From a phage: a stretch of DNA of 64,000 nt. The position numbers were made by a program, and so were the translations under genes. Below are positions 1 through 64,000 of the stretch, one piece after another; position 1 is the first letter of the stretch; the number at the start of each line of letters is the position of its first letter. The notes below the pieces were generated by a model. It was not told where the DNA came from. It made no database searches and saw nothing but the letters and a program-made list of their open reading frames with translations. The stretch lies in assembly GCA_025677605.1 (NCBI GenBank), contig GCA_025677605.1_4110.1; one strand, given 5' to 3'.

Positions 1-34
1 ATTTTAACAGTACTTGCATGGTATAGAATCATCA

Positions 35-634
35 TCAATCCTCAGTGAGAATACAGTTCAGGTACGAACACAGTTCATCGTAGAAGAGTTTGTCCAGTAC
101 TGTAAGGTAACAGATACCGTTCTCTTTCATTGCAGCCTGTATCTTATCATAACCATTCACTGTGTCAAGGATTTCTTGATAAGATAATGCATCATCATTA
201 ACAGTACTACTCTGGAATGCCATTTCTTCTATGTTATCGATGGGTTCCTCATCGGAATTTAAGAAGCCTCCATTTTGATATATAATGTAATCTTCATTCC
301 ATGATTTAGTGAAACGGAGCAGGATAGGTTCATTAGCGAACATTTCGATATCACCACTTTCAATGTCGTATGAACAATATAGATTACAGTCTTCATCTAT
401 GAATTCTGCCATAAAGATTGCAGTTCGAGAACCATCATATACATAAACTCCAGTTTTGTTCATCTCAACATCAACTGCCATTCCATTTTTGAATTGCATT
501 CGAATCGTGATTTTAAGACTTTGGAGTATGTTATTTTCTGTATCTTTAACACTATACAATCCACGATATCGTAACCACAAATCTTTGATAGTACTTAAAG
601 AATTGATTAAGTCTTCATTGGGATCTTTTTTCAT
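35..634 (-). CDS. FQ-motif family protein (uncharacterized tandem paralog)
   Basis: 199 aa ORF; motif EEMAFQSSTV near C-terminus; ATGA overlap with next gene. Confidence 0.6.
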   Translation of the reverse strand: MKKDPNEDLINSLSTIKDLWLRYRGLYSVKDTENNILQSLKITIRMQFKNGMAVDVEMNKTGVYVYDGSRTAIFMAEFIDEDCNLYCSYDIESGDIEMFANEPILLRFTKSWNEDYIIYQNGGFLNSDEEPIDNIEEMAFQSSTVNDDALSYQEILDTVNGYDKIQAAMKENGICYLTVLDKLFYDELCSYLNCILTED

Positions 635-1248
635 TCAGGTATTACCATATTGTTAATTAGTGTTTCTTTCTTGATGCAATCAGGCTTGATATAAATGAAC
701 ATCTTTCGTAGACTCTTCACTTTGTACCAATCATTCAGTACTGAAACCATAAGCCATAATTCTTCTGGTGTAGTGGTAACCTCTGTGATTACACCCATCT
801 GAAACAATGCACCCTTACAATCTTCAAGTGATTTCAGATCAGTCTTATACCCAGATTCAATATCCATTAGTGTTTTAGTTTTGGCATCATATGTGATGAA
901 CGATTCTTTTAGCGTTTTTCTTCCATCATTTAAGGTTAAAAACACTGGATTACCTGGACTAAACATGCACTCTTCAAATTCAGGAAATAAATCATGTGCT
1001 TCTTCATCATCGTCTTGGGTTAATTCCAGTACTAATTCATCTGTATAGATATTACAAATCCCAACGCTATATCTATTATACAGCGTTGTATATTGTGTGG
1101 GTTTTCCCTTTTTTGATAGCTTGAGTTCACTTTTCGGACCGTACTTGTCAAATAGTGTTTGTTTAGCTCTAATTAAATCTGGTGCAATGTTTAGTAAATC
1201 ACGTAGTGCTTTCTCGTACTTAACATACTCTGTTCTAATGTTAGTCAT
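631..1248 (-). CDS. FQ-family-like protein (diverged)
   Basis: 205 aa ORF in array; weak motif KGALFQMGVI. Confidence 0.5.
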   Translation of the reverse strand: MTNIRTEYVKYEKALRDLLNIAPDLIRAKQTLFDKYGPKSELKLSKKGKPTQYTTLYNRYSVGICNIYTDELVLELTQDDDEEAHDLFPEFEECMFSPGNPVFLTLNDGRKTLKESFITYDAKTKTLMDIESGYKTDLKSLEDCKGALFQMGVITEVTTTPEELWLMVSVLNDWYKVKSLRKMFIYIKPDCIKKETLINNMVIPE

Positions 1249-1780
1249 TGTAACCCTCTAAAAAATAATCTAATGTATCAAGTACATCACTATCAAAAAA
1301 ACAATTATTAACTACAACGATACCAGTATTATGTTCTAAATCATAACATTTATCCAGTACATTGATGCATTCATTGTACTCAATGATATCATGAAGAGTA
1401 CTGTGCTGAAAGTGTTCTTCTTCAGTGTACTCACAGTAATTAATATCAACACTGAACGATTGGTCGTTTCTTTTGCACGGATATAATTTAGTAGACTTTC
1501 GTCCAGACCATGTAATTGAATAACAACCAATCGAATTCTGTGGGATTTGTGTACCAGCATGAAGCATAATGTACAGAGCTTGCGAACTGTATGATTCAAC
1601 GTACAAACGGTTCTTATCTGCATTCATAACACAACCATCAATTGACATGCTTAGTGAATGTGACATTCTACTGGCTTTCCTGATGCCACGGCAGAAATTA
1701 ACATAACGCTGACGTAAGCTGTTAACTTTCTCAGGCCATAGCTCAAATTCTTTAGTATTTGATAATGTTGCAATGTGCAT
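1241..1780 (-). CDS. FQ-motif family protein
   Basis: 179 aa; motif EEHFQHSTLH. Confidence 0.6.
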   Translation of the reverse strand: MHIATLSNTKEFELWPEKVNSLRQRYVNFCRGIRKASRMSHSLSMSIDGCVMNADKNRLYVESYSSQALYIMLHAGTQIPQNSIGCYSITWSGRKSTKLYPCKRNDQSFSVDINYCEYTEEEHFQHSTLHDIIEYNECINVLDKCYDLEHNTGIVVVNNCFFDSDVLDTLDYFLEGYND

Positions 1781-1782
1781 TA

Positions 1783-2385
1783 TTATTCCTTAATAACTGG
1801 TATAGCAGACCAAATTCGTTTCATTAGTTCATCTTCTAATACCACATCAGTACTGATCTTTTTGTAGTTCATTGATAATAGAAAATTACATTTCAGTTCT
1901 GATTTTAATTTTTCATAAAGATCAATGTTCATATACATTTCTTCATACGAAGGTAAAGAATGAATTAATGAATTTTGAAAATACCATTCTTCGCTGAAAT
2001 CTTTCACTTCAACACTTTTGATATTCTTAAATGAATCCTTATCAAAATAATATGAAACATCAGAACCATTATAATGTGAAAATGTTTTGAATAATTTTAT
2101 TTCATTTGTTCTACGAAGAATTCTTTCATAGGACAGAATTTTACTATCTTCTAATTCACCATGAAGTATCAGTGAAATATCAAAATCATTTGCAAGTCCA
2201 GCACCAAGGCGTTTGAATGCTAGTGTAATTCGTTGTTCACATGCCGAGATTTCAATCCTGTAAAAATCAGTTGCATACGTTAACATAGAGTATGGGAGAT
2301 GCAACTTTTCATTATTAGAAATACTTTTAGCTAACGTAATGACAGGGTTAAGCATTTTATTAAGAATAGGCATGTCAATGATCAT
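1783..2385 (-). CDS. FQ-motif family protein
   Basis: 200 aa; motif EEWYFQNSLIH. Confidence 0.6.
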   Translation of the reverse strand: MIIDMPILNKMLNPVITLAKSISNNEKLHLPYSMLTYATDFYRIEISACEQRITLAFKRLGAGLANDFDISLILHGELEDSKILSYERILRRTNEIKLFKTFSHYNGSDVSYYFDKDSFKNIKSVEVKDFSEEWYFQNSLIHSLPSYEEMYMNIDLYEKLKSELKCNFLLSMNYKKISTDVVLEDELMKRIWSAIPVIKE

Positions 2386-2386
2386 A

Positions 2387-2890
2387 TCATAATTCTCTTA
2401 GTTTTTTCAATACATAGTGTAGTACTTCATCTTCATTTACATACGATGTGTACATGAGAAATTTGCAACAAGTACTGTTAAGATAGCACATGTAGGTGAA
2501 CATTGCACTATAATTATTCACAGTACTGTTCTGAAATTCAACTTCATCAATTTCACCCAATGATACAGGTCGCATGTTGCAATCTACACCATCAATTTTT
2601 ACAACAGTAGTTCCTGGATGAAAGACTGCGGATTGTGAACCTATGGTGCTTGTATCGAAACTTGGTGCATCATAGATAGGACTATTGCTATCAAAGAGCA
2701 TGAAAATGTCATGGTCTAAACCTCTTTTCTGCTCAAATACAACTCGGATCATACCATCTTTTTGTATTTTAAGAATAATATCTGGAGCCAGTTCGAATCG
2801 ACCATATTGTTCATTGATATATTTTTCTTCAAGAATTTTATGCAATTCCACAAAGTCTTTAGTACTAAAGTGTTCCATCATATCCCTCAA
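2387..2890 (-). CDS. FQ-motif family protein
   Basis: 167 aa; motif EVEFQNSTVN. Confidence 0.6.
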   Translation of the reverse strand: MRDMMEHFSTKDFVELHKILEEKYINEQYGRFELAPDIILKIQKDGMIRVVFEQKRGLDHDIFMLFDSNSPIYDAPSFDTSTIGSQSAVFHPGTTVVKIDGVDCNMRPVSLGEIDEVEFQNSTVNNYSAMFTYMCYLNSTCCKFLMYTSYVNEDEVLHYVLKKLREL

Positions 2891-3323
2891 CTAATTTTGT
2901 AATTTCTGCTCTTCGTACATCAATGTCATGAGCAAATGATATGGATGTGAAACCACGTTCCGCTGCAATGGCTCTCAACTGTAGGAGAAGTAATAACGGA
3001 TATATCACTTCATCAGAATACAAAGTACTTAATTGAAATATGGTTGCTTCATCAATCTCAGTACTTAAATCTATACTTTTAATATCAATGATTAACTGTG
3101 TATTGAAATACCATACATTGTCATTGACATAATCTATAGTAGTATTATCCATTACACTATAATCAATGTATCTTTCATTTGACCATAATGTCATCATATC
3201 ATCGCCGTCCGATGGATAGCTTACGTCAAACCATGAACCTGATTTTCGAGCTTTACCATTATCCAGTTCATTGAGGCAGTACTGGATTAACTTTTTCAGT
3301 AATTCGTAATCGTCTTTATTCAT
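2865..3323 (-). CDS. FQ-motif family protein
   Basis: 152 aa; motif EATIFQLSTLY; true start may be internal. Confidence 0.55.
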   Translation of the reverse strand: MNKDDYELLKKLIQYCLNELDNGKARKSGSWFDVSYPSDGDDMMTLWSNERYIDYSVMDNTTIDYVNDNVWYFNTQLIIDIKSIDLSTEIDEATIFQLSTLYSDEVIYPLLLLLQLRAIAAERGFTSISFAHDIDVRRAEITKLVEGYDGTL

Positions 3324-3801
3324 TGCATTTCCAGAATATAGGATGTTTGTTAAGTGTTTGAAATATCATATCAAATGTAAATTTGTAATAAGAATAAACA
3401 CCGAAATTAATTGATATAGAATTTAAATTAGTTTCATGCACCATAGCACTATGTATCAGAACTGCATTTCTATGAAACTCATTATCAAGGCTCAATTCAG
3501 CCATAAAATCATCTAAAGTTCTGTCGCCGTTCTTTTTCTCGTATATGATTTCACCACTTGGTTCAATGAATACTGAACTTTCCCTTGATAGGATCATGAT
3601 TCGTTTCTCAATGACATTTTGAGATTCTTGACAGTTGAGTTCACAAAATGTCCATGAGCCACAGAACACAGCGATAATGTCGTTGTTTTTCACGAAGTTA
3701 AAGGGAATGCCATCAATCATTATCTGTACTTCGTGCACAAATTTATGAGAATACTTCTCAAGAATTTTACAAAATTTAATAACGTCTGCTGGATTTAACA
3801 T
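3316..3801 (-). CDS. hypothetical protein in FQ array (motif not evident)
   Basis: 161 aa ORF, tightly coupled in array. Confidence 0.5.
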   Translation of the reverse strand: MLNPADVIKFCKILEKYSHKFVHEVQIMIDGIPFNFVKNNDIIAVFCGSWTFCELNCQESQNVIEKRIMILSRESSVFIEPSGEIIYEKKNGDRTLDDFMAELSLDNEFHRNAVLIHSAMVHETNLNSISINFGVYSYYKFTFDMIFQTLNKHPIFWKCNE

Positions 3802-4355
3802 TGGATTGCCTTAATATGTTCAATCATTGCCTTGGAGTTAGTACTCATGTACTCAAATATATCATCATTCATGAGTTCTGTCAAGTTCAATTCAACCGTA
3901 CATCCATCTGGTAAGTTCTTCTGACAGAACGGAGCCAGTACTGCACCGTACAGTACATACGGATCATCAATAATTAAACTCTTCTGGAAGCAATCACAAT
4001 CCATATCTTCTTCATTATCGAAGTAAGTACTGATATCTATTGCAGTACTATCTTTACACATCAACTCTACATCACCTTTTTTAATTACTACACGCTTTGT
4101 CTTGGTATTGCGTAATCGGGTGTATTCTTTTATGTGTCGTTGTTGTGTATTGATTTCAATGATATCTTTGTGGTTGTACGTTATTGTGAAGTGCATATCA
4201 TTATTCAAATCACCACTCAGAAAAAAATTAAGATCTCTTAGTACAGTGTGATTGACTTTAATGTATTCACCTTCACGAATTAAACTCAGTGCAGCTACAC
4301 AATCTTCAATAAACTTCTCAAGGAACTTCCCTCTATAGTAAAGACTATATTTCAT
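3795..4355 (-). CDS. FQ-motif family protein
   Basis: 186 aa; motif DCDCFQKSLII. Confidence 0.55.
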   Translation of the reverse strand: MKYSLYYRGKFLEKFIEDCVAALSLIREGEYIKVNHTVLRDLNFFLSGDLNNDMHFTITYNHKDIIEINTQQRHIKEYTRLRNTKTKRVVIKKGDVELMCKDSTAIDISTYFDNEEDMDCDCFQKSLIIDDPYVLYGAVLAPFCQKNLPDGCTVELNLTELMNDDIFEYMSTNSKAMIEHIKAIQC

Positions 4356-4930
4356 GAGAACTCCCCAGTATTGTTGATAAGACTGTCCAGACCTTCATGA
4401 ATTCTTTTAAATTCACTACGTTTAAAACGATGAACAATTTGTTGTAATGGACAGTATTTGTCTTTCTTATCCAGTTCATGATTGACGATTGTACTGAAAA
4501 GTAATAAATCCAATTCGTTAGTACTGTACATAGTACTTAACTGGAATAGTTCTTCTTCTATAGTACTACTGTTAAGATTAATCTTTGGAATTTTTTTACC
4601 TGAAATAACAATCCCTGCAAATTCACTTGTCCCTGGAACTTCAGCATTTCCTCCAATAATATAATCGTAGTTAATGTACCCATCGTTATTGGTTAAATCT
4701 TCTTTATTGTACTTAATTATCAGAAAGACACGTAGATCATTCATCGAAACTACTGCATGATCATACATACCTTCCTGGTCTTTAGTAATCGCCAAACGCA
4801 TATATGGGAGATTAAATGTCTTTTTAGTTTTACATAAATCACTATTAAGAATAGCATTCACTTTCAAAACCATCTTAGTGTAATATTGATACTCTTCGGA
4901 CATGTAATTATAAAGATTTGAGAAAGGCAT
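4352..4930 (-). CDS. FQ-motif family protein
   Basis: 192 aa; motif EEELFQLSTMY. Confidence 0.6.
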   Translation of the reverse strand: MPFSNLYNYMSEEYQYYTKMVLKVNAILNSDLCKTKKTFNLPYMRLAITKDQEGMYDHAVVSMNDLRVFLIIKYNKEDLTNNDGYINYDYIIGGNAEVPGTSEFAGIVISGKKIPKINLNSSTIEEELFQLSTMYSTNELDLLLFSTIVNHELDKKDKYCPLQQIVHRFKRSEFKRIHEGLDSLINNTGEFS

Positions 4931-5480
4931 TTAATTCCTCCAATAATTCTTCTTGTGTTTCAGTACTTTCATTGTATAAATTATTGAAAGCGGAACACTC
5001 CCCACTACCAAGTTGCATTGATAGTTGATATACAAAATCAGCTTTAGCTATCATATCATAACCAGGAAGCAACGACAACTGGAAAAGATATGCTTCTCGC
5101 TCTTCTGGATTTTGTAGCTCAGGTGCAATATGAAGATATTCTTCATCATCATAATAATCATCGTACAAATTTCTGACGATTAATTCGTTAGTTTCTTTGA
5201 GTTTATTCACAGTAAGACTACAATCAGAAACTGAACCCAAAAATTTACTCTCTCTGCCTGATGCCACATAAGAAGCATCAACTGACCATATATTTTTGGT
5301 TTTATGTTGAATGCAGTGTTGTATTTGGATATTAGCATAACGATACAAAGTACTGCAATCAAAAACTAATCGGTACATTGGATTGTTGAAGTAATGAAAA
5401 ATATTCTCTGTTCTTTTTTGTTCATCTAACTTATGAGTAAGTTCTTCTAGTACTTTAAAAATATCAATTAGTGTTTTCAT
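4908..5480 (-). CDS. FQ-motif family protein
   Basis: 190 aa; motif EAYLFQLSLL. Confidence 0.6.
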   Translation of the reverse strand: MKTLIDIFKVLEELTHKLDEQKRTENIFHYFNNPMYRLVFDCSTLYRYANIQIQHCIQHKTKNIWSVDASYVASGRESKFLGSVSDCSLTVNKLKETNELIVRNLYDDYYDDEEYLHIAPELQNPEEREAYLFQLSLLPGYDMIAKADFVYQLSMQLGSGECSAFNNLYNESTETQEELLEELNAFLKSL

Positions 5481-6018
5481 GTTCTTTTCTCGTTTGTGCG
5501 TAGTTTTTCAAGTCCTTGAGTAATACTACTAATTGATCATCAGTGAGTAATGATGCTGTTGCACTATATGACATATAATAATTATTGAGATTGAAATCAA
5601 ATTTATAGTTACGTGCTAAAGCTTCAATCGTAAGTGCATCAGTGATTAATTTATCGTGAGTTACAGAACTCTGGAAATTTTGTTCTTCTAAATTCTCAGT
5701 ACTGAACAACGCAATAGGATCATATGATGGTTCTTTGTAATCCACTGCCTCTTTCATTCGAGGATTACGTGAAATAAAAGCCCAAGAACTGTCATATGAA
5801 AAATCAACAACACAGTCTTCCTCATCACCTTCATGTGGGTAAACGCACAGAATAGTTTTATTTTCTTCTGTGAACATCTGCTGCGTTGCAATACCCTCTC
5901 CTGTGTATTCAATTTCATAATCGAAACCGATTCTTAATTTACGTCCCTGTGAATTACACGTTTCAAGAAGTTTTCCCAGTTCGTTGTAAATTTGTAAGAT
6001 TAATAGGTAATTGTCCAT
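5464..6018 (-). CDS. FQ-motif family protein
   Basis: start moved to ATG at 6016-6018 (MDNYLL) with RBS gaggat; ORF-track extension reads through the upstream terminator; motif EEQNFQSSVTH. Confidence 0.6.
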   Translation of the reverse strand: MDNYLLILQIYNELGKLLETCNSQGRKLRIGFDYEIEYTGEGIATQQMFTEENKTILCVYPHEGDEEDCVVDFSYDSSWAFISRNPRMKEAVDYKEPSYDPIALFSTENLEEQNFQSSVTHDKLITDALTIEALARNYKFDFNLNNYYMSYSATASLLTDDQLVVLLKDLKNYAQTRKEHENTN

Positions 6019-6054
6019 ATGATATCCTCGGTTAAATAATATTAAAATAATAGC

Positions 6055-6086
6055 AAAGAAAAAAGCCAGAGTCAATACCCTGGCTT
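6055..6086 (-). terminator. rho-independent terminator after MCP-like gene
   Basis: hairpin GCCAG...CTGGC followed by T-run on minus strand, directly downstream of the 6092 stop. Confidence 0.55.
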
Positions 6087-6091
6087 TAAAA

Positions 6092-7504
6092 TTATTTCAC
6101 GTTAAAAATCGAAGTGGCTTTTTGTAAAGCATGTACTTCAGACTGTTGATTGTCTACCATCATCATTGTGTCCTTGACATGCTCCGCATTTTGCTGTACT
6201 GAACGGTCCATCATATTAACACTCTCGGTAACCTGAAGGATTGCAATGCTTTGTTGTTCAGCCATTATAGCTAAATCATCAATGAACTGCAAGAGAGAAT
6301 CAACATTTTTTACAATAGAATCAATATCACTTGCAGTTTCGTTGATTTGTTCTATTCCTTGGTTGTTGTTTTTTACAGAGTTATCAACGATTTCTTTAAT
6401 TTCTTTACTACATGCATCACATTTCATTGCTAAGTTACGAACTTCCTGTGCAACAACAGAGAATCCACGTCCATGTTCACCCGCTTTAGCAGCCTCAATA
6501 CTGGCATTTAAAGAAAGAATATTAGTCTGGAAAGCAATAGTTTCTATATTTTTGAGTATAGCAACTATAGCATTAGAATCTTCTTTAATTCTATCCATCT
6601 GCTCTTTGCAATTATTAATACTTTCAATTGCATTAGTACTGGATTCTTTTGTAGTTTTAACCATACTTTTTGCAGTATTGGAGTTATCAGATGTATTTGC
6701 AGATGTAGCACTTAATTCTTCCATAGCAGCAGCGATTTGAGTAAGTGCCTGTCCTTGTGTTTCAGTTCTGAAAGCTAAATCATTACTTTTACTTTCGAGA
6801 TGATAGGAGTTGCTTTTCATTGACTGAACTGTAATTTGTACTTGTTCAATTGCCTCACGCATAGCTGATATTGTTTTACTAAAAGTCTGTGCAAATTCTG
6901 AGTTGAAATGATTATTTTGTATTTCTAAAGTAATATTGCCGTCTTCAGAATTCACCGAATGGGCAATTCGTTGAATTTCATCTGCTTCATTTGCATCTTT
7001 CTCCATAATATACGCAACGTACATCAGAACTATTGCCTGTACTACTACATATATTGCGTGCTCTATAATGTGCCATAACGAAATATGGTGAAAAGAAAAC
7101 ACGAATAATATTGGAATTCCAGCACCCTGTAACAATCCAAATAATAAATGATGTATAGCAATCAGTACTGAACCTGCTAATACACAACGCCAGTCACGCC
7201 ATACAATCAATAAACTTAAAAAGACAAAAACTGTAAAGTGCCATTCCACCATCCCTAAGCCAAGATGTATTAGTAACGCACTCCAGCACATCACATTTAT
7301 ACTTAACAACGTTCGAGTGAACGCATTACTTTCAACAAATAGTAAAGGAGTTAGCATTACTAATAATAAAACTGCACCGATTAGTGCAATAATAAAACTA
7401 CCATGAACAACACCGGAAACTAAAGTAACAGCAAATAAAGCCCCTATACAACATAGTACTAAATTATCGGCTTTTTTGCGTATATTTTCTAAATTACTTT
7501 TCAA
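6092..7504 (-). CDS. methyl-accepting chemotaxis protein-like (N-terminal multi-helix His-rich membrane domain, C-terminal MCP signalling domain)
   Basis: 470 aa; signalling-domain signature [37 protein letters not shown]; about 6 hydrophobic helices in first 170 aa. Confidence 0.8.
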
Positions 7505-8049
7505 CGTACTTCTCCATAATTTAAATTATCATCAATATATTTTTTTAATAACAAATGCATTTTCTCTAGTTCCTCTTGGCTTTTGGTAAGTAACTTGTCC
7601 ATAATTGTAATTTCATAATGATCTTCTAATAACCTAAGTAATTTATAACCCATTTCTAGCTTATTATAAGTTAATTGATCATATGACATAGCAGCCATGA
7701 ACATTTGTTCTTTGAAAGTGTTTGAATCAATTTTAGCTACAGCTAACTTCTCGTCATCTTCATAAGAATGTTTTACCAGTATCTTAGTGTAGCGTGATAC
7801 ATTATATAGACGAATTTCACTATCTCCGCGTAGAATTTCCATCTTGTATTCTTGTCTACGTTGTGTTGCATTAATGATCTTTACGACATAACCTAAACCA
7901 CTAATGAACAATGTAATATTAGAATATACTGATGGAGATTCTTTTGGGTTGATATTTAATTCACCTAACTCAAAATTAACAGTCTTATTATCAGGACTGT
8001 TTTTAAAAATATAAATCATGCATTCAATAATATTTACAATGCTATCCAT
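7501..8049 (-). CDS. FQ-family-like protein (diverged; FM in place of FQ)
   Basis: 182 aa; [13 protein letters not shown]; first gene of promoter-to-terminator unit containing MCP. Confidence 0.5.
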
Positions 8050-8080
8050 AAAATACGCTCTCTTTTAAATAGGTTACAAT

Positions 8081-8109
8081 ATTCTAACACTCTACATTAC
8101 TAATGTCAA
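8081..8109 (-). promoter_or_regulatory. sigma70-like promoter for 7501..8049 + MCP unit
   Basis: minus strand TTGACA, 17 nt spacer, TAGAAT; about 30 nt upstream of ATG at 8049. Confidence 0.45.
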
Positions 8110-8116
8110 CCTATAA

Positions 8117-8141
8117 ACGAAAAAAGACCCATCAGGGTCTT
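8117..8141 (-). terminator. rho-independent terminator (possibly bidirectional)
   Basis: hairpin GACCC-atca-GGGTC flanked by A-run and T-run; overlaps stop of 8132..8683. Confidence 0.5.
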
Positions 8142-8683
8142 TTAAATGCTCGTAAGTCTCTCAGAATGTTTGGTAGAGTGCCTTGTTCCATTACAGAATT
8201 CAGTACATTAAGATCCATTGTAAGATAGAAACCATCAGGGATGTAATCACGCACTAACTTATCCAACTCAATGATATCCATTGTTAACTGATCATATAGA
8301 GTACTGTACTGGAAAAGCACCCCATCGTCAACATTTAAATCTATTAAGTTATCACCGTGATTGCATTGGCAAAAGTTATTAGCAAGATTTTTATGTTTAA
8401 TGCTGCTTATGTACACATATGGATAACGTGTGAGTACACGATTCTGTGCCTCCGAACAACCATCTGCAATTTCTTCATCTGATAACTCAGGGTGCAAAAG
8501 AAACAATGAACTATCACTAATGTACAAAGTACCTATAGAACCGTTTTTATTATTACTGTGTCGAATATAACATGAACCAAGATTTGATATAGGTTTTATA
8601 TCTTGTAGTACAATAGGAAAAAAGTTAATAATAACTTTAGATAGATCTTTTAGTACTGGGTTTATTGTTAATGGTAGACTCAT
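8132..8683 (-). CDS. FQ-motif family protein
   Basis: 183 aa; motif DGVLFQYSTLY. Confidence 0.6.
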   Translation of the reverse strand: MSLPLTINPVLKDLSKVIINFFPIVLQDIKPISNLGSCYIRHSNNKNGSIGTLYISDSSLFLLHPELSDEEIADGCSEAQNRVLTRYPYVYISSIKHKNLANNFCQCNHGDNLIDLNVDDGVLFQYSTLYDQLTMDIIELDKLVRDYIPDGFYLTMDLNVLNSVMEQGTLPNILRDLRAFKRP

Positions 8684-9312
8684 TTCATTATCCTTGAACC
8701 GCCTATATAGGTATCGTTAAAATAATTATCATTTTCAAACGCCATGTTATTCAAATCAGCAAGGTCATCGAAGTAACCGCCTTCAATACATATTTCTTTG
8801 AATACGTCACTGTACTTGAATAAATTTACTAAACTAAAGGTAATGTCTGCTCTTTGAACTTTAGTACATTTAAGGTGCTCATGTAGATATGGGAAAACAA
8901 TAGTATATAATAAATCATTCGGTTCATATATTAAACTATTTTGAAAGAATGATTCTTCTGAATAATCCATAACATTGAGGTTCAATCTAAGTACCTCATT
9001 ACTATCCAGTACTAATGTTTTATCTGACAAATCGAAGTTCAAGCAGTGCGTATAAAATGGTCCCAAATTACCAACTCTATTTTTATCTAAACCACTAGGA
9101 CTGAAATCAAGCCATACTTCATTCAACTCACTATCATCTGATTCTATGTACTCAAGAACATTGTTATGAAAACGCATGTCATAACATTCAAGGAACTTAT
9201 CATCCTTCAGACGTGGTAATATGTCCGTTAATGCTCGTGCATACGCAATGCAGTGCTTATACTCTAGGCGATGAAAAACGTACTTTGAAATTGGTTTTCT
9301 TTTTGTACTCAT
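8680..9312 (-). CDS. FQ-motif family protein
   Basis: 210 aa; motif EESFFQNSLIY. Confidence 0.6.
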   Translation of the reverse strand: MSTKRKPISKYVFHRLEYKHCIAYARALTDILPRLKDDKFLECYDMRFHNNVLEYIESDDSELNEVWLDFSPSGLDKNRVGNLGPFYTHCLNFDLSDKTLVLDSNEVLRLNLNVMDYSEESFFQNSLIYEPNDLLYTIVFPYLHEHLKCTKVQRADITFSLVNLFKYSDVFKEICIEGGYFDDLADLNNMAFENDNYFNDTYIGGSRIMK

Positions 9313-9316
9313 TCAA

Positions 9317-9931
9317 TTAATCTCCAATTGTACATATGTTTTCTTCAGTAATACTTTTTAATTTAAGTAATAAACCATCCCAGTCCTGTTCTTTGAATAT
9401 TTCAGGTTCTAATTTGATATACTTTGTTAATGGTAATTTAGGGGATAGATTTTTACAAAATTTAATAGCATCAATAACACAGGCGTTGTGAATTAATGAG
9501 TACTGAAACAATGTTTCGTCGAGTACATCATCATCTGGAATATCCAGAAATTCAGGTTCATGTGTTGTGACATAGTATTCTTCTTCTTCATCCATATCAA
9601 TGTAGACTTTATTAAGATAATTAAGTCCAGATGAACTAATAAAAATACCATCGCTTCTTGAGATACAAATATAAGAACTGGGCATATATATATCTAAATC
9701 TCTTTCTCTGTTGTGGTCGGTCAATTCTGTTCTTACGCAGATGATAGCTTTACAATTTTCATCCATTAAATCAAACCATTTGTCACCACGGTCAAATTTG
9801 TATGTAGAATTTTGTTCAGTACTGGTATGAAATGAAATAACACGATTTGTTAGACGCCATGCAAATTCATGAATACGAATTAGTTCTAAACTTATCTGAC
9901 TAATTTTATCTATTGTTTCGTTTGTCAGCAT
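9317..9931 (-). CDS. FQ-motif family protein
   Basis: 204 aa; motif DETLFQYSLIH. Confidence 0.6.
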   Translation of the reverse strand: MLTNETIDKISQISLELIRIHEFAWRLTNRVISFHTSTEQNSTYKFDRGDKWFDLMDENCKAIICVRTELTDHNRERDLDIYMPSSYICISRSDGIFISSSGLNYLNKVYIDMDEEEEYYVTTHEPEFLDIPDDDVLDETLFQYSLIHNACVIDAIKFCKNLSPKLPLTKYIKLEPEIFKEQDWDGLLLKLKSITEENICTIGD

Positions 9932-10412
9932 TTTTTAAAATCCTTACTTGTTTAATAAAGTGCTTCATTGAAGCAAATTCAAAACTAATTCTCTGAAACT
10001 CACTATATTTTTTAAAGTACGATAGAATAAACATAGCTTTAAGTTCAGAGTCATTGTAAATTAATGAATTTTGGAAATAATTTTCATCCGTTAAATCCGT
10101 AATGTACGGAAGTATATGATTAATAAATTGGGCTTTTCCTCTTTGGTGTGAAATATATTTTATATCAGAACCATCTGAACGAAATAGAATATAGTCTGTT
10201 TTACCTTTCTCAAACATAGAATGAGCCAGACGATCTTCAGCTTTAGTATGAAAATATATACTATGAGCACCGTGACGAATATTGAAAGACGATTCAGTAC
10301 TGTGATGGATAGCGAAATATCTATGCAAATTAACTTCATTAACGTACAAATAAGTTATTGTATCAAGACAATCCTTTGCGAACTTTATTAGTTCTGATAG
10401 TTTCCTCGACAT
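9906..10412 (-). CDS. FQ-motif family protein
   Basis: 168 aa; motif DENYFQNSLIY. Confidence 0.6.
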   Translation of the reverse strand: MSRKLSELIKFAKDCLDTITYLYVNEVNLHRYFAIHHSTESSFNIRHGAHSIYFHTKAEDRLAHSMFEKGKTDYILFRSDGSDIKYISHQRGKAQFINHILPYITDLTDENYFQNSLIYNDSELKAMFILSYFKKYSEFQRISFEFASMKHFIKQVRILKNADKRNNR

Positions 10413-10421
10413 ATAGCACCT

Positions 10422-10892
10422 TTATAAATGTTCCAAAAATGTATTAAAGAAATCCAAATCAATATAAAAGGAATTAAGTCCTTCGCTTCTTAAGTATGTT
10501 ACAATCACAGATAGTAAAAGTATATTACTTGTATATAATAATGAGTTTTGAAAGTACATCTCTTCATTACATATTTCAATATATGAAGGTAATACTTTAA
10601 AATCACTGTCATGAACACAAATTTTATCAAGGTATGAATGGTACTGAATATAATAGTAATCAAAGCTCATGAATGATTCATTATCACACACTGATTCCCC
10701 TATGTTTAAAACTTCAGTACCAGCGTAATACCATGCATTATGAGTATTTGATTTTTCAAACACTTTGTCAAATTTACCATTATTACCAGCATGATAAATC
10801 TTCATCAAAATCTTTGCAAAATCAATACACGCCGCATATGAATCGTATCGGATAACGTGACCATCCAGTACTAACTCGTCGGATTCTATCAT
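10422..10892 (-). CDS. FQ-motif family protein
   Basis: 156 aa; motif EEMYFQNSLLY. Confidence 0.6.
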   Translation of the reverse strand: MIESDELVLDGHVIRYDSYAACIDFAKILMKIYHAGNNGKFDKVFEKSNTHNAWYYAGTEVLNIGESVCDNESFMSFDYYYIQYHSYLDKICVHDSDFKVLPSYIEICNEEMYFQNSLLYTSNILLLSVIVTYLRSEGLNSFYIDLDFFNTFLEHL

Positions 10893-11371
10893 AGAGAAAG
10901 TTCCTCTGCAAGTAATTCCTCAATAAGTTCAAGATGTACTAAATCCAGATAGAAAGCACTGGCATTTACACTATTGAGATATGAATACAACATTATAGCA
11001 CGAACTGTTTCTTCTGTATAGATCAAAGATAACTGAAAGTGCGTCTCTTCAGTAGGCTTATAAGAACCTATATTATCAAGTACAATTGTCTCTTCCTCCC
11101 ATTGGAAGTAACATACAAGTGTATTCCCTGGGGTAAAGGTCATGTACAAATCCATTAGATTGTATTCTGAATCATCATAAATCGTAGCGTAGATGGCCTC
11201 TCTTTTGGATTTGAATGTAGGTAGTTTTATGACAAATGAACTTTTATCACAGCTTTTAATCTTATCGACATATGAACGCTTTTGGAACTCAGTACTTTCC
11301 ATTATAAGATGAATTTTGTAAATCTTTTTTGCAAAATCAATATCTTCCTGGAATGTCATTAATCTCTCCAT
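10889..11371 (-). CDS. FQ-motif family protein
   Basis: 160 aa; motif EETHFQLSLIY. Confidence 0.6.
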   Translation of the reverse strand: MERLMTFQEDIDFAKKIYKIHLIMESTEFQKRSYVDKIKSCDKSSFVIKLPTFKSKREAIYATIYDDSEYNLMDLYMTFTPGNTLVCYFQWEEETIVLDNIGSYKPTEETHFQLSLIYTEETVRAIMLYSYLNSVNASAFYLDLVHLELIEELLAEELSL

Positions 11372-11790
11372 TTTTTTCCTGGGAAATGCTTATCGTAGAA
11401 CTCATCATCACTAAGCATATAATCAGGAATTTCTCTTTCGATCTTTAAAAACTCTACATTAGTTGAAAAATATTCAGGGCTAGACTTAGGCACAAAGTCC
11501 ATTAAACCCTCCTGAATCTTCTTGAGAAGGTCAATATCACCACGGTAAGGACATACTAAGCTGTACTGAAATAGCTCGTCAGGTGGCATTACAGCGAGAT
11601 TCTCAATGTCATATTGTGAGTTATCTTTGTGAGAATAGATATAGAATTTATTCTCCGGTACTGGTTGTGTTACTTTAGAATAATACAATTCGTTATTATC
11701 ATCCAGCATTACACTATGAGTGCAACCATACGTTTGAAATCTTGTATTAAGTAAAGCCTTTGATTTAACTTTTATAATTTCAAAATACAT
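11359..11790 (-). CDS. FQ-motif family protein
   Basis: 143 aa; motif PDELFQYSLVC. Confidence 0.6.
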   Translation of the reverse strand: MYFEIIKVKSKALLNTRFQTYGCTHSVMLDDNNELYYSKVTQPVPENKFYIYSHKDNSQYDIENLAVMPPDELFQYSLVCPYRGDIDLLKKIQEGLMDFVPKSSPEYFSTNVEFLKIEREIPDYMLSDDEFYDKHFPGKKWRD

Positions 11791-12128
11791 TAATCCACCT
11801 CAAGTGTAAATTTGTGCATCATAAATGATTTAACCAGAAATAAATCTTTGTGTTTTAGTTTCTGAAGAGACTCCAACAAAATATTCTGTACATCTAATAA
11901 TTCGTATACATCATATTCAAATGCAGTGCTCATTTGAAATAGTTCTTCTTCACTTAAATTGTAAAGAAGTTCCAAATTCGTATCTTTATGTTTAGTAGAA
12001 ATAAAAGATACAATGGATTCATCCTCTTCTACAGAGAAGATAACCCAATGTCCAGCCTTGCATTCTTTTTGGACAATAAAAATTTCATCACCATCGTGCA
12101 TGTACTCAATATCAACTACTTTTCCCAT
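11790..12128 (-). CDS. FQ-motif family protein
   Basis: 112 aa; motif EEELFQMSTAF. Confidence 0.6.
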   Translation of the reverse strand: MGKVVDIEYMHDGDEIFIVQKECKAGHWVIFSVEEDESIVSFISTKHKDTNLELLYNLSEEELFQMSTAFEYDVYELLDVQNILLESLQKLKHKDLFLVKSFMMHKFTLEVD

Positions 12129-12615
12129 TTAGATATCCCTTGCATACTTCAAAATCATTCAAATCAAAATAGAAGTCAGTTTCAATTTCATGCTTATATC
12201 GGAGAAAACCGTAGAGTGTTATGACATTCAATACCAACATATTCATAGTAGTACTGAACTGAAAGTAATCTTCTTCAGAAATTAGTTTTACATCTTCTTC
12301 CTTGATACTACTCTTTTTATTACGACCATTTTCATCACGTAAATCTACTACAACTTCACCTTCTTTTGAGTAAGATAGGTAATTCATGCCTACACTATAT
12401 TCACTATCATCAAATGATTCACAGAAGATTTCCATCATTTCGCCTGATTTCTGTGTATATGTTAAACAACTTTTCCTATCCCTGTTAAGACTCTTTTTTC
12501 GAGAATACATTGAACCAAATGCTGTAGTATTGTTCTTGAATTCATCATAGATTTCGTAGATATCTTTTGCGTACTGTTCAATCTCATCGTAATTAAGTTT
12601 GCTAATATCAGGCAT
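12112..12615 (-). CDS. FQ-motif family protein
   Basis: 167 aa; motif EEDYFQFSTTM. Confidence 0.6.
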   Translation of the reverse strand: MPDISKLNYDEIEQYAKDIYEIYDEFKNNTTAFGSMYSRKKSLNRDRKSCLTYTQKSGEMMEIFCESFDDSEYSVGMNYLSYSKEGEVVVDLRDENGRNKKSSIKEEDVKLISEEDYFQFSTTMNMLVLNVITLYGFLRYKHEIETDFYFDLNDFEVCKGYLNGKSS

Positions 12616-13112
12616 TACAATTCTCCTACACGATTAATATGATCCAACATGATATCATAATCACTAAGGTCAAAGTAAAATTGGGCATCTGGTGGTAATT
12701 TTTTATGCAATTCAGATATTGCAGTTAATGCAAAAACCACATCTTCTGAATAGATTGTGCAGTACTGAAAGTATTCACACTCATCATTGATATCAATGAG
12801 ATCTATCTCTTCGCACTCCAAAAATTCTTTATAAAAACGAAGAGTACCTTTCGCTTTCGCATTGAATCCAAAGAATGACGAACCAAGAATTCTGACATTA
12901 TTATGTGCTTCAACTTTGCTGTATAACATATGCATACGAAATGACAGGATACTGGATACCTGTACTGTATCGGTAAACATTTCACCACTTTTGGGGTCCA
13001 CATATGTAACGTCAAAATTAGTTTCAACATCTCTTAAAAAGTTATGAATGCGAATTAAATTGTCTGCAAAAGTTATAGCATTACTGTATGAGAGTTCAGG
13101 ATTGAATTGCAT
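12615..13112 (-). CDS. FQ-motif family protein
   Basis: 165 aa; motif DECEYFQYCTIY. Confidence 0.6.
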   Translation of the reverse strand: MQFNPELSYSNAITFADNLIRIHNFLRDVETNFDVTYVDPKSGEMFTDTVQVSSILSFRMHMLYSKVEAHNNVRILGSSFFGFNAKAKGTLRFYKEFLECEEIDLIDINDECEYFQYCTIYSEDVVFALTAISELHKKLPPDAQFYFDLSDYDIMLDHINRVGEL

Positions 13113-13168
13113 GATATGATCCTTTTCGTATTAGATGAAAAAGATTATATCATGCACAGAAGGAGGTG

Positions 13169-13705
13169 TCAAGATGGATTACGAACAAAATTCCAAATTA
13201 GATCGTAAAAAGTAAGGTCAACATAAAAAGGAGGGAAGTTATTCTGTTTAAGCCAAGAGAACATGAATTGTACACCAACTATGTACGGGTCGTCAACAGT
13301 ACTCATCTGAAAGAACAGTTCTTCGGTAAGTTCTTCTTCTATAAATGGTATAACAATGTCTGCCTCTTCATAAAAGAACTTTATTCTGTCATAGTCAGGT
13401 GAATAACTTAAAAAGCCACCGCTGTATTTTGGATCATATTCAGGGTCATTAAATTTGTTGATATTGAACATATCAACACTGTACCCGTCATCATCCAGAC
13501 CTCTTGAACGAATACTGAAGTAATCATAACTTGAATCAATAAATCTGTCAGATTTTACCCAAATAGAAGTCTCTCTGTTATTACAAATGAACTCATGGAT
13601 TTGCATAAGATCTTGAGCAGTACTGCGAGCGTGTTCAAAAGTGTCAACCTTTAAATGGTGAGTACCGTCCCAATCATCTTTCTCTATTCTGTCATAATCT
13701 AACAT
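13169..13705 (-). CDS. FQ-motif family protein
   Basis: 178 aa; motif EELFFQMSTVD; preceded by RBS-like ggaggt. Confidence 0.6.
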   Translation of the reverse strand: MLDYDRIEKDDWDGTHHLKVDTFEHARSTAQDLMQIHEFICNNRETSIWVKSDRFIDSSYDYFSIRSRGLDDDGYSVDMFNINKFNDPEYDPKYSGGFLSYSPDYDRIKFFYEEADIVIPFIEEELTEELFFQMSTVDDPYIVGVQFMFSWLKQNNFPPFYVDLTFYDLIWNFVRNPS

Positions 13706-13707
13706 AA

Positions 13708-14046
13708 TTAAACCTCTTTGTATTGGACAATAAATTCCAGTTCTCTTTGTAGTTCACATGGATAGTTATTCATTATATCTTTCATTAGTTGTTGATACTT
13801 AAATAACTTTTCAATATCTACAATTCTATTATACTCCCATACTAATGATTCCTGAAATAACTCTTCTTCACTATAATCACTGTAATCAAAAATATGAAAT
13901 ACATCTCGTGCTAAATTATTAGTGATTATCTTGAACATATTCTTTTCATATGTAAGATAATAAAAATGTTCTTTCTTGTGGTTATAACCTAACTCAATCA
14001 TTACATAGTACTGATGTTTGGCTATAGTAACTTTAACTAAATCCAT
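13708..14046 (-). CDS. FQ-motif family protein
   Basis: 112 aa; motif EEELFQESLVW. Confidence 0.6.
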   Translation of the reverse strand: MDLVKVTIAKHQYYVMIELGYNHKKEHFYYLTYEKNMFKIITNNLARDVFHIFDYSDYSEEELFQESLVWEYNRIVDIEKLFKYQQLMKDIMNNYPCELQRELEFIVQYKEV

Positions 14047-14459
14047 CAGTACTCAACCTCTACATGAATAGATTCAGGAAACTTAGTCATATGATCTTCT
14101 GGATAGTTCTGCATTGCTTTGATCATCTCTACCTGTGTAGCACGGACGTATTCAATTGGTGCTCCTGGTAAATCCCAAACTGTACTTTCCTGAAAGAATT
14201 CCTCTTCTGACAGTACTGTAAGATTTACAAAATCATTACGATAATTTTTTGAATCATCATATGTGAAGATTTTAAAAGACCCATTTTCATATAGTACAAG
14301 AACAAAATGGGAGAATTTTTGTAATGCATCAAACCTTTCCACGACCGCATGATTCAGTGTACAAATGACCTCTTTTTTCCTCATACCGAATTGGATTCTA
14401 ATTTCTTTTTTCATAAAATCTCCTTCAGATGAGTACAAAATTTGTACAGTATATTGCAA
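14046..14459 (-). CDS. FQ-motif family protein
   Basis: 137 aa; motif EEEFFQESTVW. Confidence 0.6.
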   Translation of the reverse strand: MQYTVQILYSSEGDFMKKEIRIQFGMRKKEVICTLNHAVVERFDALQKFSHFVLVLYENGSFKIFTYDDSKNYRNDFVNLTVLSEEEFFQESTVWDLPGAPIEYVRATQVEMIKAMQNYPEDHMTKFPESIHVEVEY

Positions 14460-15061
14460 TCCGCAATGTACAATAACTCAAGAATTTTGGAATTCTGAAA
14501 TTCCTTACACAGAACATTAGAACTGTATACTGATGCTGAATCCACATTCATAATCAAATCCTGTTGGAATGCAACATCAGTACTTGGATTGAGATCCACA
14601 TCTTGTACTGCACCTTTATTATAAAATGAAGTACCTGTGCCTAAATTCTTACCCAATCCAATAATGAAAGAAGTACTGGAATTTAATGTAAGTTGATACA
14701 GATTGCTTCTTACATCGTAGAAGAAACGATTTAAATCACGATCAATCTTGAAATCATCATTGCATTTAATCAAATCACGCTTTGACATATATGGTTTAAT
14801 ATACATAAAGTTCACACCATTATATGAAAGCTCACATTCTTTTTGTGTTTTATTAAATGATTTAACTAAATCACGAAATGTAGAAGGTGATTGACTCAGT
14901 ACTGTATCGTAATAATATTCAGCAGTACTGATGAGTAGCTTAGCTTTCTCGTGAATATCAAATGTGGAAGTTTTGTTTAAATTGATCAATTCTTCTCTCC
15001 ATTTCATCAATACAAGTATCAATGTCTTCATAATTTGCATATACAAATACAGGAGCATCAT
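14411..15061 (-). CDS. FQ-family-like protein (diverged)
   Basis: 216 aa; TDVAFQQDLIM; start probably internal. Confidence 0.5.
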   Translation of the reverse strand: MMLLYLYMQIMKTLILVLMKWREELINLNKTSTFDIHEKAKLLISTAEYYYDTVLSQSPSTFRDLVKSFNKTQKECELSYNGVNFMYIKPYMSKRDLIKCNDDFKIDRDLNRFFYDVRSNLYQLTLNSSTSFIIGLGKNLGTGTSFYNKGAVQDVDLNPSTDVAFQQDLIMNVDSASVYSSNVLCKEFQNSKILELLYIADCNILYKFCTHLKEIL

Positions 15062-15506
15062 CCCTTAAACGAAGGATATTCCACAAAGAAATACCAAACA
15101 CTTCAATATCATTGTGCACTGTACTTAACTGAAAAACACTTTCTTCATTAATTTCAAGGTGTGGTAAATCTATGTGTTTGTCAACATCACTCAACGATGT
15201 AACATCAACTGCACTCGCTCCTGCATTAAAAGTATTCAGTACTGTCGAATCTTTTCTGTACACTAATCCATACAATTCCCCATTGTTATGGGTGCACATA
15301 GATAATTTTCCATTTGTTTCAGGAACAGAACCGAACTTAATAAGTGTTCGGCCTGAAGATCTGAAAGACATATACGTCATGTAATCGTGTTGTGAAACAT
15401 CTAGCTCACTACGGGCAAGTATACGCTCATCTTGCAGTACTACTTCCGTCAATTTGGTTAGTGTACTTAACTTATTTGCAAAAGAAATTATCTCATCATA
15501 GGTCAT
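14958..15506 (-). CDS. FQ-motif family protein
   Basis: 182 aa; motif EESVFQLSTVH. Confidence 0.6.
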   Translation of the reverse strand: MTYDEIISFANKLSTLTKLTEVVLQDERILARSELDVSQHDYMTYMSFRSSGRTLIKFGSVPETNGKLSMCTHNNGELYGLVYRKDSTVLNTFNAGASAVDVTSLSDVDKHIDLPHLEINEESVFQLSTVHNDIEVFGISLWNILRLRDDAPVFVYANYEDIDTCIDEMERRIDQFKQNFHI

Positions 15507-15732
15507 AGTGTTCGCTCATTTCATTCATATATTCATAGCACGATAGGTATATAATTTTTTTAATCATAAAAGACATATCAGATTTATCACTGTCCTCTGC
15601 AATACGAAAAATATAACGCATATTAGCAAAGATATAAAGAGGTATATCAGATGCTTCAGTACCAGAAAATATATCTATAATAAACCCATAACTGAAATCC
15701 GATGCTGGTGCTTGTTCAAAAGTATTGTCCAT
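15496..15732 (-). CDS. hypothetical small protein
   Basis: 78 aa ORF in array. Confidence 0.4.
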   Translation of the reverse strand: MDNTFEQAPASDFSYGFIIDIFSGTEASDIPLYIFANMRYIFRIAEDSDKSDMSFMIKKIIYLSCYEYMNEMSEHYDL

Positions 15733-15922
15733 TTTTCATCCTTATAATACCCAATAGGTACTTAATATACGTCTCAACTGAAGCCTCCTGGTATTGTGTC
15801 CCTATGTACATCAGTAACTGTAATTCCGACACGTCATTTTGATTGGAAGACCTGATTGCAGTGAACATTTGAGCACTGTATTGGTTAAGAATATCTTGCA
15901 TGTCTCTGTGTCTTATACCCAC
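15716..15922 (-). CDS. LGT-motif family small protein
   Basis: 68 aa; MYIGTQYQEASV. Confidence 0.5.
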   Translation of the reverse strand: MGIRHRDMQDILNQYSAQMFTAIRSSNQNDVSELQLLMYIGTQYQEASVETYIKYLLGIIRMKNGQYF

Positions 15923-16140
15923 GGTGACTCCCCCTTTCCTTGAACTTTATTCTGAATTAATTTCTGAAGGTTAAAAATGTAATCTTTCATCACAACCTCT
16001 TGATAATTAGTTCCAAGAAAATGATTCAACTTGTAATCATGATATGGTCGCCTCTTCTTCAAAAGGGGATGAAATGTATTCCATTTTGTGTAAATGTCAG
16101 AACACATCCTGTAGTACTGGTGTTTTGGAATATACTTCAT
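15913..16140 (-). CDS. LGT-motif family small protein
   Basis: 75 aa; HFLGTNYQEVVM. Confidence 0.5.
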   Translation of the reverse strand: MKYIPKHQYYRMCSDIYTKWNTFHPLLKKRRPYHDYKLNHFLGTNYQEVVMKDYIFNLQKLIQNKVQGKGESPWV

Positions 16141-16706
16141 AGTATACCATCAACGAATACATCTTCGAATTCAAATGTTGAAGTATCAATGTATAAATTA
16201 CTTCTGAAGTTCATTTGCATCTCCATATATAGACGTAGAATCATGTACATGTCATCAGTACATGACAATTGAAACATCTGCTCTTCAAATGCGTTGTAAT
16301 TGTATTTCGGGATTTCAATAGTACTACTCTTTACTGTATCCCACCAGTTCTGAATACCAAAATATAATTCAGTACTTTTTCCTGTATAAAACAAATTCAT
16401 GATTTGATTTTTTTCATTCAAGTACAAACGGTTCGTGCCGCATACGGCAATACCAATACCAATAAGTGTAAGTGCAGGAAGACCGTCACGTAATACACGA
16501 CAACGATGAAATGTACCACCCTTATAGACTGACTGTAGGTAGTATCCTTCTTTAATAATGTCTCGTGATGGAATCAAACCAGTACTGCAATCCTTAAGCA
16601 AAGGAACTATAATGTTGATTTTACGAGATAATTCCTGCATTTCCTCTGCATTGTAAGCATCAATAATCATTTCATGTGCACCTTTTGAATTAATATTACT
16701 GTGCAT
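16137..16706 (-). CDS. FQ-motif family protein
   Basis: 189 aa; motif EEQMFQLSCTD. Confidence 0.6.
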   Translation of the reverse strand: MHSNINSKGAHEMIIDAYNAEEMQELSRKINIIVPLLKDCSTGLIPSRDIIKEGYYLQSVYKGGTFHRCRVLRDGLPALTLIGIGIAVCGTNRLYLNEKNQIMNLFYTGKSTELYFGIQNWWDTVKSSTIEIPKYNYNAFEEQMFQLSCTDDMYMILRLYMEMQMNFRSNLYIDTSTFEFEDVFVDGIL

Positions 16707-16742
16707 TGTAACACAGTACAGGCTCTTGTCAATAGCATGAAC

Positions 16743-17189
16743 TCATTTTTTAGAACTAATCTTACGTAAGTACTCAAAGTAATCTAAATCAATGTATACC
16801 TGATCGTGCTTCAAGTTCATAGTACTAATAAGATAAAACAAACGTAATACATGTAGTTCTTCATGATTCAGTACTGTACTCAATTGAAAGTATCCTTCTT
16901 CATTACCTACACTTTGTATTGTCTCTCTGGTATACACTGTACGGTCATCACTACTGTCACGTACCACAATCAACTCGTCTGCAAGTGCATTATAGGAGAT
17001 GTAATTTGAATAAGAATTGAAAAATGATTGCTCTTCCGAGCACCCACCACAGAAAGTAAAATATACACACCCACCTTTCTCGTATTCAAGCTCACTACCC
17101 AATACGTTAGGATTATCATTGAAGTACTTGATTATTTGTACAATATCCTGAACCAACTTATCATTTACTTCATAATAATAAAAAAACAT
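16743..17189 (-). CDS. FQ-motif family protein
   Basis: 148 aa; motif EEGYFQLSTVL. Confidence 0.6.
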   Translation of the reverse strand: MFFYYYEVNDKLVQDIVQIIKYFNDNPNVLGSELEYEKGGCVYFTFCGGCSEEQSFFNSYSNYISYNALADELIVVRDSSDDRTVYTRETIQSVGNEEGYFQLSTVLNHEELHVLRLFYLISTMNLKHDQVYIDLDYFEYLRKISSKK

Positions 17190-17194
17190 TACAA

Positions 17195-17650
17195 TTACCT
17201 CTTATATTTCTGTGTCTCTATGTATTCATAATCCATATAGAAACATGTTGAATCTATACTTTTAAAGTACCACATAATGACCAGAGTATCGAGTTCATGT
17301 TCAGTATATACAGTACTTTGCTGAAAGTAATACTCTTCACTATCCCACGGACCATCCAGTACTGAAAACGGAATTGTCAAATCTTTAGCATAATAATCAG
17401 GGTTGTATACGGTTATATCTGACCCTGGGTAGTAATTGATAAAGTAGTACAAAGGGTTATAACCACAATTATCATGATCATAATCATCACATTGCAGTAC
17501 TAATGTATCAGAACCATCAAAATCCTCAATATTCTTCGTGCAATATTCAGTCTCTGACATTTTGAAGATACCTGGAATTTCTCCACCTTTGACCTTAATC
17601 ATGTACTCATGAATCTTCTTTGCTTCTTTTAATGCACTTTGTAACGACAT
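17195..17650 (-). CDS. FQ-motif family protein (close paralog triplet, copy 1)
   Basis: 151 aa; DGPWDSEEYYFQQSTVY; N-terminus MSLQSALKEAKKIHEY. Confidence 0.65.
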   Translation of the reverse strand: MSLQSALKEAKKIHEYMIKVKGGEIPGIFKMSETEYCTKNIEDFDGSDTLVLQCDDYDHDNCGYNPLYYFINYYPGSDITVYNPDYYAKDLTIPFSVLDGPWDSEEYYFQQSTVYTEHELDTLVIMWYFKSIDSTCFYMDYEYIETQKYKR

Positions 17651-18093
17651 TACAAATCCCCTGTACTTAAATATTCACATGCTCCCCAGTCAAGAAAGAA
17701 TGGTTCAAAATTCAATTCCTTAAAGTACCACAACACAACCAAGGAATCAAGCATTTCTTGGTTAAAAATGAGACTCTGTTGGAAGTAATACTCTTCAGTA
17801 CCCCACGGGCCATCAAGTACCCCGAAGTCAACAGGTGAATTTGATGTGTCAAAAGTAATCTTAGTACCTGGAATATATACCATAAAACTAGTATATTGAC
17901 TACATGAAGAGTACTGTATAGTATTGTCTTTATCATGACCCATAAGTAAAATATCAGCAGAGTATGTCTTTATACCTGATAGATAATACTCATTACCAAA
18001 TGCACTTACTTTATCACCATAGAACCCACTTTTTATGTTATCGTGGAAGTGATGTATTTTGTTGGCTAGTTCTAGTGCTCTTTCTAAACTCAT
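17650..18093 (-). CDS. FQ-motif family protein (close paralog triplet, copy 2)
   Basis: 147 aa; DGPWGTEEYYFQQSLIF. Confidence 0.65.
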   Translation of the reverse strand: MSLERALELANKIHHFHDNIKSGFYGDKVSAFGNEYYLSGIKTYSADILLMGHDKDNTIQYSSCSQYTSFMVYIPGTKITFDTSNSPVDFGVLDGPWGTEEYYFQQSLIFNQEMLDSLVVLWYFKELNFEPFFLDWGACEYLSTGDL

Positions 18094-18094
18094 T

Positions 18095-18577
18095 TCAACC
18101 CCTGTGAAGTTTATTAATACCGTTATCTACAGTTTTCTTTACGTATCTGTAATCGAAATAGAAGTTCTCAGAACCAATACTTTTAAAGTACCACATAATT
18201 ACAATACAATCAAGTTCTTCTTCATTGTATACAGTACTTTGTTGGAAGTAATACTCTTCACTATCCCACGGACCATCCAGTACTGCACACGGAATTATAA
18301 TGTCATCGGTATCGTGGACAGTACTGTAGATGGTAATATCTCCACCATTAACATAGACCATGTACTCATTATGCATATCAATGAAACATTCATAATCATT
18401 AGGGTCGGTATCTAGTACGCACGTTTCTGTATCTGGGAAGTCATTATCAATGAGGTTATCAGAGACATAATATTGAGTACTTGTGTCTTTGAAAATACCG
18501 TAAACTGAACCTTCTTTTGCCATATTCATGTACTCATGAATCTTCTTTGCTTCTTGTAATGCTCTTTTTAAACTCAT
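18095..18577 (-). CDS. FQ-motif family protein (close paralog triplet, copy 3)
   Basis: 160 aa; DGPWDSEEYYFQQSTVY; N-terminus MSLKRALQEAKKIHEY. Confidence 0.65.
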   Translation of the reverse strand: MSLKRALQEAKKIHEYMNMAKEGSVYGIFKDTSTQYYVSDNLIDNDFPDTETCVLDTDPNDYECFIDMHNEYMVYVNGGDITIYSTVHDTDDIIIPCAVLDGPWDSEEYYFQQSTVYNEEELDCIVIMWYFKSIGSENFYFDYRYVKKTVDNGINKLHRG

Positions 18578-18748
18578 TTCAACCCCTGTGAAGTGTCTTG
18601 ATATATTCTCTGTACGCCATGTGAATATTAGCTATATACAATTCTATACCGTACTTGTCATTTGTAATACAGTTCTTGTGTTGGATATCATTAACAAAAC
18701 GACGAATAACTGCATTCATTAATGATTCCATTTGTTCTTTTTTAAGCA

Positions 18749-19075
18749 TCAGTACTCCAGATTAATAGAATAAATGCAAGAACGAACTATTTGGTCCTTG
18801 TTATCTCTGTAGTACTTTTGTAATGCAAGGTACATAAAGAAATCGATTTCTTTATCCCATACTAATGATTCCTGAAATATAAAACTTTCATAGTTCTCCA
18901 TGTATTCACATTCGATGTAATTAGGAAGCTTATCTGTTTTGGATACGTACTCAATATTACATTCATTGAAATCACGAATAATCAATATAGGTGTTTTATT
19001 CAATGTAGTAAAAAAGCACGTATAAGTAAAACCACTTCCCATTGTACTTGAAGAAACATATATTTTAGTATTCAT
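18749..19075 (-). CDS. FQ-motif family protein
   Basis: 108 aa; motif YESFIFQESLVW. Confidence 0.55.
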   Translation of the reverse strand: MNTKIYVSSSTMGSGFTYTCFFTTLNKTPILIIRDFNECNIEYVSKTDKLPNYIECEYMENYESFIFQESLVWDKEIDFFMYLALQKYYRDNKDQIVRSCIYSINLEY

Positions 19076-19419
19076 TAGAATCTACTCTTAAGAAGTTTAT
19101 TACAGTGCTCATTGTATTCTTCCTCGGAAATAACTTGAGTACTGCTATTGTTGAAATGATTTCTATAATGACCAGTATTCAAACAGAATGATGCGTTATT
19201 GCGAGTTATAATGTATTTCACAATTTCTCCGCACCAGACTTCTCCAGTGAAAGTCTTTATTTTAATTTTAGTACCATTATGTTTTTTCTGAAGTACTACT
19301 TTTATTTCTTCGAACATTTCATTAAAGAACGAAAGACTTGTCCATCCGTGCATTAAATCTTCAATTTCATATAATGTATTCTGAAGAAGATCTATTTCAC
19401 GGTATTCATTGTATGTCAT
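19075..19419 (-). CDS. hypothetical protein (no FQ motif)
   Basis: 114 aa ORF coupled in array. Confidence 0.45.
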   Translation of the reverse strand: MTYNEYREIDLLQNTLYEIEDLMHGWTSLSFFNEMFEEIKVVLQKKHNGTKIKIKTFTGEVWCGEIVKYIITRNNASFCLNTGHYRNHFNNSSTQVISEEEYNEHCNKLLKSRF

Positions 19420-19430
19420 AGTTAAGACCC

Positions 19431-19787
19431 CTATAGATTGAAATAGTACTGAACAGTCTTGTGCTTATCTTGAGTTAATTCTATCATGCACTTCGCAGAG
19501 TATTCTTTCATGATATTCTGAATACCAATAACTTCATCTAGTGTACAAATATATTTCTTATCGAACACTAATGACTCCTGAAATAGAGTCGCCTCATCCA
19601 TTTCTGTATAGTCCAGTAGAGGTTCATTAACACCACCACCCACTCGACCGTAATCAATAAAAGAAAATCCATTTGAGGTGTACTTAATATATTGGTCCAA
19701 CGAATGATTGGTATCACCCTTAACGAGATTACAATAGAACTCAACCTTTTTGTAGAAAAAACTGTGAATAGCAAAATCATTGCTCAT
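19431..19787 (-). CDS. FQ-motif family protein
   Basis: 118 aa; motif DEATLFQESLVF. Confidence 0.6.
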   Translation of the reverse strand: MSNDFAIHSFFYKKVEFYCNLVKGDTNHSLDQYIKYTSNGFSFIDYGRVGGGVNEPLLDYTEMDEATLFQESLVFDKKYICTLDEVIGIQNIMKEYSAKCMIELTQDKHKTVQYYFNL

Positions 19788-20000
19788 AATAACCTCTACT
19801 ATAATTAATAAGGTAAACTACAATATAAGGAGCACGTTCGGCGGCGGGGTATTTTTTTGTTTAAGGAAACATGAACTGTACTCTGAAAAACACAATATAA
19901 AATTTTATATTAAACATATACCTTAACATGTTTTTCAGCGAAAATTTTTTTGACCCCCCAAAACGCCCCCAAAAACAAGCCTATATTTATCATTTTAAAA

Positions 20001-20567
20001 TTACCCCTTTTCCGCGACCTTATCAAACACGTACTGTATGTACTGATTCAATGCAATGAGATCGATATCTCTGTCAAATCTCAACGTTAACTTCTCTGTC
20101 AACTCCCCGAAGGTATCATAATAATGCTTAACAAAATAACGATATCGTATTGAATTATAATCGTGCAATGTACTGTACTGAAACACTACATCAGGACTAT
20201 ATGGCATCAAATCAATAAGCTCACTTACTTTTAATTTCTCATTTTCGCCATTATTTTTAACTGTTATATATTCATTTGAACTGAACCATGCACATGATAC
20301 ATCTGAACAAATTGATGTTGTACTGTAAAATCTATCTGTACTCACAAATAATACACTATGTGATTTGTTGGATTTTCTTTCGTAAATCGATAAATCCGAC
20401 ATAAGCGTAATGATTGGTTCGTGTCGAAATTTATTATGCTGGTACGTTTCCTGAAACGCATTCGGATTTTTGTAAATCCTATCTACAATTAAATACAACC
20501 CCTTGATGTATTCTAAATCATCTTCTATCGCTTTGCATGTACTTTCTATGTCCTGAAGGTCCAGCAT
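20001..20567 (-). CDS. FQ-motif family protein
   Basis: 188 aa; motif PDVVFQYSTLH. Confidence 0.6.
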   Translation of the reverse strand: MLDLQDIESTCKAIEDDLEYIKGLYLIVDRIYKNPNAFQETYQHNKFRHEPIITLMSDLSIYERKSNKSHSVLFVSTDRFYSTTSICSDVSCAWFSSNEYITVKNNGENEKLKVSELIDLMPYSPDVVFQYSTLHDYNSIRYRYFVKHYYDTFGELTEKLTLRFDRDIDLIALNQYIQYVFDKVAEKG

Positions 20568-21103
20568 TACTCCCCCTTAATCTCTTTGAGATCTTTTACT
20601 AACCTATCGTACCACGTTAAAGCTAAAAAGAAATTCGTTTTCACATTAGCACGTAATACATTATATACTTGCTGCACCTGTAAAACATAAGGATCTTGTA
20701 CTAAGGACTCCTGAAAATATTCTTCAGGACTCAGGATGTTAGGATTCAAGGTTGCAATATCAACGTGCTTTGTTAAACCAAAAAAGGTTTCTTCCTCTCT
20801 CTTGCTCATATCCAAATAACGAATCCAATTCACTGGAGCGAACTCTTCAGATGCTGATGTAGCCGATGTAATAGCATTGAACAAAAGACAATACTCTAAC
20901 TGCATCTTCTCACCTACAGCGTGCATTACCGTATCTCTCCTGTAATACACAATAGAGGGATACTTTTCAATATCGCTCTTAGGCTCAAGCCATCCTTCCT
21001 TGTGCTTAGGATAGATGTGGTCAAAATCCCCAGCCTCAAACGCCTGTACGATTTTTACTAAATTGTCAGCGAACTCGTACTCAAAATGTTTGTGCTGGAT
21101 CAT
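20567..21103 (-). CDS. FQ-motif family protein
   Basis: 178 aa; motif PEEYFQESLVQ. Confidence 0.6.
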   Translation of the reverse strand: MIQHKHFEYEFADNLVKIVQAFEAGDFDHIYPKHKEGWLEPKSDIEKYPSIVYYRRDTVMHAVGEKMQLEYCLLFNAITSATSASEEFAPVNWIRYLDMSKREEETFFGLTKHVDIATLNPNILSPEEYFQESLVQDPYVLQVQQVYNVLRANVKTNFFLALTWYDRLVKDLKEIKGE

Positions 21104-21130
21104 CTAAATCACTCCCGTCTTTGTTGTATT

Positions 21131-21166
21131 GTGTGTTATTGCATGTTATTGCATGTTATTGCGTAT
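21131..21166. repeat. short tandem repeat (TGTTATTGCA x3)
   Basis: tgtgttattgcatgttattgcatgttattgcg in intergenic spacer. Confidence 0.6.
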
Positions 21167-21804
21167 TATAACACAATCTCTTTTAACTTCAAAATGAAAT
21201 CTTCATATACTTTTATCTGAAAATGCGGACTCTGTGCACTGAAACTAAACCCAGGTTCAATCAATTTCTTGTACTCATTTGCATATTTGCACAACTTCAG
21301 GATTTCGGTAGGGTCCACCATATCCTTCTGTACTAAGGACATTTGAAAAAGCACTTCCTCTACACCCTCGTACTCTTGACCTGCAATGTAACATATGTCA
21401 TCGTCTAACGATAATGATATGAACGTCTTTGTACTTATTACATTACCATCTTTTGAAACACCATAATCTGCAACTGAATCCACAAAGGAATCCGGCTTAG
21501 ATGAACCTGCTATGTCGCAAATGTACTTGTCAATGTATGTGATGTTATTGTTGTTATCGAATATACCAAATGCTAATGACGTGTCAAATACTTCCCTGAA
21601 ACCAATTCTGTCACTACCGATAACTAAAACTAATTTACCACAGGATGCACTGTATCTGGATGCGGAATCAAATGGAATCTCCAATTTTGAATTCTCAGGG
21701 AAAATAGCATTGAACTTCTTTAGCATTTCAAACATATAAGGAACATGAGGCTCCATGAACTTCATCACCTCATACGGTGAAGCATTTCTGGGAAAATTAT
21801 GCAT
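21166..21804 (-). CDS. FQ-motif family protein
   Basis: 212 aa; motif EEVLFQMSLVQ. Confidence 0.6.
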   Translation of the reverse strand: MHNFPRNASPYEVMKFMEPHVPYMFEMLKKFNAIFPENSKLEIPFDSASRYSASCGKLVLVIGSDRIGFREVFDTSLAFGIFDNNNNITYIDKYICDIAGSSKPDSFVDSVADYGVSKDGNVISTKTFISLSLDDDICYIAGQEYEGVEEVLFQMSLVQKDMVDPTEILKLCKYANEYKKLIEPGFSFSAQSPHFQIKVYEDFILKLKEIVL

Positions 21805-22366
21805 ATGTACTTACCCTTAAATTTTCGAAATCCCATACATCACTGATTGTACCATTGTGCCTGTAATCATAATATTGTACTAATACATTATACAATAACT
21901 TCAACGATACAAATTCATGATTCCACGGGGCTTTATTCTCATGAACACATTTAGAGATATAAGGTATCATATATAAAGCAACCATCTCTAATGGTTCATG
22001 TACACATTGCTTTTGAAAATATTCTTCTTCTTGCATACAATGCTCAGGAATAATTAGATCACCATGTTTACCGAAGACATATGAACCTACTGTGTATTTT
22101 TTCACATCGCAAGCGAACCATATTGTACTATCCGAAACAAATGGAATGATACCATTATTGTTTGCAATGTACATCATATGGTAAGAGCTATTTGACTTGT
22201 TAAATACCTCTATACTTTTAATATTACTACAAATCGCGTATTCAATACAATCAATAATCTTATCTTTAAATACACCAATTTCATTGAATGTCATTGCTTT
22301 CTGTACTTGCGATGTTTGCGATGTTTGCATGGGGTTCTCCTTAAAAATGTTCAGGTATATTAGCAC
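21797..22366 (-). CDS. FQ-family-like protein
   Basis: 189 aa; EEEYFQKQCVH; N-terminal QTSQTSQ from 9-bp tandem repeat. Confidence 0.55.
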   Translation of the reverse strand: MLIYLNIFKENPMQTSQTSQVQKAMTFNEIGVFKDKIIDCIEYAICSNIKSIEVFNKSNSSYHMMYIANNNGIIPFVSDSTIWFACDVKKYTVGSYVFGKHGDLIIPEHCMQEEEYFQKQCVHEPLEMVALYMIPYISKCVHENKAPWNHEFVSLKLLYNVLVQYYDYRHNGTISDVWDFENLRVSTYA

Positions 22367-22410
22367 CGATTCGGTACTGTGTCAATACCAAAACGAAAAA
22401 AGCCCATATC

Positions 22411-22908
22411 TTACGATACAGGCTCGGTTGGGTAAAAGGACTCATATACATTTTTCATTTGCTGGAAATAAAAATATACATGATTCTTAAGCACACCATT
22501 CTCATAAAGCATCTTGTATATTGCGTAGAAAAAGATATCAATTTCTTCATGTATTGTACTGTACTGGAACCACAACTCCGGTGTCAAGGGTTCTGGACTG
22601 TATTTGATTTCCAACAAAGCATCATCCATTGGCTTATCACGTCCTGGATACATATACCAAAGGTCATCTCTTTCCAGACGAAGATCATCTTCATCAGGAT
22701 ATACATTGTCAGGAGCAAAATTTAAAAAACTAAAAAGCACTTTACCTGAATTTGATTCTTCTAACTGATTGTTAATATAATCATATTTGTGATTTATTGA
22801 AGCATATCCTTTTCCTTCATATGCTTTCATTATATTGTATACACCTTCAATGTACTTAACGTACTGTACAGCACTCTCTAAACTAAATTCCACTTTACAT
22901 TTTTGCAT
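22411..22908 (-). CDS. FQ-motif family protein
   Basis: 165 aa; motif PELWFQYSTIH. Confidence 0.6.
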   Translation of the reverse strand: MQKCKVEFSLESAVQYVKYIEGVYNIMKAYEGKGYASINHKYDYINNQLEESNSGKVLFSFLNFAPDNVYPDEDDLRLERDDLWYMYPGRDKPMDDALLEIKYSPEPLTPELWFQYSTIHEEIDIFFYAIYKMLYENGVLKNHVYFYFQQMKNVYESFYPTEPVS

Positions 22909-23279
22909 AATAAAATAATCTCAACTAAAGCAAGAACTGTATTGAATTCCACTATACTTGTAATTCCCTGAAGGTACATGTACTTTGCTATTACATATTT
23001 CTGTACTAAATTATCATTCTTCTTGAATTCATCAAACGCATCATTACAACGTGTCATGTATTCTGTACTCAAAAATATCTTATGCATCTCTAATGCACTC
23101 TGATAATATGCATACAACTCACGAATATCTATACTACGTAAATCACGTTGTTCGTACTTGTGATACGGAATAGCTTCAATTTCAATATTATAAAACCATT
23201 CTGTTAACTTATTAATATCAAATGTATTATTGTACTTCGAGGTCATAATATTTCCTTTCCCATTCGGATACATGGGCAT
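22878..23279 (-). CDS. hypothetical protein (no FQ motif)
   Basis: 133 aa ORF. Confidence 0.45.
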   Translation of the reverse strand: MPMYPNGKGNIMTSKYNNTFDINKLTEWFYNIEIEAIPYHKYEQRDLRSIDIRELYAYYQSALEMHKIFLSTEYMTRCNDAFDEFKKNDNLVQKYVIAKYMYLQGITSIVEFNTVLALVEIILLCKNVKWNLV

Positions 23280-23535
23280 TAAAATTCATAACAGCTTTCT
23301 GTATCTTTTTTAATAATAACACATCATATCCACCTGTGTCAATCACTAATTGCTGTTGAAACAATTCTTCGTCGGATAATGTATTGAAATCTACAAAATA
23401 ATCTGTGACTTCGTTATCATTTAAATGTGCCATGTACCAACCTGAACTACATGAATAAATCAAATTCCAACCGTCTTCATCGCCTTCTAATTCAACATAA
23501 ATCATATCTTTTGTATAAAGCATTCTATACTTCAT
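23227..23535 (-). CDS. FQ-family-like protein
   Basis: 102 aa; DEELFQQQLVI. Confidence 0.55.
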   Translation of the reverse strand: MKYRMLYTKDMIYVELEGDEDGWNLIYSCSSGWYMAHLNDNEVTDYFVDFNTLSDEELFQQQLVIDTGGYDVLLLKKIQKAVMNFNAHVSEWERKYYDLEVQ

Positions 23536-24040
23536 AACTATATCCTTGCATCAAAATATCATAAACTGCTTGAATGTCAGGAACTTTTATATAAAATTTA
23601 AAACCCTTAATTAAAGGATTCGCGTACAATGAACTGAATAACTTTAGATAATGCATTTGACGAGGACTATATAATAACGATTTCTGAAATAATTCAGCAC
23701 TACAATCTGTACTAATATCAATTAAATCAATTCGTTCTTCTACTTCATCATCTTGTTTCAAATCATAAAAGAAATAATCGTTTGTGTTTACCCACAAATA
23801 CCCTTCTTTATTTTCGTATACAACAGGAGATGTTTGTACCGGATTGGCTTGGGTAAATGCTGCAATACAAACGTTAACATTCCCTGCATTATTTGCATTG
23901 TGAAACATAAACGATAATTTACCATGCCTATCTTCTATGCGTAATTCATCTATATCAATGTACTTATGTATAGGATGATTATTTTTGAGCATAAGCATTA
24001 TTGTACTAATCTTGTGCGTTAATAATTCAATTTCATTCAT
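23525..24040 (-). CDS. FQ-motif family protein
   Basis: 171 aa; motif SAELFQKSLLY. Confidence 0.6.
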   Translation of the reverse strand: MNEIELLTHKISTIMLMLKNNHPIHKYIDIDELRIEDRHGKLSFMFHNANNAGNVNVCIAAFTQANPVQTSPVVYENKEGYLWVNTNDYFFYDLKQDDEVEERIDLIDISTDCSAELFQKSLLYSPRQMHYLKLFSSLYANPLIKGFKFYIKVPDIQAVYDILMQGYSYEV

Positions 24041-24046
24041 ATATTA

Positions 24047-24430
24047 TTACCTATAGCATTTGAGCACTGTAACCAATCCCTCTGCATTCTTGAAATGCAT
24101 TAAAGACAATGAACTATCAACGTACTGCAATGATATAATTACATCCTGTTCTGTGTGTTTGAATAAAAATTCCTGTACCGAATTCGTACCATAATACATG
24201 TACTTCGTTGCTTCAATCTGCAAATAAGGCACTTCTGTATTGTGTAAAAAGATATTGATTATTTCATTATTCTGTAATCTGCAATCAAATTTGTATGTTT
24301 CATATAACGGTACATCCGATGATGCCTGTACTGCCTGTACTGCCTGTGCTGCATGAGCGGTGTTTATAAATGATAAAAACACAAATGTTAAAATGAATAT
24401 GATTTTATTGAACATGTTTTGTTTCCTCAA
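24047..24430 (-). CDS. putative secreted protein (signal peptide)
   Basis: 127 aa; N-terminal hydrophobic signal FILTFVFLSFINTAHA then AQAVQAVQA repeat. Confidence 0.5.
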   Translation of the reverse strand: MRKQNMFNKIIFILTFVFLSFINTAHAAQAVQAVQASSDVPLYETYKFDCRLQNNEIINIFLHNTEVPYLQIEATKYMYYGTNSVQEFLFKHTEQDVIISLQYVDSSLSLMHFKNAEGLVTVLKCYR

Positions 24431-24624
24431 TAATGTTTGTACTTGTGTAAAATTCTATCCTGTACTGAAAGATGCTCAAATATAATTACACTCAAATAAT
24501 AATTGTAATCATTGATACCACCCCTCAAATGCATATTGTAATACAGCTTAATACTATCTAATAATGAATCCTGTAATGCATGTAATGCATTTAATGTCTT
24601 TGCATCTATCATCATCTTTCCCAT
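24427..24624 (-). CDS. hypothetical small protein
   Basis: 65 aa ORF, coupled. Confidence 0.4.
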   Translation of the reverse strand: MGKMMIDAKTLNALHALQDSLLDSIKLYYNMHLRGGINDYNYYLSVIIFEHLSVQDRILHKYKHY

Positions 24625-25013
24625 TTAATAGGGTATTCCGTTTCATTCACTACATACGACATAATCCATCCGTAATGGATAGGATGATATTTGTCTGAAT
24701 CAGGAATAAAATATAAAGCTGTACTGGGATTATAACTGAAGAAATCCCTCTCGTCAAATGTTAATCTGGCTAACTTAATTTTCCTTGGAATTGCATGAGG
24801 ACGAACTGCATTCTTTACACAGAATATACCATCTTTGTATTTTGGTTCGATAACACCCAATGCACTCTGGATTAACTCCTGAAAGACTAAATTGATTTGT
24901 GCAAATGAATCCTTGTTGTTATGCATTTCGTGCCATAAATCTCGTCTTGCATTTAACATCATTATTACTGGTCTAAGATCCTGTACTATTGTTAGATTCT
25001 GCATTGTATTCAT
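24612..25013 (-). CDS. hypothetical protein
   Basis: 133 aa ORF. Confidence 0.45.
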   Translation of the reverse strand: MNTMQNLTIVQDLRPVIMMLNARRDLWHEMHNNKDSFAQINLVFQELIQSALGVIEPKYKDGIFCVKNAVRPHAIPRKIKLARLTFDERDFFSYNPSTALYFIPDSDKYHPIHYGWIMSYVVNETEYPIKWER

Positions 25014-25230
25014 TTATCTCATTCTGTAACTTAACAACCAAAATTTGCGTATGAATTTTTCGCTCAAGGTGCTTGATAAATTTCTGTACCATTTCTTCTT
25101 GTACTGATGTACCAAGATAAAATAACATATTAAATTCTGATAATCGCAGAGCAAAATCTTCATCGCCCCCCTGTAAACAAAAATCCCTGTACTTCGATGC
25201 GTACAAATGATGGTTTACATTTTTGTACAT
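24973..25230 (-). CDS. LGT-motif family small protein
   Basis: 85 aa; FYLGTSVQEEMV. Confidence 0.5.
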   Translation of the reverse strand: MYKNVNHHLYASKYRDFCLQGGDEDFALRLSEFNMLFYLGTSVQEEMVQKFIKHLERKIHTQILVVKLQNEINEYNAESNNSTGS

Positions 25231-25433
25231 TTAGACTCCTTTGGTGTGCATACTATCTCTGTTCGTAAAGCCCTTATGTATGCATCAACGAATTGTGGCT
25301 GTGCTCTCGTTCCTAGATAAAATAATAAATCGAACTCTGCCATTTTAACATTAAAAGGATCTGAATCTACATTTCGAATAAACTGTCTGTACTTCAATTC
25401 ATATCCGTTAGGCATCTTCTTGTATACTATCAT
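25215..25433 (-). CDS. LGT-motif family small protein
   Basis: 72 aa; FYLGTRAQPQFV. Confidence 0.5.
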   Translation of the reverse strand: MIVYKKMPNGYELKYRQFIRNVDSDPFNVKMAEFDLLFYLGTRAQPQFVDAYIRALRTEIVCTPKESKCTKM

Positions 25434-25743
25434 ATTCTATACAATCACCTCTTTTAATCGAATCCCAAACTTCTTTCATCCTCTTCTGTAAACTGCACAT
25501 AATATCTATATCAAACATATAAGGGTCATGAATTAGACTGTACTGAAATAATTCATCTTCCTGCATAAGAGAAAGATCCTGAAGCAACTCGTACTTACCT
25601 AAACTCCTGGGACTCAAATAAGCAAAATATTCTTTACCGTCCTCAAAAACATAATGTACTTCATGATTCATGTACTTCTTGTAATTCTCATGCGTATAAG
25701 CAAATATACAACCGGAATTAATTCGGTGAATGTTGAATTTCAT
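25408..25743 (-). CDS. FQ-motif family protein
   Basis: 111 aa; motif EDELFQYSLIH. Confidence 0.6.
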   Translation of the reverse strand: MKFNIHRINSGCIFAYTHENYKKYMNHEVHYVFEDGKEYFAYLSPRSLGKYELLQDLSLMQEDELFQYSLIHDPYMFDIDIMCSLQKRMKEVWDSIKRGDCIEYDSIQEDA

Positions 25744-25752
25744 ATTAATCTC

Positions 25753-26109
25753 TTATACGTAAATTGGATGAATATTTTGAAGGAAATGCTTAGAAATATT
25801 CATACATGATATCATCTGCCTTTGTACTTCCTTCATCTCTTTGTATGTCAACCCAAAAGAATCATCGTATACTAACATGTACTGAAACTCTTCTTCTTCA
25901 GAGATATCAACTAGATTCGGTACTGCTATCGTATTTTCATATGATTTGATACCTTCTACCCAATAGAAACAATTATCAACTTTATTGTACTCAAATATCT
26001 TAACCCCAGGCCCACCCTGTACATTGGTCAACGCAATGAAACATGTATTCGCTCTTTTTATACAATTGATCTTACGCATTATCGCATTATCTCCATCTCT
26101 CTCCGTCAT
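25753..26109 (-). CDS. FQ-family-like protein
   Basis: 118 aa; EEEEFQYMLVY. Confidence 0.55.
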   Translation of the reverse strand: MTERDGDNAIMRKINCIKRANTCFIALTNVQGGPGVKIFEYNKVDNCFYWVEGIKSYENTIAVPNLVDISEEEEFQYMLVYDDSFGLTYKEMKEVQRQMISCMNISKHFLQNIHPIYV

Positions 26110-26332
26110 CGCAAGAGTACTGGTACGTTGTCGTTAGGGTAGGAATCATGTTCGTAATCGGCATATTATTCACAATAACCGTTACGGGCATCATAACCGT
26201 CTCTTTTCTACTCTGTCCTGTCTTTGTGCAATTCATCTTGTGCATTTCATCTGAATCCAGATACGCTAATACAAACGGTGCAATCCCAAGAACAATACAC
26301 AAGACGATAAGGAAATTTAAAAATTTTAACAT
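26087..26332 (-). CDS. small membrane protein
   Basis: 81 aa; N-terminal hydrophobic helix FLNFLIVLCIVLGIAPFVLAY. Confidence 0.45.
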   Translation of the reverse strand: MLKFLNFLIVLCIVLGIAPFVLAYLDSDEMHKMNCTKTGQSRKETVMMPVTVIVNNMPITNMIPTLTTTYQYSCDDGERWR

Positions 26333-26370
26333 AATCTGTACCCTATGATTAACGTTAGTGTACTATAGCA

Positions 26371-26601
26371 CTACAATAGAGTACTGTCAACTGCTTTGTT
26401 CTCTATTATACTCATTAAACCCCAAATTAGATAACGAACACTATCAGCTTGATAGTTAGTACCTACTGTGCATTTTAAAATTAACTCATCTTTCAGTACT
26501 GCACGTTCTTCTTGGGATATAGGAAGAGAATTTATTTGTTTTATTTGTGGTTGTAAAGTATTAATAAGCTTGCAGTACTCTTCGAATGATAATCTTTTCA
26601 T
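26371..26601 (-). CDS. LGT-motif family small protein
   Basis: 76 aa; KCTVGTNYQADSV. Confidence 0.5.
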   Translation of the reverse strand: MKRLSFEEYCKLINTLQPQIKQINSLPISQEERAVLKDELILKCTVGTNYQADSVRYLIWGLMSIIENKAVDSTLL

Positions 26602-26604
26602 GGT

Positions 26605-26946
26605 TCAGTACTCAATAATGTGTTCTTCATAAGCACTATTAGGCTCCTGTTTAGTTTCTTTTATTAGTACTATCATCTTATGTGCCAATGGCATAGGAAA
26701 CTCTAAATCCCATACTAATGATTCTTGAAAGTATTCTTCTTCAGATAAAGTACTTAAATCTTCAATGTCAATGTGTTCGTACATGTTATATTTGTAATCA
26801 GCAAAAGATATATAAAAACCTCTTGTAGAATCGTAAGTAATCGTGAATGGCTTACCTTTGTAGTCCATTACATCTTTACATAGACTGCATTTGATATATG
26901 TACTTGCAAATGATTTATAAACCTTAAGTTGAATATTAGTTTTCAT
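26605..26946 (-). CDS. FQ-motif family protein
   Basis: 113 aa; motif EEEYFQESLVW. Confidence 0.6.
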   Translation of the reverse strand: MKTNIQLKVYKSFASTYIKCSLCKDVMDYKGKPFTITYDSTRGFYISFADYKYNMYEHIDIEDLSTLSEEEYFQESLVWDLEFPMPLAHKMIVLIKETKQEPNSAYEEHIIEY

Positions 26947-26948
26947 TT

Positions 26949-27170
26949 TTAAACACCTATTCCATTAGCAATAGCAGTACTTAACGCTAACAAATACTTC
27001 TGTACTGCTTGCTCTTGATGATCTGTACCTAAAAGTATATACACCCATAATTCACTGTAGTGTACATCTTCTGTATAAGGGTTGTTGTAACTTTTTGATA
27101 ATATAGCATCAAATTCAGATGCATGAACCCTTGTGAACTTAAGAATATCTTGTTGTGTTATGATTCTCAT
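26949..27170 (-). CDS. LGT-motif family small protein
   Basis: 73 aa; ILLGTDHQEQAV. Confidence 0.55.
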   Translation of the reverse strand: MRIITQQDILKFTRVHASEFDAILSKSYNNPYTEDVHYSELWVYILLGTDHQEQAVQKYLLALSTAIANGIGV

Positions 27171-27382
27171 AGCTTTTCCTGTATAAGCTTCTTAAGTATT
27201 TCTATGTGTGAATTAACAGTTCTTTCTTGATGCTGTGTTCCTAAGAGTATCAGTACTATCATCTCTGAACGCAAAAGATTTTTTTCAAGTTCCCCTATAT
27301 CAGTTCTTGTATCAAGTACTAAAAATTTGTGATTATTCTTTCTGAATAGTTCTAAGTACTCTTGATTTGATATTGTCTTCAT
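27167..27382 (-). CDS. LGT-motif family small protein
   Basis: 71 aa; LILLGTQHQERTV. Confidence 0.55.
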   Translation of the reverse strand: MKTISNQEYLELFRKNNHKFLVLDTRTDIGELEKNLLRSEMIVLILLGTQHQERTVNSHIEILKKLIQEKL

Positions 27383-27609
27383 AGTTTATCCCTGATGCCA
27401 TTTAAAAGTGCTCTAATATGCTCCTGTACGAATTTGTACTGACTGTCTGTTCCTAGAGTGAGTAACAATCTTAAATCTGAACTTTTGATATGATATTCTA
27501 AATCATTATTTGATTCTTGCCTCAGTTTCTGAAAGGATGAGAAGTTTGCTGCCATTAGTTCAATGTATTCTGCTGTTCCTAGGGGTTTGTGTATGTGCTG
27601 TCTGTGCAT
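27379..27609 (-). CDS. LGT-motif family small protein
   Basis: 76 aa; LTLGTDSQYKFV. Confidence 0.55.
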   Translation of the reverse strand: MHRQHIHKPLGTAEYIELMAANFSSFQKLRQESNNDLEYHIKSSDLRLLLTLGTDSQYKFVQEHIRALLNGIRDKL

Positions 27610-27815
27610 TTTAATTGTATTACCCTTTTAAGTGTATTAATATAATCCACGATGATGTGTTCTTGATAGTTAGTTCCTATAGTAGCTAGAACATAGATTT
27701 CACTTATTAGAATATTTTTTTCATCCTGTGATAATTCTTCTGACCAGCTACGATGCAACTTTGGAATTAAACTACTTAATAGTTGGTTGTATTCAGTAGG
27801 TGAAATGATTTTCAT
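27579..27815 (-). CDS. LGT-motif family small protein
   Basis: 78 aa; LATIGTNYQEHII. Confidence 0.55.
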   Translation of the reverse strand: MKIISPTEYNQLLSSLIPKLHRSWSEELSQDEKNILISEIYVLATIGTNYQEHIIVDYINTLKRVIQLKCTDSTYTNP

Positions 27816-28027
27816 TTACATCTTCTCAGTACTGATTCTTTAAGTTCATCGATGTAGTCCTCAACAAATTGTTCTTGTAGGTTTGTTCCGAGATGTAACA
27901 GTACTCTTAAATCTGCTCTAAGTACTTCTTTGTCATCTTCATCTATATCAGACAGTGATATGTTTAAGAATTTACTTGAATTCTCTATAAGTAATATTAC
28001 TTCATCACCTTCGCTTAAAATTTTCAT
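27812..28027 (-). CDS. LGT-motif family small protein
   Basis: 71 aa; LHLGTNLQEQFV. Confidence 0.55.
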   Translation of the reverse strand: MKILSEGDEVILLIENSSKFLNISLSDIDEDDKEVLRADLRVLLHLGTNLQEQFVEDYIDELKESVLRRCK

Positions 28028-28239
28028 AATCTTTGTGTTTTCCTCGACAGTAGGTACAGGTAACGTTCAGTGCATTGTTCTTGATAGTTTGTTCCTAATA
28101 AATGAACTAATTGTTGTTCAGCTATAGAAAGCTGTTTATCTTCATAACAAGCGTATCGTTGTTTCCTATGGTATTCTTTATTGATAACATCAAGGATGAT
28201 AACACCGTATTCGTCATCTGTCAAGTGTTTCATGTGCAT
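28024..28239 (-). CDS. LGT-motif family small protein
   Basis: 71 aa; VHLLGTNYQEQC. Confidence 0.55.
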   Translation of the reverse strand: MHMKHLTDDEYGVIILDVINKEYHRKQRYACYEDKQLSIAEQQLVHLLGTNYQEQCTERYLYLLSRKTQRL

Positions 28240-28471
28240 TTCTTTTTCTTATATGTTTAGTTAAAAGGTATATTAGTTTTCTTACGTACTCGTCTTGATA
28301 GTTAGTCCCTAATAGTGCAAGAAGTTTTGCTTCAACTAAAGCTAATTGTCGTTCTTCAAATGTGTGTTCCAGAATGTACTTGGGGTTTGATTTTTTAGAA
28401 ATTGCACTATTAGTCTTCATTATAATCTTATGATATTCATTGACTGTTAAGATTTTTATATATTTGGTCAT
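28214..28471 (-). CDS. LGT-motif family small protein
   Basis: 85 aa; LALLGTNYQDEYV. Confidence 0.55.
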   Translation of the reverse strand: MTKYIKILTVNEYHKIIMKTNSAISKKSNPKYILEHTFEERQLALVEAKLLALLGTNYQDEYVRKLIYLLTKHIRKRNAHETLDR

Positions 28472-28727
28472 GTATCTTTTCCTGAATAGTCATTTTAAGA
28501 TATCTAAGAATCGATCGAACATAATACTCCTGTCTATCGGTTCCAAGAAAGTACAGGAGTTGTTGATATAATACTTCTGCACTCCTTGCAGCAGGGGTTT
28601 GATTTGGGTCTTTTGGAAGTTGATTTGTATGTTTTCTGGATTTAATTATTCTTTCTTTTATTTCATCGTCTGTTAAGTATATCATTTGCATTTTATGTTC
28701 CTCACATGAATTGTTTGGATTAAACAT
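28437..28727 (-). CDS. LGT-motif family small protein
   Basis: 96 aa; YFLGTDRQEYYV; start likely internal. Confidence 0.5.
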   Translation of the reverse strand: MFNPNNSCEEHKMQMIYLTDDEIKERIIKSRKHTNQLPKDPNQTPAARSAEVLYQQLLYFLGTDRQEYYVRSILRYLKMTIQEKIHDQIYKNLNSQ

Positions 28728-28918
28728 TCAATCCAAGATGTAACATATCTTGTTTGATATTGTGTGCCTAAGAGACTCTGCATTTTAAACTCTGCTTCAA
28801 GTTCATATCTCTTTTCTATCGTAAAGCTTAAATGACCATATTCTGCATCGTATCTTCTCAGTGATTCCCCAATTCTATCAAATCTTTCTGCTAAGTTGAT
28901 GTTATTCACAGTATTCAT
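28682..28918 (-). CDS. LGT-motif family small protein
   Basis: 78 aa; SLLGTQYQTRYV. Confidence 0.55.
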   Translation of the reverse strand: MNTVNNINLAERFDRIGESLRRYDAEYGHLSFTIEKRYELEAEFKMQSLLGTQYQTRYVTSWIECLIQTIHVRNIKCK

Positions 28919-29178
28919 CGATCAGTACACCTCAGTGGTTGGGTCATTTGATAAAAGTACAGCTTACCTCTGATTTCCATTAACAACTCGGCTATGACGC
29001 GATTTACTTCTGTCTCTTGATAGTTTGTTCCTAAGAAGACACCCATCTTTAACTCACGATGCATAATCATCTTCTTACTGTGTTGAATTTCTTGGCTGTA
29101 ATAGATTGCATTACGTTTAGGTGAGATTTTTGCTAGTCGCTCGTTATATTCATCTTGACTTAAATTAATCATTTGCAT
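28915..29178 (-). CDS. LGT-motif family small protein
   Basis: 87 aa; VFLGTNYQETEV; N-terminus MQMINLSQDEY. Confidence 0.55.
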   Translation of the reverse strand: MQMINLSQDEYNERLAKISPKRNAIYYSQEIQHSKKMIMHRELKMGVFLGTNYQETEVNRVIAELLMEIRGKLYFYQMTQPLRCTDR

Positions 29179-29393
29179 TTACTTTGGACCTCATTTTGAA
29201 GTGCATTAATGACCTTCAGTACAGCACTCGCTTGATAGTTTGTTCCTAAGACTGAAAGCATCTTGATCTCATTTACTACAATCCACTTATTTGATTGTTC
29301 AATAATGTGACTTTCATAAATGGCCTTGCGTAATGAATAAGTTTTTGCAAGACGTACATAATATTCATCTTTACTTAAATTAATCATTTGCAT
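29169..29393 (-). CDS. LGT-motif family small protein
   Basis: 74 aa; SVLGTNYQASAV; N-terminus MQMINLSKDEY. Confidence 0.55.
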   Translation of the reverse strand: MQMINLSKDEYYVRLAKTYSLRKAIYESHIIEQSNKWIVVNEIKMLSVLGTNYQASAVLKVINALQNEVQSKCK

Positions 29394-29602
29394 TTACTTT
29401 TAACCTCTTTCTGGAGTGCATCAATCCATAGGTCTATATACGTTTGTTGATAGTTTGTGCCTAAGAGTGCCTCTACATAGAGTTCAGCTACCTTTGCGTG
29501 CTTTAGGTCAACAGGGATGCTCTTATCGCTTGATAACATTCTCCTTCTGCTGGTGCATGTTTTCAGAAGCCTGATGTATTCAACACCTTGTAATTTTCTC
29601 AT
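29384..29602 (-). CDS. LGT-motif family small protein
   Basis: 72 aa; ALLGTNYQQTYI. Confidence 0.55.
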   Translation of the reverse strand: MRKLQGVEYIRLLKTCTSRRRMLSSDKSIPVDLKHAKVAELYVEALLGTNYQQTYIDLWIDALQKEVKSKCK

Positions 29603-29814
29603 TCTCTGGATATCACCTTGTTACGTAGACTTGCTAACCATGCGTCAGTATAGATGTTTTGATAGTTTGTCCCAATGAAGATAGATAGCTTCATTTCAGT
29701 TATTATAACACATTTGTCCACTTGTGCAATAGATTTGTTTAAAGAAATACTAGAAACTTTTGCTTGTATAGTTCGCAACAGCCTGTAATATTCATACCCA
29801 CTAAGGATTTTCAT
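29599..29814 (-). CDS. LGT-motif family small protein
   Basis: 71 aa; IFIGTNYQNIYT. Confidence 0.55.
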   Translation of the reverse strand: MKILSGYEYYRLLRTIQAKVSSISLNKSIAQVDKCVIITEMKLSIFIGTNYQNIYTDAWLASLRNKVISRE

Positions 29815-30061
29815 TCTCTCGTCTCCAGACTTCCGTTCTTATATGTTGTTGATATGCTTCCAGATAGTTCTCTATTGCCTTAGAGATTGTTTGTGTATCG
29901 TCGCCCGTCATCAGTACAAGCATCTCTGCTTCACAGTGTATAAGTCTGCTAATATCATTAGTGAGTTTATCAGATACCGTATCATAGTGTTTGTGGATTA
30001 GTTTCTGAAATAGTTTAACGTACATAATGTGATTTATTCTGGATCGCATTGTCTTTTCCAT
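29801..30061 (-). CDS. LGT-family-like small protein (diverged)
   Basis: 86 aa; VLMTGDDTQTIS at the family motif position. Confidence 0.45.
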   Translation of the reverse strand: MEKTMRSRINHIMYVKLFQKLIHKHYDTVSDKLTNDISRLIHCEAEMLVLMTGDDTQTISKAIENYLEAYQQHIRTEVWRRENENP

Positions 30062-30285
30062 TCTCTTTTGGCCTGTCGGGTTTTATACGCTACAAGGTTT
30101 CTTAGTGCATTGATATAACGATCAGTGAAGATATCTTGTTTATTAGTTCCAACGAATTTAAGAAGAAACACGTCACCATTAACTACATCATTCTCAGGGG
30201 AAGGATAAAGTTCATTGTTCTTGCGAAGGGTGTTTAGTAAAGAGAATAGGGCAGATTGATACTCAGTGCTTGATAATACTTTCAT
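30034..30285 (-). CDS. LGT-motif family small protein
   Basis: 83 aa; KFVGTNKQDIFT. Confidence 0.55.
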   Translation of the reverse strand: MKVLSSTEYQSALFSLLNTLRKNNELYPSPENDVVNGDVFLLKFVGTNKQDIFTDRYINALRNLVAYKTRQAKREWKRQCDPE

Positions 30286-30509
30286 TAGTTCATTCCCTTT
30301 CTTTCTATATGTTTCATAAGAACATTAAGATACTCACCCACAAACCTATTCTGATACTGCGTCCCCATGAATTCAAACAGCCATACTTCAGCAACCATTT
30401 CTTCAATTTCATTCCAAGATAAGTACATCATAGTGAAGTAAATGTGGTTCTCTTTTTGAGATGCACTCCTTGAGCGAGCCTCGTATTCAAAGTTATTAAT
30501 GCAGTTCAT
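30285..30509 (-). CDS. LGT-motif family small protein
   Basis: 74 aa; EFMGTQYQNRFV. Confidence 0.55.
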   Translation of the reverse strand: MNCINNFEYEARSRSASQKENHIYFTMMYLSWNEIEEMVAEVWLFEFMGTQYQNRFVGEYLNVLMKHIERKGMN

Positions 30510-30718
30510 AGTTTACTCCTGATGTATTTCTCAAGAGCTATTAGATACTCTTGGACATAAGATTTCTGGTGGTCAGTTCCTAAGAAGACACCCAGAAGTA
30601 ATTCTTTTTCCATAACTTTTGATAAGTATACATCATCCCTGTCTGCATATATCAGCAAGATTTCAATCTGCTTAGAATTGTAACGTTTCCTATATTGCTC
30701 TGGTGTTAATATAATCAT
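30506..30718 (-). CDS. LGT-motif family small protein
   Basis: 70 aa; VFLGTDHQKSYV. Confidence 0.55.
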   Translation of the reverse strand: MIILTPEQYRKRYNSKQIEILLIYADRDDVYLSKVMEKELLLGVFLGTDHQKSYVQEYLIALEKYIRSKL

Positions 30719-30924
30719 AGTTTACTCTTTATATCTTCAATTAAAAATCCAATACAATCATTGACATACTCTTCCTGAAAGTTAGTCCCCAGTACAGCCA
30801 ACATGCGATACTCTGCTGACCTTATCGCTCTTTCAGTTTTTGGTAAGTTACGTGGTATAGTTACCATCAATTCAAGATACTCCACCATACGACTCAATGC
30901 TTGTCTTTGTGTTATAGTTTTCAT
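30715..30924 (-). CDS. LGT-motif family small protein
   Basis: 69 aa; AVLGTNFQEEYV. Confidence 0.55.
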   Translation of the reverse strand: MKTITQRQALSRMVEYLELMVTIPRNLPKTERAIRSAEYRMLAVLGTNFQEEYVNDCIGFLIEDIKSKL

Positions 30925-31121
30925 AATTTACACCTCGCTCGTATGTCAGCTTTCAAAGATTCCAAATAGTGCGTTACCCACACTTCCTGATAGTTGGTTC
31001 CCATCGTAATCAACAGGTACAACTCAACTCTTTCTAAGTGCACATTGCTTTGGTAAATCCTTGCCGTGTTTTTACGTAGTATATGATGATATTCATCTTG
31101 GGTTAATGTACGCATTTTCAT
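30921..31121 (-). CDS. LGT-motif family small protein
   Basis: 66 aa; ITMGTNYQEVWV. Confidence 0.55.
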   Translation of the reverse strand: MKMRTLTQDEYHHILRKNTARIYQSNVHLERVELYLLITMGTNYQEVWVTHYLESLKADIRARCKL

Positions 31122-31315
31122 AGTTTACCATTTATCTCTAAACATAACTCTTTTACATATAGTTTAACATATTCATTTTGTAAGTTAGTTCCTAAGAATA
31201 GTTCCATAACTAATTCACGTTTATAGGCATTACCACGTTTATGAGACTTATACATTATCATAGCCATGTTATTGATAAGTCTTTCGTGATGCTCTTCTTG
31301 TGTTAAAATACGCAT
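31118..31315 (-). CDS. LGT-motif family small protein (first gene of array)
   Basis: 65 aa; LFLGTNLQNEYV. Confidence 0.55.
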   Translation of the reverse strand: MRILTQEEHHERLINNMAMIMYKSHKRGNAYKRELVMELFLGTNLQNEYVKLYVKELCLEINGKL

Positions 31316-31349
31316 AGGGCAAATTCCATAGGTTCATATATGAAAAAAC

Positions 31350-31378
31350 ATCATACCCCATATGAGGCATGATGTCAA
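31350..31378 (-). promoter_or_regulatory. sigma70-like promoter driving the LGT array
   Basis: minus strand TTGACA, 17 nt spacer, TATGAT; about 30 nt upstream of ATG at 31315. Confidence 0.5.
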
Positions 31379-31381
31379 GTG

Positions 31382-32203
31382 TTAAAGCTTACCCATGTAA
31401 GTAAGTTCTTCCATAATAAATTTTAGTCCAGCTTCGTCGGTGAGTTCAGTACAGCCATCTTTGATTTTAACATGTTGCATATGATTAATTAAATTAGTAT
31501 ACTTCAACATATCCTCAAGGTCAGCAGCTTCAACTGAGTTTTCAAACAGTACAGCTATGATTTCTTCAGAATCGAACCTATTGTTATATTTGAATAGTTC
31601 ACGACGATTTGTTAAATTATGAGTAACTCCGTATTTGTAAACAACTTCACTATTGTGGATGAACTTATTGACATAGAAATAAGCTTCATGCGAACCATTG
31701 AATGTCTTACGCTTATAACAATCTGGGCAGTTTGTTATATTACCATTTTCAACTATATGACACATTTTTCGTTCAAAAATACAACCACATTTACATTCAA
31801 GATTGCATGTGTAATTACCATATACTCCATGTCTATTTGATTTACCTGACGGAATATACCCATTACATCTTATATCATTTCCCTGAAATTCTAGAATGCA
31901 ATTAGCAACGTAAACTATATCTTTATCAGTATATCGTATACGAGAAATATTATTAGCTTTCATCAAATAATTAGCTGACCTTGTAAGTAAAACACCATTA
32001 TATTCATAAAGGATTGGTGTTTTATTTCCTATATATTCCGATGATTTTTTGATAGCATATCCTAAGATTTTTATCGATGTGTGTTTATTTGAAATTTCAT
32101 TTGTATAAAATTTCGGTGTTTTAATATTATGAGTGTTGTAAATTACATTTATATTTTCAGCCAACATATAATTGAATGTACGACCGCCGCGTATAATTTG
32201 CAT
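31382..32203 (-). CDS. possible GIY-YIG-like nuclease with Cys-cluster (zinc-binding) region
   Basis: 273 aa; AYFYVNKF...VVYKYGVTHNLTNRRELF resembles GIY...YIG...R pattern; CNLECKCGC...CPDC cluster; assignment tentative. Confidence 0.5.
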   Translation of the reverse strand: MQIIRGGRTFNYMLAENINVIYNTHNIKTPKFYTNEISNKHTSIKILGYAIKKSSEYIGNKTPILYEYNGVLLTRSANYLMKANNISRIRYTDKDIVYVANCILEFQGNDIRCNGYIPSGKSNRHGVYGNYTCNLECKCGCIFERKMCHIVENGNITNCPDCYKRKTFNGSHEAYFYVNKFIHNSEVVYKYGVTHNLTNRRELFKYNNRFDSEEIIAVLFENSVEAADLEDMLKYTNLINHMQHVKIKDGCTELTDEAGLKFIMEELTYMGKL

Positions 32204-32437
32204 ATTAAGTCTCCCTGATAATTGTAATTATTATATCACACATATATTTTTTATCCCATCTATGAACACATTCACACGCGACTAAGCATTAATAGCCTTT
32301 ACTTTGATAATAATATAATAACAGTCCGAAACTATTTCATACGTTATAGTGTACTGGTTAAAATAAAAAACGATGCATTTTTAAAATGCACCGATTATTT
32401 TCTGACTAATAGTTTTAGTACTGAATCATTTAATTCA

Positions 32438-32647
32438 TTAATCATTACTTACTGCAATGATAATCTGCGTATCCGCGTAGTCCTGCCAGACTTCACCGCC
32501 AGCCTTTGCCCTGGTTAGTCGTGCTGTCATCTGCTTAACAGTCTTAGGCTTTAGTGGAACCTGTTGCAGTACTGTACGCATAGCATCATCGATGTTATCG
32601 TGTACGCCTGCAATAGTACCTAGAACGCTGTATACTGTATAGATCAT
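32438..32647 (-). CDS. hypothetical small protein
   Basis: 69 aa ORF. Confidence 0.4.
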   Translation of the reverse strand: MIYTVYSVLGTIAGVHDNIDDAMRTVLQQVPLKPKTVKQMTARLTRAKAGGEVWQDYADTQIIIAVSND

Positions 32648-32715
32648 GTGTATGTACTCCTGATATAGTTAAGGCCGCTACAAGGCGGCCTATGATGTTT
32701 GGTGATGTGTAATGC

Positions 32716-33117
32716 TTACAGTCCTAAGATTGTGCGTGCTTCGTTACGCTCCTTAGTCTGCTGCATGATGTAAGCGAGCAAGTCCTTACTAATGTATCCC
32801 GTGTCCATAGCTTCACGGATGGATACATCATAAGCACCGAACCCCGTGCGAACGATACGCACATCATTCAGGTTAGTGTTATAGATACCGCCGAGATCAA
32901 CGGCTTCAAATACTGCATCAACAGTATATTCATTGTTACCATCATTGAAGTTTTCCAGTTCAATCGTATTGTTAGTTGCCCAACGTTTACAGCTTCCAAT
33001 GATGCGGCAATATTCAGGGTGCATGTGACCATTGTTTACAGCATACTCCATGCCAGCTTTACCAAAAGTCCGAGCCAGTACTAAAACGTCAGCGTAGGAA
33101 GTGATTGAGAAAGTCAT
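32716..33117 (-). CDS. hypothetical protein
   Basis: start moved to ATG at 33115-33117 (MTFSITSY) behind RBS aaggag; ORF-track extension reads into the 5' hairpin. Confidence 0.55.
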   Translation of the reverse strand: MTFSITSYADVLVLARTFGKAGMEYAVNNGHMHPEYCRIIGSCKRWATNNTIELENFNDGNNEYTVDAVFEAVDLGGIYNTNLNDVRIVRTGFGAYDVSIREAMDTGYISKDLLAYIMQQTKERNEARTILGL

Positions 33118-33136
33118 GGTAGTACTCCTTAAGTTA

Positions 33137-33160
33137 GGAGGGAGAACCATTTCCCCCCTC
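33137..33160 (-). other. GC-rich 5'-UTR stem-loop (PeSL-like)
   Basis: ggagggagaaccatttcccccctc between promoter and RBS. Confidence 0.5.
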
Positions 33161-33172
33161 TCTATGTAAAAC

Positions 33173-33200
33173 ATTATACACTTTACTAAGTACTATGCAA
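33173..33200 (-). promoter_or_regulatory. sigma70-like early promoter
   Basis: minus strand TTGCAT, 16 nt spacer, TATAAT. Confidence 0.55.
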
Positions 33201-33207
33201 GTACTTT

Positions 33208-33540
33208 TTACATTTTAATACCTGGATTCAGGTAGCGGTGAGATCCATATTCTGGATCGGTTTCGGTCCAGTACTGTAAATCGATAGTACCTTTAGCGTT
33301 AATCTTGTCTACCAGCTTATTCATCTTAGCGTATACTACGTCCGCATCGATGCGTTTAAAGCCAGTAGCTTTAGTGTAGTAGTAGTGATTTGCTTCACTA
33401 TCATTGAGGATATACCGAGCACCGTTTGCAGTTTGTGCGATAATGATTGAGTATTCTACTTCCCGATCCAGCCCGTCAATGAATACAGATGAAACATTGG
33501 TACGGATGAAAGCGTTTACGATAGCGATTGAAGTACTCAT
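33208..33540 (-). CDS. hypothetical protein
   Basis: 110 aa; ATG at 33538-33540 preceded by RBS aggag. Confidence 0.55.
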   Translation of the reverse strand: MSTSIAIVNAFIRTNVSSVFIDGLDREVEYSIIIAQTANGARYILNDSEANHYYYTKATGFKRIDADVVYAKMNKLVDKINAKGTIDLQYWTETDPEYGSHRYLNPGIKM

Positions 33541-33689
33541 TTTGAATCTCCTAACTTTGTGGACCGTCGCACCATTGCCGCCCTACGAGATACATTATTG
33601 CAGTACTGCTATACTTTGTCAATAGTTTTTTATTAATAGTTTTCACTCCACCAGCAGATAGTTACTCACCGTTATTAACTATATATTTT

Positions 33690-33730
33690 AGATACACCTA
33701 TGCACCCGGTGGGCTAGTTTTTGTCTATGC
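33690..33730 (-). repeat. conserved noncoding element (CCCACCGGGTGC core), copy 1
   Basis: atgcacccggtgggctag; follows a promoter-in-terminator on the minus strand. Confidence 0.5.
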
Positions 33731-33742
33731 GTATATAATAGC

Positions 33743-33774
33743 AAAGGGACTGACCGGAGTCAATCCCTTTTTTT
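33743..33774 (-). terminator. terminator hairpin with embedded -35/-10
   Basis: aaagggactgaccggagtcaatcccttttttt; stem contains TTGACT and is followed by TATTAT on the minus strand. Confidence 0.45.
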
Positions 33775-33785
33775 ATTCTTTTTTG

Positions 33786-33986
33786 TTAGATGATCTTCCA
33801 ATCTTCCACGATCATTGTAAGATACCGAACCATCGATTCGAGTGATTCGAATTCACGATAATCTGTCGCCCCACCAGCGGTACAAGTACAGCCGATTAAG
33901 CCGGATTGTAGTTCCTGGATCTTTACGTCGATCAGGTTAGCTTTAGCATCTTTCAGTACTTCAACCAGGGCGATAGCGATAGACAT
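33786..33986 (-). CDS. hypothetical small protein
   Basis: 66 aa; ATG at 33984-33986 with RBS ggag. Confidence 0.5.
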   Translation of the reverse strand: MSIAIALVEVLKDAKANLIDVKIQELQSGLIGCTCTAGGATDYREFESLESMVRYLTMIVEDWKII

Positions 33987-34075
33987 AATGTTTTACTCCA
34001 AACTATTGGCGGGAGAACTATTCCCCCGCTCTATGTAAAACATTATACACTATATGATAGTACTGTCAAATAGTT

Positions 34076-34333
34076 TTATGAGATATCCTCGATATAGTCG
34101 GCCCATTTCATTTTTTCAGTACTGTCAAGTGCAATCGGATTGTTAGGATCAAACCATTCACCATTACCGCAATACATCCCCACGGCAACGGTTTTATATC
34201 CATCCTGGGCCGTATTCCATGCAAGGCCACGATAGATACGGCCTTTAACTGGTTGCAGTACTGGTAACGTTTTATGGTCTTCTACGTAGGCCATAGCTTG
34301 AGGATTTACCCGATATTGTGTGAATTGTTCCAT
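34076..34333 (-). CDS. hypothetical protein (paralog of 34416..34682)
   Basis: start moved to MEQFTQ (ATG 34331-34333); shares LPxxxPxxG...Y...W...G-G-W-DP-PI with neighbour. Confidence 0.55.
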   Translation of the reverse strand: MEQFTQYRVNPQAMAYVEDHKTLPVLQPVKGRIYRGLAWNTAQDGYKTVAVGMYCGNGEWFDPNNPIALDSTEKMKWADYIEDIS

Positions 34334-34415
34334 GATGTTTCCCCTTTTAATATTGGGGGAGGATATCTCCCCTATGCAAAACATTATACACTATCAGTTA
34401 GTACTGTCAATACTA

Positions 34416-34682
34416 TCAATTAAATTTAGGATGTATTTCAATGTAGTCACAATAAGGAAAATATTCAATATAACGCGTAGTGATTGGATGTAACGGATCG
34501 GACCATACACCGTCACCCTCATAGCGTGCTATTGGGCCTTTTAAGTACTTTTGTTGTTTCCTTGACCAGTATATGGATTGATAGACTACACCAACGGCAG
34601 GAACAACGAGCGGGAGCATAGAGTGATCTAATACAACGGATTGATAATTTTTATTATAGCGATATGTTGTTTTCTTTTTCAT
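34416..34682 (-). CDS. hypothetical protein (paralog of 34076..34333)
   Basis: 88 aa; GDGVWSDPLHPI matches GNGEWFDPNNPI in neighbour. Confidence 0.55.
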   Translation of the reverse strand: MKKKTTYRYNKNYQSVVLDHSMLPLVVPAVGVVYQSIYWSRKQQKYLKGPIARYEGDGVWSDPLHPITTRYIEYFPYCDYIEIHPKFN

Positions 34683-34734
34683 TGTTAACCTATTATAGAA
34701 ATTATTAAGGGGATATTATCATCCCCTTTTATTG

Positions 34735-34959
34735 TTATACTAGATTATTTAATCCTCTTATGGTTGATGCTTTTTCTTCTTTCTCCCATTGGCGGTAATA
34801 CTTCCATGCTTCGTGATAGGTGGCGATCAGTTTATCTTTCTCTTCCTGGGGGCTATTCAGGAATGTATCCCGATAATCAGTACTATAGATTACATCGAAT
34901 GGTTTTTTCTCAAAGGCCAGGTCTGCAACTACTGATTCAAGTACTTCGTATGTGGTCAT
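34735..34959 (-). CDS. hypothetical small protein
   Basis: 74 aa; RBS aaaggtg before ATG at 34957-34959; PeSL-like hairpin upstream. Confidence 0.5.
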   Translation of the reverse strand: MTTYEVLESVVADLAFEKKPFDVIYSTDYRDTFLNSPQEEKDKLIATYHEAWKYYRQWEKEEKASTIRGLNNLV

Positions 34960-35026
34960 GATATTACACCTTTTAGTGGGGGAGGATATCTCCCCCTATG
35001 CAAAACATTATACTTTGTTTTACTTA

Positions 35027-35290
35027 CTATGCAAGTACTTTTTTCATATAAAGGTTATATTCTACACCGCCGTAACCTTCTACGATGATATGTTTTGCGT
35101 TATCACGTTTGCACATAGTGAAACCGTTGTTGATGTGTTCTGCATTTTCCAGGGATACATCACCGATAGCGGCACATACAGCACTTATAACAGTATTCCG
35201 CAAAGTACTGGTATCGTTAGCGGTCATAGTAGTTTGCAGTACTACGTTGTCGTATACGTGTGCATTGATAGTGATTTCGATAGTGTTCAT
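35027..35290 (-). CDS. hypothetical protein
   Basis: 87 aa; RBS aggag before ATG 35288-35290. Confidence 0.55.
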   Translation of the reverse strand: MNTIEITINAHVYDNVVLQTTMTANDTSTLRNTVISAVCAAIGDVSLENAEHINNGFTMCKRDNAKHIIVEGYGGVEYNLYMKKVLA

Positions 35291-35376
35291 GGTGTATCTC
35301 CTGGACTTGAGGGGAAACCATTTCCCCTCTCGATATAAAACATTATACGTTAATCTAACTACAATGCAAGTACTTT

Positions 35377-35568
35377 TTAAATTTTATTTCCGATATAGTC
35401 CGGCCTATTCTTTTCAGTCATACGCTTTGCTAATGTTTGTATATGGCTTATCGCGTTTAAGGTGTCTTCCTCCAGGGATGAATCAACATAATCAGGATCA
35501 TTCTTAACCTTGCAATGATTATGATAGCGTAGTACTGCAAGTACTTTTTTAACTTCTTCAACTGTCAT
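35377..35568 (-). CDS. hypothetical small protein
   Basis: 63 aa; coupled to 35565..35837. Confidence 0.45.
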   Translation of the reverse strand: MTVEEVKKVLAVLRYHNHCKVKNDPDYVDSSLEEDTLNAISHIQTLAKRMTEKNRPDYIGNKI

Positions 35569-35837
35569 AATAAGTATTCCACTTCGTTAGCTTTCAGGTT
35601 AGTATCAATCATTAGTGGATTTTTGTAGTCCACAAAACGTTTAGTTTTCTCGATAGCGAAGCCCATATAATCCATCTTGCTTACAGTGCATTCATTCTTA
35701 AAAACTTCTTTCGCTGCATTGATGGCTGATTCCATTGATAACCGACCATCTAAGTTAATATTTCCAAATGATCCACCAGCAGAAGTAGGATTACCGTTCA
35801 TATCTTTAATGATCATAGTAGCGGAGTAGCTAGACAT
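35565..35837 (-). CDS. hypothetical protein
   Basis: 90 aa; ATG 35835-35837, RBS aaaggaaa. Confidence 0.55.
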   Translation of the reverse strand: MSSYSATMIIKDMNGNPTSAGGSFGNINLDGRLSMESAINAAKEVFKNECTVSKMDYMGFAIEKTKRFVDYKNPLMIDTNLKANEVEYLL

Positions 35838-35859
35838 AATTTTGTTTCCTTTTATTGGT

Positions 35860-35878
35860 GGGGAGAACTATTCTCCCC
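35860..35878 (-). other. GC-rich 5'-UTR stem-loop (PeSL-like)
   Basis: GGGGAGA-actat-TCTCCCC perfect 7-bp stem. Confidence 0.6.
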
Positions 35879-35890
35879 TTGATGTAAACT

Positions 35891-35918
35891 ATTATACAGT
35901 ACTGATATACTTTGTCAA
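35891..35918 (-). promoter_or_regulatory. sigma70-like early promoter
   Basis: minus strand TTGACA, 16 nt spacer, TATAAT. Confidence 0.6.
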
Positions 35919-35924
35919 GTACTT

Positions 35925-36329
35925 TTATTCGCCCATATAGATTAGATTATCATCGCCCACATAGGGATCGCAAACGTTGATTTCTTCGCAGTACTTAGTG
36001 AATACATCGTCATAGTGACCGATATCACGATCCCAAAAGCCAGTACCGTGACCTTCGCGAGTAAGAAAGAGATCATGACCTGCATGATTATAAGTATAAT
36101 CAGGATTATGGTGTTTTTGTACTGCTTCCATTTCATTACTAAACTTTTCAAGGAAACGAGAACATGCAATCACCGCCGCTTGATGGGCTTGCTCTGATAA
36201 TTCGTAATCTTCCAGGTAGTCGCCGTTCTCATTGTGTACAGTACTGAATTGCATAGCTTCAATGTAACCAGCGACCATAGCAGCATGATTTTTATCGTTG
36301 GCGATGTTCCGGGCTTGATTAGTAGTCAT
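35925..36329 (-). CDS. hypothetical protein
   Basis: 134 aa; ATG 36327-36329; PeSL upstream. Confidence 0.55.
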   Translation of the reverse strand: MTTNQARNIANDKNHAAMVAGYIEAMQFSTVHNENGDYLEDYELSEQAHQAAVIACSRFLEKFSNEMEAVQKHHNPDYTYNHAGHDLFLTREGHGTGFWDRDIGHYDDVFTKYCEEINVCDPYVGDDNLIYMGE

Positions 36330-36410
36330 GATTTTATTCCTTTGTGCTGGGGAGAACTATTCTCCCCTTGATGAAAACTATTATACAGTACTAAGATACT
36401 TTGTCAATAC

Positions 36411-36632
36411 TTAATTACGTTTAAAATGATATGTGCCTTTATCATCCTGTACGCCCCATACTGATTTACCATCAACACCAGTGAAGCCGGATTGTAATTC
36501 AATATGGAAACCATTATTATCAACTACAAAAACTTTTTTATTTTCATCCCGATAACATTGATATTCTGAATCAACATTAAAGGCCGCATCATTCAGAAGA
36601 TTGGAAGCGTAAATGCAAGTCATTGTAGTCAT
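36411..36632 (-). CDS. hypothetical small protein
   Basis: start moved to MTTMTC (ATG 36630-36632) after RBS aagga. Confidence 0.5.
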   Translation of the reverse strand: MTTMTCIYASNLLNDAAFNVDSEYQCYRDENKKVFVVDNNGFHIELQSGFTGVDGKSVWGVQDDKGTYHFKRN

Positions 36633-36684
36633 GATTTTATTCCTTATTACCAGGGAGAACCGTTCCCCCCTCTCGATATAAAAC

Positions 36685-36712
36685 ATTATACTTGATTCTA
36701 AGTACAATGCAA
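36685..36712 (-). promoter_or_regulatory. sigma70-like early promoter
   Basis: minus strand TTGCAT, 16 nt spacer, TATAAT, followed by GC-rich hairpin 36651-36672. Confidence 0.55.
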
Positions 36713-36757
36713 GTACTTTTTAAAAATAGTTTTCAGTACTGACAATACTTATATTAT

Positions 36758-36800
36758 AGATACACTTATGCACCCTATGGGTCAGTGAGTTATCTCTCAA
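36758..36800 (-). repeat. conserved noncoding element, copy 2
   Basis: atgcaccctatgggtcag then terminator-like hairpin 36816-36846. Confidence 0.45.
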
Positions 36801-36854
36801 TGACTATATAATAGCAAAGGGACTGACTGGAGTCAATCCCTTTTTTAATCTTTT

Positions 36855-37439
36855 TTATCGTGTTATAGTTACGGCTTTTACGTCGCGTTGTTTATAGTAC
36901 TGATTCCAGATATTGCGGGTTAAACCGTAATCAAGTACTTTAATCAGGCCATTGCGATCTTGGCCTATGTTCTGCTTTCTGATATCTCTTATCGTTAGTG
37001 TTGATAAGGTATCATCAACGTGTTGTAGTGCATCAGCGAAATGGTGTTGGCGTTCAATAGTGTTACGTTTGACATTGTACTTTAATTCATTGCAAGCGTT
37101 AACGTGCTTTACACTGCCTTTGCTTGCAGTACTCAAACGATCCATAACAATAAACATATTATCAGGATCGCTTAAATGCATATGCACCTTAGCAAAGTAC
37201 TGTTTAAGGTGAGGGCGGTCATAATCTAAAAAATTCCATACCTTACATTCTGTTTCATTTTGTTCTACGCCAGCGTCACAATTAGCGACCTTAATCACTA
37301 ACCGATCATTTAAAGCGAATACGATACGGGATGATCCGGCCCCGATGATCTCCAGACCAGCCAACCGACAAGCTGTAAGGATCTCTTTGTTAGTTTCCAT
37401 TTCTGCCAGTGTACGGATGAATTTAGTATAATTACGCAT
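36855..37439 (-). CDS. minimal protein kinase-like protein (ePK-like fold, tentative)
   Basis: 194 aa; IGAGSSRIVF (Gly loop), VIKV (Lys), DIRKQNIG (catalytic-loop-like), KVLDYG (DFG-like). Confidence 0.45.
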   Translation of the reverse strand: MRNYTKFIRTLAEMETNKEILTACRLAGLEIIGAGSSRIVFALNDRLVIKVANCDAGVEQNETECKVWNFLDYDRPHLKQYFAKVHMHLSDPDNMFIVMDRLSTASKGSVKHVNACNELKYNVKRNTIERQHHFADALQHVDDTLSTLTIRDIRKQNIGQDRNGLIKVLDYGLTRNIWNQYYKQRDVKAVTITR

Positions 37440-37508
37440 TGCATTTACTCTTTAAGATAGCAGGGAGGTATTCCCTGCCTTGATGTGACTATTATATGTT
37501 AGTACTAA

Positions 37509-37736
37509 TTAGATTGCAACAGTTTTATTTGCAATTACAGAATGAATTGCGGTTTTACCTGATTTAGTACTGAATACATTAGCACGACCATTTTCAATAG
37601 TGATGCGGTATTCACCTTTACTATCAATGAGGTTGATAAATTCAGGAGTACTAAACCGAGTTACTTTAAAAGTCAGTACATTGAGTAGGTCCACCAGCGT
37701 AGTAGTTTCTTTGATGCGTTCTAAGATATTAATCAT
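37509..37736 (-). CDS. hypothetical small protein
   Basis: 75 aa; ATG 37734-37736; upstream 60-bp unit repeated before next gene. Confidence 0.5.
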   Translation of the reverse strand: MINILERIKETTTLVDLLNVLTFKVTRFSTPEFINLIDSKGEYRITIENGRANVFSTKSGKTAIHSVIANKTVAI

Positions 37737-37794
37737 TTTGTTTCTCCCCGTGTTGGTATAGATACATAGTACTAAAACAATTGAGTACTGTCAA

Positions 37795-38013
37795 TTAGAT
37801 AATTGCATATTTCTTTAAAGATAATGCGTCTTGTGTTGGCTGATACTCGATACCGTTACCGTTATCTACTTTAACTAATAAACCTTTGTCAATTAGTTTT
37901 TTAATAGTCCGTTGGCCTTGTTGAAAATTGGTAAAATGTGAATCATTACGAAAGGTATAACCGTGCTTAACTGCTTCATCAATAGTTTTCTTTTCGATTT
38001 TAGATAATTTCAT
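37795..38013 (-). CDS. hypothetical small protein
   Basis: start moved to MKLSKIEKK (ATG 38011-38013); same upstream unit as 37509..37736. Confidence 0.5.
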   Translation of the reverse strand: MKLSKIEKKTIDEAVKHGYTFRNDSHFTNFQQGQRTIKKLIDKGLLVKVDNGNGIEYQPTQDALSLKKYAII

Positions 38014-38066
38014 TTTGTTTCTCCCGTGTTGGTATAGATACATAGTACTAAAACAATTGAGTACTG

Positions 38067-38321
38067 TCAACGTGATATTAGTTTTATTTTCTTATTATAT
38101 TGTTGGTGTTCATATAGGTTTATCTTTCCTGTATTCTCGATTACTATTCTGTTGTTGGTGTCCACGTCGATTACACGCAGTTTGCCGTTGCTTAACTTCC
38201 TGGGCAATAGATTACCATTAATAAACTCATTAGCAAGCTGTACGGCCTTTGTGATGATTCTCTGTGGTGCTTTATAGTGTACCCGCAAGATATTATCTTT
38301 TGATAGTTGAACCTTAATCAT
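38067..38321 (-). CDS. hypothetical small protein
   Basis: 84 aa; ATG 38319-38321. Confidence 0.5.
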   Translation of the reverse strand: MIKVQLSKDNILRVHYKAPQRIITKAVQLANEFINGNLLPRKLSNGKLRVIDVDTNNRIVIENTGKINLYEHQQYNKKIKLISR

Positions 38322-38383
38322 TTTAGTTTATCCTATAAAAAAGGCGGGAACTGATCCCGCCGTGTTGTTAGTACTGCAAGTTA

Positions 38384-38779
38384 TTAGATAACCTGGCGGC
38401 GTTTACTGTATACGGTAACACGGTTTCCCTTACGGTCATGACGGATCTCTCGTTTGTTGCGAATCAGTTCACTTGGACGCTTCAGGTTTACCAGGTGATC
38501 CGCGTGAGTCCATGCATTCGAATTTACCTGTACTTTAATATCAGAACCAGCGATAAATTCATCTTGAGCGTTAAGTACTGCTGACAGTTCATCAGCTTTC
38601 TTCTGTTCTGCTGCTGTCAGTACTGGCTCCGGTGAATTCACAATATCAGAGATTTCTTTGAACTGTACGGCCCAGCGTTGACCTTTCGGTGCGGTCGTGC
38701 CCATGTCTTTAAATGCTGCTCCTTCCTCGCGTGCAACAATACGGGCAGCTTCACGGGTAGCGTAGAATTTAGTAATCAT
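38384..38779 (-). CDS. hypothetical protein (paralog of 50198..50464)
   Basis: FATRExAR...FKDMG...RWAV and C-terminal RHDRKGNRVTVYS shared with 50198 gene; start at MITKFY. Confidence 0.55.
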   Translation of the reverse strand: MITKFYATREAARIVAREEGAAFKDMGTTAPKGQRWAVQFKEISDIVNSPEPVLTAAEQKKADELSAVLNAQDEFIAGSDIKVQVNSNAWTHADHLVNLKRPSELIRNKREIRHDRKGNRVTVYSKRRQVI

Positions 38780-38874
38780 GGTATACATCCTATTAGTTAA
38801 GTTAGTACTACAAGTTAGAGTCTATTATAAAGTACTATCTGGGCAATGTCAAATAGTACTTTAAATGGATTCTA

Positions 38875-39198
38875 TTACATATCTTTCTTACGTTTTACAT
38901 CGTTGTAGCGAACTGTGATTTCTTTGTTGATCTCTTTCTCAATGTGGTGAATAACTTTTTCTTTCGGGTTGAAACCTATAACCGTTTCTTTAATGATCTC
39001 CAAGCCCGTGTATTCGCCTTGTGTACCGTAACCGTAAGTAAAGGTTTCATGTCCCAGGTCTTCCCAGCGGTCGCCAATCAACGCAGACACGTAGCAAGAG
39101 TGGTAAGTATTGCCGTGTGAATCAGTCCACCGATTAACTTTAATGTCAAAGGATGTTACAATTTTCAGTTCTACTTTCTGGGTAAGGATCATAGCCAT
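38875..39198 (-). CDS. hypothetical protein (paralog of 44672..45016)
   Basis: 107 aa; GNTY...YGYG...DVKRKKD shared. Confidence 0.55.
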   Translation of the reverse strand: MAMILTQKVELKIVTSFDIKVNRWTDSHGNTYHSCYVSALIGDRWEDLGHETFTYGYGTQGEYTGLEIIKETVIGFNPKEKVIHHIEKEINKEITVRYNDVKRKKDM

Positions 39199-39286
39199 TT
39201 TTATTTCTCTCTTTTAGTTAGGAGGGGAACCGTTTCCCCTCACTCGATGTAAACTATTATACAGTACTAAGATACTTTGTCAATAC

Positions 39287-39469
39287 TTATTTTTTGGAAA
39301 GTTTACGCATTAATTCTACGCTTTCTTGTGAACGTTTTGCTACCTGGCAATCTGCATGGGCAGTAAACATTTTTGTATAGTCTGACGCTTTGCCACCGAA
39401 CCGAGCGGCACGTTCACGGGCACTTGGAACTAATACAATTTCTTTCTTACAGATAGTGCACTTAGCCAT
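39287..39469 (-). CDS. small Cys-rich protein (possible zinc ribbon)
   Basis: 60 aa; MAKCTICKK...HADCQ; paralog of 45392..45535. Confidence 0.5.
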   Translation of the reverse strand: MAKCTICKKEIVLVPSARERAARFGGKASDYTKMFTAHADCQVAKRSQESVELMRKLSKK

Positions 39470-39556
39470 TTTTATTTCTCTCTTTTAGTTAGGAGGGGAA
39501 CCATTCCCCTCACTTGATGTAAACTATTATACAGTACTAAGATACTTTGTCAATAC

Positions 39557-39832
39557 TTAAGTATTGTAAATGTCGTGAATAGTGATAAAGTTTTTACGAC
39601 CGTAAACCTGTAAATCAGTATCAATGTAGTGCTTATCAAGTACATCCTCGACGCTTAACGCGGTGTCGTGAATATCTTCATAGAATTGAGGATCTACAAT
39701 CTTGCTTAAGTCATCCGGCGTTAACTTATCGTTAAGCCATTGAACCGCCTGGATATCTGCTTCACGTTTCCAGTCTTGCAGGTTAGTAGTCAGTACTTGC
39801 TCGATTTCGTTAGCTGTCAGTAGAATCCGCAT
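39557..39832 (-). CDS. hypothetical protein
   Basis: 91 aa; ATG 39830-39832. Confidence 0.5.
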   Translation of the reverse strand: MRILLTANEIEQVLTTNLQDWKREADIQAVQWLNDKLTPDDLSKIVDPQFYEDIHDTALSVEDVLDKHYIDTDLQVYGRKNFITIHDIYNT

Positions 39833-39864
39833 TTTATGTTTCCTTATCAGTAGTTGATGTAAGT

Positions 39865-39892
39865 ATTATACTCGTTTACTTTCTATTGTCAA
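39865..39892 (-). promoter_or_regulatory. sigma70-like promoter (proximal, P2)
   Basis: minus strand TTGACA, 16 nt spacer, TATAAT. Confidence 0.5.
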
Positions 39893-39900
39893 ACTATTTT

Positions 39901-39972
39901 ATCAGGGGAGTTTTTCGTATGTCTTACTCCTGGACTACTTAACGGGGTTACTTGTTTCATTCCCCGTCCTGA
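39901..39972 (-). other. conserved three-stem structured RNA element (leader or small RNA), copy A
   Basis: outer stem ATCAGG/CCTGAT enclosing hairpins GGAGT/ACTCC and ACGGGG/CCCCGT; near-identical copy at 49947-50021. Confidence 0.5.
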
Positions 39973-39980
39973 TGTAAAAC

Positions 39981-40008
39981 ATTATACTTGATTCTAAGTA
40001 CAATGCAA
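39981..40008 (-). promoter_or_regulatory. sigma70-like promoter (distal, P1) reading into structured element
   Basis: minus strand TTGCAT, 16 nt spacer, TATAAT. Confidence 0.5.
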
Positions 40009-40054
40009 GTACTTTTTTAAAAATAGTTTTCAGTACTAGCCACCAGCAAACAAT

Positions 40055-40095
40055 AGATACATTTATGCACCCGGTGGGCTAGTTTTTGTCTATGC
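40055..40095 (-). repeat. conserved noncoding element, copy 3
   Basis: atgcacccggtgggctag; hairpin 40107-40136. Confidence 0.45.
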
Positions 40096-40147
40096 ATATA
40101 TAATAGCAAAGGGACTGACCGGAGTCAATCCCTTTTTTCAATTTATT

Positions 40148-40297
40148 TTATGCCTCGCGAGGGTTGCGATATGTGATAGCGTTCGGGTACATTTGTTTTA
40201 AGTTATTCCACGCCTGGTTAACACTGTATCCGCTGGACCGTATCAGTTGATGCATACCTTTACCCAAAAACGTAACTTCGAAAATGTATTCTTTCAT
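40148..40297 (-). CDS. hypothetical small protein (below ORF-track cutoff)
   Basis: 49 aa MKEYIFEVTFLGKGMHQ...; ATGA overlap with upstream ORF. Confidence 0.35.
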   Translation of the reverse strand: MKEYIFEVTFLGKGMHQLIRSSGYSVNQAWNNLKQMYPNAITYRNPREA

Positions 40298-40467
40298 GCT
40301 ACGGCCCCCTTGTCGGCTTTACCTTTACGCCAGGACGTTACTAATTGTTCGCGTTGCCATAAGTCGAGTGATACAAAAAGTTTTGCGGTATCACCCTTCG
40401 GATATTCGCCAGTAGTACCCATCCGATAAAACAAATCTTTCAGTACTGACAATTCTACATGGATCAT
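40294..40467 (-). CDS. hypothetical small protein (below ORF-track cutoff)
   Basis: 57 aa MIHVELSVLKDLFYR...; RBS aggag 9 nt upstream. Confidence 0.4.
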   Translation of the reverse strand: MIHVELSVLKDLFYRMGTTGEYPKGDTAKLFVSLDLWQREQLVTSWRKGKADKGAVA

Positions 40468-40468
40468 T

Positions 40469-40558
40469 TTAGATAACTCCTGCTTTGCTTAAGTAAACTA
40501 ATACGGCCTGTACTGCCATAATGATTGCAATTACTACTATGAACGGATTCATGTGCAT
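40469..40558 (-). CDS. possible hydrophobic mini-peptide
   Basis: 29 aa MHMNPFIVVIAIIMAVQAVLVYL...; single predicted helix. Confidence 0.25.
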   Translation of the reverse strand: MHMNPFIVVIAIIMAVQAVLVYLSKAGVI

Positions 40559-40645
40559 AACTGTTACCCTTATATGGTGGGGAGAAAACTTCTCCCCTTG
40601 ATGTAATTAATTATACAGTACTGTGATACTTTGTCAAATACTTTT

Positions 40646-40858
40646 TTAATCTTTCAGCCAATGATCTTGGATGAATTTTTCACCGAAGCCTTGCTGCATG
40701 GATTGTAACAGGCGTTCACGGTGTGCGGCGGCAAACTGCTCAGTACTATGCGTTACACCTGGTTGATATCTGGATTCACCATTGGGGGCGATGTATTGTA
40801 CATCCCACGGTTTAGCGTTAGTATCAGACCATTTACGAACGATTAGTTGACCTTGCAT
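40646..40858 (-). CDS. hypothetical small protein
   Basis: start moved to MQGQLIVRKW (ATG 40856-40858); ORF-track extension is the reverse of the 5' hairpin. Confidence 0.5.
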   Translation of the reverse strand: MQGQLIVRKWSDTNAKPWDVQYIAPNGESRYQPGVTHSTEQFAAAHRERLLQSMQQGFGEKFIQDHWLKD

Positions 40859-40944
40859 TTTTCTTTCCTCAGTACTGGGGAGAATCATTTCTCCCCTTCA
40901 TGTAACTTATTATACAGTACTATAATCTATTGTCTAGTACTTTT

Positions 40945-41139
40945 TTAAAGTTTATGTATCAGTTCTTTATCTAAGCGATAGCGTACATTATTAATAGTAA
41001 CGGCATTGTTTTTAATGCTACGCTGTACAGGTCCACCAGCAATAACAAACGTTGCCTTATTACCCCGAACAATGATAGCACTTCCTGGATTGCCGTATTC
41101 ATCTTGTACTAAAATACTTGATAAGTTTTCCATTTTCAT
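40945..41139 (-). CDS. hypothetical small protein
   Basis: 64 aa; RBS aagaggaa. Confidence 0.5.
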   Translation of the reverse strand: MKMENLSSILVQDEYGNPGSAIIVRGNKATFVIAGGPVQRSIKNNAVTINNVRYRLDKELIHKL

Positions 41140-41293
41140 TTCCTCTTAGTAGGGGAAGATGTTTCCCCTTCATGTAAAACATTATACACTATCTTTCAGT
41201 ACTGTCAATTACTTTTTAGTACTTATTTAAACGCTCTCAATCGCATTCTAACGAGCTAATCTATTTTGTAGTACTATCGGATAGGTATATACT

Positions 41294-41323
41294 AAAAAGC
41301 CCACCAGCGTTAACCAGTGGGCT
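41294..41323 (-). terminator. rho-independent terminator
   Basis: AGCCCAC...GTGGGCT hairpin followed by T-run on minus strand. Confidence 0.5.
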
Positions 41324-41329
41324 ATAATC

Positions 41330-41473
41330 TTACATCTTGCGGATAATCTTAACAGTATCTTTCACCGATTTACCGTCTTGCTGGCATTGTTCGATCATTG
41401 CGTATTGTTCTGCGGTCAGATCTTCGCCAGTTTTTGCCAGTACTGCTTCGATGAATGAATCCAGTGCGATCAT
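41330..41473 (-). CDS. hypothetical small protein (below ORF-track cutoff)
   Basis: 47 aa MIALDSFIEAVLAKTGEDL... Confidence 0.35.
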   Translation of the reverse strand: MIALDSFIEAVLAKTGEDLTAEQYAMIEQCQQDGKSVKDTVKIIRKM

Positions 41474-41572
41474 TTTGTTTCTCTCTTAGGTTAAGTTAAC
41501 TACTGTTTATAAAACTTATTATACAGTACTATCAAACTATGTCAATATCTTTAATAGTACTGGTAATATATT

Positions 41573-41752
41573 TTAGCGGTAGTCGTCGTATGCTTTATTC
41601 ACCTGGCGAATGTAACTTTCAAAGGCTTCGTCTACCGTTTCATACTCCCGAACATAATCACCATAGGAAACTACATACATCCCTTTTTGATCTTCAAACG
41701 TCATGATGATAGAATCCAGGCCGATGATTTCAGTTTTTGCGATGATAGCCAT
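41573..41752 (-). CDS. hypothetical small protein (MAII family)
   Basis: start moved to MAIIAKTEII with RBS aaggaa; paralog of 45097..45309 with the same promoter sequence upstream. Confidence 0.5.
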   Translation of the reverse strand: MAIIAKTEIIGLDSIIMTFEDQKGMYVVSYGDYVREYETVDEAFESYIRQVNKAYDDYR

Positions 41753-41834
41753 TTTTAATTCCTTAGTAGTGTAGTTGATAAAATCTATTATGCCAGTACT
41801 ATCAATCTTTGTCAATAGTACTGTGATAATATTT

Positions 41835-42047
41835 TTAATCGATAATGGTTAATGTAAAGTTATAATCACCGCATCGATATAGCACGTTATTCCCAAATGT
41901 TCCAACCAATCGCACATCACACAAAACGCCAGTTTTTTCTTTTACTTCCTTGATACTTGTAACTCCTGTAATATCTTTATTAAAGTATTCATGGTCTGAA
42001 AATAAAACTTGTTTTGCATTTTTCAATTTCGACCGGATATTAGCCAT
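41835..42047 (-). CDS. hypothetical small protein
   Basis: 70 aa; ATG 42045-42047. Confidence 0.5.
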   Translation of the reverse strand: MANIRSKLKNAKQVLFSDHEYFNKDITGVTSIKEVKEKTGVLCDVRLVGTFGNNVLYRCGDYNFTLTIID

Positions 42048-42142
42048 TTTGTTTTCTCTCTCTGTTAGTGGGGAGAACTATTCTCCCCTTGATGTAAACT
42101 ATTATACAGTACTATAATCTATTGTCAAACTATTTTTTAATA

Positions 42143-42484
42143 TTATTCGAAATCTTCTGGACCGGACTGATAATCATCTTCACCGTATGCACTTTCTAAC
42201 TTCTCGCCAGTGCAATCATCAGTTAGTGAGTCATCCTCATAGTTCACGTCTACGCCCGTGATGTAAAACTGGCTATCGTATGGATCATTGAAATTAATTT
42301 TCTGAATGTTTACAATAACTGTATTGATGCCCAGGACACCGCCATCAGCCGTTACAAAGTACTGATAGTTTTCACATCCACCACTATTGAAACCGTAATT
42401 GATTTCGGCCCGACCATCATTTAAACGCAGTGCCTGAGCGATGAATTCGTTTTCAAAGTTAGATTGAGCAATTGCAATAGTCAT
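42143..42484 (-). CDS. hypothetical acidic protein
   Basis: 113 aa; ATG 42482-42484. Confidence 0.5.
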   Translation of the reverse strand: MTIAIAQSNFENEFIAQALRLNDGRAEINYGFNSGGCENYQYFVTADGGVLGINTVIVNIQKINFNDPYDSQFYITGVDVNYEDDSLTDDCTGEKLESAYGEDDYQSGPEDFE

Positions 42485-42583
42485 GATTCGTTTCCTTATT
42501 ACCAGGGGAAACGGTTTCCCCTTGCTATGTAAAACATTATACTTGATTCTAAGTACAATGCAAGTACTTTTTGCAAAATACTT

Positions 42584-42766
42584 TTAATCCCTTTGATACT
42601 CACATAACGCCATATCATACGCAATTGACGCTGATTTGAAATCATCGTGTCGCTCAATCTCTTTCATGTCAACATAGATGATCCATAGGTTTACGTCTTC
42701 CTGGCGTATGATAACGGCAGGTTTACCGATGATATGTGATGCCGCTAGTTCGATTGGATTAAACAT
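42584..42766 (-). CDS. hypothetical small protein
   Basis: 60 aa; RBS aaggag. Confidence 0.5.
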   Translation of the reverse strand: MFNPIELAASHIIGKPAVIIRQEDVNLWIIYVDMKEIERHDDFKSASIAYDMALCEYQRD

Positions 42767-42799
42767 TGTAGTACTCCTTATTAGATTGATATATTTTAT

Positions 42800-42840
42800 T
42801 TACACTTCCGCACCCTGTGGGCTAGTGAGCTATCTCTCAA
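42800..42840 (-). repeat. conserved noncoding element, copy 4
   Basis: ccgcaccctgtgggctag; hairpin 42859-42886. Confidence 0.45.
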
Positions 42841-43108
42841 TGAATATATAATAGCAAAATGGCTGACCGAAGTCAACCACTTTTTTCATTTATTTTTAGC
42901 TTTTAGAATCGCCGCTTTTCGCGTCATGCCTTGCTTGATGTACTCCTTTACTTTCGCTTTACGTGCTTTCGCTTTATCTGCTTTCGTTTTAGGAGTACTG
43001 TAAATTAAACCGTTAGGATTCATTTAAATCACCATAAAGAATAGATAGGTTACTAACAATGCCGCGATCAATGCACCGATCACCGCCGAACTGTAATAAG
43101 CCAATGAT

Positions 43109-43261
43109 TTCATTTTTTAGCCTGGAAGTAATGTTTAATTTGTGCGGCGGTCAATGCACAATTACGCAGGAAGTTTTCTGTATAACTGCGACGAGTACTG
43201 AAAGAAAATTGACCTTTGCCGTTGCCGATAGTAACATCAAACCGAGCATTATATTGTTTCA
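43109..43261 (-). CDS. hypothetical small protein (below ORF-track cutoff)
   Basis: 50 aa MKQYNARFDVTIGNGKGQF...; followed by two further mini-ORFs 43023..43112 and 42885..43022. Confidence 0.3.
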
Positions 43262-43575
43262 TTTTGATTCTCCTAGTATCAGGGGAGAACCATTTCCCCC
43301 CCCTCTATGTAAAACATTATACAGTACTAAAAACTAATTGCAAGTACTATTTTTTAGATTTACGCAAACTTTCTACCATCTCAGGAGTAAGGCCCGGCGG
43401 GTAGGAAACCACTTCATCAACGAAACGTAAAGGGAATACCCCAGCGAAAGGTGAACATGCTTTCTTAGTATTACTCTTTTTTGATGCTTTCATTTCATAT
43501 TCCTTAATTAGTGGGAAGTACTATTTCTCCCCTTCATGTAAAACATTATACAGTACTAAAAACTAATTGCAAGTA

Positions 43576-43818
43576 TTATTTTAAACTTTGTGCGACTAAT
43601 TTCGCACGGTCAATCATATACTGCCATTTTTTGATCTCTTCTGGTAGAAAACGATATTCACCAATAACAATAGTGATACACTTTTCAGCCTGGTCAATGT
43701 ATGTAGTGTCAATCTCGACTTGAACGGGTACACGTTCGCCGTAATCAGTGCCAGGGATAATACAATCATTATCATAAGTAACAGTAGTAGCAGTGTCTTT
43801 GATTAAAATTGTTTCCAT
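43576..43818 (-). CDS. hypothetical small protein
   Basis: 80 aa; ATG 43816-43818. Confidence 0.5.
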   Translation of the reverse strand: METILIKDTATTVTYDNDCIIPGTDYGERVPVQVEIDTTYIDQAEKCITIVIGEYRFLPEEIKKWQYMIDRAKLVAQSLK

Positions 43819-43888
43819 TATACTTTCCTCGTTAGGTGTAAGGGGAAAAAGTTTCCCCTCTATGTAAACAATTATACAGTACTGAAAA

Positions 43889-44098
43889 CTAATTGCAAGT
43901 ATTATTTTCTAAAAAATGATTGTATGCTGCATCAACCACTCTTTCGATAACATACGCCAACGGCACGTATCCAACTACATGACTACAATAGAAAGGACTA
44001 CGATTAGAATCATCGTATGCAAATACTTTACCAGGTACGGCATCAATCACATACATATTAACCTTTAAGATGTCGATCTTATCCTGTACAGTAAGCAT
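43889..44098 (-). CDS. hypothetical small protein
   Basis: start moved to MLTVQDK (ATG 44096-44098). Confidence 0.45.
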   Translation of the reverse strand: MLTVQDKIDILKVNMYVIDAVPGKVFAYDDSNRSPFYCSHVVGYVPLAYVIERVVDAAYNHFLENNTCN

Positions 44099-44099
44099 A

Positions 44100-44270
44100 T
44101 TACGCCGCCTTATCAGTACTAGCAACCGGACGGATACGGGCCATCGCCTGGGCTTGTTCTACGCTGTATTGTTCGTATAGTCTGCATTCTTCCGGTGTAG
44201 GAATAGCATCAATACGTTTCATTGGTTTAATGATGCTTTCAACTTCATTCAGTACTTGATTAACGTTCAT
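44100..44270 (-). CDS. hypothetical small protein (below ORF-track cutoff)
   Basis: 56 aa MNVNQVLNEVESIIKP... Confidence 0.35.
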   Translation of the reverse strand: MNVNQVLNEVESIIKPMKRIDAIPTPEECRLYEQYSVEQAQAMARIRPVASTDKAA

Positions 44271-44321
44271 GGTATTATCCTCAATATTAGCGGCCTAAAT
44301 CAACCGCTAACGATGTTTTGA

Positions 44322-44591
44322 TTAATAGGTGTATGGTTGACGCTCAAACAATGAATAGACGTTATACGCCCCGCTAATGGGCTTCGCTGGCAAATCAATT
44401 TTATATTGTTCACGCTTAAAGATAATAAAACGGCAATTGTTTTTTACATCAAAATTGATTGAACGTTCCAGGAGTTTTCCATCGTGTACAAATACAAGAT
44501 AACCGCTTGGTACTTGTTTTGTAGTACTGGTTGCAACCATAGACCGACGAACATGCGTACCTGCATCGATTAAAGTACTGATATTTTTCAT
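44322..44591 (-). CDS. hypothetical protein
   Basis: 89 aa; ATG 44589-44591. Confidence 0.5.
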   Translation of the reverse strand: MKNISTLIDAGTHVRRSMVATSTTKQVPSGYLVFVHDGKLLERSINFDVKNNCRFIIFKREQYKIDLPAKPISGAYNVYSLFERQPYTY

Positions 44592-44671
44592 TATACTATC
44601 CTCTTAAGTTAATTTAATTTCTTTCCCCTATGCAGACACTATATCAAAGTATCTGCATAAAGTAAAGCTAA

Positions 44672-45016
44672 TTAAAGATCTTTTTTGCGTTTAACATCAG
44701 TTACCGAACTGTAAACAGTGATATTATTGTCACGGCAAAAACGGGAAAGATAAGAACCGCGTAAAAACTCTTTACCTTCCATATCAATAACCTTGCTAAA
44801 TTCATCCATTGCTACGGTGTCAAAGTGATCCCCGTATCCATATTGGAACGGCACGTTTACTACTTCAATAAAATTACCATCAATTTCTACGTCTACACTT
44901 AAAGAGAAATAAGTGTTACCATATGAAGCCTGGAACCAACGCCGAGCGGCAATATGTACAACTTCAACAGAAGACAGGTTGATATTTTGTGCTGTGATAG
45001 TGTTGATGTTAGCCAT
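44672..45016 (-). CDS. hypothetical protein (paralog of 38875..39198)
   Basis: 114 aa; ...YGYG...DVKRKKDL. Confidence 0.55.
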   Translation of the reverse strand: MANINTITAQNINLSSVEVVHIAARRWFQASYGNTYFSLSVDVEIDGNFIEVVNVPFQYGYGDHFDTVAMDEFSKVIDMEGKEFLRGSYLSRFCRDNNITVYSSVTDVKRKKDL

Positions 45017-45096
45017 TTTTAGTTTCCTCAGTTGTTTTGATAAAATCTATTATGCCAGTACTATCAATCTATGTCAATAGTACTGTGATAATAATT

Positions 45097-45309
45097 TTAC
45101 TTACTTTCTTTCGATGCTTTATGTTGTGCAACTGCCATTACTACATCAGCACGAACAAAGTTTTTAACCGTGTCAGTGTAATAATTGATTGCATCGTCTA
45201 TATCTGCGAACGTCCGATACATACCGCACCAAGATACTTTATAACCTGCTTTCACTTGTTCCAGCTTAACCAGTGATTTGTTTACTTTGATTTTAGTAAT
45301 GATAGCCAT
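45097..45309 (-). CDS. hypothetical small protein (MAII family)
   Basis: 70 aa MAIITKIKV... Confidence 0.5.
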   Translation of the reverse strand: MAIITKIKVNKSLVKLEQVKAGYKVSWCGMYRTFADIDDAINYYTDTVKNFVRADVVMAVAQHKASKESK

Positions 45310-45391
45310 TTTTTGTTTCCTCTTAGTTGTCTTGATAAAATCTATTATGCCAGTACTATCAAACTATGTCAATAGTACTGTGATAATATTT

Positions 45392-45535
45392 TTACTTACT
45401 TTTTGCTTTCTTTGCTGCTTCCACCTGGTCGGCCCACTCTTTACCCCATACTTGAGCATTATAGTGATACTGACAAAGAGCAACGCCCCGCTTCAAACCA
45501 GTAATAGATTTTTTACCACATTGACAAGTTTTCAT
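45392..45535 (-). CDS. small Cys-rich protein (possible zinc ribbon; below ORF-track cutoff)
   Basis: 47 aa MKTCQCGKKSITGLKRGVALCQYH...; paralog of 39287..39469. Confidence 0.4.
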   Translation of the reverse strand: MKTCQCGKKSITGLKRGVALCQYHYNAQVWGKEWADQVEAAKKAKSK

Positions 45536-45622
45536 TTTAGTTTCCTCTTAGTGGGGAGAACCATTTTCTCCCCTTGATGTAATGTATTATACTTTATCTG
45601 ATTTACTTTGCAAGTACTTTTT

Positions 45623-45850
45623 TTAATTTAATTCATCCAGGCAAAGGATACGCTCAACGCCCAAATCAGTTAAACTAATAGACGGCACTTGATAGGTTTC
45701 AACGTATTCTACACTCGCCCACTGACCGAACTCATTCACCGCCCAGGTATTCATTGCAAAATGTAATTCCGCACCTTTCTTATTAGTAATTACAGCAACA
45801 GTAGAAGAATTGCCAGTAGTACCAGATACGCGAGTGATTACGATAGCCAT
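45623..45850 (-). CDS. hypothetical small protein
   Basis: 75 aa; ATG 45848-45850. Confidence 0.5.
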   Translation of the reverse strand: MAIVITRVSGTTGNSSTVAVITNKKGAELHFAMNTWAVNEFGQWASVEYVETYQVPSISLTDLGVERILCLDELN

Positions 45851-45920
45851 TGTTTTGATTCCTATTCAGTAGTTGATGTATGTATTATCGCAGTACTTAA
45901 AACTATTGTCAAACTATTTT

Positions 45921-46073
45921 TTAAAGTTTATCAATGATTGATGCCGTTTCATTGATAGTCTTGCCGTGTTTTGCACACGCGATAACTGCTTTAAATTCCT
46001 TTGATGACCAATCTTTTTTACTGCATACTGACATTACTTGTAAAGTGAAACAATCCAGTTCATAAGTATTCAT
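45921..46073 (-). CDS. hypothetical small protein (below ORF-track cutoff)
   Basis: 50 aa MNTYELDCFTLQVMSVCSKK... Confidence 0.3.
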   Translation of the reverse strand: MNTYELDCFTLQVMSVCSKKDWSSKEFKAVIACAKHGKTINETASIIDKL

Positions 46074-46253
46074 CTTTATATCCTCAGTTAGTTAAGGTGT
46101 CTCGCCTTGATGAAATTAATTATACGCTAATCTCTTAATCGTGCAAGTACTTTTTATTAGTTTTTGCAAAATACTTTAAACGCCCGCAATCGCATTCTAA
46201 CGACCTTAACGCCACCAGCTAGGGCGATGCATCAGATAATCAGTTTAATGCGT

Positions 46254-46267
46254 TAGAATCGATTCTA
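46254..46267. promoter_or_regulatory. perfect 14-bp palindrome TAGAATCGATTCTA (candidate operator)
   Basis: seen directly; half-site ATCGCATTCTAACG recurs at about 41236 and 51443. Confidence 0.4.
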
Positions 46268-46299
46268 GGCGGTGCTGGGGGCATGGTAAACGATAAACA

Positions 46300-46327
46300 C
46301 AAAAAAGCCCACTGTTTAAGGTGGGCT
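46300..46327 (-). terminator. rho-independent terminator
   Basis: AGCCCAC-tgtttaag-GTGGGCT with T-run on minus strand, just downstream of the 46349 stop. Confidence 0.55.
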
Positions 46328-46348
46328 AGTGATTCAGTACTTTAATTG

Positions 46349-46831
46349 TTATGCTTCAACTTTGCGATGAGCTTCGATCCATTCCTCGCGAGTCAATCCG
46401 CTTTCTTTGATAGCATCCAGTACTACGGCAATGCAGTTACCGCGTACTGGTACAGTGTATTCCTCGCCATTATCCAGAACTACCGGCACGCGTTCCTGAA
46501 TCCATTTTTTAGCTTTTACTTCTGGCTTGTCTTCCCCGTATTTCGCTGCCAGGGCTTTACGTGCCATTTCGGTTACTACTTCCAGATCAAGCCCAGCGAC
46601 GGCGGCGTTAATATCTTCAATCGTTTTCTGCAATTCAGCTTCGCGTGCTGCCTTCTCAGCTTCAAGTGCCGCCGCTTTATTAGCTTGTAGTTCTTTCGCT
46701 TCGCTGTACGCAATGTTAAAATTGTTGCGTACTGCTTTCATGGTATCGCTATCCAGTTCAGCCAGGATCTCAGCCGCTACGTTAGTTTCATTTGCTACCA
46801 GTGCTTTGATGAATGATTTTACATTAGCCAT
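46349..46831 (-). CDS. hypothetical Ala/Glu-rich protein (locally higher GC)
   Basis: start at MANVKSF (ATG 46829-46831) behind RBS gaggaa; coiled-coil-like AAALEAEKAAREAELQK. Confidence 0.55.
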   Translation of the reverse strand: MANVKSFIKALVANETNVAAEILAELDSDTMKAVRNNFNIAYSEAKELQANKAAALEAEKAAREAELQKTIEDINAAVAGLDLEVVTEMARKALAAKYGEDKPEVKAKKWIQERVPVVLDNGEEYTVPVRGNCIAVVLDAIKESGLTREEWIEAHRKVEA

Positions 46832-46884
46832 TATATAATTCCTCAATTAAAGTTTAGTTTACGTTTATTAGTGTATCAAAGTTT

Positions 46885-46948
46885 TCTTGACGTGTCCAGT
46901 TTTTCGTTCGACTTACTGGCGGTCTACTTAGTGTTCCCCGTCTTGATG
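46885..46948 (-). other. structured RNA element, diverged copy C
   Basis: CCAGT/ACTGG hairpin and CCCCGTCTTGATG tail; promoter TTGACA, 16 nt spacer, TAGAAT at 46955-46982. Confidence 0.35.
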
Positions 46949-47030
46949 TAATACATTCTACGCTTTTCTTCGGTAATGTCAACTACTTTTTTAAAACTAT
47001 TTTCAAAGTATCTCAGTACTACACCACTAC

Positions 47031-47058
47031 AAAAAAAGCCCACTGTTTAAGGTGGGCT
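47031..47058 (-). terminator. rho-independent terminator
   Basis: same AGCCCAC...GTGGGCT hairpin as 46300-46327. Confidence 0.55.
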
Positions 47059-47075
47059 ATTGATTCAGTACTAGA

Positions 47076-47375
47076 TTATAAACAGTTAATTACTCCTGTG
47101 TGCGTTACTTTCTCAGTATCCATAACCGTGACCGAACCGCGTTTTTTCTTCGCATCATAATAAATTGTTGTGCTACCTTTCGCATCTTCTTCATGGAACG
47201 GGCCATTTTTAAATGCTTCTGGCTGTAATTCCAGATCCTTTAAAACAATCTCGCCAGTACTTTCATCGGTCATTGCTACGGTGCACTGAATGAATTTATC
47301 ACCAGGTACATCTAACGACGCATTAACAGCGAAAGAGGAAACAGATAAAGCCAGGGCGATGATTGCTACTTTCAT
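47076..47375 (-). CDS. putative secreted/periplasmic small protein
   Basis: 99 aa; signal peptide MKVAIIALALSVSSFAVNAS. Confidence 0.55.
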   Translation of the reverse strand: MKVAIIALALSVSSFAVNASLDVPGDKFIQCTVAMTDESTGEIVLKDLELQPEAFKNGPFHEEDAKGSTTIYYDAKKKRGSVTVMDTEKVTHTGVINCL

Positions 47376-47460
47376 TTGATTATCCTTAGTTACCAGGGGA
47401 ACCGTTCCCCCCCTTGCTATGTAAAATATTATACAGTACTAAAAACTAATTGCAAGTACT

Positions 47461-47697
47461 TTATGATTTTTTATAAAACATTTCGGCAGTGATATTTTTA
47501 CCCGTTGGTTGTACTTTATCCAGGATTTTTTGATGCCCGGACCGTCCAAATGAATATGATCCGTAAACCGTAAACCAGTAGTTACCCTCAGTGTTTACAT
47601 GTACAGCACAATAGGGAACGCCCCGCGATTCATCACTAGTAAAGTGTGCTACCGTTCCCGTTACATTCGAAGACGTTGATTTGATTTGTTCGACCAT
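47461..47697 (-). CDS. hypothetical small protein
   Basis: 78 aa; ATG 47695-47697. Confidence 0.5.
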   Translation of the reverse strand: MVEQIKSTSSNVTGTVAHFTSDESRGVPYCAVHVNTEGNYWFTVYGSYSFGRSGHQKILDKVQPTGKNITAEMFYKKS

Positions 47698-47805
47698 TTT
47701 CTTATTCCTTAGTTACCAGGGGAACCGCTCCCCCTATGCAAAACATTATACGCGTTTAAAAACTATTAGCAAGTATTTTAATAAAAAGTATTTGAAAAAT
47801 AGTTC

Positions 47806-47834
47806 TTGACAACTGCATCCAATACTGGCATAAT
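47806..47834 (+). promoter_or_regulatory. plus-strand sigma70-like promoter
   Basis: TTGACA, 17 nt spacer, CATAAT on plus strand in an otherwise minus-strand region. Confidence 0.45.
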
Positions 47835-47840
47835 TACTAC

Positions 47841-47947
47841 ATAAAGACAAAACAGTCTCTAACCCACCGGGTGCATAGATCCGTCTATTAAATGATTCAG
47901 TACTGAAAAAAGAAAGGGGATCAATTGATCCCCTCGTTGTTATTTTG
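47841..47947 (+). ncRNA. candidate small RNA containing the conserved CCCACCGGGTGC element
   Basis: promoter upstream; palindromic hairpin GGGGATCAATTGATCCCC at 47916-47933 followed by T-rich tract; no ORF. Confidence 0.25.
47906..47933 (-). terminator. rho-independent terminator (bidirectional)
   Basis: GGGGATCAATTGATCCCC with T-run on minus strand after the 47940 stop. Confidence 0.5.
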
Positions 47948-48161
47948 TAAGGTATAAACAGAAGTCACCTTTATTTGCTACGCCGCCAGTGTAACGCGAT
48001 GAATAGTTAGAAACGTCCTGGACTTCTGCTATTACCAGTGTATCATCATTCAATTCGTCGCAGAAGCAAACGGCTGGATCTTTTACGCCGATATTGTCGG
48101 CATGTTCCCGCATAGATTTAACCAGTGCTTCAAGTTGGGAAAGGGTAGTAATGTTAGCCAT
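47940..48161 (-). CDS. hypothetical small protein
   Basis: start moved to MANITTLSQ (ATG 48159-48161). Confidence 0.5.
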   Translation of the reverse strand: MANITTLSQLEALVKSMREHADNIGVKDPAVCFCDELNDDTLVIAEVQDVSNYSSRYTGGVANKGDFCLYLTK

Positions 48162-48246
48162 TTTATTTTCCTCATTACCAGGGAGAACCATTTCTCCCCT
48201 CTATGTAAACCATTATACAGTACTAAAAACTAATTGCAAGTACTTT

Positions 48247-48450
48247 TTAATTTAATTGCTTAAAAACATACTCAAAGACACGACGCACATCATTGATCAT
48301 CGCCTGGCGGTTAGCAGGTAACGCATCAGGATCGCCACTATCCCAGGCATTGATAAAACTCCCCAAATCATGATAGATTTTATTCTGTAAGCCGATTAAC
48401 TGCAATTCTTTTTCTTCAAGCTCTTTGATACGTTCAATTAAATCACTCAT
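48247..48450 (-). CDS. hypothetical small protein
   Basis: start moved to MSDLIERIKELEE with RBS aagga. Confidence 0.45.
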   Translation of the reverse strand: MSDLIERIKELEEKELQLIGLQNKIYHDLGSFINAWDSGDPDALPANRQAMINDVRRVFEYVFKQLN

Positions 48451-48467
48451 TATATAATCCTTAGTAC

Positions 48468-48752
48468 TTAACTGTAAGATCCGCAACGGTCGCAGTAGTG
48501 CCCGTCCTCGTCATCGTCAACGAATTGACCGACGAAATGATCTACTTTCGCTTTCAGGTTATTATAATCGTTTTCTACTTCCTTTAAACGCTTCTGGTAG
48601 TATTCCAGTGCTTTAAGATATGCCGCATCAGCAGTTTTCTCCTGCATAGCTAAATTCATGCCACGCGTTTCATCGTACAGCCAAAAACCATCGGTGCACT
48701 GGCTAATAGATAATGACTTGCTTAGTACTGTATAGTTAATTACTTTGCTCAT
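48468..48752 (-). CDS. hypothetical protein
   Basis: 94 aa; C-terminal HYCDRCGSYS. Confidence 0.5.
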   Translation of the reverse strand: MSKVINYTVLSKSLSISQCTDGFWLYDETRGMNLAMQEKTADAAYLKALEYYQKRLKEVENDYNNLKAKVDHFVGQFVDDDEDGHYCDRCGSYS

Positions 48753-48837
48753 TAGATAATCCTCAGTAAAGGCGGGAACTATTCCCCGCCTCGATATAAA
48801 GTATTATACGTTAATCTAACTACAATGCAAGTACTTT

Positions 48838-49110
48838 TTAGTTTTTTAATTCTTTTACTGCATCAGGTGCGACAGAACCATCAATGTATTGAACATCGTT
48901 TTCAACTTCACGGGCGGCATCATTCAGCAGATCAAAATTAAATTCCATTTCTTCCAGATCATCAAAATCAGGCTCATAACCATTAATTGTTGAATAAGTC
49001 CAAGTACCTTTTTCATAAGTCACGACACTTACATCAGGGAAGAAATCTTGCACATGATCCATTGCATCCCGAACCAGTTGATGTGCAGTTGTGATATTTA
49101 AAGTTTTCAT
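48838..49110 (-). CDS. hypothetical protein
   Basis: 90 aa; ATG 49108-49110. Confidence 0.5.
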   Translation of the reverse strand: MKTLNITTAHQLVRDAMDHVQDFFPDVSVVTYEKGTWTYSTINGYEPDFDDLEEMEFNFDLLNDAAREVENDVQYIDGSVAPDAVKELKN

Positions 49111-49203
49111 TTTGTTACCCTTTTAGTGTGAGCGGGGAACCACTCCCCGCCTCGATATAAAGTATTATACGCTTTTAAACTTAGTATGCAAGTACTTTTT
49201 AAA

Positions 49204-49878
49204 TTAATATTCGATTGATTCTACTACGCCATCAATAACATTGAATTGATATTCGTTACCCTCAATCAGTGCCGTAATGTTTTCAGTAGTGAATTGATCC
49301 TCATATGCATTCTCTAAATCACGGTACAACTTGCGGGATAATTCACGAATAGTTTCAGTGAGTAGTTCCTCAAGCTCATTAACTAACGCTTCTTGTTTTG
49401 CGGTTAAATCAGTGTAAGCCGATTCAATGTACCCGCTTACAGTGTTTTCATGCGAGTAGTTGGAGTGAGAACGCTTTACACTCATTGCCAAATCATCTTC
49501 ATTCAGCAGGTGACGGATTGAGCGATACTTAGTTAATGCTCTAACCTTGCGTAAAAACTTCTCAGCGTCAACGTGGTCAGTACTAATTGATGCACCGTCA
49601 CCCTGCGACCAAAAACCACTGAATTGTATTTCAGCGTCATTAATGCCATATTCCGGTAGTACTGTTTCTTTATAGTATTCAATTTCACTTTCAGAAAAAT
49701 AATCGTCGTTTAAGTTTTTTTCACGTTCCCGAACCAGTTCGATAGCTGACGTTTGTTGTTCTGCGTTCAATTCAGAAAAATCCATAACGAAAGTAGTATT
49801 AGTGACAGTTTTCGCTTTGCAACCCTCATTCAATTCAGAAAAATCCATAACGAAAGTAGTAGTAGTGATAGTTTTCAT
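49204..49878 (-). CDS. hypothetical protein with N-terminal tandem duplication
   Basis: 224 aa; 21-aa unit TTFVMDFSELN repeated twice from a 63-bp direct DNA repeat near 49743-49870. Confidence 0.55.
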   Translation of the reverse strand: MKTITTTTFVMDFSELNEGCKAKTVTNTTFVMDFSELNAEQQTSAIELVREREKNLNDDYFSESEIEYYKETVLPEYGINDAEIQFSGFWSQGDGASISTDHVDAEKFLRKVRALTKYRSIRHLLNEDDLAMSVKRSHSNYSHENTVSGYIESAYTDLTAKQEALVNELEELLTETIRELSRKLYRDLENAYEDQFTTENITALIEGNEYQFNVIDGVVESIEY

Positions 49879-49946
49879 TTTGTAACTCTCATTCAGTAGT
49901 TGATGTAAGTATTATACGCTTTTAAAAACAATTGTCAAACTATTTT

Positions 49947-50021
49947 ATCAGGGGAGTTTTTCGTGTGCCTTACTCCTGGGCTACTTAACGGGGAGTTACT
50001 TATTTCGTTCCCCGTCCTGAT
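49947..50021 (-). other. conserved three-stem structured RNA element, copy B
   Basis: near-identical to 39901-39972; flanked by P1 (TTGCAA, 16 nt spacer, TATAAT) and P2 (TTGACA, 16 nt spacer, TATAAT). Confidence 0.5.
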
Positions 50022-50109
50022 GTAAAACATTATACGCCTTTAAACATAGTTTGCAAGTACTTTTTATCAAATAGTTTTCAGTACTGGCATTGTACTTAAT
50101 CACTTTACT

Positions 50110-50145
50110 ATAGATACACTTCCGCACCCTATGGGCTATCGCCTT
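50110..50145 (-). repeat. conserved noncoding element, copy 5
   Basis: ccgcaccctatgggctat. Confidence 0.45.
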
Positions 50146-50197
50146 GTGTCCGGCTTGTAAGTATTATCTCACTAAGCCGGATAATGGTCAAGTACTT

Positions 50198-50464
50198 TTA
50201 TTCAAGTACTGCAATCTTTTTAGTACTGTACACGGTAACACGGTTTCCCTTGCGGTCGTGCTTTATTTCTACCACTCGACGCGATACACTATCAGGACTT
50301 TTTAACGCCGCTAACCAGTACTGAATTGATCGGGCTGTACTTTGCTTTACTACGGCCCAACGTTTACCCCTGGCTGATTGTACGCCCATATCTTTAAACG
50401 TTGCACCGTCAACCTTTGCCGCTTGCCGAGCTTGTTCACGCGTCGCAAAGTATATAATATTCAT
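50198..50464 (-). CDS. hypothetical protein (paralog of 38384..38779)
   Basis: start moved to MNIIYFATRE; 3' end about 33 nt near-identical to 38407-38440. Confidence 0.55.
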   Translation of the reverse strand: MNIIYFATREQARQAAKVDGATFKDMGVQSARGKRWAVVKQSTARSIQYWLAALKSPDSVSRRVVEIKHDRKGNRVTVYSTKKIAVLE

Positions 50465-50546
50465 GCTGTTACCCCTATCGTTGTTGTATAAAAGAAATCT
50501 ATTATAAAGTACTATCACCGTGCAATAGTACTTTTAATCTATTCTC

Positions 50547-50786
50547 TTACATGCCAACCATTGCAGCACGGATCGCAGTAGTGCTATACTTGAATCCGTC
50601 CGGTGTTTTATCTTGTCCAGTCTGTTCTAAAAATAGCATCATATGACGGGCCGCATCATTTCGATTAGTGTTAGCGGCAATAAAGTCCAGGGCCAACCGG
50701 TATAATGATTCATCGTTATTAATCCAAAGGCTTACATTCCATTGAGTTTTGTTTTTGTGACCTAAGAACATTTTTGATTTAGCCAT
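50547..50786 (-). CDS. hypothetical small protein
   Basis: 79 aa; ATG 50784-50786. Confidence 0.5.
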   Translation of the reverse strand: MAKSKMFLGHKNKTQWNVSLWINNDESLYRLALDFIAANTNRNDAARHMMLFLEQTGQDKTPDGFKYSTTAIRAAMVGM

Positions 50787-50879
50787 TTTTAAATCCTCTT
50801 AATTATAGTGGGGAACTATTCCCCACCGGATAGAAAGTATTATACATTAATCTAATTACTTTGCAAGTACTTTTTTAAC

Positions 50880-51242
50880 TTATTCGTAAATCTTGCCACT
50901 GTCAGCCCATACCAGGAAACGAGGCATATTATCCCATGCATCTTGTTTTAAGTTTAAGCCGTGCAATACTTCGGTACTTTCCATCCCAGGCACTGGTTTA
51001 CTATACACCGCAAATAGTTCGCCCATGTACTGATAAGCCATCGTTAAATCACTGGCAATCATCTTGTGGATCATCGCATCAAGCATCACAGTAGCGGCGT
51101 ATTGTTCACGCTTAAGCGGCAACATTGCAATCAATTCCCGATAAGCTGATATATGAATCTTTACAGTCTCAGCCGGAAGATCTTTCATCTCTTCGCGAAA
51201 GTTAACCAGGTTAGCAATGATTTTAGTGATTTGAGTCGCCAT
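50880..51242 (-). CDS. hypothetical protein
   Basis: 120 aa; ATG 51240-51242. Confidence 0.5.
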   Translation of the reverse strand: MATQITKIIANLVNFREEMKDLPAETVKIHISAYRELIAMLPLKREQYAATVMLDAMIHKMIASDLTMAYQYMGELFAVYSKPVPGMESTEVLHGLNLKQDAWDNMPRFLVWADSGKIYE

Positions 51243-51534
51243 CGTTTTAATTCCTATTAAAGTGAGTTAGGAGCGTTTCCCCCGTCTCGATGTAAAACAT
51301 TATACGCCCTTAAACATAGTATGCAAGTACTTTCTACAAATACTTTTAAAATAGTTTTCTTTCTATATAGGAGTACTATCATTCAGTACTGAATCAATCC
51401 AGTGGTACAATTATTCAGTACTATACCCTTAAAACGGCCTCAATCGCGTTCTAACGCATTAATACACCTAAGCTATACATTTGCACCACTCCCAACAATC
51501 CAGGGCTTTACGGGCCGTTTAAACACCAGTACTG

Positions 51535-52044
51535 TTAAGAGTACTTTTTAAAATATTTTATTATTGTTTCCTTTGTAACTCCAAATTTTCTACCCAATGC
51601 AGTAGCACCATAAACGCGATCCCCTGGCTTATAATGTGTTATAATGTATTGTGTATCGTCGGCGGTCAAACGTGCCTTATCGTTATCATATCCCGTTAAA
51701 CGTGGTTTAACTAATCCAGAATCAAACGCATGTTTAACATTTTCGCTATTGGTTGCCCATTCCAACGCGGTGTAATGATTGTTCGCCTTTCCCTTTAAAT
51801 GATTAACTTGAACTATCTTATAGTGAGTTTTTGCAGCCCATGCGATTTGTTCCGCAGTAGGCGGTGATAGATAGTTATTAGCAACCAATCTATGAACAAA
51901 ATGATCCCCATCGTTTAACGATACTCTTTGATAACCTTTTTCGGTTATACGTGGTTTAAGATTGGTTGTAGTGCCAATCTTTCTAACATCCCCATACTCG
52001 CTAACTTCATATAAATTATTTTCTTTTAGTACCTTCCATTGCAT
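51535..52044 (-). CDS. HNH homing endonuclease
   Basis: 169 aa; LYEVSEYGDVRK...KGYQRVSL...HFVHRLVANNY typical of phage HNH endonucleases. Confidence 0.75.
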   Translation of the reverse strand: MQWKVLKENNLYEVSEYGDVRKIGTTTNLKPRITEKGYQRVSLNDGDHFVHRLVANNYLSPPTAEQIAWAAKTHYKIVQVNHLKGKANNHYTALEWATNSENVKHAFDSGLVKPRLTGYDNDKARLTADDTQYIITHYKPGDRVYGATALGRKFGVTKETIIKYFKKYS

Positions 52045-52118
52045 ACACGATCCCCTGATGTAACATTTATTTGATACTATTATATCATAAAAATATGTTC
52101 CATCTCATAAAATAGTAC

Positions 52119-52146
52119 TTGCATTCTGTACGGCATAGCGTATAAT
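52119..52146 (+). promoter_or_regulatory. plus-strand sigma70-like promoter
   Basis: TTGCAT, 16 nt spacer, TATAAT, then TACTACATAAG...CTAACCCACAGGGTGC element. Confidence 0.45.
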
Positions 52147-52200
52147 TACTACATAAGCCGGAAACAAGGCACTAACCCACAGGGTGCCGAGATCCGCCCA
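52147..52200 (+). repeat. conserved noncoding element, copy 7 (plus orientation)
   Basis: tactacataagccggaaacaaggcactaacccacagggtgccgagatccgcc. Confidence 0.45.
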
Positions 52201-52334
52201 AAATTCATATAATTTAAAAAGGATACACTCCCGCACCCTAGCAGGTCAAAGCACTTTCTCAGTACTGAATCATAGTACCATAGTACGCCCCAGGATGGCA
52301 AGCAAATTAATTAAAACTTTTTACACTTAGGCTA

Positions 52335-52363
52335 TTGCTTTTATAATTCAGTACTGCTATAAT
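52335..52363 (+). promoter_or_regulatory. plus-strand sigma70-like promoter
   Basis: TTGCTT, 17 nt spacer, TATAAT. Confidence 0.4.
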
Positions 52364-52374
52364 TATTTCATCAA

Positions 52375-52415
52375 GTCGAGAAAGACTCTAGCCCACCGGG
52401 TGCATAGTTACGCCC
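52375..52415 (+). repeat. conserved noncoding element, copy 8 (plus orientation)
   Basis: ctctagcccaccgggtgcatagttacgcc. Confidence 0.45.
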
Positions 52416-52587
52416 AAAATTCAGTACTAGATTATTTTTAAAAATATTCATCCAGGCGGTTGACATACCCCGCTAAAACTGGGATAATGTTTCCAGATTC
52501 AGAAAAATCTAACTCCAGATACTGCGGGGAAACCATCCCCACGCGGTAGGGGAACTATTGGAAAAAACAAAATAAAAATTTTGATTT

Positions 52588-52765
52588 AGCCGTCTATACA
52601 TCCAGACGTGTAACCATCTAGCCATCTAGCCGTCCAAACGTCTAGCAGTACAGCCATCTAGAAATCTAGCCATCTAGAAATCTAGCCATCCAGCCGTCTA
52701 GAGGGATAGCCATCTTTACTTCCAGACTTCTGGAGGGCTAGACATCTCTACGTCCAAAATCCACC
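52588..52765. repeat. CTAG-rich short direct repeat array
   Basis: about a dozen CTAG-containing 8-12 bp units (ccatctagcc, cgtctag, gaaatctagcc) within about 180 bp; no ORF. Confidence 0.6.
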
Positions 52766-53341
52766 CAGGGTTACTACGCCCAAAATCCGTCAGTACTATA
52801 CCATAGATCTATCTTTAAGAAGGGAGTATTCAGTACTGCCATCATAGTCCTCACTATGTTACCCTAGGAGGATGAAGACTATCATGTAGTACTGAATACT
52901 TTTAAGGGGAATATCATCACATTGCGTGATGCATTATATATTAGATTAATATCAGTACTGCTACCATTCTGTTAATAACAGTACTGTTTATATTACGAAA
53001 AAAGAGGTTGTCAAAGATGAACCACTGCATAGGAGGATTCAATCTCTTCTGTACTGTCTCACGACAGGAGGGTTAAGGCTCTGAATTGTTTGCGGCAATT
53101 CATCACTCTATGTAGAACATTATACAGTACTGAATCATAATGTCAATAGATTTCTTCCATTATTCAGTACTGAAAACATATCTTCTGTATCTCTTCAAAA
53201 CTCATTATATCCCACTAATCCTATATGTCCCAATGTAAATTTCAACTTTCGAAGATCCAACTTTTATTTCATAGGTACTCCAAAATTTTTACGATCCAGA
53301 TTTACGATGGAGTACTAACCAACTTTTTGCTGGAGCCTCAA

Positions 53342-53400
53342 GGGGTATTCGGAATTTTCCCCAATGGGTATTCGGGATTTTTGACGAAGGGTAAATTGAA
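53342..53400. repeat. tandem direct repeat GGGTATTCGGAATTTT
   Basis: two adjacent near-identical 18-20 bp units. Confidence 0.5.
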
Positions 53401-53590
53401 CTTTTTTGAATAGGTGATTGGGAGTTTTCAGTACTGGTCATTCCGTGATTACTTTTGATTGGAAATGATTTGTTTTGCAATTGTTCAGTACTGTAAAATT
53501 ATGTAAATTTTGGGCGACTTCATTTGCCTACTTAGTGGGATATCAGTACTGAATCATTCCTGCACTCTAGTACTCAATACTCTTCACTAC

Positions 53591-53653
53591 AATGATTATA
53601 AATGATTACTTAAATGTTTATATATGATTACTTATGACTACCTATGATTACGG
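53591..53653. repeat. ATGATTAC iteron-like repeats
   Basis: 5 copies of ATGATTA(C/T) in 63 bp. Confidence 0.55.
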
Positions 53654-53776
53654 GGTTTAGCCTGGGGAGAATCCTAGTGATCGCATTTGTCCAGGCTGAA
53701 TTTTAACATATGCAACATATGTTAAAGCCTGTATAATGCTTGCACTACGGAGCTTCCCCTAGCTATATGTGTTTAA

Positions 53777-53974
53777 TTACTTCCTATATATAAGCATTAA
53801 GATATAGTAGTACTGATTGTACTGTACATTCTCTAGAACAGGAGAAGGGTCTATTGCTATATTAGTACATTTATTAAATTCATATCGAGTCATTGGTAGA
53901 GGGATTAGAGCGTTAATCCATACTTGTTCATTCTCTTTGAGTTTACTTATATAGAATTCTTTATGGTCATTCAT
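53777..53974 (-). CDS. YKEFY-family small protein
   Basis: start moved to MNDHKEFYISKL; C-terminal LMLIYRK. Confidence 0.5.
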   Translation of the reverse strand: MNDHKEFYISKLKENEQVWINALIPLPMTRYEFNKCTNIAIDPSPVLENVQYNQYYYILMLIYRK

Positions 53975-53975
53975 A

Positions 53976-54167
53976 TTAGTGTCTGTATATAAGTAATAGT
54001 AAGAATACGTACTGCACCTGTTCATCTTTAGTATTGAGTACTGTACGTATTGCGTCCTTAAACAAGAATATAGAACTTGGGTCATGGGAATTTAAAGGGA
54101 TTACGGGGACGGCATCTTTGTAGTTCTCTTTAACAAATTGTTTATAGTATTCTTTATAATTATCCAT
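53976..54167 (-). CDS. YKEFY-family small protein
   Basis: 63 aa MDNYKEYYKQF...LLLLIYRH. Confidence 0.55.
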   Translation of the reverse strand: MDNYKEYYKQFVKENYKDAVPVIPLNSHDPSSIFLFKDAIRTVLNTKDEQVQYVFLLLLIYRH

Positions 54168-54360
54168 AGATATATACTAGCAACATTAGGTTAGAGTATA
54201 GTGCTTTAGTGTCATCTTGTTCTAGAGCTTCAATTGAGTTCGTTGTAGCTTTCCTAAAGCCCATTTTTGCGTATGCACTTTTTGGATTAACGGGGGCGGC
54301 GGCTTCGCACCAGATTCTTTCGGTGCTTGATAGTTTACTCATATAGAATTCTTTATACAT
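54160..54360 (-). CDS. YKEFY-family small protein
   Basis: 66 aa MYKEFYMSKL... Confidence 0.55.
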   Translation of the reverse strand: MYKEFYMSKLSSTERIWCEAAAPVNPKSAYAKMGFRKATTNSIEALEQDDTKALYSNLMLLVYIYG

Positions 54361-54361
54361 A

Positions 54362-54544
54362 TTAGTACCTGAATATTAGCATTGTTATGTAGTACAGCAT
54401 ATATGGATTGTCATCGTATATTAGGGTGTACTTAGTACATTGTTGGAACATTATCTTTGCGTGATCTTTTATTCCTATTGGTTCTGTTGGTACAAGGTGT
54501 TGGAGATGCATTGGGAGATGATCTTTATAAAATTCTTTATACAT
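54362..54544 (-). CDS. YKEFY-family small protein
   Basis: 60 aa MYKEFYKDHLP...MLIFRY. Confidence 0.55.
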   Translation of the reverse strand: MYKEFYKDHLPMHLQHLVPTEPIGIKDHAKIMFQQCTKYTLIYDDNPYMLYYITMLIFRY

Positions 54545-54552
54545 ATTAGTCC

Positions 54553-54741
54553 TTAGTACTGGAACGCGAGATACAGAGTGTGGTACAGTTGCACTTGAGA
54601 ATTGTTTTCATTAAGTACTTGTTCAGTACATGTGCGGAAGTAATCAGCTTCGTATATACAGTTAATATCGCGAGGTTCATCTTCTAATAGATTGCCTTGT
54701 AGAAACTTTGGTAGTTCTTTTATGTAGTATTCTTTATGCAT
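54553..54741 (-). CDS. YKEFY-family small protein
   Basis: 62 aa MHKEYYIKELP...YLAFQY. Confidence 0.55.
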   Translation of the reverse strand: MHKEYYIKELPKFLQGNLLEDEPRDINCIYEADYFRTCTEQVLNENNSQVQLYHTLYLAFQY

Positions 54742-54750
54742 ATGATTTCC

Positions 54751-54939
54751 TTAGTACACGAATGCGAGGTACAGGGTGTGGTACAGTACTCGATGATAGC
54801 TATCATAATCTTGTATACATGCTTTAGTGCACATAGTAAAGTACTTTTTATCGTTTTGTGCATTGATACCGCGAGGTTTATCTAATAGATTAGTTATGAG
54901 GTACATTGGGAAATATTTTGTGTAGTATTCTTTGTGCAT
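54751..54939 (-). CDS. YKEFY-family small protein
   Basis: 62 aa MHKEYYTKYFP...YLAFVY. Confidence 0.55.
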   Translation of the reverse strand: MHKEYYTKYFPMYLITNLLDKPRGINAQNDKKYFTMCTKACIQDYDSYHRVLYHTLYLAFVY

Positions 54940-54940
54940 A

Positions 54941-55123
54941 TTAGTACCTGTATATAAGTGTTAGTACATTGTACAAGTTATAGATATCATCTTCATTTAT
55001 TGCAGATTCTGTTTGATATCGGTAGAATATAGTTTGGCTTTTATCTTTGAAATCTACAGGTTTTTGGGGAATAAGTTTTTGGAGATCTATTGTAAGTTTA
55101 CTTACGTAGTATTCTTTATACAT
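54941..55123 (-). CDS. YKEFY-family small protein
   Basis: start moved to MYKEYYVSKL (ATG 55121-55123). Confidence 0.5.
   Translation of the reverse strand: MYKEYYVSKLTIDLQKLIPQKPVDFKDKSQTIFYRYQTESAINEDDIYNLYNVLTLIYRY

Positions 55124-64000: not shown

What the first reader, a model, noticed from the sequence alone, without database searches (positions are those of the whole stretch)
38384..50464. Dispersed paralog pairs within the cassette region, one with a near-identical 3' end
38384..38779 and 50198..50464 share FATRExAR...FKDMG...RWAV and an identical C-terminal RHDRKGNRVTVYS; about 33 nt at the 3' end (38407-38440 versus 50231-50263) are nearly identical, suggesting gene conversion. 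Other pairs: 38875..39198 with 44672..45016 (YGYG...DVKRKKD), 34076..34333 with 34416..34682, and 41573..41752 with 45097..45309, the last pair sharing identical promoter sequence.
Basis: seen in the sequence. Interest (0 to 1): 0.4.

Follow-up and report, generated by a model that had tools for sequence, protein, structure and literature searches.

The report
Old paralog pairs, jumbo-phage early genes
Four pairs of small, function-unknown early genes in the terminal-repeat region of a jumbo E. coli phage are old, diverged paralogs moved around by module swapping, and the near-identical 3' stretch in one pair is mainly a conserved peptide motif, perhaps sharpened by a short recombination patch.

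Summary
The window comes from an Asteriusvirus-type jumbo coliphage (PBECO4/121Q/G17 group). The 33-51 kb stretch matches the ~21 kb direct terminal repeat of its relatives. It holds about 50 small minus-strand genes, most with their own sigma-70 promoter.

All four pairs are real homologs. Pairs A, B and C are clear by BLASTP and share a PHROG family. Pair D shows only by profile comparison.

None is a recent duplicate: protein identity is 29-35%. A1 and A2 both have orthologs in all ten compared relatives that carry a typical A2. B2, D2 and C2 are variable, and C2 has no ortholog in 50,697 phage records.

The 37-nt 3' match in pair A is real (34/37). It encodes HDRKGNRVTVYS, the turn of a predicted C-terminal beta-hairpin conserved across the family. 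Peptide conservation alone predicts 27.8/36 identical bases, and nine relatives show 25-28/36. The window has 33/36 (P about 0.01) and phage A4 has 32/36.

So gene conversion is possible but not proven. Short-patch exchange at this motif is clear in phage EJP2. A B2 allele swap also ends exactly at that family's C-terminal motif.

Overall this is an ordinary feature of a phage hyperplastic region, and the proteins' function remains unknown.

The parts
38384..38779 (-). A1, 131-aa member of family A (phrog_8127), long form with an acidic linker
   Evidence: Orthologs at 82-99% aa identity in 10 related phages.
50198..50464 (-). A2, 88-aa member of family A (phrog_8127), short form lacking the linker
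   Evidence: Orthologs at 85-93% aa identity in the same 10 phages.
38405..38440 (-). A1 copy of the 36-nt stretch encoding HDRKGNRVTVYS
   Evidence: Lies at the turn and second strand of the predicted C-terminal beta-hairpin.
50225..50260 (-). A2 copy of the same 36-nt stretch, 33/36 identical to the A1 copy
38780..38874 (-). Promoter region of A1, subtype AAAGTACTATTTGACA..GATAGTACTTTATAAT, without a GC stem-loop
   Evidence: 12/12 consensus promoter at 38852-38824. Its best upstream partner among 47 genes is A2.
50465..50546 (-). Promoter region of A2, same subtype as that of A1
38875..39198 (-). B1, 107-aa member of family B (phrog_6246), conserved in all relatives
44672..45016 (-). B2, 114-aa member of family B. 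In five of ten relatives this slot holds a different allele (B2', 34% identical).
44672..44697 (-). Last 26 coding nt of B2 (..VKRKKDL*). From here on the sequence is 100% identical to G17, whose gene is otherwise unrelated in sequence, so this is the 3' junction of the allele swap.
34076..34333 (-). C1, 85-aa member of family C (phrog_34861), present in all relatives examined
34416..34682 (-). C2, 88-aa diverged member of family C, with no ortholog in 50,697 phage records
34350..34734 (-). 385-nt segment (C2 plus a promoter and stem-loop copy) that replaces about 60 nt in A4, G17 and EC22.5-2
41573..41752 (-). D1, 59 aa (phrog_9374)
45097..45309 (-). D2, 70 aa (phrog_35559), remote homolog of D1, present in 4 of 10 relatives
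41753..41837 (-). D-type promoter cassette upstream of D1 (TTGACA-17-CATAAT with TG, no stem-loop)
45017..45099 (-). D-type promoter cassette upstream of B2
45310..45394 (-). D-type promoter cassette upstream of D2
45006..45118 (-). Downstream copy of the 118-nt direct repeat (90% identical) that flanks D2. It covers the last codons of D2, the cassette and the first codons of B2.
45299..45416 (-). Upstream copy of the direct repeat. It covers the last codons of gene 45392-45535, the cassette and the first codons of D2.

Best explanation
The region is the early-gene, hyperplastic part of an Asteriusvirus jumbo coliphage. In relatives it lies inside the ~21 kb direct terminal repeat. It consists of about 50 short genes, most behind their own strong sigma-70 promoter.

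The four 'pairs' are members of four small, phage-restricted protein families of unknown function that duplicated long ago. Since then the copies have been kept, lost or replaced as gene-sized modules.

Exchange happens by homologous recombination between co-infecting or ancestral phages at short conserved sequences. On the 5' side this is the promoter cassette. On the 3' side, in at least families A and B, it is the short conserved C-terminal coding motif together with the sequence downstream of it.

The near-identical 3' stretch of pair A is first of all a peptide under strong purifying selection: the DRKGN turn and flanking strands of a predicted basic beta-hairpin. The extra identity seen in this phage and in A4 is most simply a short recombination patch laid onto that motif, but this last step is inferred, not shown.

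Shown: homology, age, orthology, presence/absence pattern, junction positions, and the EJP2 patch. Inferred: the recombination mechanism, early expression, and the cause of the excess identity.
For: Identity of the phage and region:
- 92% nucleotide identity to vB_EcoM_E9.1 and other Asteriusvirus records.
- The G17 record starts at window position ~32.3 kb.
- The genes lie below position 20,993 in fEgEco12, whose 20,993-bp terminal repeat was confirmed by restriction digests (PMC13070987).

Promoters: 13 perfect 12/12 consensus sites, all on the minus strand, and 29 cassette copies.

Homology of the pairs.

Age of the duplications:
- 29-35% protein identity.
- Identical codons at only 42-59% of the aligned positions that share a degenerate amino acid.
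- A1 and A2 each have orthologs in 10 relatives.

Module turnover:
- About 20 of 52 genes are absent or replaced in at least one relative.
- C2 is unique to this phage.
- D2 is flanked by a 118-nt direct repeat and is present in 4 of 10 relatives.
- The B2/B2' swap is bounded by the shared promoter cassette and by the last 26 coding nt.
- D1 and D2 homologs also occur on ~150 kb contigs from records named as other E. coli phages, such as vB_EcoM_UP17, vB_EcoM_3A1_SA_NWU and A7_1.

Motif:
- Conserved across the wider family, including members only 42-48% identical.
- It is the hairpin turn in both AlphaFold models.
- Its codons vary freely among relatives.
- Expected identity 27.8/36, observed 25-28 in nine relatives and 33 here.
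- The EJP2 patch.
Against: - No transcription data, so the promoters are consensus matches only.
- No function or fold match for any family.
- A test for concerted evolution of promoter cassettes was negative. Within-genome identity equals between-genome identity, so cassettes look conserved rather than actively homogenised.
- B1/B2 and C1/C2 do not share a promoter subtype, so the duplicated unit is not always 'promoter plus gene'.
- The terminal-repeat status is inferred from relatives, not measured for this phage.
- Only 11 genomes were compared in detail.
Confidence: 0.8

Rival explanations
1. A recent short-tract gene conversion between A1 and A2 inside this phage lineage (window plus A4) produced the near-identical 3' stretch. 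It is compatible with the best explanation as an added step.
For: - 33/36 and 32/36 identical in the window and A4, against 25-28/36 in nine relatives.
- P = 0.01 under a same-peptide, independent-codon null.
- 9/12 identical codons in the motif against 10/26 elsewhere (P = 0.039).
- All lineage-specific states match the other paralog.
- Patch-wise exchange at the same place is documented in EJP2.
Against: - P values are uncorrected for post-hoc choice of motif and of lineage; about 0.05 after allowing for roughly 5 independent lineages.
- The GTA/GTG difference persists between the supposedly converted sites, so one continuous tract does not fit.
- CGT and AGT are also present in the long-form gene P0028 in the A2 slot, so they may be ancestral.
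- A1's GTT ACC also occurs in JNE01, whose own A2 has GTG ACC.
- CGT->AGT creates an AGTACT site, which may be selected for in its own right.
Confidence: 0.4
2. The excess identity is chance. A strongly conserved peptide, limited codon choice and retention of ancestral codons (plus selection for an AGTACT site) happen to give 33/36 in this lineage, with no exchange between the paralogs.
For: - The baseline expected from the peptide alone is already 27.8/36.
- Only about 5 extra matches need explaining.
- Several of them are polymorphic states also found in other alleles.
- One creates AGTACT.
Against: - P = 0.01 for 33 or more of 36.
- Two related genomes are both in the upper tail.
- Synonymous sites of the motif are otherwise as scrambled as the rest of the gene in nine relatives.
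Confidence: 0.4
3. The shared 3' stretch is a nucleotide-level functional element (RNA structure, protein-binding site or terminator part) conserved as DNA or RNA rather than as protein.
For: A weak terminator-like hairpin is called on the opposite strand at 50239-50260.
Against: - In nine relatives the same peptide is encoded with 8-11 nucleotide differences between A1 and A2, and synonymous sites vary freely within each gene.
- No Rfam match in 32-54 kb.
Confidence: 0.03
4. The pairs arose by recent duplication within this phage genome.
For: C1 and C2 are adjacent. D2 is flanked by a 118-nt direct repeat.
Against: - 29-35% protein identity and scrambled synonymous sites in all pairs.
- A1, A2, B1, C1 and D1 have slot-specific orthologs across the genus.
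- C2 is only 35% identical to C1 and its relatives, so it was acquired as an already diverged copy.
Confidence: 0.03

Closest known systems
PeSL cassettes (promoter-early stem-loop) and modular shuffling in hyperplastic regions of T4-type phages (Arbiol et al. 2010, PMC2839356; Comeau et al. 2014, PMC4122927)
   Same: - Dense array of short, mostly orphan genes, each preceded by a repeated cassette with a strong sigma-70-like promoter, an AT-rich upstream part and a GGGG..CCCC stem-loop.
- Insertions, deletions and replacements between close relatives are bounded by the cassettes.
   Different: - The host phage is a Rak2-like jumbo phage, not a T4-type phage, and the region is the direct terminal repeat.
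- The stem-loop lies downstream of the -10 box, in the 5' untranslated region, and has no T-run. In PeSLs it lies just upstream of the promoter and acts as a terminator (PMC4122927).
- The cassettes of pairs A and D have no stem-loop at all.
- Some junctions lie in conserved 3' coding motifs rather than in cassettes.
- Mini-circles were not tested.
Paralogous gene families of Rak2-like jumbo phages (for example 22 paralogous ORFs reported for phage CBB, PMC5259590)
   Same: Small hypothetical genes with detectable mutual homology inside one jumbo-phage genome. This window also holds much larger families at 25-31 kb and 53.7-57.4 kb.
   Different: The pairs here are dispersed singletons within the terminal repeat, each behind its own promoter, rather than tandem arrays. 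Their turnover among relatives is documented here.
Recombination at short conserved motifs inside phage genes, such as the glycine-rich motifs of T4-superfamily gp38 adhesins (Trojet et al. 2011, PMC3157838). This is recalled from my own knowledge; the paper was only listed, not read.
   Same: Short conserved coding motifs flank diverged segments and coincide with mosaic junctions.
   Different: Here the motif is at the extreme C-terminus of tiny early proteins, and the exchanged unit is the whole gene or a 60-nt patch, not a hypervariable loop.

Membership tests
PeSL (promoter-early stem-loop) cassette system | Repeated intergenic motif containing a strong sigma-70-like promoter with an AT-rich upstream region | tested here: met
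   29 copies of a 57-nt repeat. 13 perfect and about 45 near-consensus promoters, almost all on the coding strand, 97 found against 61.5 expected. Sequences listed.
PeSL (promoter-early stem-loop) cassette system | [quoted passage not shown] | tested here: not met
   The GC stem-loop lies between the -10 box and the Shine-Dalgarno sequence and is not followed by a T-run. The PeSL definition is from PMC4122927. The cassettes of A1, A2, D1, D2 and B2 lack the stem-loop.
PeSL (promoter-early stem-loop) cassette system | Indels and replacements of orphan genes between close relatives are bounded by the cassettes | tested here: met
   C2 insertion, D2 unit flanked by a 118-nt repeat, B2/B2' swap with a shared upstream cassette, presence/absence matrix.
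PeSL (promoter-early stem-loop) cassette system | Excision of cassette-flanked genes as mini-circles | not testable with these tools
   Needs PCR or sequencing of infected-cell or virion DNA.
PeSL (promoter-early stem-loop) cassette system | Occurs in T4-type (Tevenvirinae-like) genomes | tested here: not met
   Best matches are Asteriusvirus jumbo phages.
Gene conversion between paralogs (pair A, 3' end) | A tract of high nucleotide identity bounded by diverged flanks | tested here: met
   34/37 identical, against about 64% identity in the N-terminal homologous part and no similarity immediately upstream or downstream.
Gene conversion between paralogs (pair A, 3' end) | Excess identity at synonymous sites beyond what protein conservation gives | tested here: inconclusive
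   33/36 against 27.8 +/- 2.1 expected, P = 0.01. 9/12 against 10/26 identical codons, P = 0.039. Neither is corrected for post-hoc selection.
Gene conversion between paralogs (pair A, 3' end) | Lineage-specific homogenisation: paralogs more alike within the genome than in relatives | tested here: met
   Window 33/36 and A4 32/36, nine other genomes 25-28/36.
Gene conversion between paralogs (pair A, 3' end) | Donor, recipient and tract ends resolved by ancestral states | tested here: inconclusive
   The outgroup-like gene P0028 already has CGT and AGT. GTA/GTG stays different inside the putative tract.
PHROG families 8127 (A), 6246 (B), 34861 (C) | Significant full-length match of both members to the same family profile | tested here: met
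   A: 1e-34 and 2e-25. B: 2e-36 and 1e-42. C: 2e-56 and 2e-12.
Single family for D1 and D2 | Both members match one family profile, or their profiles match each other | tested here: inconclusive
   Different PHROGs (9374 and 35559) with reciprocal weak cross-hits, E 0.04 and 0.1. hhalign probability 89%, E 2e-6, with shallow profiles (Neff about 1.5).

The most novel reading that the evidence does not exclude
The short conserved C-terminal motifs of these small early-gene families (HDRKGNRVTVYS in family A, VKRKKD in family B) act, together with the promoter cassettes, as the two recombination anchors of exchangeable gene modules. Diverged alleles and paralogs would then be swapped or patched between co-infecting jumbo phages at defined intragenic points. 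This would be a coding-sequence counterpart of the PeSL mechanism. The hugely over-represented AGTACT palindrome that marks the promoters and many gene ends might take part in it.
Probability: 0.2. Interest if true: 0.5.

Novelty: new member of a known kind. Interest (0 to 1): 0.27.

Why it matters
It places the finding correctly: these are not fresh duplications and not a clear case of gene conversion. They are old small-gene families in the fast-turnover early region of a jumbo phage.

The useful by-products are:
- A presence/absence map showing which members are stable (A1, A2, B1, C1, D1) and which are swappable (B2, D2, C2).
- Two clean mosaic junctions, the EJP2 patch and the B2/B2' swap. 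They show that short conserved 3' coding motifs, and not only promoter cassettes, mark exchange points.

That is a modest extension of the PeSL picture to Rak2-like jumbo phages. It gives concrete targets for crosses or long-read population sequencing. What any of these proteins does remains unknown.

Tried and rejected
- Pfam, NCBIfam and PDB sequence searches for all eight proteins gave nothing above threshold.
- Rfam found nothing in 32-54 kb.
- IMG/VR held only 121Q itself.
- An exact-sequence look-up of A2 found no record.
- I first concluded that pair D was not homologous (no BLASTP hit, different PHROGs). I reversed this after the shuffle test, reciprocal PHROG cross-hits and hhalign.
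- I first read the EJP2 gene as an A1/A2 chimera produced by crossover. Comparison with P0028 showed instead a 60-nt patch in an otherwise long-form gene, and the wider family shows that 'SKRK' is probably ancestral.
- The test for concerted evolution of promoter cassettes was negative.
- Full-text searches found no paper describing promoter cassettes or AGTACT enrichment in Asteriusvirus. That is absence from this library only.

Full report
**What the window is.** Megablast of 38-51 kb against 50,697 phage records finds 181 records, mostly Escherichia jumbo phages of 348-386 kb (PBECO4, 121Q, G17, E9.1, A4 and others). The best match covers 83% of the query at 92% identity. Records fetched are classified as Asteriusvirus.

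The G17 record begins at the equivalent of window position ~32.3 kb and runs collinearly to ~56.8 kb. In phages whose records carry both terminal repeats, family A gives four places instead of two. In fEgEco12 the homologs lie at record positions 1,988-19,191. That is inside the 20,993-bp direct terminal repeat confirmed by restriction digests (PMC13070987). Sharanji has a 20,668-bp repeat (PMC11895373). The 'cassette region' therefore corresponds to the terminal repeat of this phage group. For this phage itself that is an inference.

**Anatomy.** Between 32.4 and 52 kb there are about 52 short genes (45-224 aa), all on the minus strand.
- A 57-nt repeat occurs 29 times.
- On the coding strand it reads: AT-rich, AGTAC-TTGCAA/TTGACA, a 16-17 nt spacer ending in AGTACTG, TATAAT, about 10 nt, a GC stem-loop (GGGGAGAA..TTCTCCCC), Shine-Dalgarno, ATG.
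- A consensus scan finds 13 perfect 12/12 promoters, all on the minus strand, and 97 sites against 61.5 expected.
- Unlike PeSLs of T4-type phages, where the stem-loop lies just upstream of the promoter and terminates upstream transcription (PMC2839356, PMC4122927), the stem-loop here is downstream of the -10 box and has no T-run.

**Checking the four pairs.**

| Pair | Coordinates | BLASTP (all window ORFs) | Shuffle z | PHROG |
|---|---|---|---|---|
| C | 34076-34333 / 34416-34682 | E 4e-16 | 26.6 | 34861 for both |
| A | 38384-38779 / 50198-50464 | E 1e-15 | 24 | 8127 for both |
| B | 38875-39198 / 44672-45016 | E 2e-7 | 16.5 | 6246 for both |
| D | 41573-41752 / 45097-45309 | no hit | 6.8 | 9374 and 35559 |

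In the all-against-all BLASTP, these three were the only significant pairs of real genes inside 33-51 kb. One further hit joins two plus-strand ORFs that merely overlie the repeated cassette. The rest of the window holds much larger families.

Pair D shows up in more sensitive tests. Only 4 of 1000 shuffles reach its score without the first six residues. Each protein has the other's PHROG among its three best hits out of 38,880 (E 0.04 and 0.1). Alignments of 21 and 16 homologs compare at 89% probability, E 2e-6, over 48 columns. I treat D as a probable remote pair.

The shared promoter of D is real but occurs three times (upstream of D1, D2 and B2). Its ~60-nt core has two mismatches.

Self-BLASTN of 32-52.5 kb gives 218 hits. 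Only five include at least 25 coding nt in both copies:
- the pair A 3' stretch (38404-38440 / 50224-50260, 37 nt, 92%, E 3e-8);
- the weak 67% similarity of the pair A 5' halves and promoters;
- a 118-nt repeat flanking D2 (45006-45118 / 45299-45416, 90%), which includes the last codons of the upstream gene and the first codons of the downstream one;
- a tandem repeat inside gene 49204-49878;
- one cassette hit that laps into gene ends.

So nucleotide identity is overwhelmingly intergenic, and pair A is the one true coding exception.

**Age of the duplications.** Protein identities are 29-35%. Among aligned positions that share a degenerate amino acid, only 42-59% use the same codon.

In ten related genomes, A1 (82-99% aa) and A2 (85-93%) each have a slot-specific ortholog. 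A1 against A2 stays at 31-37% in every genome. B1, C1 and D1 are likewise near-universal (D1 is missing from TH47).

The other members vary:
- The B2 slot holds either B2 (window, A4, TH47, E9.1, phAPEC6) or a 34%-identical allele B2' (121Q, G17, EC22.5-2, WPEC5, Turkey3, JNE01).
- D2 is present in 4 of 10 relatives.
- C2 has no ortholog in any of the 50,697 records. All hits are to C1 at under 40% identity.

In all, about 20 of 52 genes are absent or replaced in at least one relative.

Homologs of D1 and D2 also sit on ~150 kb contigs from records named as other E. coli phages, such as vB_EcoM_UP17, vB_EcoM_3A1_SA_NWU and A7_1. The nucleotide search also hit Phapecoctavirus and Justusliebigvirus records.

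**How modules move.**
- C2 sits in a 385-nt segment that replaces about 60 nt in A4, G17 and EC22.5-2, and it brings a copy of the neighbouring stem-loop cassette.
- D2 is bracketed by the 118-nt direct repeat.
- The B2/B2' replacement has the same D-type promoter upstream. It becomes 100% identical from the last 26 coding nt (..ATGTTAAACGCAAAAAAGATCTTTAA, encoding VKRKKDL) onward, while the rest of the two genes is unrelated at nucleotide level.
- The promoters of A1 and A2 are of one special subtype without a stem-loop and are each other's best or second-best match among 47 upstream regions. D1, D2 and B2 form another subtype. B1/B2 and C1/C2 do not share promoters.
- Within-genome and between-genome identities of cassette pairs are equal, so I see no concerted evolution of cassettes.

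**The 3' stretch of pair A.** The shared peptide HDRKGNRVTVYS belongs to a C-terminal segment conserved across the whole family, including members only 42-48% identical.

AlphaFold models of A1 and A2 (pLDDT 70 and 75) give an N-terminal beta-alpha-beta-beta unit and a long C-terminal beta-hairpin whose turn is DRKGN. A2 simply lacks the low-confidence linker.

With the peptide fixed and codons drawn from local usage, 27.8 +/- 2.1 of 36 bases are expected to match. The chance of 33 or more is 0.01, and of 32 or more 0.036. Nine relatives show 25-28/36, the window 33/36 and A4 32/36. Identical codons are 9/12 in the motif against 10/26 elsewhere in the window genes (P = 0.039), and 2-5 of 9-11 in the relatives.

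Two conclusions follow:
- The bulk of the identity is protein conservation. A nucleotide-level element is excluded, because synonymous sites vary freely among relatives.
- The window/A4 lineage has about five more matches than expected.

The lineage-specific states (A2: GGC->GGA, CGC->CGT, CGT->AGT; A1: GTA ACA->GTT ACC) all point toward the other paralog, as a short conversion patch would.

Against that reading:
- GTA/GTG stays different in the middle.
- CGT and AGT are also found in the long-form gene P0028, so they may be ancestral.
- JNE01 shares A1's GTT ACC without matching its own A2.
- CGT->AGT creates an AGTACT site.
- The statistics are post hoc.

I put conversion at about 0.4.

**Exchange at this motif in a relative.** Phage EJP2 carries a 125-aa long-form gene in the A2 slot and a third, 34%-identical member in the A1 slot. 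Compared with a near-identical gene from assembly GCA_958319075.1 (P0028), EJP2 differs at 5 of the first 279 nt, at 19 of the next 60 nt, and at 0 of the last 39 nt. Inside the 60-nt patch EJP2 matches A2-type genes almost perfectly. The patch ends inside the motif, after ..AACCGC (Fisher P = 1e-12). Short-patch exchange between diverged family A genes at this spot is thus real, even if it is not proven for the window's own pair.

**Function.** No Pfam, NCBIfam or PDB sequence match and no fold match was found. Family A has 59 phage records, all Rak2-like jumbo phages. It has 54 cluster representatives among 1.84 billion proteins. From position and promoters these are most likely early, host-takeover-type proteins. 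This is inference from what is known of phage early regions.

**Verdict.** The gene-conversion interpretation is partly supported. The feature is an ordinary, if nicely documented, example of old paralog families and module exchange in a phage hyperplastic region.

Noticed in passing
whole window (for example 38804-38809, 38831-38836, 50222-50227); none at ~19.45-26.1 kb and 27.93-32.4 kb: The palindrome AGTACT occurs 269 times against 19.1 +/- 4.2 expected from dinucleotide shuffles. It is the most over-represented hexamer (observed/expected 13.5). It flanks the -35 box and precedes the -10 box in the promoters, but 45 of the 118 sites in 32.4-52 kb are inside genes. The related phage loci fetched here have 4.6-7.5 sites per kb. 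No paper mentioning it was found in the searchable library.
   Followed up: partly
29 copies between 33157 and 51339 (for example 48159-48252): The repeated promoter cassette has its GC stem-loop downstream of the -10 box, in the 5' untranslated region, without a T-run. In PeSLs of T4-type phages the stem-loop precedes the promoter and acts as a terminator. It might be an mRNA 5' stabiliser or a protein-binding site.
   Followed up: partly
33689-33784, 36762-36857, 40054-40149, 42802-42897, partial copy at 50104-50138: A second intergenic repeat family of about 100 nt (60-93% identical). It contains a 12-bp-stem hairpin (AAAGGGATTGACTCCGGTCAGTCCCTTT) that embeds a TTGACT..TATTAT promoter-like site, followed by a conserved CACCCnnTGGGC-type segment. 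No Rfam match.
   Followed up: no
52050-53750, especially 52588-52756, 53339-53393 and 53591-53651: A gene-free stretch of about 1.7 kb near the point where coding strand and GC skew switch. It has about 11-20 copies of an 8-bp periodic repeat (CCATCTAG-like) and other short tandem repeats. It could be an origin, a packaging site or a regulatory region of the terminal repeat.
   Followed up: no
34416-34682: C2 has no ortholog in 50,697 phage records. All hits are to the C1 family at under 40% identity, so this gene appears unique to the window phage among sequenced phages in that collection.
   Followed up: yes
L012 15344-15721 (phage EJP2) versus L015 1501-1878 (GCA_958319075.1): A clean 60-nt recombination patch: 19 differences in the patch against 5 in the other 318 nt. 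It makes the EJP2 long-form gene A2-like just before and into the HDRKGN motif.
   Followed up: yes
49766-49895, inside gene 49204-49878: A 63-nt tandem duplication at the 5' end of the gene (91% identical) repeats the peptide T(T/N)TTFVMDFSELN.
   Followed up: no
24.9-31.3 kb, 53.7-57.4 kb, 8.6-18.6 kb, 57.7-64 kb: Much larger paralog families than the four pairs: dozens of tandem ~60-85-aa genes (24.9-31.3 kb and 53.7-57.4 kb), a family of ~150-180-aa genes (8.6-18.6 kb), and 300-400-aa plus-strand genes with shared N-termini (57.7-64 kb).
   Followed up: no
41573-41752 and 45097-45309: Homologs of D1 and D2 (68-98% identical) also lie on ~145-153 kb contigs from records named as other E. 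coli phages (vB_EcoM_UP17, vB_EcoM_3A1_SA_NWU, A7_1). This indicates exchange of small early genes between different phage groups.
   Followed up: partly

What the first reader, a model, noticed from the sequence alone, without database searches (positions are those of the whole stretch)
39287..45535. Small Cys-rich paralogs (possible zinc ribbons)
39287..39469 (MAKCTICKK...HADCQ) and 45392..45535 (MKTCQCGKK...ALCQYH) share a CxxC-GKK N-terminus and a second Cys/His pair; both are basic. They may be small nucleic-acid-binding regulators.
Basis: inference. Interest (0 to 1): 0.35.

Follow-up and report, generated by a model that had tools for sequence, protein, structure and literature searches.

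The report
Two unrelated phage zinc-finger mini-proteins
Two tiny, basic, cysteine-containing genes in the early-gene region of a giant E. coli phage are real and conserved and probably bind zinc, but they belong to two unrelated families rather than being duplicates, and what they do is still unknown.

Summary
Both ORFs exist with the quoted sequences, but on the minus strand: ORF1 39287..39469, 60 aa; ORF2 45392..45535, 47 aa. The window is an Asteriusvirus (121Q/G17-like) jumbo phage. Each ORF has its own near-consensus sigma-70 promoter, a 5' hairpin and a Shine-Dalgarno site, and both are under purifying selection (dN/dS 0.09-0.19).

They are not detectable paralogs. BLASTP gives E=0.17, the alignment score is z~1 against shuffles, and profile-profile probability is 0.15-7.5%, covering only the N-terminal knuckle. 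The ligand patterns also differ: C4-x2-C7-x30-H38-x2-C41 versus C4-x-C6-x14-C21-x2-H24.

ORF1 belongs to phrog_8738, found in jumbo, phi92-like, N4-like and other phages. Its four ligands and eight other residues are invariant in 61 sequences. ORF2 belongs to a family absent from Pfam, PHROGs, NCBIfam and PDB. That family has 176 clusters, almost all metagenomic, and its ligands are conserved in 151-156 of 156 sequences.

AlphaFold models put the second ligand pair at a helix N-terminus, which is treble-clef-like, not a zinc ribbon. Net positive charge is conserved in both families.

Function is untested. My favoured reading is zinc-stabilised early binding modules for a polyanionic or nucleic-acid-associated target. 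This is ordinary phage dark matter of modest interest.

The parts
39287..39469 (-). ORF1, 60 aa (stop included). Putative C2HC zinc mini-protein with ligands C4, C7, H38, C41. Member of phrog_8738.
   Evidence: ORF listed. phrog_8738 E=3.7e-27. 27 homologues with C4/C7/H38/C41 invariant; still invariant in 61 distinct sequences. dN/dS 0.17-0.19. AF2 pLDDT 88, with a beta-hairpin knuckle and a helix starting at H38/C41.
39526..39553 (-). Sigma-70 consensus promoter of the ORF1 cassette (TTGACA-16-TATAAT, 12/12).
39491..39514 (-). 5'-UTR hairpin (GAGGGGAA-UGG-UUCCCCUC) between promoter and SD of ORF1. Its loop ATG (39504) opens a 10-codon uORF that stops before the ORF1 ATG.
   Evidence: dG -13.9 kcal/mol, z -2.0.
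45392..45535 (-). ORF2, 47 aa (stop included). Putative C2CH zinc mini-protein with ligands C4, C6, C21, H24, then a conserved WGKxWAD helix. Its family is not in any catalogue searched.
   Evidence: ORF listed. 6 close homologues. 176 representative clusters at E<=1e-3. C4 151/156, C6 151/156, C21 156/156, H24 155/156. dN/dS 0.09. AF2 pLDDT 79. No Pfam, PHROG, NCBIfam or PDB hit.
45586..45613 (-). Sigma-70-like promoter of the ORF2 cassette (TTGCAA-16-TATAAT, 10/12).
45553..45573 (-). 5'-UTR hairpin (GGGGAGAA-AAUGG-UUCUCCCC) upstream of the ORF2 SD (AAGAGGAAA, 45541..45549). Its loop ATG (45564) opens a 10-codon uORF whose TGA overlaps the ORF2 ATG.
   Evidence: dG -13.8 kcal/mol, z -2.0.
38875..39198 (-). 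Context only: 107-aa phrog_6246 gene immediately downstream of ORF1. It is a true paralog of 44672..45016.
   Evidence: Restricted to Asteriusvirus.
44672..45016 (-). Context only: 114-aa phrog_6246 gene two genes downstream of ORF2.

Best explanation
ORF1 and ORF2 are two evolutionarily unrelated single-domain mini-proteins. Each is most likely folded around one Zn(II) ion held by an N-terminal beta-hairpin knuckle (CxxC in ORF1, CxC in ORF2) and a Cys/His pair at the start of an alpha-helix. ORF1 is C2HC and ORF2 is C2CH, and both are treble-clef-like.

Each is a self-contained early-gene cassette: a strong host-type sigma-70 promoter, a GC hairpin, a Shine-Dalgarno site and the ORF. The cassettes sit in the hyperplastic region of an Asteriusvirus jumbo phage that is annotated as terminal repeat in a relative. 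Host RNA polymerase should therefore transcribe them immediately after DNA entry.

Both cassettes are found in unrelated phage lineages and have no conserved neighbours, so each protein should act alone.

Shown here: the genes are real and under purifying selection; the ligand residues are conserved; the two families are unrelated; the promoter and RBS architecture is present; the cassettes vary by presence or absence in related phages.

Inferred: zinc binding, early timing and function.

My committed guess for function, at about 45%, is that each is a zinc-stabilised basic module that binds a polyanionic target. That target would be nucleic acid, or a conserved component of the nucleic-acid machinery of the host or phage. 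The protein would tune gene expression or genome protection early in infection. Inhibition of a non-nucleic-acid host protein, such as a defence or metabolic protein, is the main alternative at about 35%.
For: Real genes:
- dN/dS 0.09-0.19 against orthologues in BF17, ALITA, EmilieFrey and Klebsiella RCIP0023.
- 27 to 61 family-1 sequences and 150+ family-2 clusters.

Ligand conservation:
- Family 1: C4, C7, H38 and C41 in 61/61 sequences.
- Family 2: C21 156/156, H24 155/156, C4 and C6 151/156.

Topology: AF2 pLDDT 88 and 79, with the knuckle between two short strands and the second ligand pair at a helix N-terminus.

Unrelatedness.

Expression signals:
- A 12/12 and a 10/12 sigma-70 promoter, a hairpin and an SD.
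- The same promoter pattern occurs 15 times in the window against 1.7 expected.
- The PEV2 homologue gp24 carries the GenBank note 'Transcribed in early infection (RNA-Seq data)'.

Terminal-repeat location: the ORF2 orthologue lies inside the annotated 21.5-kb DTR of vB_Ec-M-J, and the gene next to ORF1 is also under that DTR feature.

Mobility and autonomy:
- The ORF1 cassette, including the RBS and the downstream promoter, is nearly identical at DNA level in the Justusliebigvirus ALITA (56/60 aa identical), and it is absent at the syntenic site of EmilieFrey. The converse holds for ORF2.
- No recurrent neighbour appears in 35 IMG/VR loci or in metagenomic contigs.

Conserved positive charge: family 1 is 98% positive with median +4.7. 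Family-2 proteins of 80 aa or less are 93% positive with median +4.6.
Against: There is no experimental or homology-based link to any function.
- Foldseek against PDB gives nothing. BFVD returns only uncharacterised family members.
- One orthologue cluster of ORF2 (P0030, 17 member sequences, on a 350-kb contig) has Tyr in place of C6. Either three ligands suffice or zinc is dispensable there.
- Positive charge is common among neighbouring small ORFs (11 of 41) and is weak evidence for nucleic-acid binding.
- Early timing in this phage is inferred from promoter sequence and genome position only.
Confidence: 0.6

Rival explanations
1. The two ORFs are diverged paralogs of one zinc-ribbon family, produced by duplication within the phage.
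For: Both start M-x-K/T-C and have a knuckle followed by Lys residues. Both are basic, and both carry 3 Cys + 1 His. Each lies upstream of a phrog_6246 paralog, which could suggest a segmental duplication. In the wider family 2 the knuckle often reads CTICGK, as in family 1.
Against: BLASTP E=0.17. Alignment z about 1. hhalign probability 0.15% and 7.5%, knuckle only. Ligand spacing is 30 versus 14 residues and the order is H..C versus C..H. The conserved non-ligand motifs are entirely different: LVPSAxERA...Y..LF versus S[IV]PGL...QYH[YW]N...WGKxWAD. The intervening gene content differs, and the phrog_6246 linkage is not seen outside Asteriusvirus. The predicted topology is not a zinc ribbon.
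Confidence: 0.05
2. They are host-takeover or anti-defence inhibitors that work purely by protein-protein interaction with a host protein. Zinc would serve only as a structural staple, in the manner of small early phage proteins such as T7 Gp2, T4 AsiA or LUZ24 Mip.
For: They sit in an early, accessory, presence/absence-variable cassette. They are very small and function alone. From general knowledge, most characterised small early phage proteins are protein binders. The ORF1 C-terminal helix has a sub-threshold match to the anti-silencing protein Mip (NF041858 E=0.06, 13 bits against a cutoff of 50; phrog_10887 E=0.16).
Against: The Mip match is far below threshold and covers only a generic basic helix that is absent from the Litunavirus homologues. 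No PHROG, Pfam or NCBIfam family of known function matched either protein; the anti-defence library (PADLOC) was not searched. The strict conservation of ORF1's core across phages of E. coli, Klebsiella, Pseudomonas, Erwinia, Rhodobacter and Photobacterium would need a very conserved host target.
Confidence: 0.3
3. One or both ORFs are non-functional remnants or chance ORFs in an AT-rich intergenic-like array.
For: They are very short (47 and 60 aa), annotated only as 'hypothetical protein', and ORF2 has no PHROG.
Against: dN/dS 0.09-0.19. Each has a dedicated promoter and SD. Hundreds of homologues at 35-70% identity keep the Cys/His and aromatic positions invariant. There are no Rfam or tRNA features at these positions.
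Confidence: 0.02

Closest known systems
PHROG phrog_8738 (unknown function)
   Same: ORF1 matches the full 50-position profile at E=3.7e-27. The family includes PEV2 gp24 and LIT1-group homologues with the same CxxC-x30-HxxC core.
   Different: ORF1 and other enterobacterial members carry an extra basic C-terminal helix (residues about 48-60) that the Litunavirus proteins lack. No member has a known function.
Treble-clef zinc fingers (structural class: a zinc knuckle plus two ligands from the first turn of a helix; from general knowledge of zinc-finger classification)
   Same: Both AF2 models have a beta-hairpin carrying the first Cys pair and an alpha-helix that begins at the second ligand pair.
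   Different: Foldseek found no significant match to any solved treble-clef protein. The class is a convergent structural motif, not a homologous family. Metal binding was not tested.
Small phage zinc-finger regulators: Mu Com (translational activator of mom) and P2 Ogr / P4 Delta (late-gene activators)
   Same: They are small (about 60-80 aa), basic, phage-encoded, single zinc site proteins that act on RNA or on RNA polymerase. This is from general knowledge and is an analogy for how ORF1 and ORF2 could work.
   Different: Pfam scans at permissive thresholds returned no match to these families. The ligand patterns differ (Cys4 versus C2HC or C2CH). The genes here are sigma-70-driven early cassettes, not late-switch regulators.
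PeSL (promoter-early stem-loop) cassettes of T4-type phages (PMC2839356; PMC4122927)
   Same: A strong sigma-70-like promoter followed by a stem-loop flanks small non-essential ORFs in hyperplastic regions, and cassettes are exchanged between phages. About 38 such promoters, about 28 with a hairpin, lie on the minus strand at 33-53 kb. The ORF1 cassette is shared with a Justusliebigvirus.
   Different: The phage lineage is different (Asteriusvirus). Terminator activity of the hairpins and PeSL-mediated recombination or mini-circles were not tested here. The hairpins lack an obvious U-tract.
E. coli YacG (zinc-finger gyrase inhibitor)
   Same: Recalled from memory as a lead: a small CxxC...C-x3-C finger followed by a G-E-W-A segment, reminiscent of the WGKEWAD of ORF2.
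   Different: YacG did not appear in the Pfam scan, in the PDB profile search at E<=10, or in Foldseek against PDB. Rejected as a relative.

Membership tests
Single paralogous family containing both ORF1 and ORF2 | Significant pairwise or profile-profile sequence similarity | tested here: not met
   BLASTP E=0.17. Shuffle z about 1. hhalign probability 0.15% and 7.5% over 10 knuckle columns.
Single paralogous family containing both ORF1 and ORF2 | Equivalent metal-ligand positions and spacing | tested here: not met
   C4/C7/H38/C41 versus C4/C6/C21/H24. The spacer is 30 versus 14 residues and the order is HxxC versus CxxH.
Zinc ribbon fold | Two zinc knuckles, each in a beta-hairpin, forming a three-stranded sheet | tested here: not met
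   DSSP on the AF2 models places the second ligand pair at helix N-termini (ORF1 H39-59; ORF2 H22-30). Only one short hairpin is present. There are no Foldseek hits to zinc ribbons.
Treble-clef zinc finger (structural class) | N-terminal knuckle in a beta-hairpin plus two ligands from the first turn of a helix | tested here: met
   Predicted secondary structure for both models. This is a prediction only.
Treble-clef zinc finger (structural class) | Tetrahedral coordination of one Zn(II) by the four Cys/His residues | not testable with these tools
Ligand conservation is indirect support. The natural C6Y variant (P0030) is a caveat.
phrog_8738 | Full-length match to the family HMM | tested here: met
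   ORF1 residues 1-47 against profile positions 4-50 of 50, E=3.7e-27. ORF2 has no PHROG match.
Anti-silencing protein Mip (NCBIfam NF041858) | Score above the curated cutoff (50 bits) | tested here: not met
   ORF1 scores 13 bits, E=0.06, C-terminal helix only.
Known Pfam zinc-finger families (zf-FCS and the rest of Pfam-A) | Score above the gathering threshold | tested here: not met
   The best hit is zf-FCS at 12.8 bits against a cutoff of 22.4, for the ORF1 knuckle only. ORF2 and 125 relatives give only scattered sub-threshold hits.
PeSL-type regulatory cassette | Strong sigma-70 promoter immediately followed by a stable stem-loop, repeated between small ORFs | tested here: met
PeSL-type regulatory cassette | The stem-loop acts as a terminator, and the cassettes mediate recombination or mini-circles | not testable with these tools
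   Only presence/absence polymorphism and a conserved cassette boundary were seen.

The most novel reading that the evidence does not exclude
The ORF2 family would be a previously undescribed zinc-binding mini-domain. Its signature is C-x(1-4)-C-G-K-P-S-[IVL]-P-G-L-x(2-5)-C-Q-Y-H-[YW]-N-x3-[WFY]-G-K-x-W-A-D.

It has at least 176 clusters at 50% identity. Apart from E. coli Asteriusvirus and phi92-like phages, almost all are known only from metagenomes. It is absent from Pfam, PHROGs, NCBIfam and PDB, and a pattern scan did not find it in 185,579 species-representative bacterial genomes.

Under this reading it is restricted to virulent phages and targets a conserved bacterial process early in infection. 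ORF1 (phrog_8738), with its invariant LxPSAxERA...Y...F..H..C core, could be a second such factor.
Probability: 0.3. Interest if true: 0.45.

Novelty: new member of a known kind. Interest (0 to 1): 0.25.

Why it matters
If either protein proves to be a specific early effector, for example of transcription, nucleoid proteins or a defence system, it would add a compact 45-60-residue zinc module to the set of phage host-takeover tools. It would also give a function to a family spread across jumbo, phi92-like and N4-like phages.

As it stands, the value is mostly housekeeping:
- The 'paralog / zinc ribbon' reading is corrected.
- ORF2 is placed in a sizeable uncatalogued family.
- The region is shown to be a PeSL-like array of shufflable early cassettes in an Asteriusvirus terminal-repeat region.

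Tried and rejected
1. Paralogy of ORF1 and ORF2. Rejected by BLASTP, shuffle statistics and two hhalign runs.

2. Sequence homology to solved structures. Profile searches of PDB with A1, A2 and A3 found nothing significant.

3. Fold homology. Foldseek against PDB found nothing for either model. BFVD returned only uncharacterised members of ORF1's own family.

4. Pfam, NCBIfam and PHROGs scans of the ORFs, of all family members and of the longer fused members. There were no supra-threshold hits apart from phrog_8738. PADLOC was not searched.

5. A remembered resemblance of ORF2 to the repeated 'C..C...GLC..HY.R...G' motif at the N-terminus of actinophage HNH endonucleases. The listed 150 of 176 HMM hits are all 223 aa or shorter. 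The ten long members scanned showed no HNH domain. tblastn with a divergent member hit only E. coli phages. Not supported.

6. A remembered resemblance of ORF2 to YacG. Not supported.

7. Mip-like anti-silencing for ORF1. Sub-threshold.

8. A functional module with the adjacent phrog_6246 gene. The neighbour of the Klebsiella homologue is unrelated, phrog_6246 is confined to Asteriusvirus, and no neighbour recurs across 35 IMG/VR loci.

9. Linkage to RNAP2 in Litunavirus. It is not seen in other lineages.

10. The Migulavirinae anti-defence hotspot paper (bioRxiv 10.64898/2026.06.04.730250). Its hotspot is gp57-61 at about 41-43 kb, not the gp24 locus.

11. A genome-contig scan with A3 failed because the alignment was too diverse. 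With A2 it found no bacterial copies.

12. Measuring Cys-Cys distances in the models. Coordinates were not exposed.

Full report
**Observation.** Six-frame ORF listing shows both ORFs exactly as quoted, but on the minus strand.
- ORF1 is 39287..39469(-), 60 aa: MAKCTICKKEIVLVPSARERAARFGGKASDYTKMFTAHADCQVAKRSQESVELMRKLSKK.
- ORF2 is 45392..45535(-), 47 aa: MKTCQCGKKSITGLKRGVALCQYHYNAQVWGKEWADQVEAAKKAKSK.

The plus-strand reading of the same coordinates is non-coding. A scan of all ATG ORFs of 150 aa or less with two Cys/His pairs found only these two on the coding strand. The other hits are antisense artefacts. Both are basic: pI 9.9 and 9.7, net charge about +7.

**Where the window comes from.** Megablast places it in Asteriusvirus jumbo phages of E. 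coli (121Q, PBECO4, G17, BF17, A4) at 90-96% identity. In BF17 both ORFs are annotated as hypothetical proteins. GC skew and ORF density show that about 1-53 kb is transcribed on the minus strand. No Rfam family or tRNA lies in the region.

**Are they paralogs?** No.
- BLASTP finds only a 7-residue out-of-register match, E=0.17.
- Local and global BLOSUM62 scores are z=1.0-1.1 against 2000 shuffles.
- I built a family alignment for each ORF: A1 with 27 sequences and A2 with 7. hhalign between them gives 0.15% probability.
- I expanded ORF2's family with an exhaustive HMM search, which returned 176 representative clusters at E<=1e-3, and re-aligned 125 domains as A3. hhalign against A1 then gives 7.5%, limited to 10 columns of the N-terminal knuckle.
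- Ligand patterns differ: ORF1 is C4-x2-C7-x30-H38-x2-C41, and ORF2 is C4-x-C6-x14-C21-x2-H24.
- The conserved non-ligand motifs are unrelated. Family 1 has [IV]-x-L-x-P-S-A-x-E-R-A ... G ... Y ... F-x2-H-x2-C. Family 2 has S-[IVL]-P-G-L ... C-Q-Y-H-[YW]-N-x3-[WFY]-G-K-x-W-A-D.

One real paralogy does exist nearby. The 107-aa gene downstream of ORF1 (38875..39198) and the 114-aa gene two genes downstream of ORF2 (44672..45016) are both phrog_6246 (BLASTP 8e-10). That family is confined to Asteriusvirus. The neighbour of the Klebsiella ORF1 homologue is unrelated. The linkage is therefore lineage-specific.

**Are they real genes?** Yes.
- Nei-Gojobori dN/dS is 0.17-0.19 for ORF1 against BF17, ALITA and Klebsiella RCIP0023, and 0.09 for ORF2 against BF17 and EmilieFrey.
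- In family 1, across 61 distinct sequences, C4, C7, L13, P15, S16, A17, R20, G25, Y31, F35, H38 and C41 are all invariant.
- In family 2, across 156 sequences, C21 is present in 156, H24 in 155, and C4 and C6 in 151 each. G13, G31, W34 and A35 exceed about 87%.
- One ORF2 orthologue cluster (P0030, 17 members) has Y at position 6.

**Expression signals.** Each ORF has its own cassette.
- ORF1: TTGACA-16-TATAAT (12/12) at 39553..39526. Then comes an 8-bp G-rich hairpin (dG -13.9 kcal/mol, z -2.0), the SD AGAGAGA and the ATG.
- ORF2: TTGCAA-16-TATAAT at 45613..45586. Then comes a hairpin (dG -13.8), the SD AAGAGGAAA and the ATG.

The minus strand between about 33 and 53 kb carries about 38 such promoters, and about 28 of them have the hairpin. 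The consensus pattern with a 17-nt spacer occurs 15 times against 1.7 expected. This architecture matches the promoter-early stem-loop (PeSL) cassettes described for hyperplastic regions of T4-type phages (PMC2839356; PMC4122927).

In vB_Ec-M-J the ORF2 orthologue lies inside an annotated 21.5-kb direct terminal repeat, and the gene next to ORF1 is also under that DTR feature. The PEV2 homologue of ORF1 (gp24) carries the GenBank note 'Transcribed in early infection (RNA-Seq data)'. Early expression by host RNAP is therefore a well-founded inference, but it is not shown for this phage.

**Distribution.**

ORF1 is a member of phrog_8738 (E=3.7e-27). By tblastn it occurs in 124 phage records:
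- Asteriusvirus;
- two Justusliebigvirus (ALITA, BME3);
- the Klebsiella jumbo phage RCIP0023;
- Pseudomonas phage nickie;
- Erwinia UCB24;
- many N4-like Litunavirus (LIT1, PEV2, PA26, YH6);
- Rhodobacter and Photobacterium phages.

It also occurs in 35 IMG/VR contigs. The Litunavirus version is only 50 aa and ends just after the second ligand pair. The core domain is therefore residues about 1-47, and the ORF1 C-terminal helix is an add-on.

ORF2 has no PHROG, Pfam or NCBIfam match. Among cultured phages it is found only in Asteriusvirus, in E. coli phages of about 140-155 kb such as EmilieFrey/Bas61, and as a partial match in one Aeromonas phage. Metagenomes hold at least 176 clusters, in arrays of small phage ORFs. 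A pattern scan of 185,579 species-representative bacterial and archaeal genomes found no copy.

Neither family has a recurrent neighbour.

In Justusliebigvirus the two genes are presence/absence cassettes at different sites of one syntenic array. The ORF1 cassette is nearly identical at DNA level between this window and ALITA, through the RBS, the ORF and the downstream promoter (56/60 aa identical). This indicates recent lateral exchange.

**Structure.**
- The AlphaFold2 model of ORF1 has pLDDT 88. It shows two short strands around C4/C7, helices at 17-24 and 28-32, and a long helix at 39-59 that begins at H38/C41.
- The ORF2 model has pLDDT 79. It shows strands around C4/C6, a helix at 22-30 that begins at C21/H24, and a helix at 32-45.

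Both are treble-clef-like and neither is a zinc ribbon. Foldseek against PDB gives no significant match. BFVD returns only uncharacterised ORF1 relatives. PDB sequence-profile searches are empty.

**Mechanism.**

Shown: there are two unrelated, conserved, autonomous, laterally mobile mini-genes with strong host-type promoters.

Inferred: one structural Zn per protein, immediate-early expression, and action as stand-alone binding modules.

Net positive charge is conserved in both families. Family 1 is 98% positive with median +4.7. Family-2 proteins of 80 aa or less are 93% positive with median +4.6. ORF1's core is nearly invariant across phages of very different Proteobacteria, which points to a highly conserved target.

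I therefore favour, at about 45%, binding to nucleic acid or to a conserved nucleic-acid-associated machine. This is functionally analogous to Mu Com or P2 Ogr (general knowledge), without homology. Pure protein-protein inhibition of a host factor stands at about 30-35%. A sub-threshold similarity of ORF1's C-terminal helix to the anti-silencing protein Mip (13 bits against a cutoff of 50) is noted but is not evidence.

**Novelty and verdict.** Small uncharacterised zinc-finger ORFs in phage early regions are commonplace. ORF1 is already catalogued in a PHROG of unknown function. ORF2's family is uncatalogued but is of a known kind. The zinc-binding idea is plausible. The nucleic-acid-binding idea remains open. 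Interest is low to moderate.

Noticed in passing
window ~33,000-53,200, minus strand: An array of about 38 near-consensus sigma-70 promoters (TTGACA or TTGCAA, 16-17 nt, TATAAT). About 28 are followed about 12 nt later by an 8-9-bp G-rich hairpin, then an SD and a small ORF. This resembles the PeSL (promoter-early stem-loop) cassettes of T4-type hyperplastic regions. I have not seen it described for Asteriusvirus.
   Followed up: partly
window 38875..39198(-) and 44672..45016(-): True paralogs: 107 and 114 aa, both phrog_6246, BLASTP E=8e-10, with shared GNTY...F.YGYG...DVKRKKD motifs. The family is restricted to Asteriusvirus in the phage collection. Function unknown.
   Followed up: partly
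window 45533..45564(-) and 39472..39504(-): The loop of each 5' hairpin contains an ATG that opens a 10-codon uORF (MVLPTKRKLK*, MVPLLTKREK*). The ORF2 uORF stop TGA overlaps the ORF2 ATG (AAATGA). In related phages a 1-nt difference puts this ATG in frame. That explains the N-terminally extended database gene calls (P0029 and P0030 'MVLP...', P0002 'MVHCLTKREIK...'), which are probably mis-starts.
   Followed up: partly
OQ718158.1 (vB_Ec-M-J) 1..21525; orthologous to window ~38-47 kb: The orthologous region lies inside an annotated 21.5-kb direct terminal repeat. Records of 370-384 kb (BF17, G17, fEgEco12, WPEC3/5) carry the ORF1 and ORF2 genes twice. The genes are thus probably diploid in the virion DNA.
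   Followed up: partly
L010 (ALITA) 2400-2790 versus window 39230-39600(-); L011 (EmilieFrey) 2501-2659: The ORF1 cassette is nearly DNA-identical between an Asteriusvirus and a Justusliebigvirus, including the RBS and the downstream promoter. ORF1 and ORF2 homologues are mutually exclusive insertions at different sites of the same syntenic small-ORF array in ALITA and EmilieFrey. This is evidence for recent cassette exchange between unrelated E. coli myoviruses.
   Followed up: partly
P0030 (cluster of 17 sequences, 350-kb contig): A natural C6-to-Y substitution at a putative zinc ligand of the ORF2 orthologue, in an otherwise 96%-identical protein.
   Followed up: no
window ~53,500-54,500: The GC-skew sign flips from negative to positive at about 54 kb, and two plus-strand consensus-like promoters appear at 47806 and 52460. 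This suggests a switch of transcription direction at the edge of the early array.
   Followed up: no
L001 (BF17) 4991-5248 versus window ~40.5-41.5 kb: Several relatives (BF17, 121Q, ph0011, vB_Ec-M-J) carry a DksA/TraR-type C4 zinc-finger gene in this array. The Cys-pair scan found no such ORF in this window, and the closest relative (phage A4) also lacks the annotation. This is another presence/absence cassette.
   Followed up: partly
P0131, P0138, P0159; P0051, P0053, P0060, P0065, P0086; P0101 (metagenomic family-2 members): Some ORF2-family proteins carry C-terminal extensions: a shared 'VG[LI][YF]xEEAVRNAY...YN' domain, a second Cys cluster (WVHG..C..C...GIYR...C..C), or a fragment of a HAD/PNKP-like phosphatase motif (DLDGT, sub-threshold). 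None matched Pfam or PHROGs above threshold.
   Followed up: partly

What the first reader, a model, noticed from the sequence alone, without database searches (positions are those of the whole stretch)
39865..40008. Conserved three-stem RNA element sandwiched between tandem promoters (second copy at 49947-50021)
In two loci (39901-39972 and 49947-50021, about 90 percent identical) and one diverged locus (46885-46948) the simple 5' hairpin is replaced by a 72-75 nt element that folds as outer stem AUCAGG/CCUGAU around two hairpins (GGAGU/ACUCC and ACGGGG/CCCCGU). It starts at the predicted +1 of promoter P1 and is followed by a second promoter P2 for the downstream gene. The downstream genes are unrelated, so the element is a mobile regulatory module: either a small RNA or a regulatory leader.
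Basis: partly seen in the sequence, partly recalled or inferred. Interest (0 to 1): 0.6.

Follow-up and report, generated by a model that had tools for sequence, protein, structure and literature searches.

The report
Conserved pseudoknot RNA between early promoters

Summary
The window is an Asteriusvirus (PBECO4/121Q-like jumbo coliphage). Genes and promoters here lie on the minus strand. Three loci (39973-39901, 50021-49947, diverged 46947-46875) carry promoter P1, then a 73-75 nt folded element starting at +1. In the first two a consensus promoter P2 follows; in the third P2 is degenerate. The downstream genes are unrelated.

The three-stem model is incomplete. The linker 5' of hairpin 2 pairs with the loop of hairpin 2, giving an H-type pseudoknot with an A-rich third strand.

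The core recurs in the T7 A1 transcript, ending at the -35 of A2. The T7 interval matches 488 Autographiviridae records. The core also occurs in RaK2-like jumbo phages, Vequintavirinae and Justusliebigvirus. All four helices show compensatory changes. A model trained only on T7-like sequences finds exactly the three window copies.

There is no Rfam match. A model of the core finds nothing in the HK022 putL region, the ToxI repeats, or the E. coli rpsM and rrnB leaders. BLAST finds no copy in 5,426 E. coli genomes.

Function is inferred only. My best guess is a self-contained RNA that binds a host factor and is made in bulk early in infection. A put-like action in cis on RNA polymerase is the close rival.

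The parts
40108..40135 (-). Intrinsic terminator of the upstream unit, part of a 96-nt module repeated four times. P1 of copy c1 follows it.
   Evidence: (family D9)
40009..40037 (-). A/T-rich conserved stretch upstream of P1 (AGTACTGAAAACTATTTTTAAAAAAGTAC), shared by the roughly 30 early promoters of the region
39981..40008 (-). Promoter P1 of copy c1: -35 TTGCAT 40008-40003, 16-nt spacer, -10 TATAAT 39986-39981
   Evidence: The -35 has only 3 of 6 consensus matches, so the scan did not list it. It belongs to promoter family D1.
39901..39973 (-). Copy c1 of the structured RNA (73 nt), starting at the predicted +1. Closing stem 39973-39968 with 39906-39901. Hairpin 1 39967-39962 with 39947-39942. 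Pseudoknot stem S1 39938-39933 with 39923-39917. Hairpin 2 (S2) 39930-39926 with 39911-39907. A-rich strand 39916-39912.
39865..39892 (-). Promoter P2 of copy c1 (TTGACA-16-TATAAT, 12 of 12)
39557..39832 (-). Downstream gene of c1: 91 aa, PHROG 14947, unknown function, 98% identical to muut_139 of a Justusliebigvirus
50029..50056 (-). Promoter P1 of copy c2 (TTGCAA-16-TATAAT)
49947..50021 (-). Copy c2 of the structured RNA (75 nt). Covariance-model core at 49989-49951. The middle pair of S1 is C-G here, against U-A in c1.
49911..49938 (-). Promoter P2 of copy c2 (TTGACA-16-TATAAT, 12 of 12)
49204..49878 (-). Downstream gene of c2: 224 aa, PHROG 5162, unknown function
47037..47058 (-). Intrinsic terminator upstream of P1 of copy c3
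46955..46982 (-). Promoter P1 of copy c3 (TTGACA-16-TAGAAT)
46875..46947 (-). Copy c3, diverged. The pseudoknot core at 46932-46894 is intact, with S2 as CCAG/CUGG and S1 as GAC/GUC. Hairpin 1 is lost. Closing pairs are GACG/CGUC and AUCAAG/UUUGAU. Only a degenerate P2 follows.
46349..46831 (-). Downstream gene of c3: 160 aa, PHROG 27871, unknown function

Best explanation
SHOWN. The element is a structured RNA domain encoded at the 5' end of transcripts predicted from P1. P1 is a strong sigma-70 early promoter, so the host RNA polymerase would make the transcript. The promoters and +1 are predicted in this window; the equivalent T3 promoters are annotated. The domain has a closing stem that sequesters the 5' end, a variable hairpin, and an H-type pseudoknot. 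Reading 5' to 3', the pseudoknot is: S1 GUAGNC, then S2 (GGAG or CCUG), then (A)UAA, then S1' GN'C..AC, then an A-rich strand GAAAA(A), then S2'. The window copies belong to an uncatalogued RNA family. Its other members lie in the A1-A2 interval of T7-like phages, in the early leader of SP6-like and Aeromonas podophages, in RaK2-like jumbo phages, and in rV5-like and phAPEC8-like phages.

INFERRED. The fold itself is the functional product. It is a compact, nuclease-resistant RNA made in large amounts in the first minutes of infection, and it binds a conserved host (gamma-proteobacterial) factor. P2 is there so that the downstream gene does not depend on the P1 transcript. The RNA would be left as a stable 5' fragment after cleavage in the A/U-rich stretch that follows the closing stem; in T7 it would be released with the leader cut off at the R0.3 RNase III site. 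The partner is unknown.
For: Structure
- 97.5% of cells are paired in S1 and S2 across 28 diverse sequences, against 81.5% in shuffles and 15-37% when partners are slid.
- The middle pair of S1 is seen as A-U, U-A, C-G and G-C, with one mismatch in 28. These changes arose at least five separate times: c1 against c2 against c3, L006 against L044, L197 against other T3-likes, and L027 against LIMEzero.
- The neighbouring S1 pair changes C-G to U-A in Entb_48 and in RaK2.
- In T7-likes all four helices covary, with 11 pairs showing double changes and 0 of 500 shuffles as high.
- RNAalifold independently predicts the closing stem plus S2.
- G-U pairs occur only on the strand transcribed from P1.

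Family
- A model trained only on podophage sequences finds exactly the three window copies and nothing else.
- c3 and a T7-like phage (L005) are identical at 32 of 36 core positions, and two of the four differences are compensatory.

The RNA, not the downstream gene, is what is conserved
- Copy number is one per genome in the T7-like loci and in the rV5-like and phAPEC8-like phages, and two to three in Asteriusvirus.
- The downstream genes are unrelated.
- The loops are almost invariant while the promoter spacers are randomised.
- In T7 only A1 transcripts carry it, whereas the functional boxA antiterminator lies after A3 (PMC3709561). This argues against a general cis-acting role.
- No copy occurs in 5,426 complete E. 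coli genomes, so it is confined to virulent phages.
Against: - No terminator or defined 3' end follows the element, so a discrete small RNA is not shown.
- In SP6-like phages it is simply part of the only early leader, with no P2 (L027, L206; in LIMEzero a second promoter is annotated).
- No partner is identified. It shows no similarity to known decoy or antitoxin RNAs: ToxI is not matched.
- The position at the very 5' end and directly after a promoter fits a cis-acting role equally well.
- Most T7-like sequences were first retrieved with a pattern derived from the window copies. The invariance of UAAGUAG, UAAG and ACGAAAA is therefore partly an ascertainment effect. Members found by BLAST instead (KpV71, EcoDS1, ZG49, MJG, LIMEzero, Entb_48, RaK2) do vary at some of these positions.
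Confidence: 0.35

Rival explanations
1. It is a cis-acting modifier of the transcribing host RNA polymerase. The nascent RNA folds, stays bound to the polymerase that made it, and suppresses pausing or termination. This would resemble HK022 put RNA, or an accessory to the boxA/Nus complex. P1-initiated polymerases would then read through downstream terminators while P2-initiated ones would not.
For: - Like putL it is about 73 nt, starts at +1 to +3 of an early sigma-70 promoter, has two arms and probably an A-rich minor-groove strand, and needs only host polymerase (PMC9378689).
- It occurs only in transcripts made by host polymerase.
- In SP6-like and Aeromonas podophages boxA follows within 23-50 nt, and in most T7, T3 and K1F-like phages within 120-400 nt.
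- T7 boxA is a functional antiterminator (PMC3709561).
- Copies c1 and c3 sit directly after a terminator, and further terminators lie downstream.
Against: - No sequence or model similarity to putL (best 6.3 bits).
- No boxA in the window or in any myovirus, Drulisvirus or Limelightvirus copy.
- A processivity element would be expected downstream of all the tandem promoters, as boxA is. Here A2, A3 and P2 transcripts lack it.
- The downstream operons are not conserved.
Confidence: 0.25
2. It is only a 5' stabiliser or insulator: an elaborate version of the simple 5' hairpin carried by the other early transcripts. It would protect the 5' end from RppH and RNase E, or stop backtracking of P1 polymerases as they run into P2.
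For: - It replaces the simple +6 hairpin (GGGGAGAA...UUCUCCCC) found after about 30 sister promoters.
- In every myovirus and SP6-like copy the closing stem pairs the first nucleotides of the transcript.
Against: - A plain hairpin does this job at the other roughly 30 promoters.
- It does not explain near-invariant loops and a covarying pseudoknot across four phage families.
- In T7, T3 and K1F-like phages the element starts about 40-55 nt into the transcript, behind a separate 5' hairpin.
Confidence: 0.15
3. It is a ligand-binding aptamer, acting as a riboswitch or as an RNA sponge. The 33-nt core has the same topology and loop lengths as small H-type pseudoknot aptamers such as preQ1-I.
For: - The compact pseudoknot with an A-rich third strand and highly conserved unpaired bases is typical of such aptamers (my own knowledge; anatomy).
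Against: - No Rfam riboswitch family matches even at E up to 10.
- There is no expression platform: no terminator and no ribosome-binding-site sequestration.
- P2 bypasses it.
Confidence: 0.05
4. There is no RNA function. The conservation would reflect DNA: an UP-element or protein site for P2, or a recombination scar left when a gene between two promoter cassettes was deleted.
For: - ACGAAAAAC lies in the UP-element zone of A2 in T7 (sequence).
- Promoter cassettes are clearly shuffled in this genome.
Against: - Four interleaved helices with compensatory changes, and strand-specific G-U pairs, are not explained by a DNA site.
- The distance to the next -35 varies from 0 to 36 nt, and some copies have no P2.
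- The element is far better conserved than the promoter spacers.
Confidence: 0.03

Closest known systems
The A1-A2 inter-promoter region of phage T7 and T3 early DNA, and its equivalents in other Autographiviridae
   Same: The core sequence and all helices are the same. It has the same place in the transcript of the first of several tandem host-polymerase promoters, and the element ends at or near the -35 of the next promoter.
   Different: In T7-likes the 5' strand of the closing helix lies inside the loop of hairpin 1, giving a double pseudoknot, and a separate 5' hairpin precedes the element. In the window the closing stem is outermost and starts at +1. I found no paper or Rfam entry that describes this T7 region as a structured RNA. 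That covers only the library searched.
HK022 put antiterminator RNA (putL, putR)
   Same: About 70 nt, two arms, an A-rich or minor-groove triplex, immediately downstream of an early sigma-70 promoter of a coliphage, and acting without phage proteins (PMC9378689).
   Different: No sequence or model similarity. The topology differs: an H-type pseudoknot plus a closing stem. The window element is found in virulent phages, and it is placed upstream rather than downstream of the other tandem promoters. Binding to polymerase is untested.
PeSL cassettes of T4-type phages (promoter-early stem-loop modules that mediate modular shuffling)
   Same: Repeated early-promoter-plus-hairpin modules flank small unrelated ORFs. 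They appear to be the points where genes are swapped within and between phages (PMC2839356, PMC4122927).
   Different: PeSLs are simple terminator/promoter composites defined at the DNA level. Here a specific folded RNA with conserved loops and a pseudoknot is embedded between two promoters and is conserved far beyond one phage group.
Type III antitoxin RNAs (ToxI) and the phage pseudo-ToxI mimics
   Same: A small pseudoknot RNA. There is a precedent, from my own knowledge of the phage PhiTE work, for a phage expressing such an RNA to neutralise a host system. ToxI is common on small plasmids of the same hosts.
   Different: The model of the core does not match ToxI. The window element is a single unit, not a tandem array. 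No similar sequence occurs in 5,426 E. coli genomes and their plasmids.
Small H-type pseudoknot aptamers and leader pseudoknots (preQ1-I riboswitch, T4 gene 32 leader pseudoknot)
   Same: Same topology and similar stem and loop lengths, an A-rich third strand, and a position in a 5' leader (my own knowledge).
   Different: No Rfam match, no expression platform, and not tied to one downstream gene.

Membership tests
T7-group early-leader pseudoknot RNA (uncatalogued family defined here) | Core sequence and S2 helix scored by a covariance model built without the window or any myovirus sequence | tested here: met
   Model R2, trained on 20 Autographiviridae sequences, gives 35.0, 29.7 and 26.8 bits (E 2e-7, 5e-6, 3e-5) for c3, c1 and c2, and nothing else in the window at E up to 1. 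Caveat: most training sequences were first fished out with a pattern taken from the window copies.
T7-group early-leader pseudoknot RNA (uncatalogued family defined here) | Pseudoknot stem S1, pairing the linker 5' of S2 with the loop of S2, kept through compensatory change | tested here: met
   c1 has GUC/GAC, c2 GCC/GGC and c3 GAC/GUC. Across the family the middle pair is A-U 16, C-G 5, U-A 5, G-C 1 and unpaired 1.
T7-group early-leader pseudoknot RNA (uncatalogued family defined here) | A closing helix that pairs a segment upstream of the core with the 0-3 nt-distant segment after S2 | tested here: met
   AUCAGG/CCUGAU in c1 and c2; GACG/CGUC plus AUCAAG/UUUGAU in c3. Fifteen lineages have different sequences here (combined p about 4e-6). 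RNAalifold predicts this helix in T7-likes.
T7-group early-leader pseudoknot RNA (uncatalogued family defined here) | Location in the transcript of a sigma-70 early promoter, usually followed by a second promoter | tested here: met
   for the window. Annotated promoters in T3, EcoDS1, LIMElight and LIMEzero.
HK022 put antiterminator RNA | Sequence or structure homology to putL or putR | tested here: not met
   The best R1 hit in the HK022 PL/putL region is 6.3 bits, E about 1. The putL sequence, read, shows no resemblance. putR lies outside the stretch fetched and was not searched.
HK022 put antiterminator RNA | Binds the beta' zinc-binding domain of RNA polymerase and suppresses pausing and termination in cis | not testable with these tools
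   Needs in vitro transcription or cryo-EM.
Any Rfam 15 family (riboswitches, ribozymes, sRNAs, leaders) | Covariance-model score at or near the gathering threshold | tested here: not met
   No hit at gathering threshold in the window. Only chance-level hits at E of 4 or more around c1. None at E up to 1 in the T7, T3, K1F-like, SP6-like and Aeromonas-phage leaders.
tRNA or tmRNA | Cloverleaf recognised by ARAGORN | tested here: not met
   0 genes in the window.
Type III antitoxin ToxI | Similarity to the 36-nt ToxI repeat and arrangement as a tandem array | tested here: not met
   R1 has no hit on the toxI repeats of pECA1039. The phage copies are single units.
boxA/Nus antitermination leader (rrn-type, as in T7) | boxA (GCUCUUUAACAA) downstream of the element | tested here: not met
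   No match with one mismatch or fewer on the minus strand of the window. None within 600 nt in any myovirus copy. It is present in most T7, T3, K1F-like and SP6-like copies.
PeSL-type promoter cassette | Repeated early promoter plus stem-loop flanking variable small ORFs, with exchange at the cassette | tested here: inconclusive
   About 30 promoter-plus-hairpin repeats are present. The module plus gene is shared with phage muut at 98% amino-acid identity. Recombination end-points were not mapped, and PeSLs were defined in T4-type phages.

The most novel reading that the evidence does not exclude
This is a new class of phage RNA that acts directly on core host machinery. The most exciting version is a factor-independent RNA that reprograms E. 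coli RNA polymerase (anti-pausing or antitermination), or that blocks a central RNA-decay or defence factor. It would be conserved from T7 to 350-kb jumbo phages and would have gone unnoticed in the most studied promoter region in molecular biology.
Probability: 0.3. Interest if true: 0.9.

Novelty: new variant of a known kind. Interest (0 to 1): 0.72.

Why it matters
- T7 promoter A1 and its downstream DNA are among the most used templates in transcription research. A covarying double-pseudoknot RNA in the A1-A2 interval, shared with four otherwise unrelated groups of coliphages, would be a new and widely conserved player in the first minute of infection.
- Its sequence conservation across phages that share almost no proteins points to a host target. 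It may therefore reveal a host weak point that many virulent phages exploit.
- It is directly testable in T7 with point and compensatory mutants.
- It gives a concrete reason for the long-known but unexplained tandem arrangement of early promoters.
- It also needs to be kept in mind when these promoter regions are used as 'neutral' parts in expression constructs.

Tried and rejected
- Rfam at gathering and at permissive thresholds on the window and on six podophage leaders: nothing.
- tRNA/tmRNA scan: nothing.
- Coding potential: c1 has an ATG-led 23-codon frame inside the element, but c2 has ACG at that position, so it is not conserved (sequence).
This scan was too loose to be useful.
- Metagenome scan: only phage contexts of the same kinds, plus chance hits.
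- BLAST against 5,426 complete E. coli genomes: no match.
- HK022 put: no similarity.
- Ribosomal protein S4 site (alpha-operon leader pseudoknot) and the rrnB P1-P2 leader and boxB: no model hit. Only boxA matches by BLAST. An apparent likeness between the first part of K1F-like A1 leaders and the rrnB P1 leader was not significant.
- ToxI antitoxin: my remembered 36-mer was confirmed exactly, but the model does not match it.
- boxA dependence: rejected, because many lineages have the element without boxA.
- A second copy between A2 and A3 of T7-likes: none.
- Literature searches for a described T7 A1-A2 RNA structure found nothing relevant.

Full report
**Where we are.** The 800 bp around the finding are 98% identical to Escherichia phage A4 and 88-92% identical to PBECO4, 121Q, G17 and other Asteriusvirus jumbo phages. 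In G17 the region lies about 7 kb from the left end of the record; the direct terminal repeat is annotated over the match in the relative vB_Ec-M-J. All genes between 33 and 53 kb are small, of unknown function, and on the minus strand. About 30 copies of one strong sigma-70 promoter type also lie on the minus strand. Each is normally followed at about +6 by a simple hairpin, GGGGAGAA...UUCUCCCC.

**The observation.** Read on the minus strand, locus c1 is laid out as follows:
- terminator 40135-40108;
- A/T-rich tract;
- P1: TTGCAT 40008-40003, 16-nt spacer, TATAAT 39986-39981;
- predicted +1 at A39973. I placed this by analogy with T7 A1, whose transcript starts AUCGAG 7 nt after its -10. That start is from my own knowledge;
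- 73-nt element, 39973-39901;
- AAAAUAGU linker;
- P2: TTGACA-16-TATAAT, 39892-39865;
- ATG at 39832.

Locus c2 (element 50021-49947) is built the same way. Locus c3 (46947-46875) is a diverged copy without hairpin 1 and with only a degenerate P2.

The c3 fold is not significant. Between c1 and c2 the element differs at five positions plus a 2-nt insertion that lengthens hairpin 1. The 16-nt spacers of both promoters are essentially unrelated. The three downstream proteins belong to three different PHROG families of unknown function. The strand is minus, and c1 starts one base earlier than stated.

**A fourth helix.** Two of the five c1/c2 substitutions are U to C in the linker just 5' of hairpin 2 (GUC to GCC) and A to G in the loop of hairpin 2 (GAC to GGC). 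These two triplets are complementary in each copy, and c3 has GAC and GUC. The linker therefore pairs with the loop of hairpin 2, which makes an H-type pseudoknot. Reading 5' to 3', it runs:
- S1a, GU-A-GNC;
- two linker bases;
- (A)UAA;
- S1b, GN'C-xy-AC;
- an A-rich strand, GAAAA(A);
- S2b.

The A-rich strand is placed to lie in the minor groove of S1, as in many small pseudoknots. That last point is inference.

**Relatives.**
- BLAST with the 86-nt element finds two copies in each of about 40 Asteriusvirus genomes. It also finds one copy, at 85-93% identity, in Justusliebigvirus (EmilieFrey, muut, outra) and in Vequintavirinae (A73, W70, A7_1, A5-4). These are unrelated myoviruses of about 140 kb. 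Each copy again has the P1-element-P2 layout.
- In muut the downstream gene is 98% identical to the window's 91-aa gene.
- A pattern made only of the unpaired conserved bases then retrieved T7 itself and many T7-like contigs. In T7 the core lies in the A1 transcript and ends at the -35 of A2.
- BLAST with the T7 interval matches 488 Autographiviridae records from phages of Escherichia, Klebsiella, Salmonella, Yersinia, Enterobacter, Citrobacter, Serratia, Pantoea and Hafnia.
- Further BLAST steps added SP6-like phages (LIMEzero, Entb_48, L027), an Aeromonas phage (MJG), and RaK2-like jumbo phages (RaK2, K64-1, Munch, Hallingskeid).
- In T3, EcoDS1 and LIMElight the depositors' own promoter annotation brackets the element. 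In LIMEzero a second promoter is annotated further downstream, over the boxA-like sequence.

**Is it RNA structure?**
- On 28 diverse cores, 97.5% of cells in S1 and S2 are paired. Shuffles give 81.5% and slid partners give 15-37%.
- The middle pair of S1 occurs as A-U, U-A, C-G and G-C, with one mismatch in 28.
- S2 occurs as CCUG/CAGG, GGAG/CUCC, CCAG/CUGG and CUUG/CAAG.
- The outer pair of the 3-bp part of S1 changes C-G to U-A in Entb_48 and, independently, in RaK2.
- In 26 T7-like sequences four helices are supported. Eleven pairs show double changes, and 0 of 500 shuffles score as high.
- One of those helices pairs the loop of hairpin 1 with the bases just after S2. It reads GUCAA/UUGAC in T7, GUCAUC/GAUGAC in K1F-likes, GUCAGA/UCUGAC, GUCGGU/ACCGAC, GAUUAG/CUAAUC and GCUAA/UUAGC. 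RNAalifold predicts this helix together with S2 without my input.
A closing helix with a different sequence is present in every lineage looked at (combined p about 4e-6).
- In myoviruses and SP6-like phages the 5' strand of this helix lies 5' of hairpin 1, giving a nested three-way junction. In T7-likes it lies inside the loop of hairpin 1, giving a double pseudoknot.
- G-U pairs appear only on the strand transcribed from P1, so the RNA is the sense transcript.
The support comes from the distant relatives.

**Membership.** A model of the core finds exactly three copies in the window and one per T7-like locus. A second model, trained only on podophage sequences, again finds just c3, c1 and c2 (E 2e-7 to 3e-5). 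The caveat is that most podophage sequences were first retrieved with a pattern derived from the window. The near-invariance of UAAGUAG, UAAG and ACGAAAA is therefore partly ascertainment. The members found by BLAST do vary there: UGAGUAG, AAAGUAG, UCAGUAG, UAAA, AUGAAAA, ACGAACA and ACGAAGU. Directly, c3 and the T7-like L005 agree at 32 of 36 core positions, and two of the four differences are compensatory.

**What it is not.**
- No Rfam family.
- Not a tRNA.
- Not coding, because the ATG in c1 is ACG in c2.
- Not present in 5,426 complete E. coli genomes.
- Not found in the bacterial-genome matches listed, apart from one phage-like contig.
- Not similar to HK022 putL, to the S4-binding leader of the alpha operon, or to the rrnB leader.
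- Not similar to the ToxI antitoxin, whose sequence I confirmed on 75 enterobacterial plasmids.

**Context clues to function.**
- (a) The element is always downstream of a strong sigma-70 early promoter, so it would be made only by host polymerase.
- (b) It is at the very 5' end in myoviruses and SP6-like phages. In T7, T3 and K1F-like phages it lies behind a separate 5' hairpin.
- (c) A second promoter usually follows at a variable distance of 0-36 nt. In T7, T3, KpV71 and MJG the 3' strand of the closing helix is the -35 hexamer of that promoter.
- (d) boxA follows within 23-50 nt in the SP6-like L027 and Entb_48 and in the Aeromonas phage MJG. LIMEzero has only a variant boxA. In most T7-likes boxA follows within 120-400 nt. 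It is absent from Drulisvirus, Limelightvirus and every myovirus copy. T7 boxA is a functional antiterminator (PMC3709561).
- (e) There is one copy per genome, two to three in Asteriusvirus, whatever the genome size. The downstream genes are unrelated.
- (f) In T7 only A1 transcripts carry it.

**Explanation.** The structure and the family are shown. The function is inferred.
- Points (e) and (f), and the presence of P2, fit best an RNA whose fold is itself the product. On this view it is an abundant early RNA that binds a host factor, and P2 uncouples the downstream gene from it. I give this 0.35.
- Points (a), (b) and (d), and the likeness in size and position to putL (PMC9378689), support a cis-acting polymerase modifier. 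I give this 0.25.
- A mere 5' stabiliser gets 0.15. It does not explain conserved loops and a pseudoknot when a plain hairpin serves about 30 sister promoters.
- A ligand aptamer gets 0.05. It lacks any expression platform.
- A DNA-level explanation gets 0.03. It is contradicted by the interleaved covarying helices.

**Novelty.** Leader RNAs and promoter cassettes are known kinds, for example put (PMC9378689) and the PeSLs of T4-type phages (PMC2839356, PMC4122927). This particular fold and family are not in Rfam 15. I could not find them described in the searchable literature, including for T7. I therefore rate it a new variant of a known kind. There is a real chance, about 0.3, that its mechanism is new.

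Noticed in passing
window 33000-53200, minus strand: About 30 copies of one strong sigma-70 early promoter (AAAAAGTACTTGCA or TTGACA, 16-17 nt, TATAAT). Each is followed by the initial transcribed sequence CAUC(A/G)AG and a GGGGAGAA...UUCUCCCC 5' hairpin, then a small ORF. The start AUC(A/G)AG resembles the T7 A1 start AUCGAGAGGG.
   Followed up: partly
window 33689-33784, 36762-36857, 40054-40149, 42802-42897: A 96-nt module repeated four times. It contains a 12-bp terminator hairpin (AAAGGGAYTGAC...GTCAGTCCCTTT) and a conserved GCACCCGGTGGGCTAG segment. Each copy is placed between a gene end and the next early promoter.
   Followed up: no
window 49750-49880: The 5' end of gene 49204-49878 carries a tandem duplication of about 63 nt (TTCAATTCAGAAAAATCCATAACGAAAGTAGTA.TAGTGA.AGTTTTC, twice). 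The protein therefore starts with a repeated MKTITTTTFVMDFSELN-like segment.
   Followed up: no
window 57647-63564, plus strand: Six copies, about 1.2 kb apart, of a promoter plus ribosome-binding site plus conserved N-terminus (ATGTTACCTTTTGTTAGAATGTT, MLPFVRM...). This is a paralogous gene family on the opposite strand to the early genes.
   Followed up: no
window 39557-39832 and L003 2650-2925 (phage muut): A 91-aa protein of unknown function is 98% identical between this Asteriusvirus and a Justusliebigvirus. The two phages are otherwise unrelated. In both, the gene lies directly behind the P1-element-P2 module, which suggests exchange by recombination at the module.
   Followed up: partly
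L046 (T7), L173 (T3), L167/L171/L172 (K1F-like), L204-L206, L027: An extended boxA, (C/T)GCTCTTTAACAATCTGG, is conserved downstream of the early promoters in most Studiervirinae, SP6-like and Aeromonas podophages. It is absent from Drulisvirus and Limelightvirus.
   Followed up: partly
L167 about 360-410 against L208 215-260 (E. coli rrnB P1 leader): The first 50 nt of K1F-like A1 leaders (GACACGGCAACAACCGG...GACGCCGGGUCA) look like the rrnB P1 leader (GACACGGAACAACGG...ACGCCGCCGGGUCA). BLAST did not find this significant; only boxA matched.
   Followed up: partly
plasmids collection, e.g. NC_011767.1 1714-1935: The exact 36-nt ToxI repeat of Pectobacterium pECA1039 is present on 75 small, mostly mobilizable plasmids of E. 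coli, Salmonella, Klebsiella and others. In several records it is annotated as a 'hypothetical protein'.
   Followed up: no
window 56004-56476 and 29013-29425: Further local direct-repeat families: three 97-nt units spaced 188 nt apart, and two 198-nt units spaced 215 nt apart. Their nature is unknown.
   Followed up: no

What the first reader, a model, noticed from the sequence alone, without database searches (positions are those of the whole stretch)
47806..47947. Plus-strand promoter-element-terminator unit in a minus-strand region: candidate small RNA
A plus-strand TTGACA, 17 nt spacer, CATAAT promoter is followed by about 100 nt containing the conserved CCCACCGGGTGC element and then the palindromic hairpin GGGGATCAATTGATCCCC with a T-rich tail. 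There is no ORF. Similar plus-strand promoter-element units occur at 52119-52200 and 52335-52415.
Basis: inference. Interest (0 to 1): 0.5.

Follow-up and report, generated by a model that had tools for sequence, protein, structure and literature searches.

The report
Repeated small-RNA module of jumbo phages
The flagged stretch is one of nine copies in this window of an apparently undescribed cassette (strong host-type promoter plus short structured RNA) carried in the terminal repeat of Rak2-like giant phages of enterobacteria; at this site it forms a self-contained, roughly 100-nt non-coding transcription unit whose function is unknown.

Summary
TTGACA-17-CATAAT, with a TGn extended -10, lies at 47806-47834. 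It is followed by a 5' hairpin, the box CCCACCGGGTGC, and the hairpin AGGGGATCAATTGATCCCCT at 47915-47934. No ORF is present.

The window comes from an Asteriusvirus, a Rak2-like jumbo coliphage. A covariance model finds exactly nine copies of the element, all within about 32-53.5 kb. By homology to phage vB_Ec-M-J, that region is the direct terminal repeat.

More than 100 distinct copies occur in 68 jumbo-phage records from Escherichia, Klebsiella, Salmonella, Cronobacter, Pectobacterium, Erwinia, Yersinia and Serratia phages. None was found in bacterial genomes, Rfam or the searched literature. Nearly every copy sits 21 or 26-28 nt downstream of a near-consensus sigma-70 -10 element.

The 5' hairpin co-varies, with at least 20 different stems. 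The 30-nt block UAR-CCCAYM-GGGUGC-RGAARU-GYRUCUAU is almost invariant. Half of the copies have no downstream gene. They end either at a hairpin fixed 51-52 nt from the box, as here, or face a partner copy at exactly 58, 69 or 76 nt.

The small-RNA reading is therefore well supported by comparison, but there is no expression evidence. The hairpin is primarily the terminator of the convergent gene and would be used bidirectionally. The best guess at mechanism is a protein-recognised early RNA module.

The parts
47806..47834 (+). Sigma-70-type promoter: TTGACA, 17-nt spacer, TGn extended -10, CATAAT
   Evidence: 11/12 matches. Conserved in nine orthologues.
47841..47841 (+). Predicted transcription start (the A of CAT, 7 nt after the -10)
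   Evidence: Inference from spacing. 'CAT' lies at +6..+8 after the -10 in 69 of 127 copies.
47845..47858 (+). P1, the 5'-proximal hairpin: AGAC-AAAACA-GTCT
   Evidence: In the MFE fold. At least 20 different stems occur across the family, and 39 of 73 copies have 4 bp or more against about 13 expected. All 4 pairs show changes on both sides.
47860..47889 (+). Conserved 30-nt block: TAA-CCCACC-GGGTGC-ATAGAT-CCGTCTATT. The invariant box is 47863-47874. Two mutually exclusive small helices are possible: P2 at 47862-47865 with 47869-47872, and P3 at 47869-47875 with 47880-47886.
   Evidence: Per-column conservation. Pair counts. Model hit 47839-47901 at 54.8 bits.
47890..47914 (+). A/U-rich spacer containing the palindrome CAGTACTG (AGTACT at 47899-47904) and an A-run
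   Evidence: Nearly invariant among the nine orthologues. AGTACT sits at +28..+41 from the box in many copies.
47915..47934 (.). Bidirectional terminator-like hairpin AGGGGATCAATTGATCCCCT, shared with the convergent gene 47940-48191(-)
   Evidence: One search detects it on both strands. G17 annotates it as a minus-strand terminator. The stem shows compensatory changes. It starts +52 from the box, the modal +51/52 of this class.
47935..47947 (+). Moderately U-rich tail (CGTTGTTATTTTG). It overlaps the stop codon and last codons of gene 47940-48191(-). The RNA 3' end is expected here.
   Evidence: Inference.
52152..52214 (+). Family copy, half of a convergent pair
   Evidence: 49.7 bits.
52206..52268 (-). 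Degenerate family copy, partner of the convergent pair (antisense box 58 nt from the partner's box). Its P3 is followed by a T-run.
   Evidence: (31.1 bits).
52368..52430 (+). Family copy pointing towards the repeat-rich, ORF-free region next to the inferred terminal-repeat boundary
50097..50159 (-). Family copy, co-directional with the genes and upstream of a second promoter and gene 49204-49878
42783..42845 (-). Family copy serving directly as a 5' leader (ribosome-binding site and ATG about 55 nt after the box)
40040..40102 (-). Family copy of the short type, without P1
36743..36805 (-). Family copy, co-directional, upstream of a second promoter and gene 36411-36707
33675..33737 (-). Family copy of the short type, without P1

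Best explanation
47806-47947 is a self-contained early transcription unit. Host sigma-70 RNA polymerase would start at about A47841 and stop at the bidirectional hairpin 47915-47934, giving a non-coding RNA of about 100 nt.

The RNA belongs to a multi-copy family confined to the terminal-repeat early region of Rak2-like jumbo phages. Each member has three parts: a 5'-proximal hairpin of free sequence (P1), a practically invariant box CCCAYM-GGGUGC that can fold in two mutually exclusive ways (a 4-bp triloop hairpin P2, or a 6-7-bp GU-rich hairpin P3), and a YRUCUAU tail.

Shown here: the promoter, the repetition, the tight promoter-to-element linkage, P1 covariation, the fixed distance to the hairpin, and conservation across genera.

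Inferred:
(i) The transcript is made and ends at the hairpin.
(ii) P1 protects the 5' end.
(iii) The invariant box is a sequence-specific recognition site on the RNA for a phage or host protein. The many strongly expressed copies would then either titrate that factor or mark early transcripts for common handling.
(iv) Orientation is irrelevant because the RNA module, not a downstream gene, is the product.
For: - Promoter scores 11/12 with TGn.
- Nine copies in the window against 0.5 expected, and none elsewhere with filters off.
- More than 100 distinct copies in loci from jumbo-phage genomes of about 350 kb, and the block occurs in 68 phage records from 8 host genera.
- 96 of 127 copies have a promoter of 10/12 or better within 62 nt upstream, against 2.5% of random segments. 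The gap from the -10 to the box is bimodal, 21 or 26-28 nt.
- P1: at least 20 stem sequences, all four pairs with double changes, and about 3-fold enrichment of stems of 4 bp or more.
- The block from -3 to +26 is conserved, with nine of the twelve box positions invariant.
- 56 of 112 promoter-validated copies have no downstream gene. Of these, 22 have a hairpin at +46..53 (18 at +51/52), and 34 are in convergent pairs at exactly +58, +69 or +76.
- The orthologous unit is kept from E. coli to Klebsiella phages, with compensatory changes in the terminator stem and a swapped P1.
- In about 11 copies P3 itself is followed by a T-run, so there the module alone looks like the whole RNA.
- G-U-type variants (R-1:U9, U2:G6, R12:U17) fit the sense strand only.
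- No ORF, no tRNA, no Rfam family.
Against: - There is no expression data of any kind.
- P2 and P3 show only one-sided changes, so neither is proven, and column shuffles match the observed pairing. ViennaRNA gives both marginal stability: P2 is favoured in 70 of 127 copies and P3 in 19.
- Invariance without covariation fits recognition of DNA as well as of RNA.
- The hairpin has the better U-run on the opposite strand, and G17's depositors annotate it for the convergent gene. Plus-strand termination efficiency is therefore unknown.
- Half of the copies are co-directional 5' leaders of genes, so a stand-alone small RNA is not the only form.
- No partner protein or target was identified.
Confidence: 0.5

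Rival explanations
1. Co-transcriptional signal acting on RNA polymerase. The box would be a promoter-proximal pause and loading site. The small GC hairpin P2, G at +7/+8, U at +17 and usually G at +18 resemble the G(-10), Y(-1), G(+1) elemental pause. A factor loaded there, or the RNA itself as in nut, put or ops systems, would change elongation or termination, or a parked polymerase would act as an insulator.
For: - The element is always at a fixed short distance from a strong promoter and always in sense orientation.
- G7, G8 (invariant) and U17 (68 of 73) are highly conserved. They fall at -11, -10 and -1 of a pause register whose most enriched positions are -10, -1 and +1 (PMC11077087; the identities G, Y, G are from my own knowledge of Larson 2014 and Vvedenskaya 2014).
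- The early region is full of terminator-promoter junctions that a modified polymerase would need to cross.
- An invariant sequence together with a tiny hairpin recalls ops recognition on the non-template strand.
Against: - G at +18 is present in only 43 of 73 copies.
- Half of the copies run straight into a hairpin or a partner copy with nothing to express beyond, which is odd for an antiterminator.
- Same-strand copies are themselves preceded by terminators.
- No boxA is present. The similarity to ops is limited to one sub-variant and lacks the G5-T6 bases critical for RfaH (my alignment, from memory of the ops consensus).
- P1 covariation is not needed for this mechanism.
Confidence: 0.2
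2. PeSL-type DNA cassette. The unit would be a mobile promoter and stem-loop module like those of T4-type phages. The conserved block would be maintained as a double-stranded operator for early-promoter shut-off, and/or as homology for recombination between cassettes. The short RNA would be incidental.
For: - Many copies have the -35 embedded in a terminator hairpin followed by T's, exactly the PeSL design (PMC2839356).
- Copies flank small ORFan genes in a plastic early region.
- P1 is swapped between orthologous units and EJP2 has a different left flank, suggesting exchange between copies.
- The palindrome AGTACT, 12-fold enriched, accompanies the promoters and sits about 35 nt after the box, which looks like a DNA-binding site.
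Against: - The same consensus is held in phages of eight host genera whose flanks have diverged, which gene conversion within a genome does not explain.
- P1 covariation and the G-U-compatible variants are strand-specific.
- Published PeSLs have no conserved transcribed block.
- The distance to the terminator is fixed across unrelated hairpins.
Confidence: 0.15
3. Cis-antisense regulator of the convergent gene 47940-48191. The RNA's 3' part is complementary to that mRNA's terminator and 3' end, and would trigger RNase III cleavage or interference, as in 3'-overlapping type I toxin-antitoxin pairs.
For: The convergent arrangement with a shared hairpin is conserved. All copies of this class face the 3' end of a gene.
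Against: The same element occurs in convergent pairs and as co-directional leaders with no convergent gene. The conserved part is the 5' module, not the overlap. The neighbouring proteins have no recognisable toxin features.
Confidence: 0.08
4. Primer or activator transcripts for replication or terminal-repeat recombination. Strong promoters would fire into AT-rich DNA near the genome end, as at T4 oriF/oriG or the T7 primary origin.
For: All copies lie in the inferred terminal repeat. The plus-strand copies at 52.2-52.4 kb point into an ORF-free region with 11 tandem CCATCTAG units.
Against: Copies are spread over 19 kb in both orientations. A 5' hairpin and an invariant box are not features of known primer transcripts. 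The unit at 47806 ends at a terminator.
Confidence: 0.04

Closest known systems
PeSLs (promoter-early stem-loops) of T4-type phages (Arbiol et al. 2010, PMC2839356; Comeau et al. 2014, PMC4122927)
   Same: Repeated intergenic cassettes that combine a strong sigma-70-like early promoter, an AT-rich upstream region and a stem-loop terminator. They are concentrated among small ORFan early genes. Many copies here have the -35 inside a terminator hairpin.
   Different: PeSLs are defined by a promoter plus a stem-loop only. They have no conserved transcribed block, no co-varying 5' hairpin, and no stand-alone gene-less units with fixed spacing. Their proposed role is recombination, not an RNA product.
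Lambda nut (boxA and boxB) and HK022 put antitermination RNAs
   Same: Short promoter-proximal RNA elements with small hairpins, read once per transcript. The P1 loops (GAGAAA, GCGAAA) recall the GNRA-like boxB loops.
   Different: No boxA is present. P1 is absent in 16 of 73 copies. There are tens of copies per genome rather than two. Half the copies have no operon downstream.
ops / JUMPStart element recognised by RfaH
   Same: A short invariant leader element in sense orientation only. A tiny hairpin is possible. It overlaps a consensus-pause-like register. All host genera here are Enterobacterales.
   Different: The sequence differs from GGCGGTAGnnTG. Positions +12 to +16 are variable and the critical G5-T6 is missing.
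Enterobacterial small RNAs of the promoter, body, intrinsic-terminator type, including phage and prophage small RNAs
   Same: About 100 nt long, with its own sigma-70 promoter, an A/U-rich stretch before a terminator hairpin, and no ORF.
   Different: It is multi-copy, with an invariant internal box and a variable 5' end. It also occurs as an mRNA leader. No target complementarity was found, and no Rfam family matches.
Highly expressed non-coding RNAs in the terminal repeat of the related jumbo phage PA5oct (PMC7318152)
   Same: Non-coding transcripts from the terminal repeat of a Rak2-related jumbo phage, abundant throughout infection.
   Different: Those RNAs are 236-451 nt, lack known promoters, and are reported to have no sequence similarity outside PA5oct and MIJ3. 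No relation was shown here.

Membership tests
Any Rfam 15 family | Covariance-model score at or above the gathering threshold | tested here: not met
   No hit in the whole window at gathering thresholds. At E<=10 on 47830-47950, only terminator-like chance hits on the 47915-47934 hairpin appeared, and none on the box.
tRNA / tmRNA | Cloverleaf detected by ARAGORN | tested here: not met
   0 genes in the window.
PeSL cassette | Strong sigma-70-like promoter with an AT-rich upstream region | tested here: met
   96 of 127 copies score 10/12 or better. A-rich columns lie upstream.
PeSL cassette | Stable stem-loop (terminator) in or next to the promoter | tested here: inconclusive
   Many same-strand copies have the -35 inside a GC hairpin followed by T's. 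The unit at 47806 has none at its promoter. Its hairpin lies about 75 nt downstream of the predicted start.
PeSL cassette | Mediates recombination or shuffling of flanked ORFans (mini-circles) | not testable with these tools
   Only indirect hints: P1 swapped between orthologues and a different left flank in EJP2.
Lambda-type nut site | boxA (CGCUCUUA-like) next to a boxB hairpin | tested here: not met
   No boxA-like sequence in the conserved block (compared by eye with the consensus from memory). The hairpin is absent in 16 of 73 copies.
ops / RfaH site | GGCGGTAGnnTG in the leader | tested here: not met
   The best sub-variant, UGCGGAAGUGUA, shares 8 of 12 positions, but positions +12..+16 vary freely. 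The ops consensus is from memory.
Intrinsic terminator (for the plus-strand RNA) | GC-rich hairpin followed by a U-tract on the transcribed strand | tested here: inconclusive
   The hairpin passes the scan on both strands. The plus-strand tail has 5 T of 9 and the minus-strand tail is better.
Structured RNA (general) | Helices supported by compensatory changes | tested here: met
   Met for P1 only: 4 of 4 pairs have double changes, and no shuffle reaches the observed covariation score. P2 and P3 show one-sided changes only.
Host-derived or host-mimicking RNA | A counterpart in bacterial genomes | tested here: not met
   32 pattern hits in 596 Gb is fewer than chance predicts. All but one (L037, full length at only 33 bits, E 3e-4) are partial or below 24 bits for the model. 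No match in 5,426 E. coli genomes.

The most novel reading that the evidence does not exclude
The CCCAYM-GGGUGC module would be a new phage device for reprogramming the host at the level of RNA or RNA polymerase. One form is a promoter-proximal pause and loading signal that converts host polymerase into a phage-specific elongation state or a parked insulator. The other is a massively expressed decoy RNA that sequesters a host RNA-binding or immune factor in the first minutes of infection. In either case it would be deployed from the terminal repeat, the end of the linear genome. This would be a new class of early host-takeover element common to all Rak2-like jumbo phages.
Probability: 0.2. Interest if true: 0.8.

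Novelty: new variant of a known kind. Interest (0 to 1): 0.6.

Why it matters
Rak2-like jumbo phages are being developed for therapy against E. coli, Klebsiella and Salmonella, yet their early, terminal-repeat-encoded programme consists almost entirely of unknown small genes.

This work finds a 30-nt RNA block that is practically invariant in more than 100 copies across phages of eight host genera. It is always fused to the strongest host-type promoters, and half the time it has nothing to express but itself. That points to a central, unrecognised step of host takeover or early-transcript control.

The finding gives a concrete, testable handle: one motif, one box to mutate, and one RNA to use as bait for its binding partner. 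It also gives a ready-made covariance model for annotating these genomes. Current records leave the element unannotated, or label only unrelated features on the opposite strand.

Tried and rejected
- Rfam at gathering and at permissive thresholds gave nothing on the element. ARAGORN gave nothing.
- A literature search for the box sequence returned only unrelated hits. Papers on Asteriusvirus, CBB and PA5oct describe RpoD-like promoters and terminal-repeat non-coding RNAs but not this motif.
- Bacterial genomes gave fewer pattern hits than chance predicts, all weak or partial for the model. E. coli genomes gave no match. Host mimicry is therefore not supported.
- I looked for long-range covariation beyond P1 by mutual information. 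Only neighbouring positions were coupled, marking the subfamilies GUA and CCG at +18..+20.
- I considered a second promoter, with the box as a -35 substitute and TATAnT at +23..+28. The sixth position is T in only 39 of 73 copies, so I rejected this.
- I compared by eye with a DnaA box, a MotA box, CRISPR repeats or anti-CRISPR RNAs, ToxI, a CsrA site and rrn boxA/boxC. None fits the invariant positions. These consensus sequences are from memory, so this is a lead only.
- I considered a pseudoknot between the P1 loop AGAUA and the tail UAUCU. Loops such as GCGAAA show no matching change in the tail, so I rejected this.
- Pfam on ten neighbouring proteins gave only DUF1033 (weak) and a NUMOD4 motif, with no clue to a partner.

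Full report
**Origin of the window.** The 1-kb region around the finding is 93-95% identical to Asteriusvirus genomes of about 350 kb: Escherichia phages A4, G17, Sharanji and PBECO4. These are Rak2-like jumbo myoviruses. In G17 the equivalent region is a run of small hypothetical genes on one strand, separated by predicted terminators.

**The observation.** The sequence is as described.
- The promoter is TTGACA (47806-47811), a 17-nt spacer, and CATAAT (47829-47834), with TG at -15/-14. The scan scores it 11/12, the best in the 1.1-kb region scanned.
- The box CCCACCGGGTGC is at 47863-47874.
- The hairpin AGGGGATCAATTGATCCCCT is at 47915-47934.
- No ORF of 40 aa or more lies inside the unit. 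Only the last four bases of a mechanical 42-aa TTG ORF (47681-47809) touch its first bases.
- The hairpin is detected as terminator-like on both strands. The minus-strand tail (TCTTTTTTCA) is better than the plus-strand tail (CGTTGTTAT).
- The hairpin lies directly after the stop codon of the minus-strand gene 47940-48191, and G17's depositors annotate the equivalent hairpin as that gene's terminator.
- The hairpin is therefore primarily the convergent gene's terminator, and the plus-strand unit would use it in reverse.

**Repetition.** The box with up to 2 mismatches occurs 8 times in the window against 0.52 expected. I built a covariance model from 76 copies. Run with filters off, it finds exactly nine copies and nothing else at E<=1. 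Five lie on the gene (minus) strand at 33.7, 36.8, 40.1, 42.8 and 50.1 kb. Three lie on the plus strand at 47.9, 52.2 and 52.4 kb. One degenerate minus-strand copy at 52.2 kb is convergent with the 52.2-kb plus-strand copy.

**Distribution outside the window.**
- Pattern scans of IMG/VR followed by the model give about 100 further full-length hits, essentially all in contigs of 345-378 kb or fragments of such phages.
- The 34-nt consensus matches 68 GenBank phage records. All of those listed are jumbo phages of 310-386 kb, apart from one 52-kb Klebsiella record. Their hosts are Escherichia, Klebsiella, Salmonella, Erwinia, Yersinia, Serratia, Cronobacter and Pectobacterium.
- A scan of 596 Gb of bacterial and archaeal genomes gives 32 pattern matches, fewer than the roughly 70 expected by chance. 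All but one match the model only over the pattern itself or score below 24 bits; the exception is a full-length hit at only 33 bits.
- There is no match in 5,426 complete E. coli genomes.
- Rfam has no such family, and ARAGORN finds nothing.
- I found no description of the motif in papers on these phages.

**Anatomy of the family.** In 96 of 127 pattern-defined copies, the 62 nt upstream contain a sigma-70-type promoter with 10 or more of 12 matches. The commonest hexamers are TTGACA or TTGACT with TATTAT, CATAAT or TATAAT. Only 2.5% of random window segments score that high. The distance from the -10 to the box is bimodal, at 21 nt or 26-28 nt, and 'CAT' sits 6-8 nt after the -10 in 69 copies.

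The longer class carries a hairpin, P1, 2-4 nt from the predicted 5' end. At least 20 different stem sequences occur, for example AGAC/GUCU, GCC/GGC, UGAG/CUCA, UGGC/GCCG, AGCA/UGCU, GGAG/CUCC and UCCA/UGGA. Their loops are A-rich (GAGAAA, GCGAAA, AGAUAA, AGAACAA). Stems of 4 bp or more occur in 39 of 73 copies, against about 13 expected. All four pairs show changes on both sides, and no shuffle reaches the observed covariation score. Sixteen of 73 copies lack P1 and have a linear A-rich stretch instead (CAUAGACAAAAACUAG).

Downstream comes a 30-nt block conserved in register: U-A-R, CCCAYM, GGGUGC, RGAARU, GYRUCUAU. C0, C1, A3, G6-G10 are invariant, and C2, C11 and U17 are nearly so.

Two small helices are possible, and both use the GGGU segment.
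- P2 pairs R(-1)CCC with GGGU around a triloop. It is 96% paired.
- P3 pairs GGGUGCR with UGYRUCY around a tetraloop. It is 89% paired.

All variation is compatible with pairing (G:U to G:C, U:A to U:G, R:U), but it is one-sided. The column shuffles reproduce the observed values, so neither helix is proven. Mutual information shows no other long-range coupling. Thermodynamically both are marginal: P2 is favoured in 70 of 127 copies and P3 in 19. In about 11 copies, including window 52206-52268(-), P3 is directly followed by a T-run and is picked up as a terminator.

**Context classes.** I classified 112 promoter-validated distinct copies.
- 22 copies are followed by a GC hairpin starting 46-53 nt from the box, and 18 of these start at +51 or +52. 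The hairpins have unrelated sequences (GGGGATC.., GGGGAGT.., GGGAGAC.., AGTACTGG..). In every case I checked against a gene map (the window, G17, RaK2, Munch), the hairpin is the terminator of a convergent gene. The finding belongs to this class, at +52.
- 34 copies sit in convergent pairs, with the partner's antisense box at exactly +58, +69 or +76.
- 56 copies are co-directional with genes. They lie either upstream of a second promoter and its leader or, as at 42.8 kb, directly serve as the 5' leader.

Half of the copies therefore have nothing to express but themselves. The quantised spacings argue for a defined product or architecture rather than promoter noise.

**The orthologous unit.** I aligned nine orthologues: six Asteriusvirus (the window, G17, 121Q, EJP2, UB, PBECO4) and three Klebsiella phages (RaK2, KP13-7 and one unclassified record).
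- Invariant or nearly so: -35 TTGAC, CAGTACTGGCATAAT, the box, the spacer TCTATT..ATTCAGTACTGAA and the G and C runs of the hairpin.
- The hairpin stem changes compensatorily (GGGGATCAATTGATCCCC, GGGGAGTTATTATCTCCCC, GGGGATCGTTTGATCCCC).
- P1 is replaced, with AGAC/GTCT becoming GAC/GTC or GCC/GGC.
- EJP2 has a different left flank, beginning just upstream of the -35.

The unit therefore behaves as a conserved module with a boundary at its promoter.

**Genomic setting.** In phage vB_Ec-M-J the depositors annotate direct terminal repeats at 1-21,525. Window 52,600-54,158 aligns across the start of that phage's right repeat copy. This puts the repeat boundary at about 53.4-53.5 kb of the window, and the repeat-equivalent region at about 32.0-53.5 kb. 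All nine copies fall inside that region, and none lies in the other 42 kb. In CBB, fENko-Kae01 and Muenster the hits also lie in annotated terminal repeats. The CBB paper assigns RpoD-like promoters with UP elements to the early region and the terminal repeat.

I consider an RNA-level function most likely, for four reasons:
- The element is always in sense orientation at a fixed distance from the start.
- P1 co-varies.
- The G-U-type variants fit only the sense strand.
- Some copies end right after P3.

Because the box never co-varies while P1 does so freely, the box is probably read by sequence, most simply by a protein. Because the module occurs as a stand-alone RNA, in convergent pairs and as an mRNA leader, its role should be independent of what lies downstream. 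Candidate roles are protection of the 5' end by P1, together with titration of a factor or marking of early transcripts through the box.

This mechanistic part is inference, and I give the whole statement about 0.5.

**Rival explanations.**
- A co-transcriptional pause or loading signal. The hairpin, GG at -11/-10 and U at -1 fit a consensus-pause register.
- A PeSL-type DNA cassette whose block is an operator or recombination homology.
- Cis-antisense control of the convergent gene.
- Priming of replication near the genome end.

Each is listed in the report sections with its evidence and the result that would refute it.

**Comparison with known systems.** The closest published concept is the PeSL of T4-type phages. 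It shares the strong sigma-70 promoter, the stem-loop terminator and the ORFan-rich setting, and many copies here have the -35 inside a terminator hairpin. PeSLs, however, have no conserved transcribed module and no gene-less units.

The nut, put and ops elements share the idea of a short promoter-proximal signal. Their defining sequences are absent here.

The abundant non-coding RNAs from the terminal repeat of PA5oct, a relative, are an interesting parallel, but they are reported to have no sequence similarity outside PA5oct and MIJ3.

**Verdict.** The finding is real and non-random, and the small-RNA candidate is well supported by comparison. It is one member of an apparently undescribed, clade-wide RNA and promoter module. 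The function is unresolved.

Noticed in passing
whole window, e.g. 47435, 47455, 47899, 48219, 48239: The palindromic hexamer AGTACT occurs 269 times against about 21 expected from base composition, and CAGTACTG occurs 58 times. It is built into the second promoter class (AGTAC-TTGCAA, 16-nt spacer ending in AGTACTG, then TATAAT). It also sits in many P1 promoter spacers and about 28-41 nt after the box. It looks like a binding site for an unknown regulator.
   Followed up: partly
minus strand, e.g. 47745-47698 and 48212-48192: A second repeated leader follows TTGCAA/TTGCTA-16-TATAAT promoters: GTTTTACATAG, a G-rich hairpin (GGGGAGCGGTTCCCC), TGGTAAY, then a Shine-Dalgarno sequence. A loose regex finds 17 on the minus strand and none on the plus strand.
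   Followed up: partly
window 52588-52756: An array of about 11 tandem 8-mers, CCATCTAG, with related 16-, 32- and 40-nt periods. It lies in an ORF-free stretch about 0.7-0.9 kb from the inferred terminal-repeat boundary, downstream of three plus-strand promoters. Possible roles are iterons, a packaging or end-recognition site, or an injection signal.
   Followed up: partly
window ~53400-53500: Inferred boundary of the direct terminal repeat, by alignment to vB_Ec-M-J (repeat 1-21,525). The window therefore runs across the junction between unique sequence and the terminal repeat.
   Followed up: partly
related loci, e.g. L003 ~7110-7135, L015 ~6085-6110, L006 ~1275-1305, L048 ~8075-8105: All convergent pairs with 69- or 76-nt spacing carry a central palindrome matching the Fur box GATAATGATAATCATTATC at 13-17 of 19 positions, for example TGATAATGATAATCATTTAC. 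It is absent from the window's own 58-nt pair.
   Followed up: partly
window 33740-33790, 36810-36860, 40105-40155, 42850-42900: Same-strand copies have their -35 (TTGACT) inside a GC hairpin followed by T's (AAAAAGGGATTGACTCCGGTCAGTCCCTTTGCTATTAT). This is a fused terminator and promoter of the PeSL type.
   Followed up: partly
window 52762-52800: A fragment resembling the 3' half of the element (CCACCCAGGGTTACTACGCCCAAAATCCGTCAGTACT, compare 52392-52428) with no promoter. The model does not detect it at E<=1.
   Followed up: no
window 51535-52044 (-): A 169-aa ORF with an N-terminal NUMOD4 motif (E 4.7e-7), typical of homing-endonuclease-type DNA-binding modules. It is the last gene before the ORF-free terminal region.
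   Followed up: no
window 35-24430 (-): A long uninterrupted array of about 50 back-to-back minus-strand ORFs of about 110-215 aa, many of similar size. This suggests a paralogous gene array. No copy of the element lies there.
   Followed up: no
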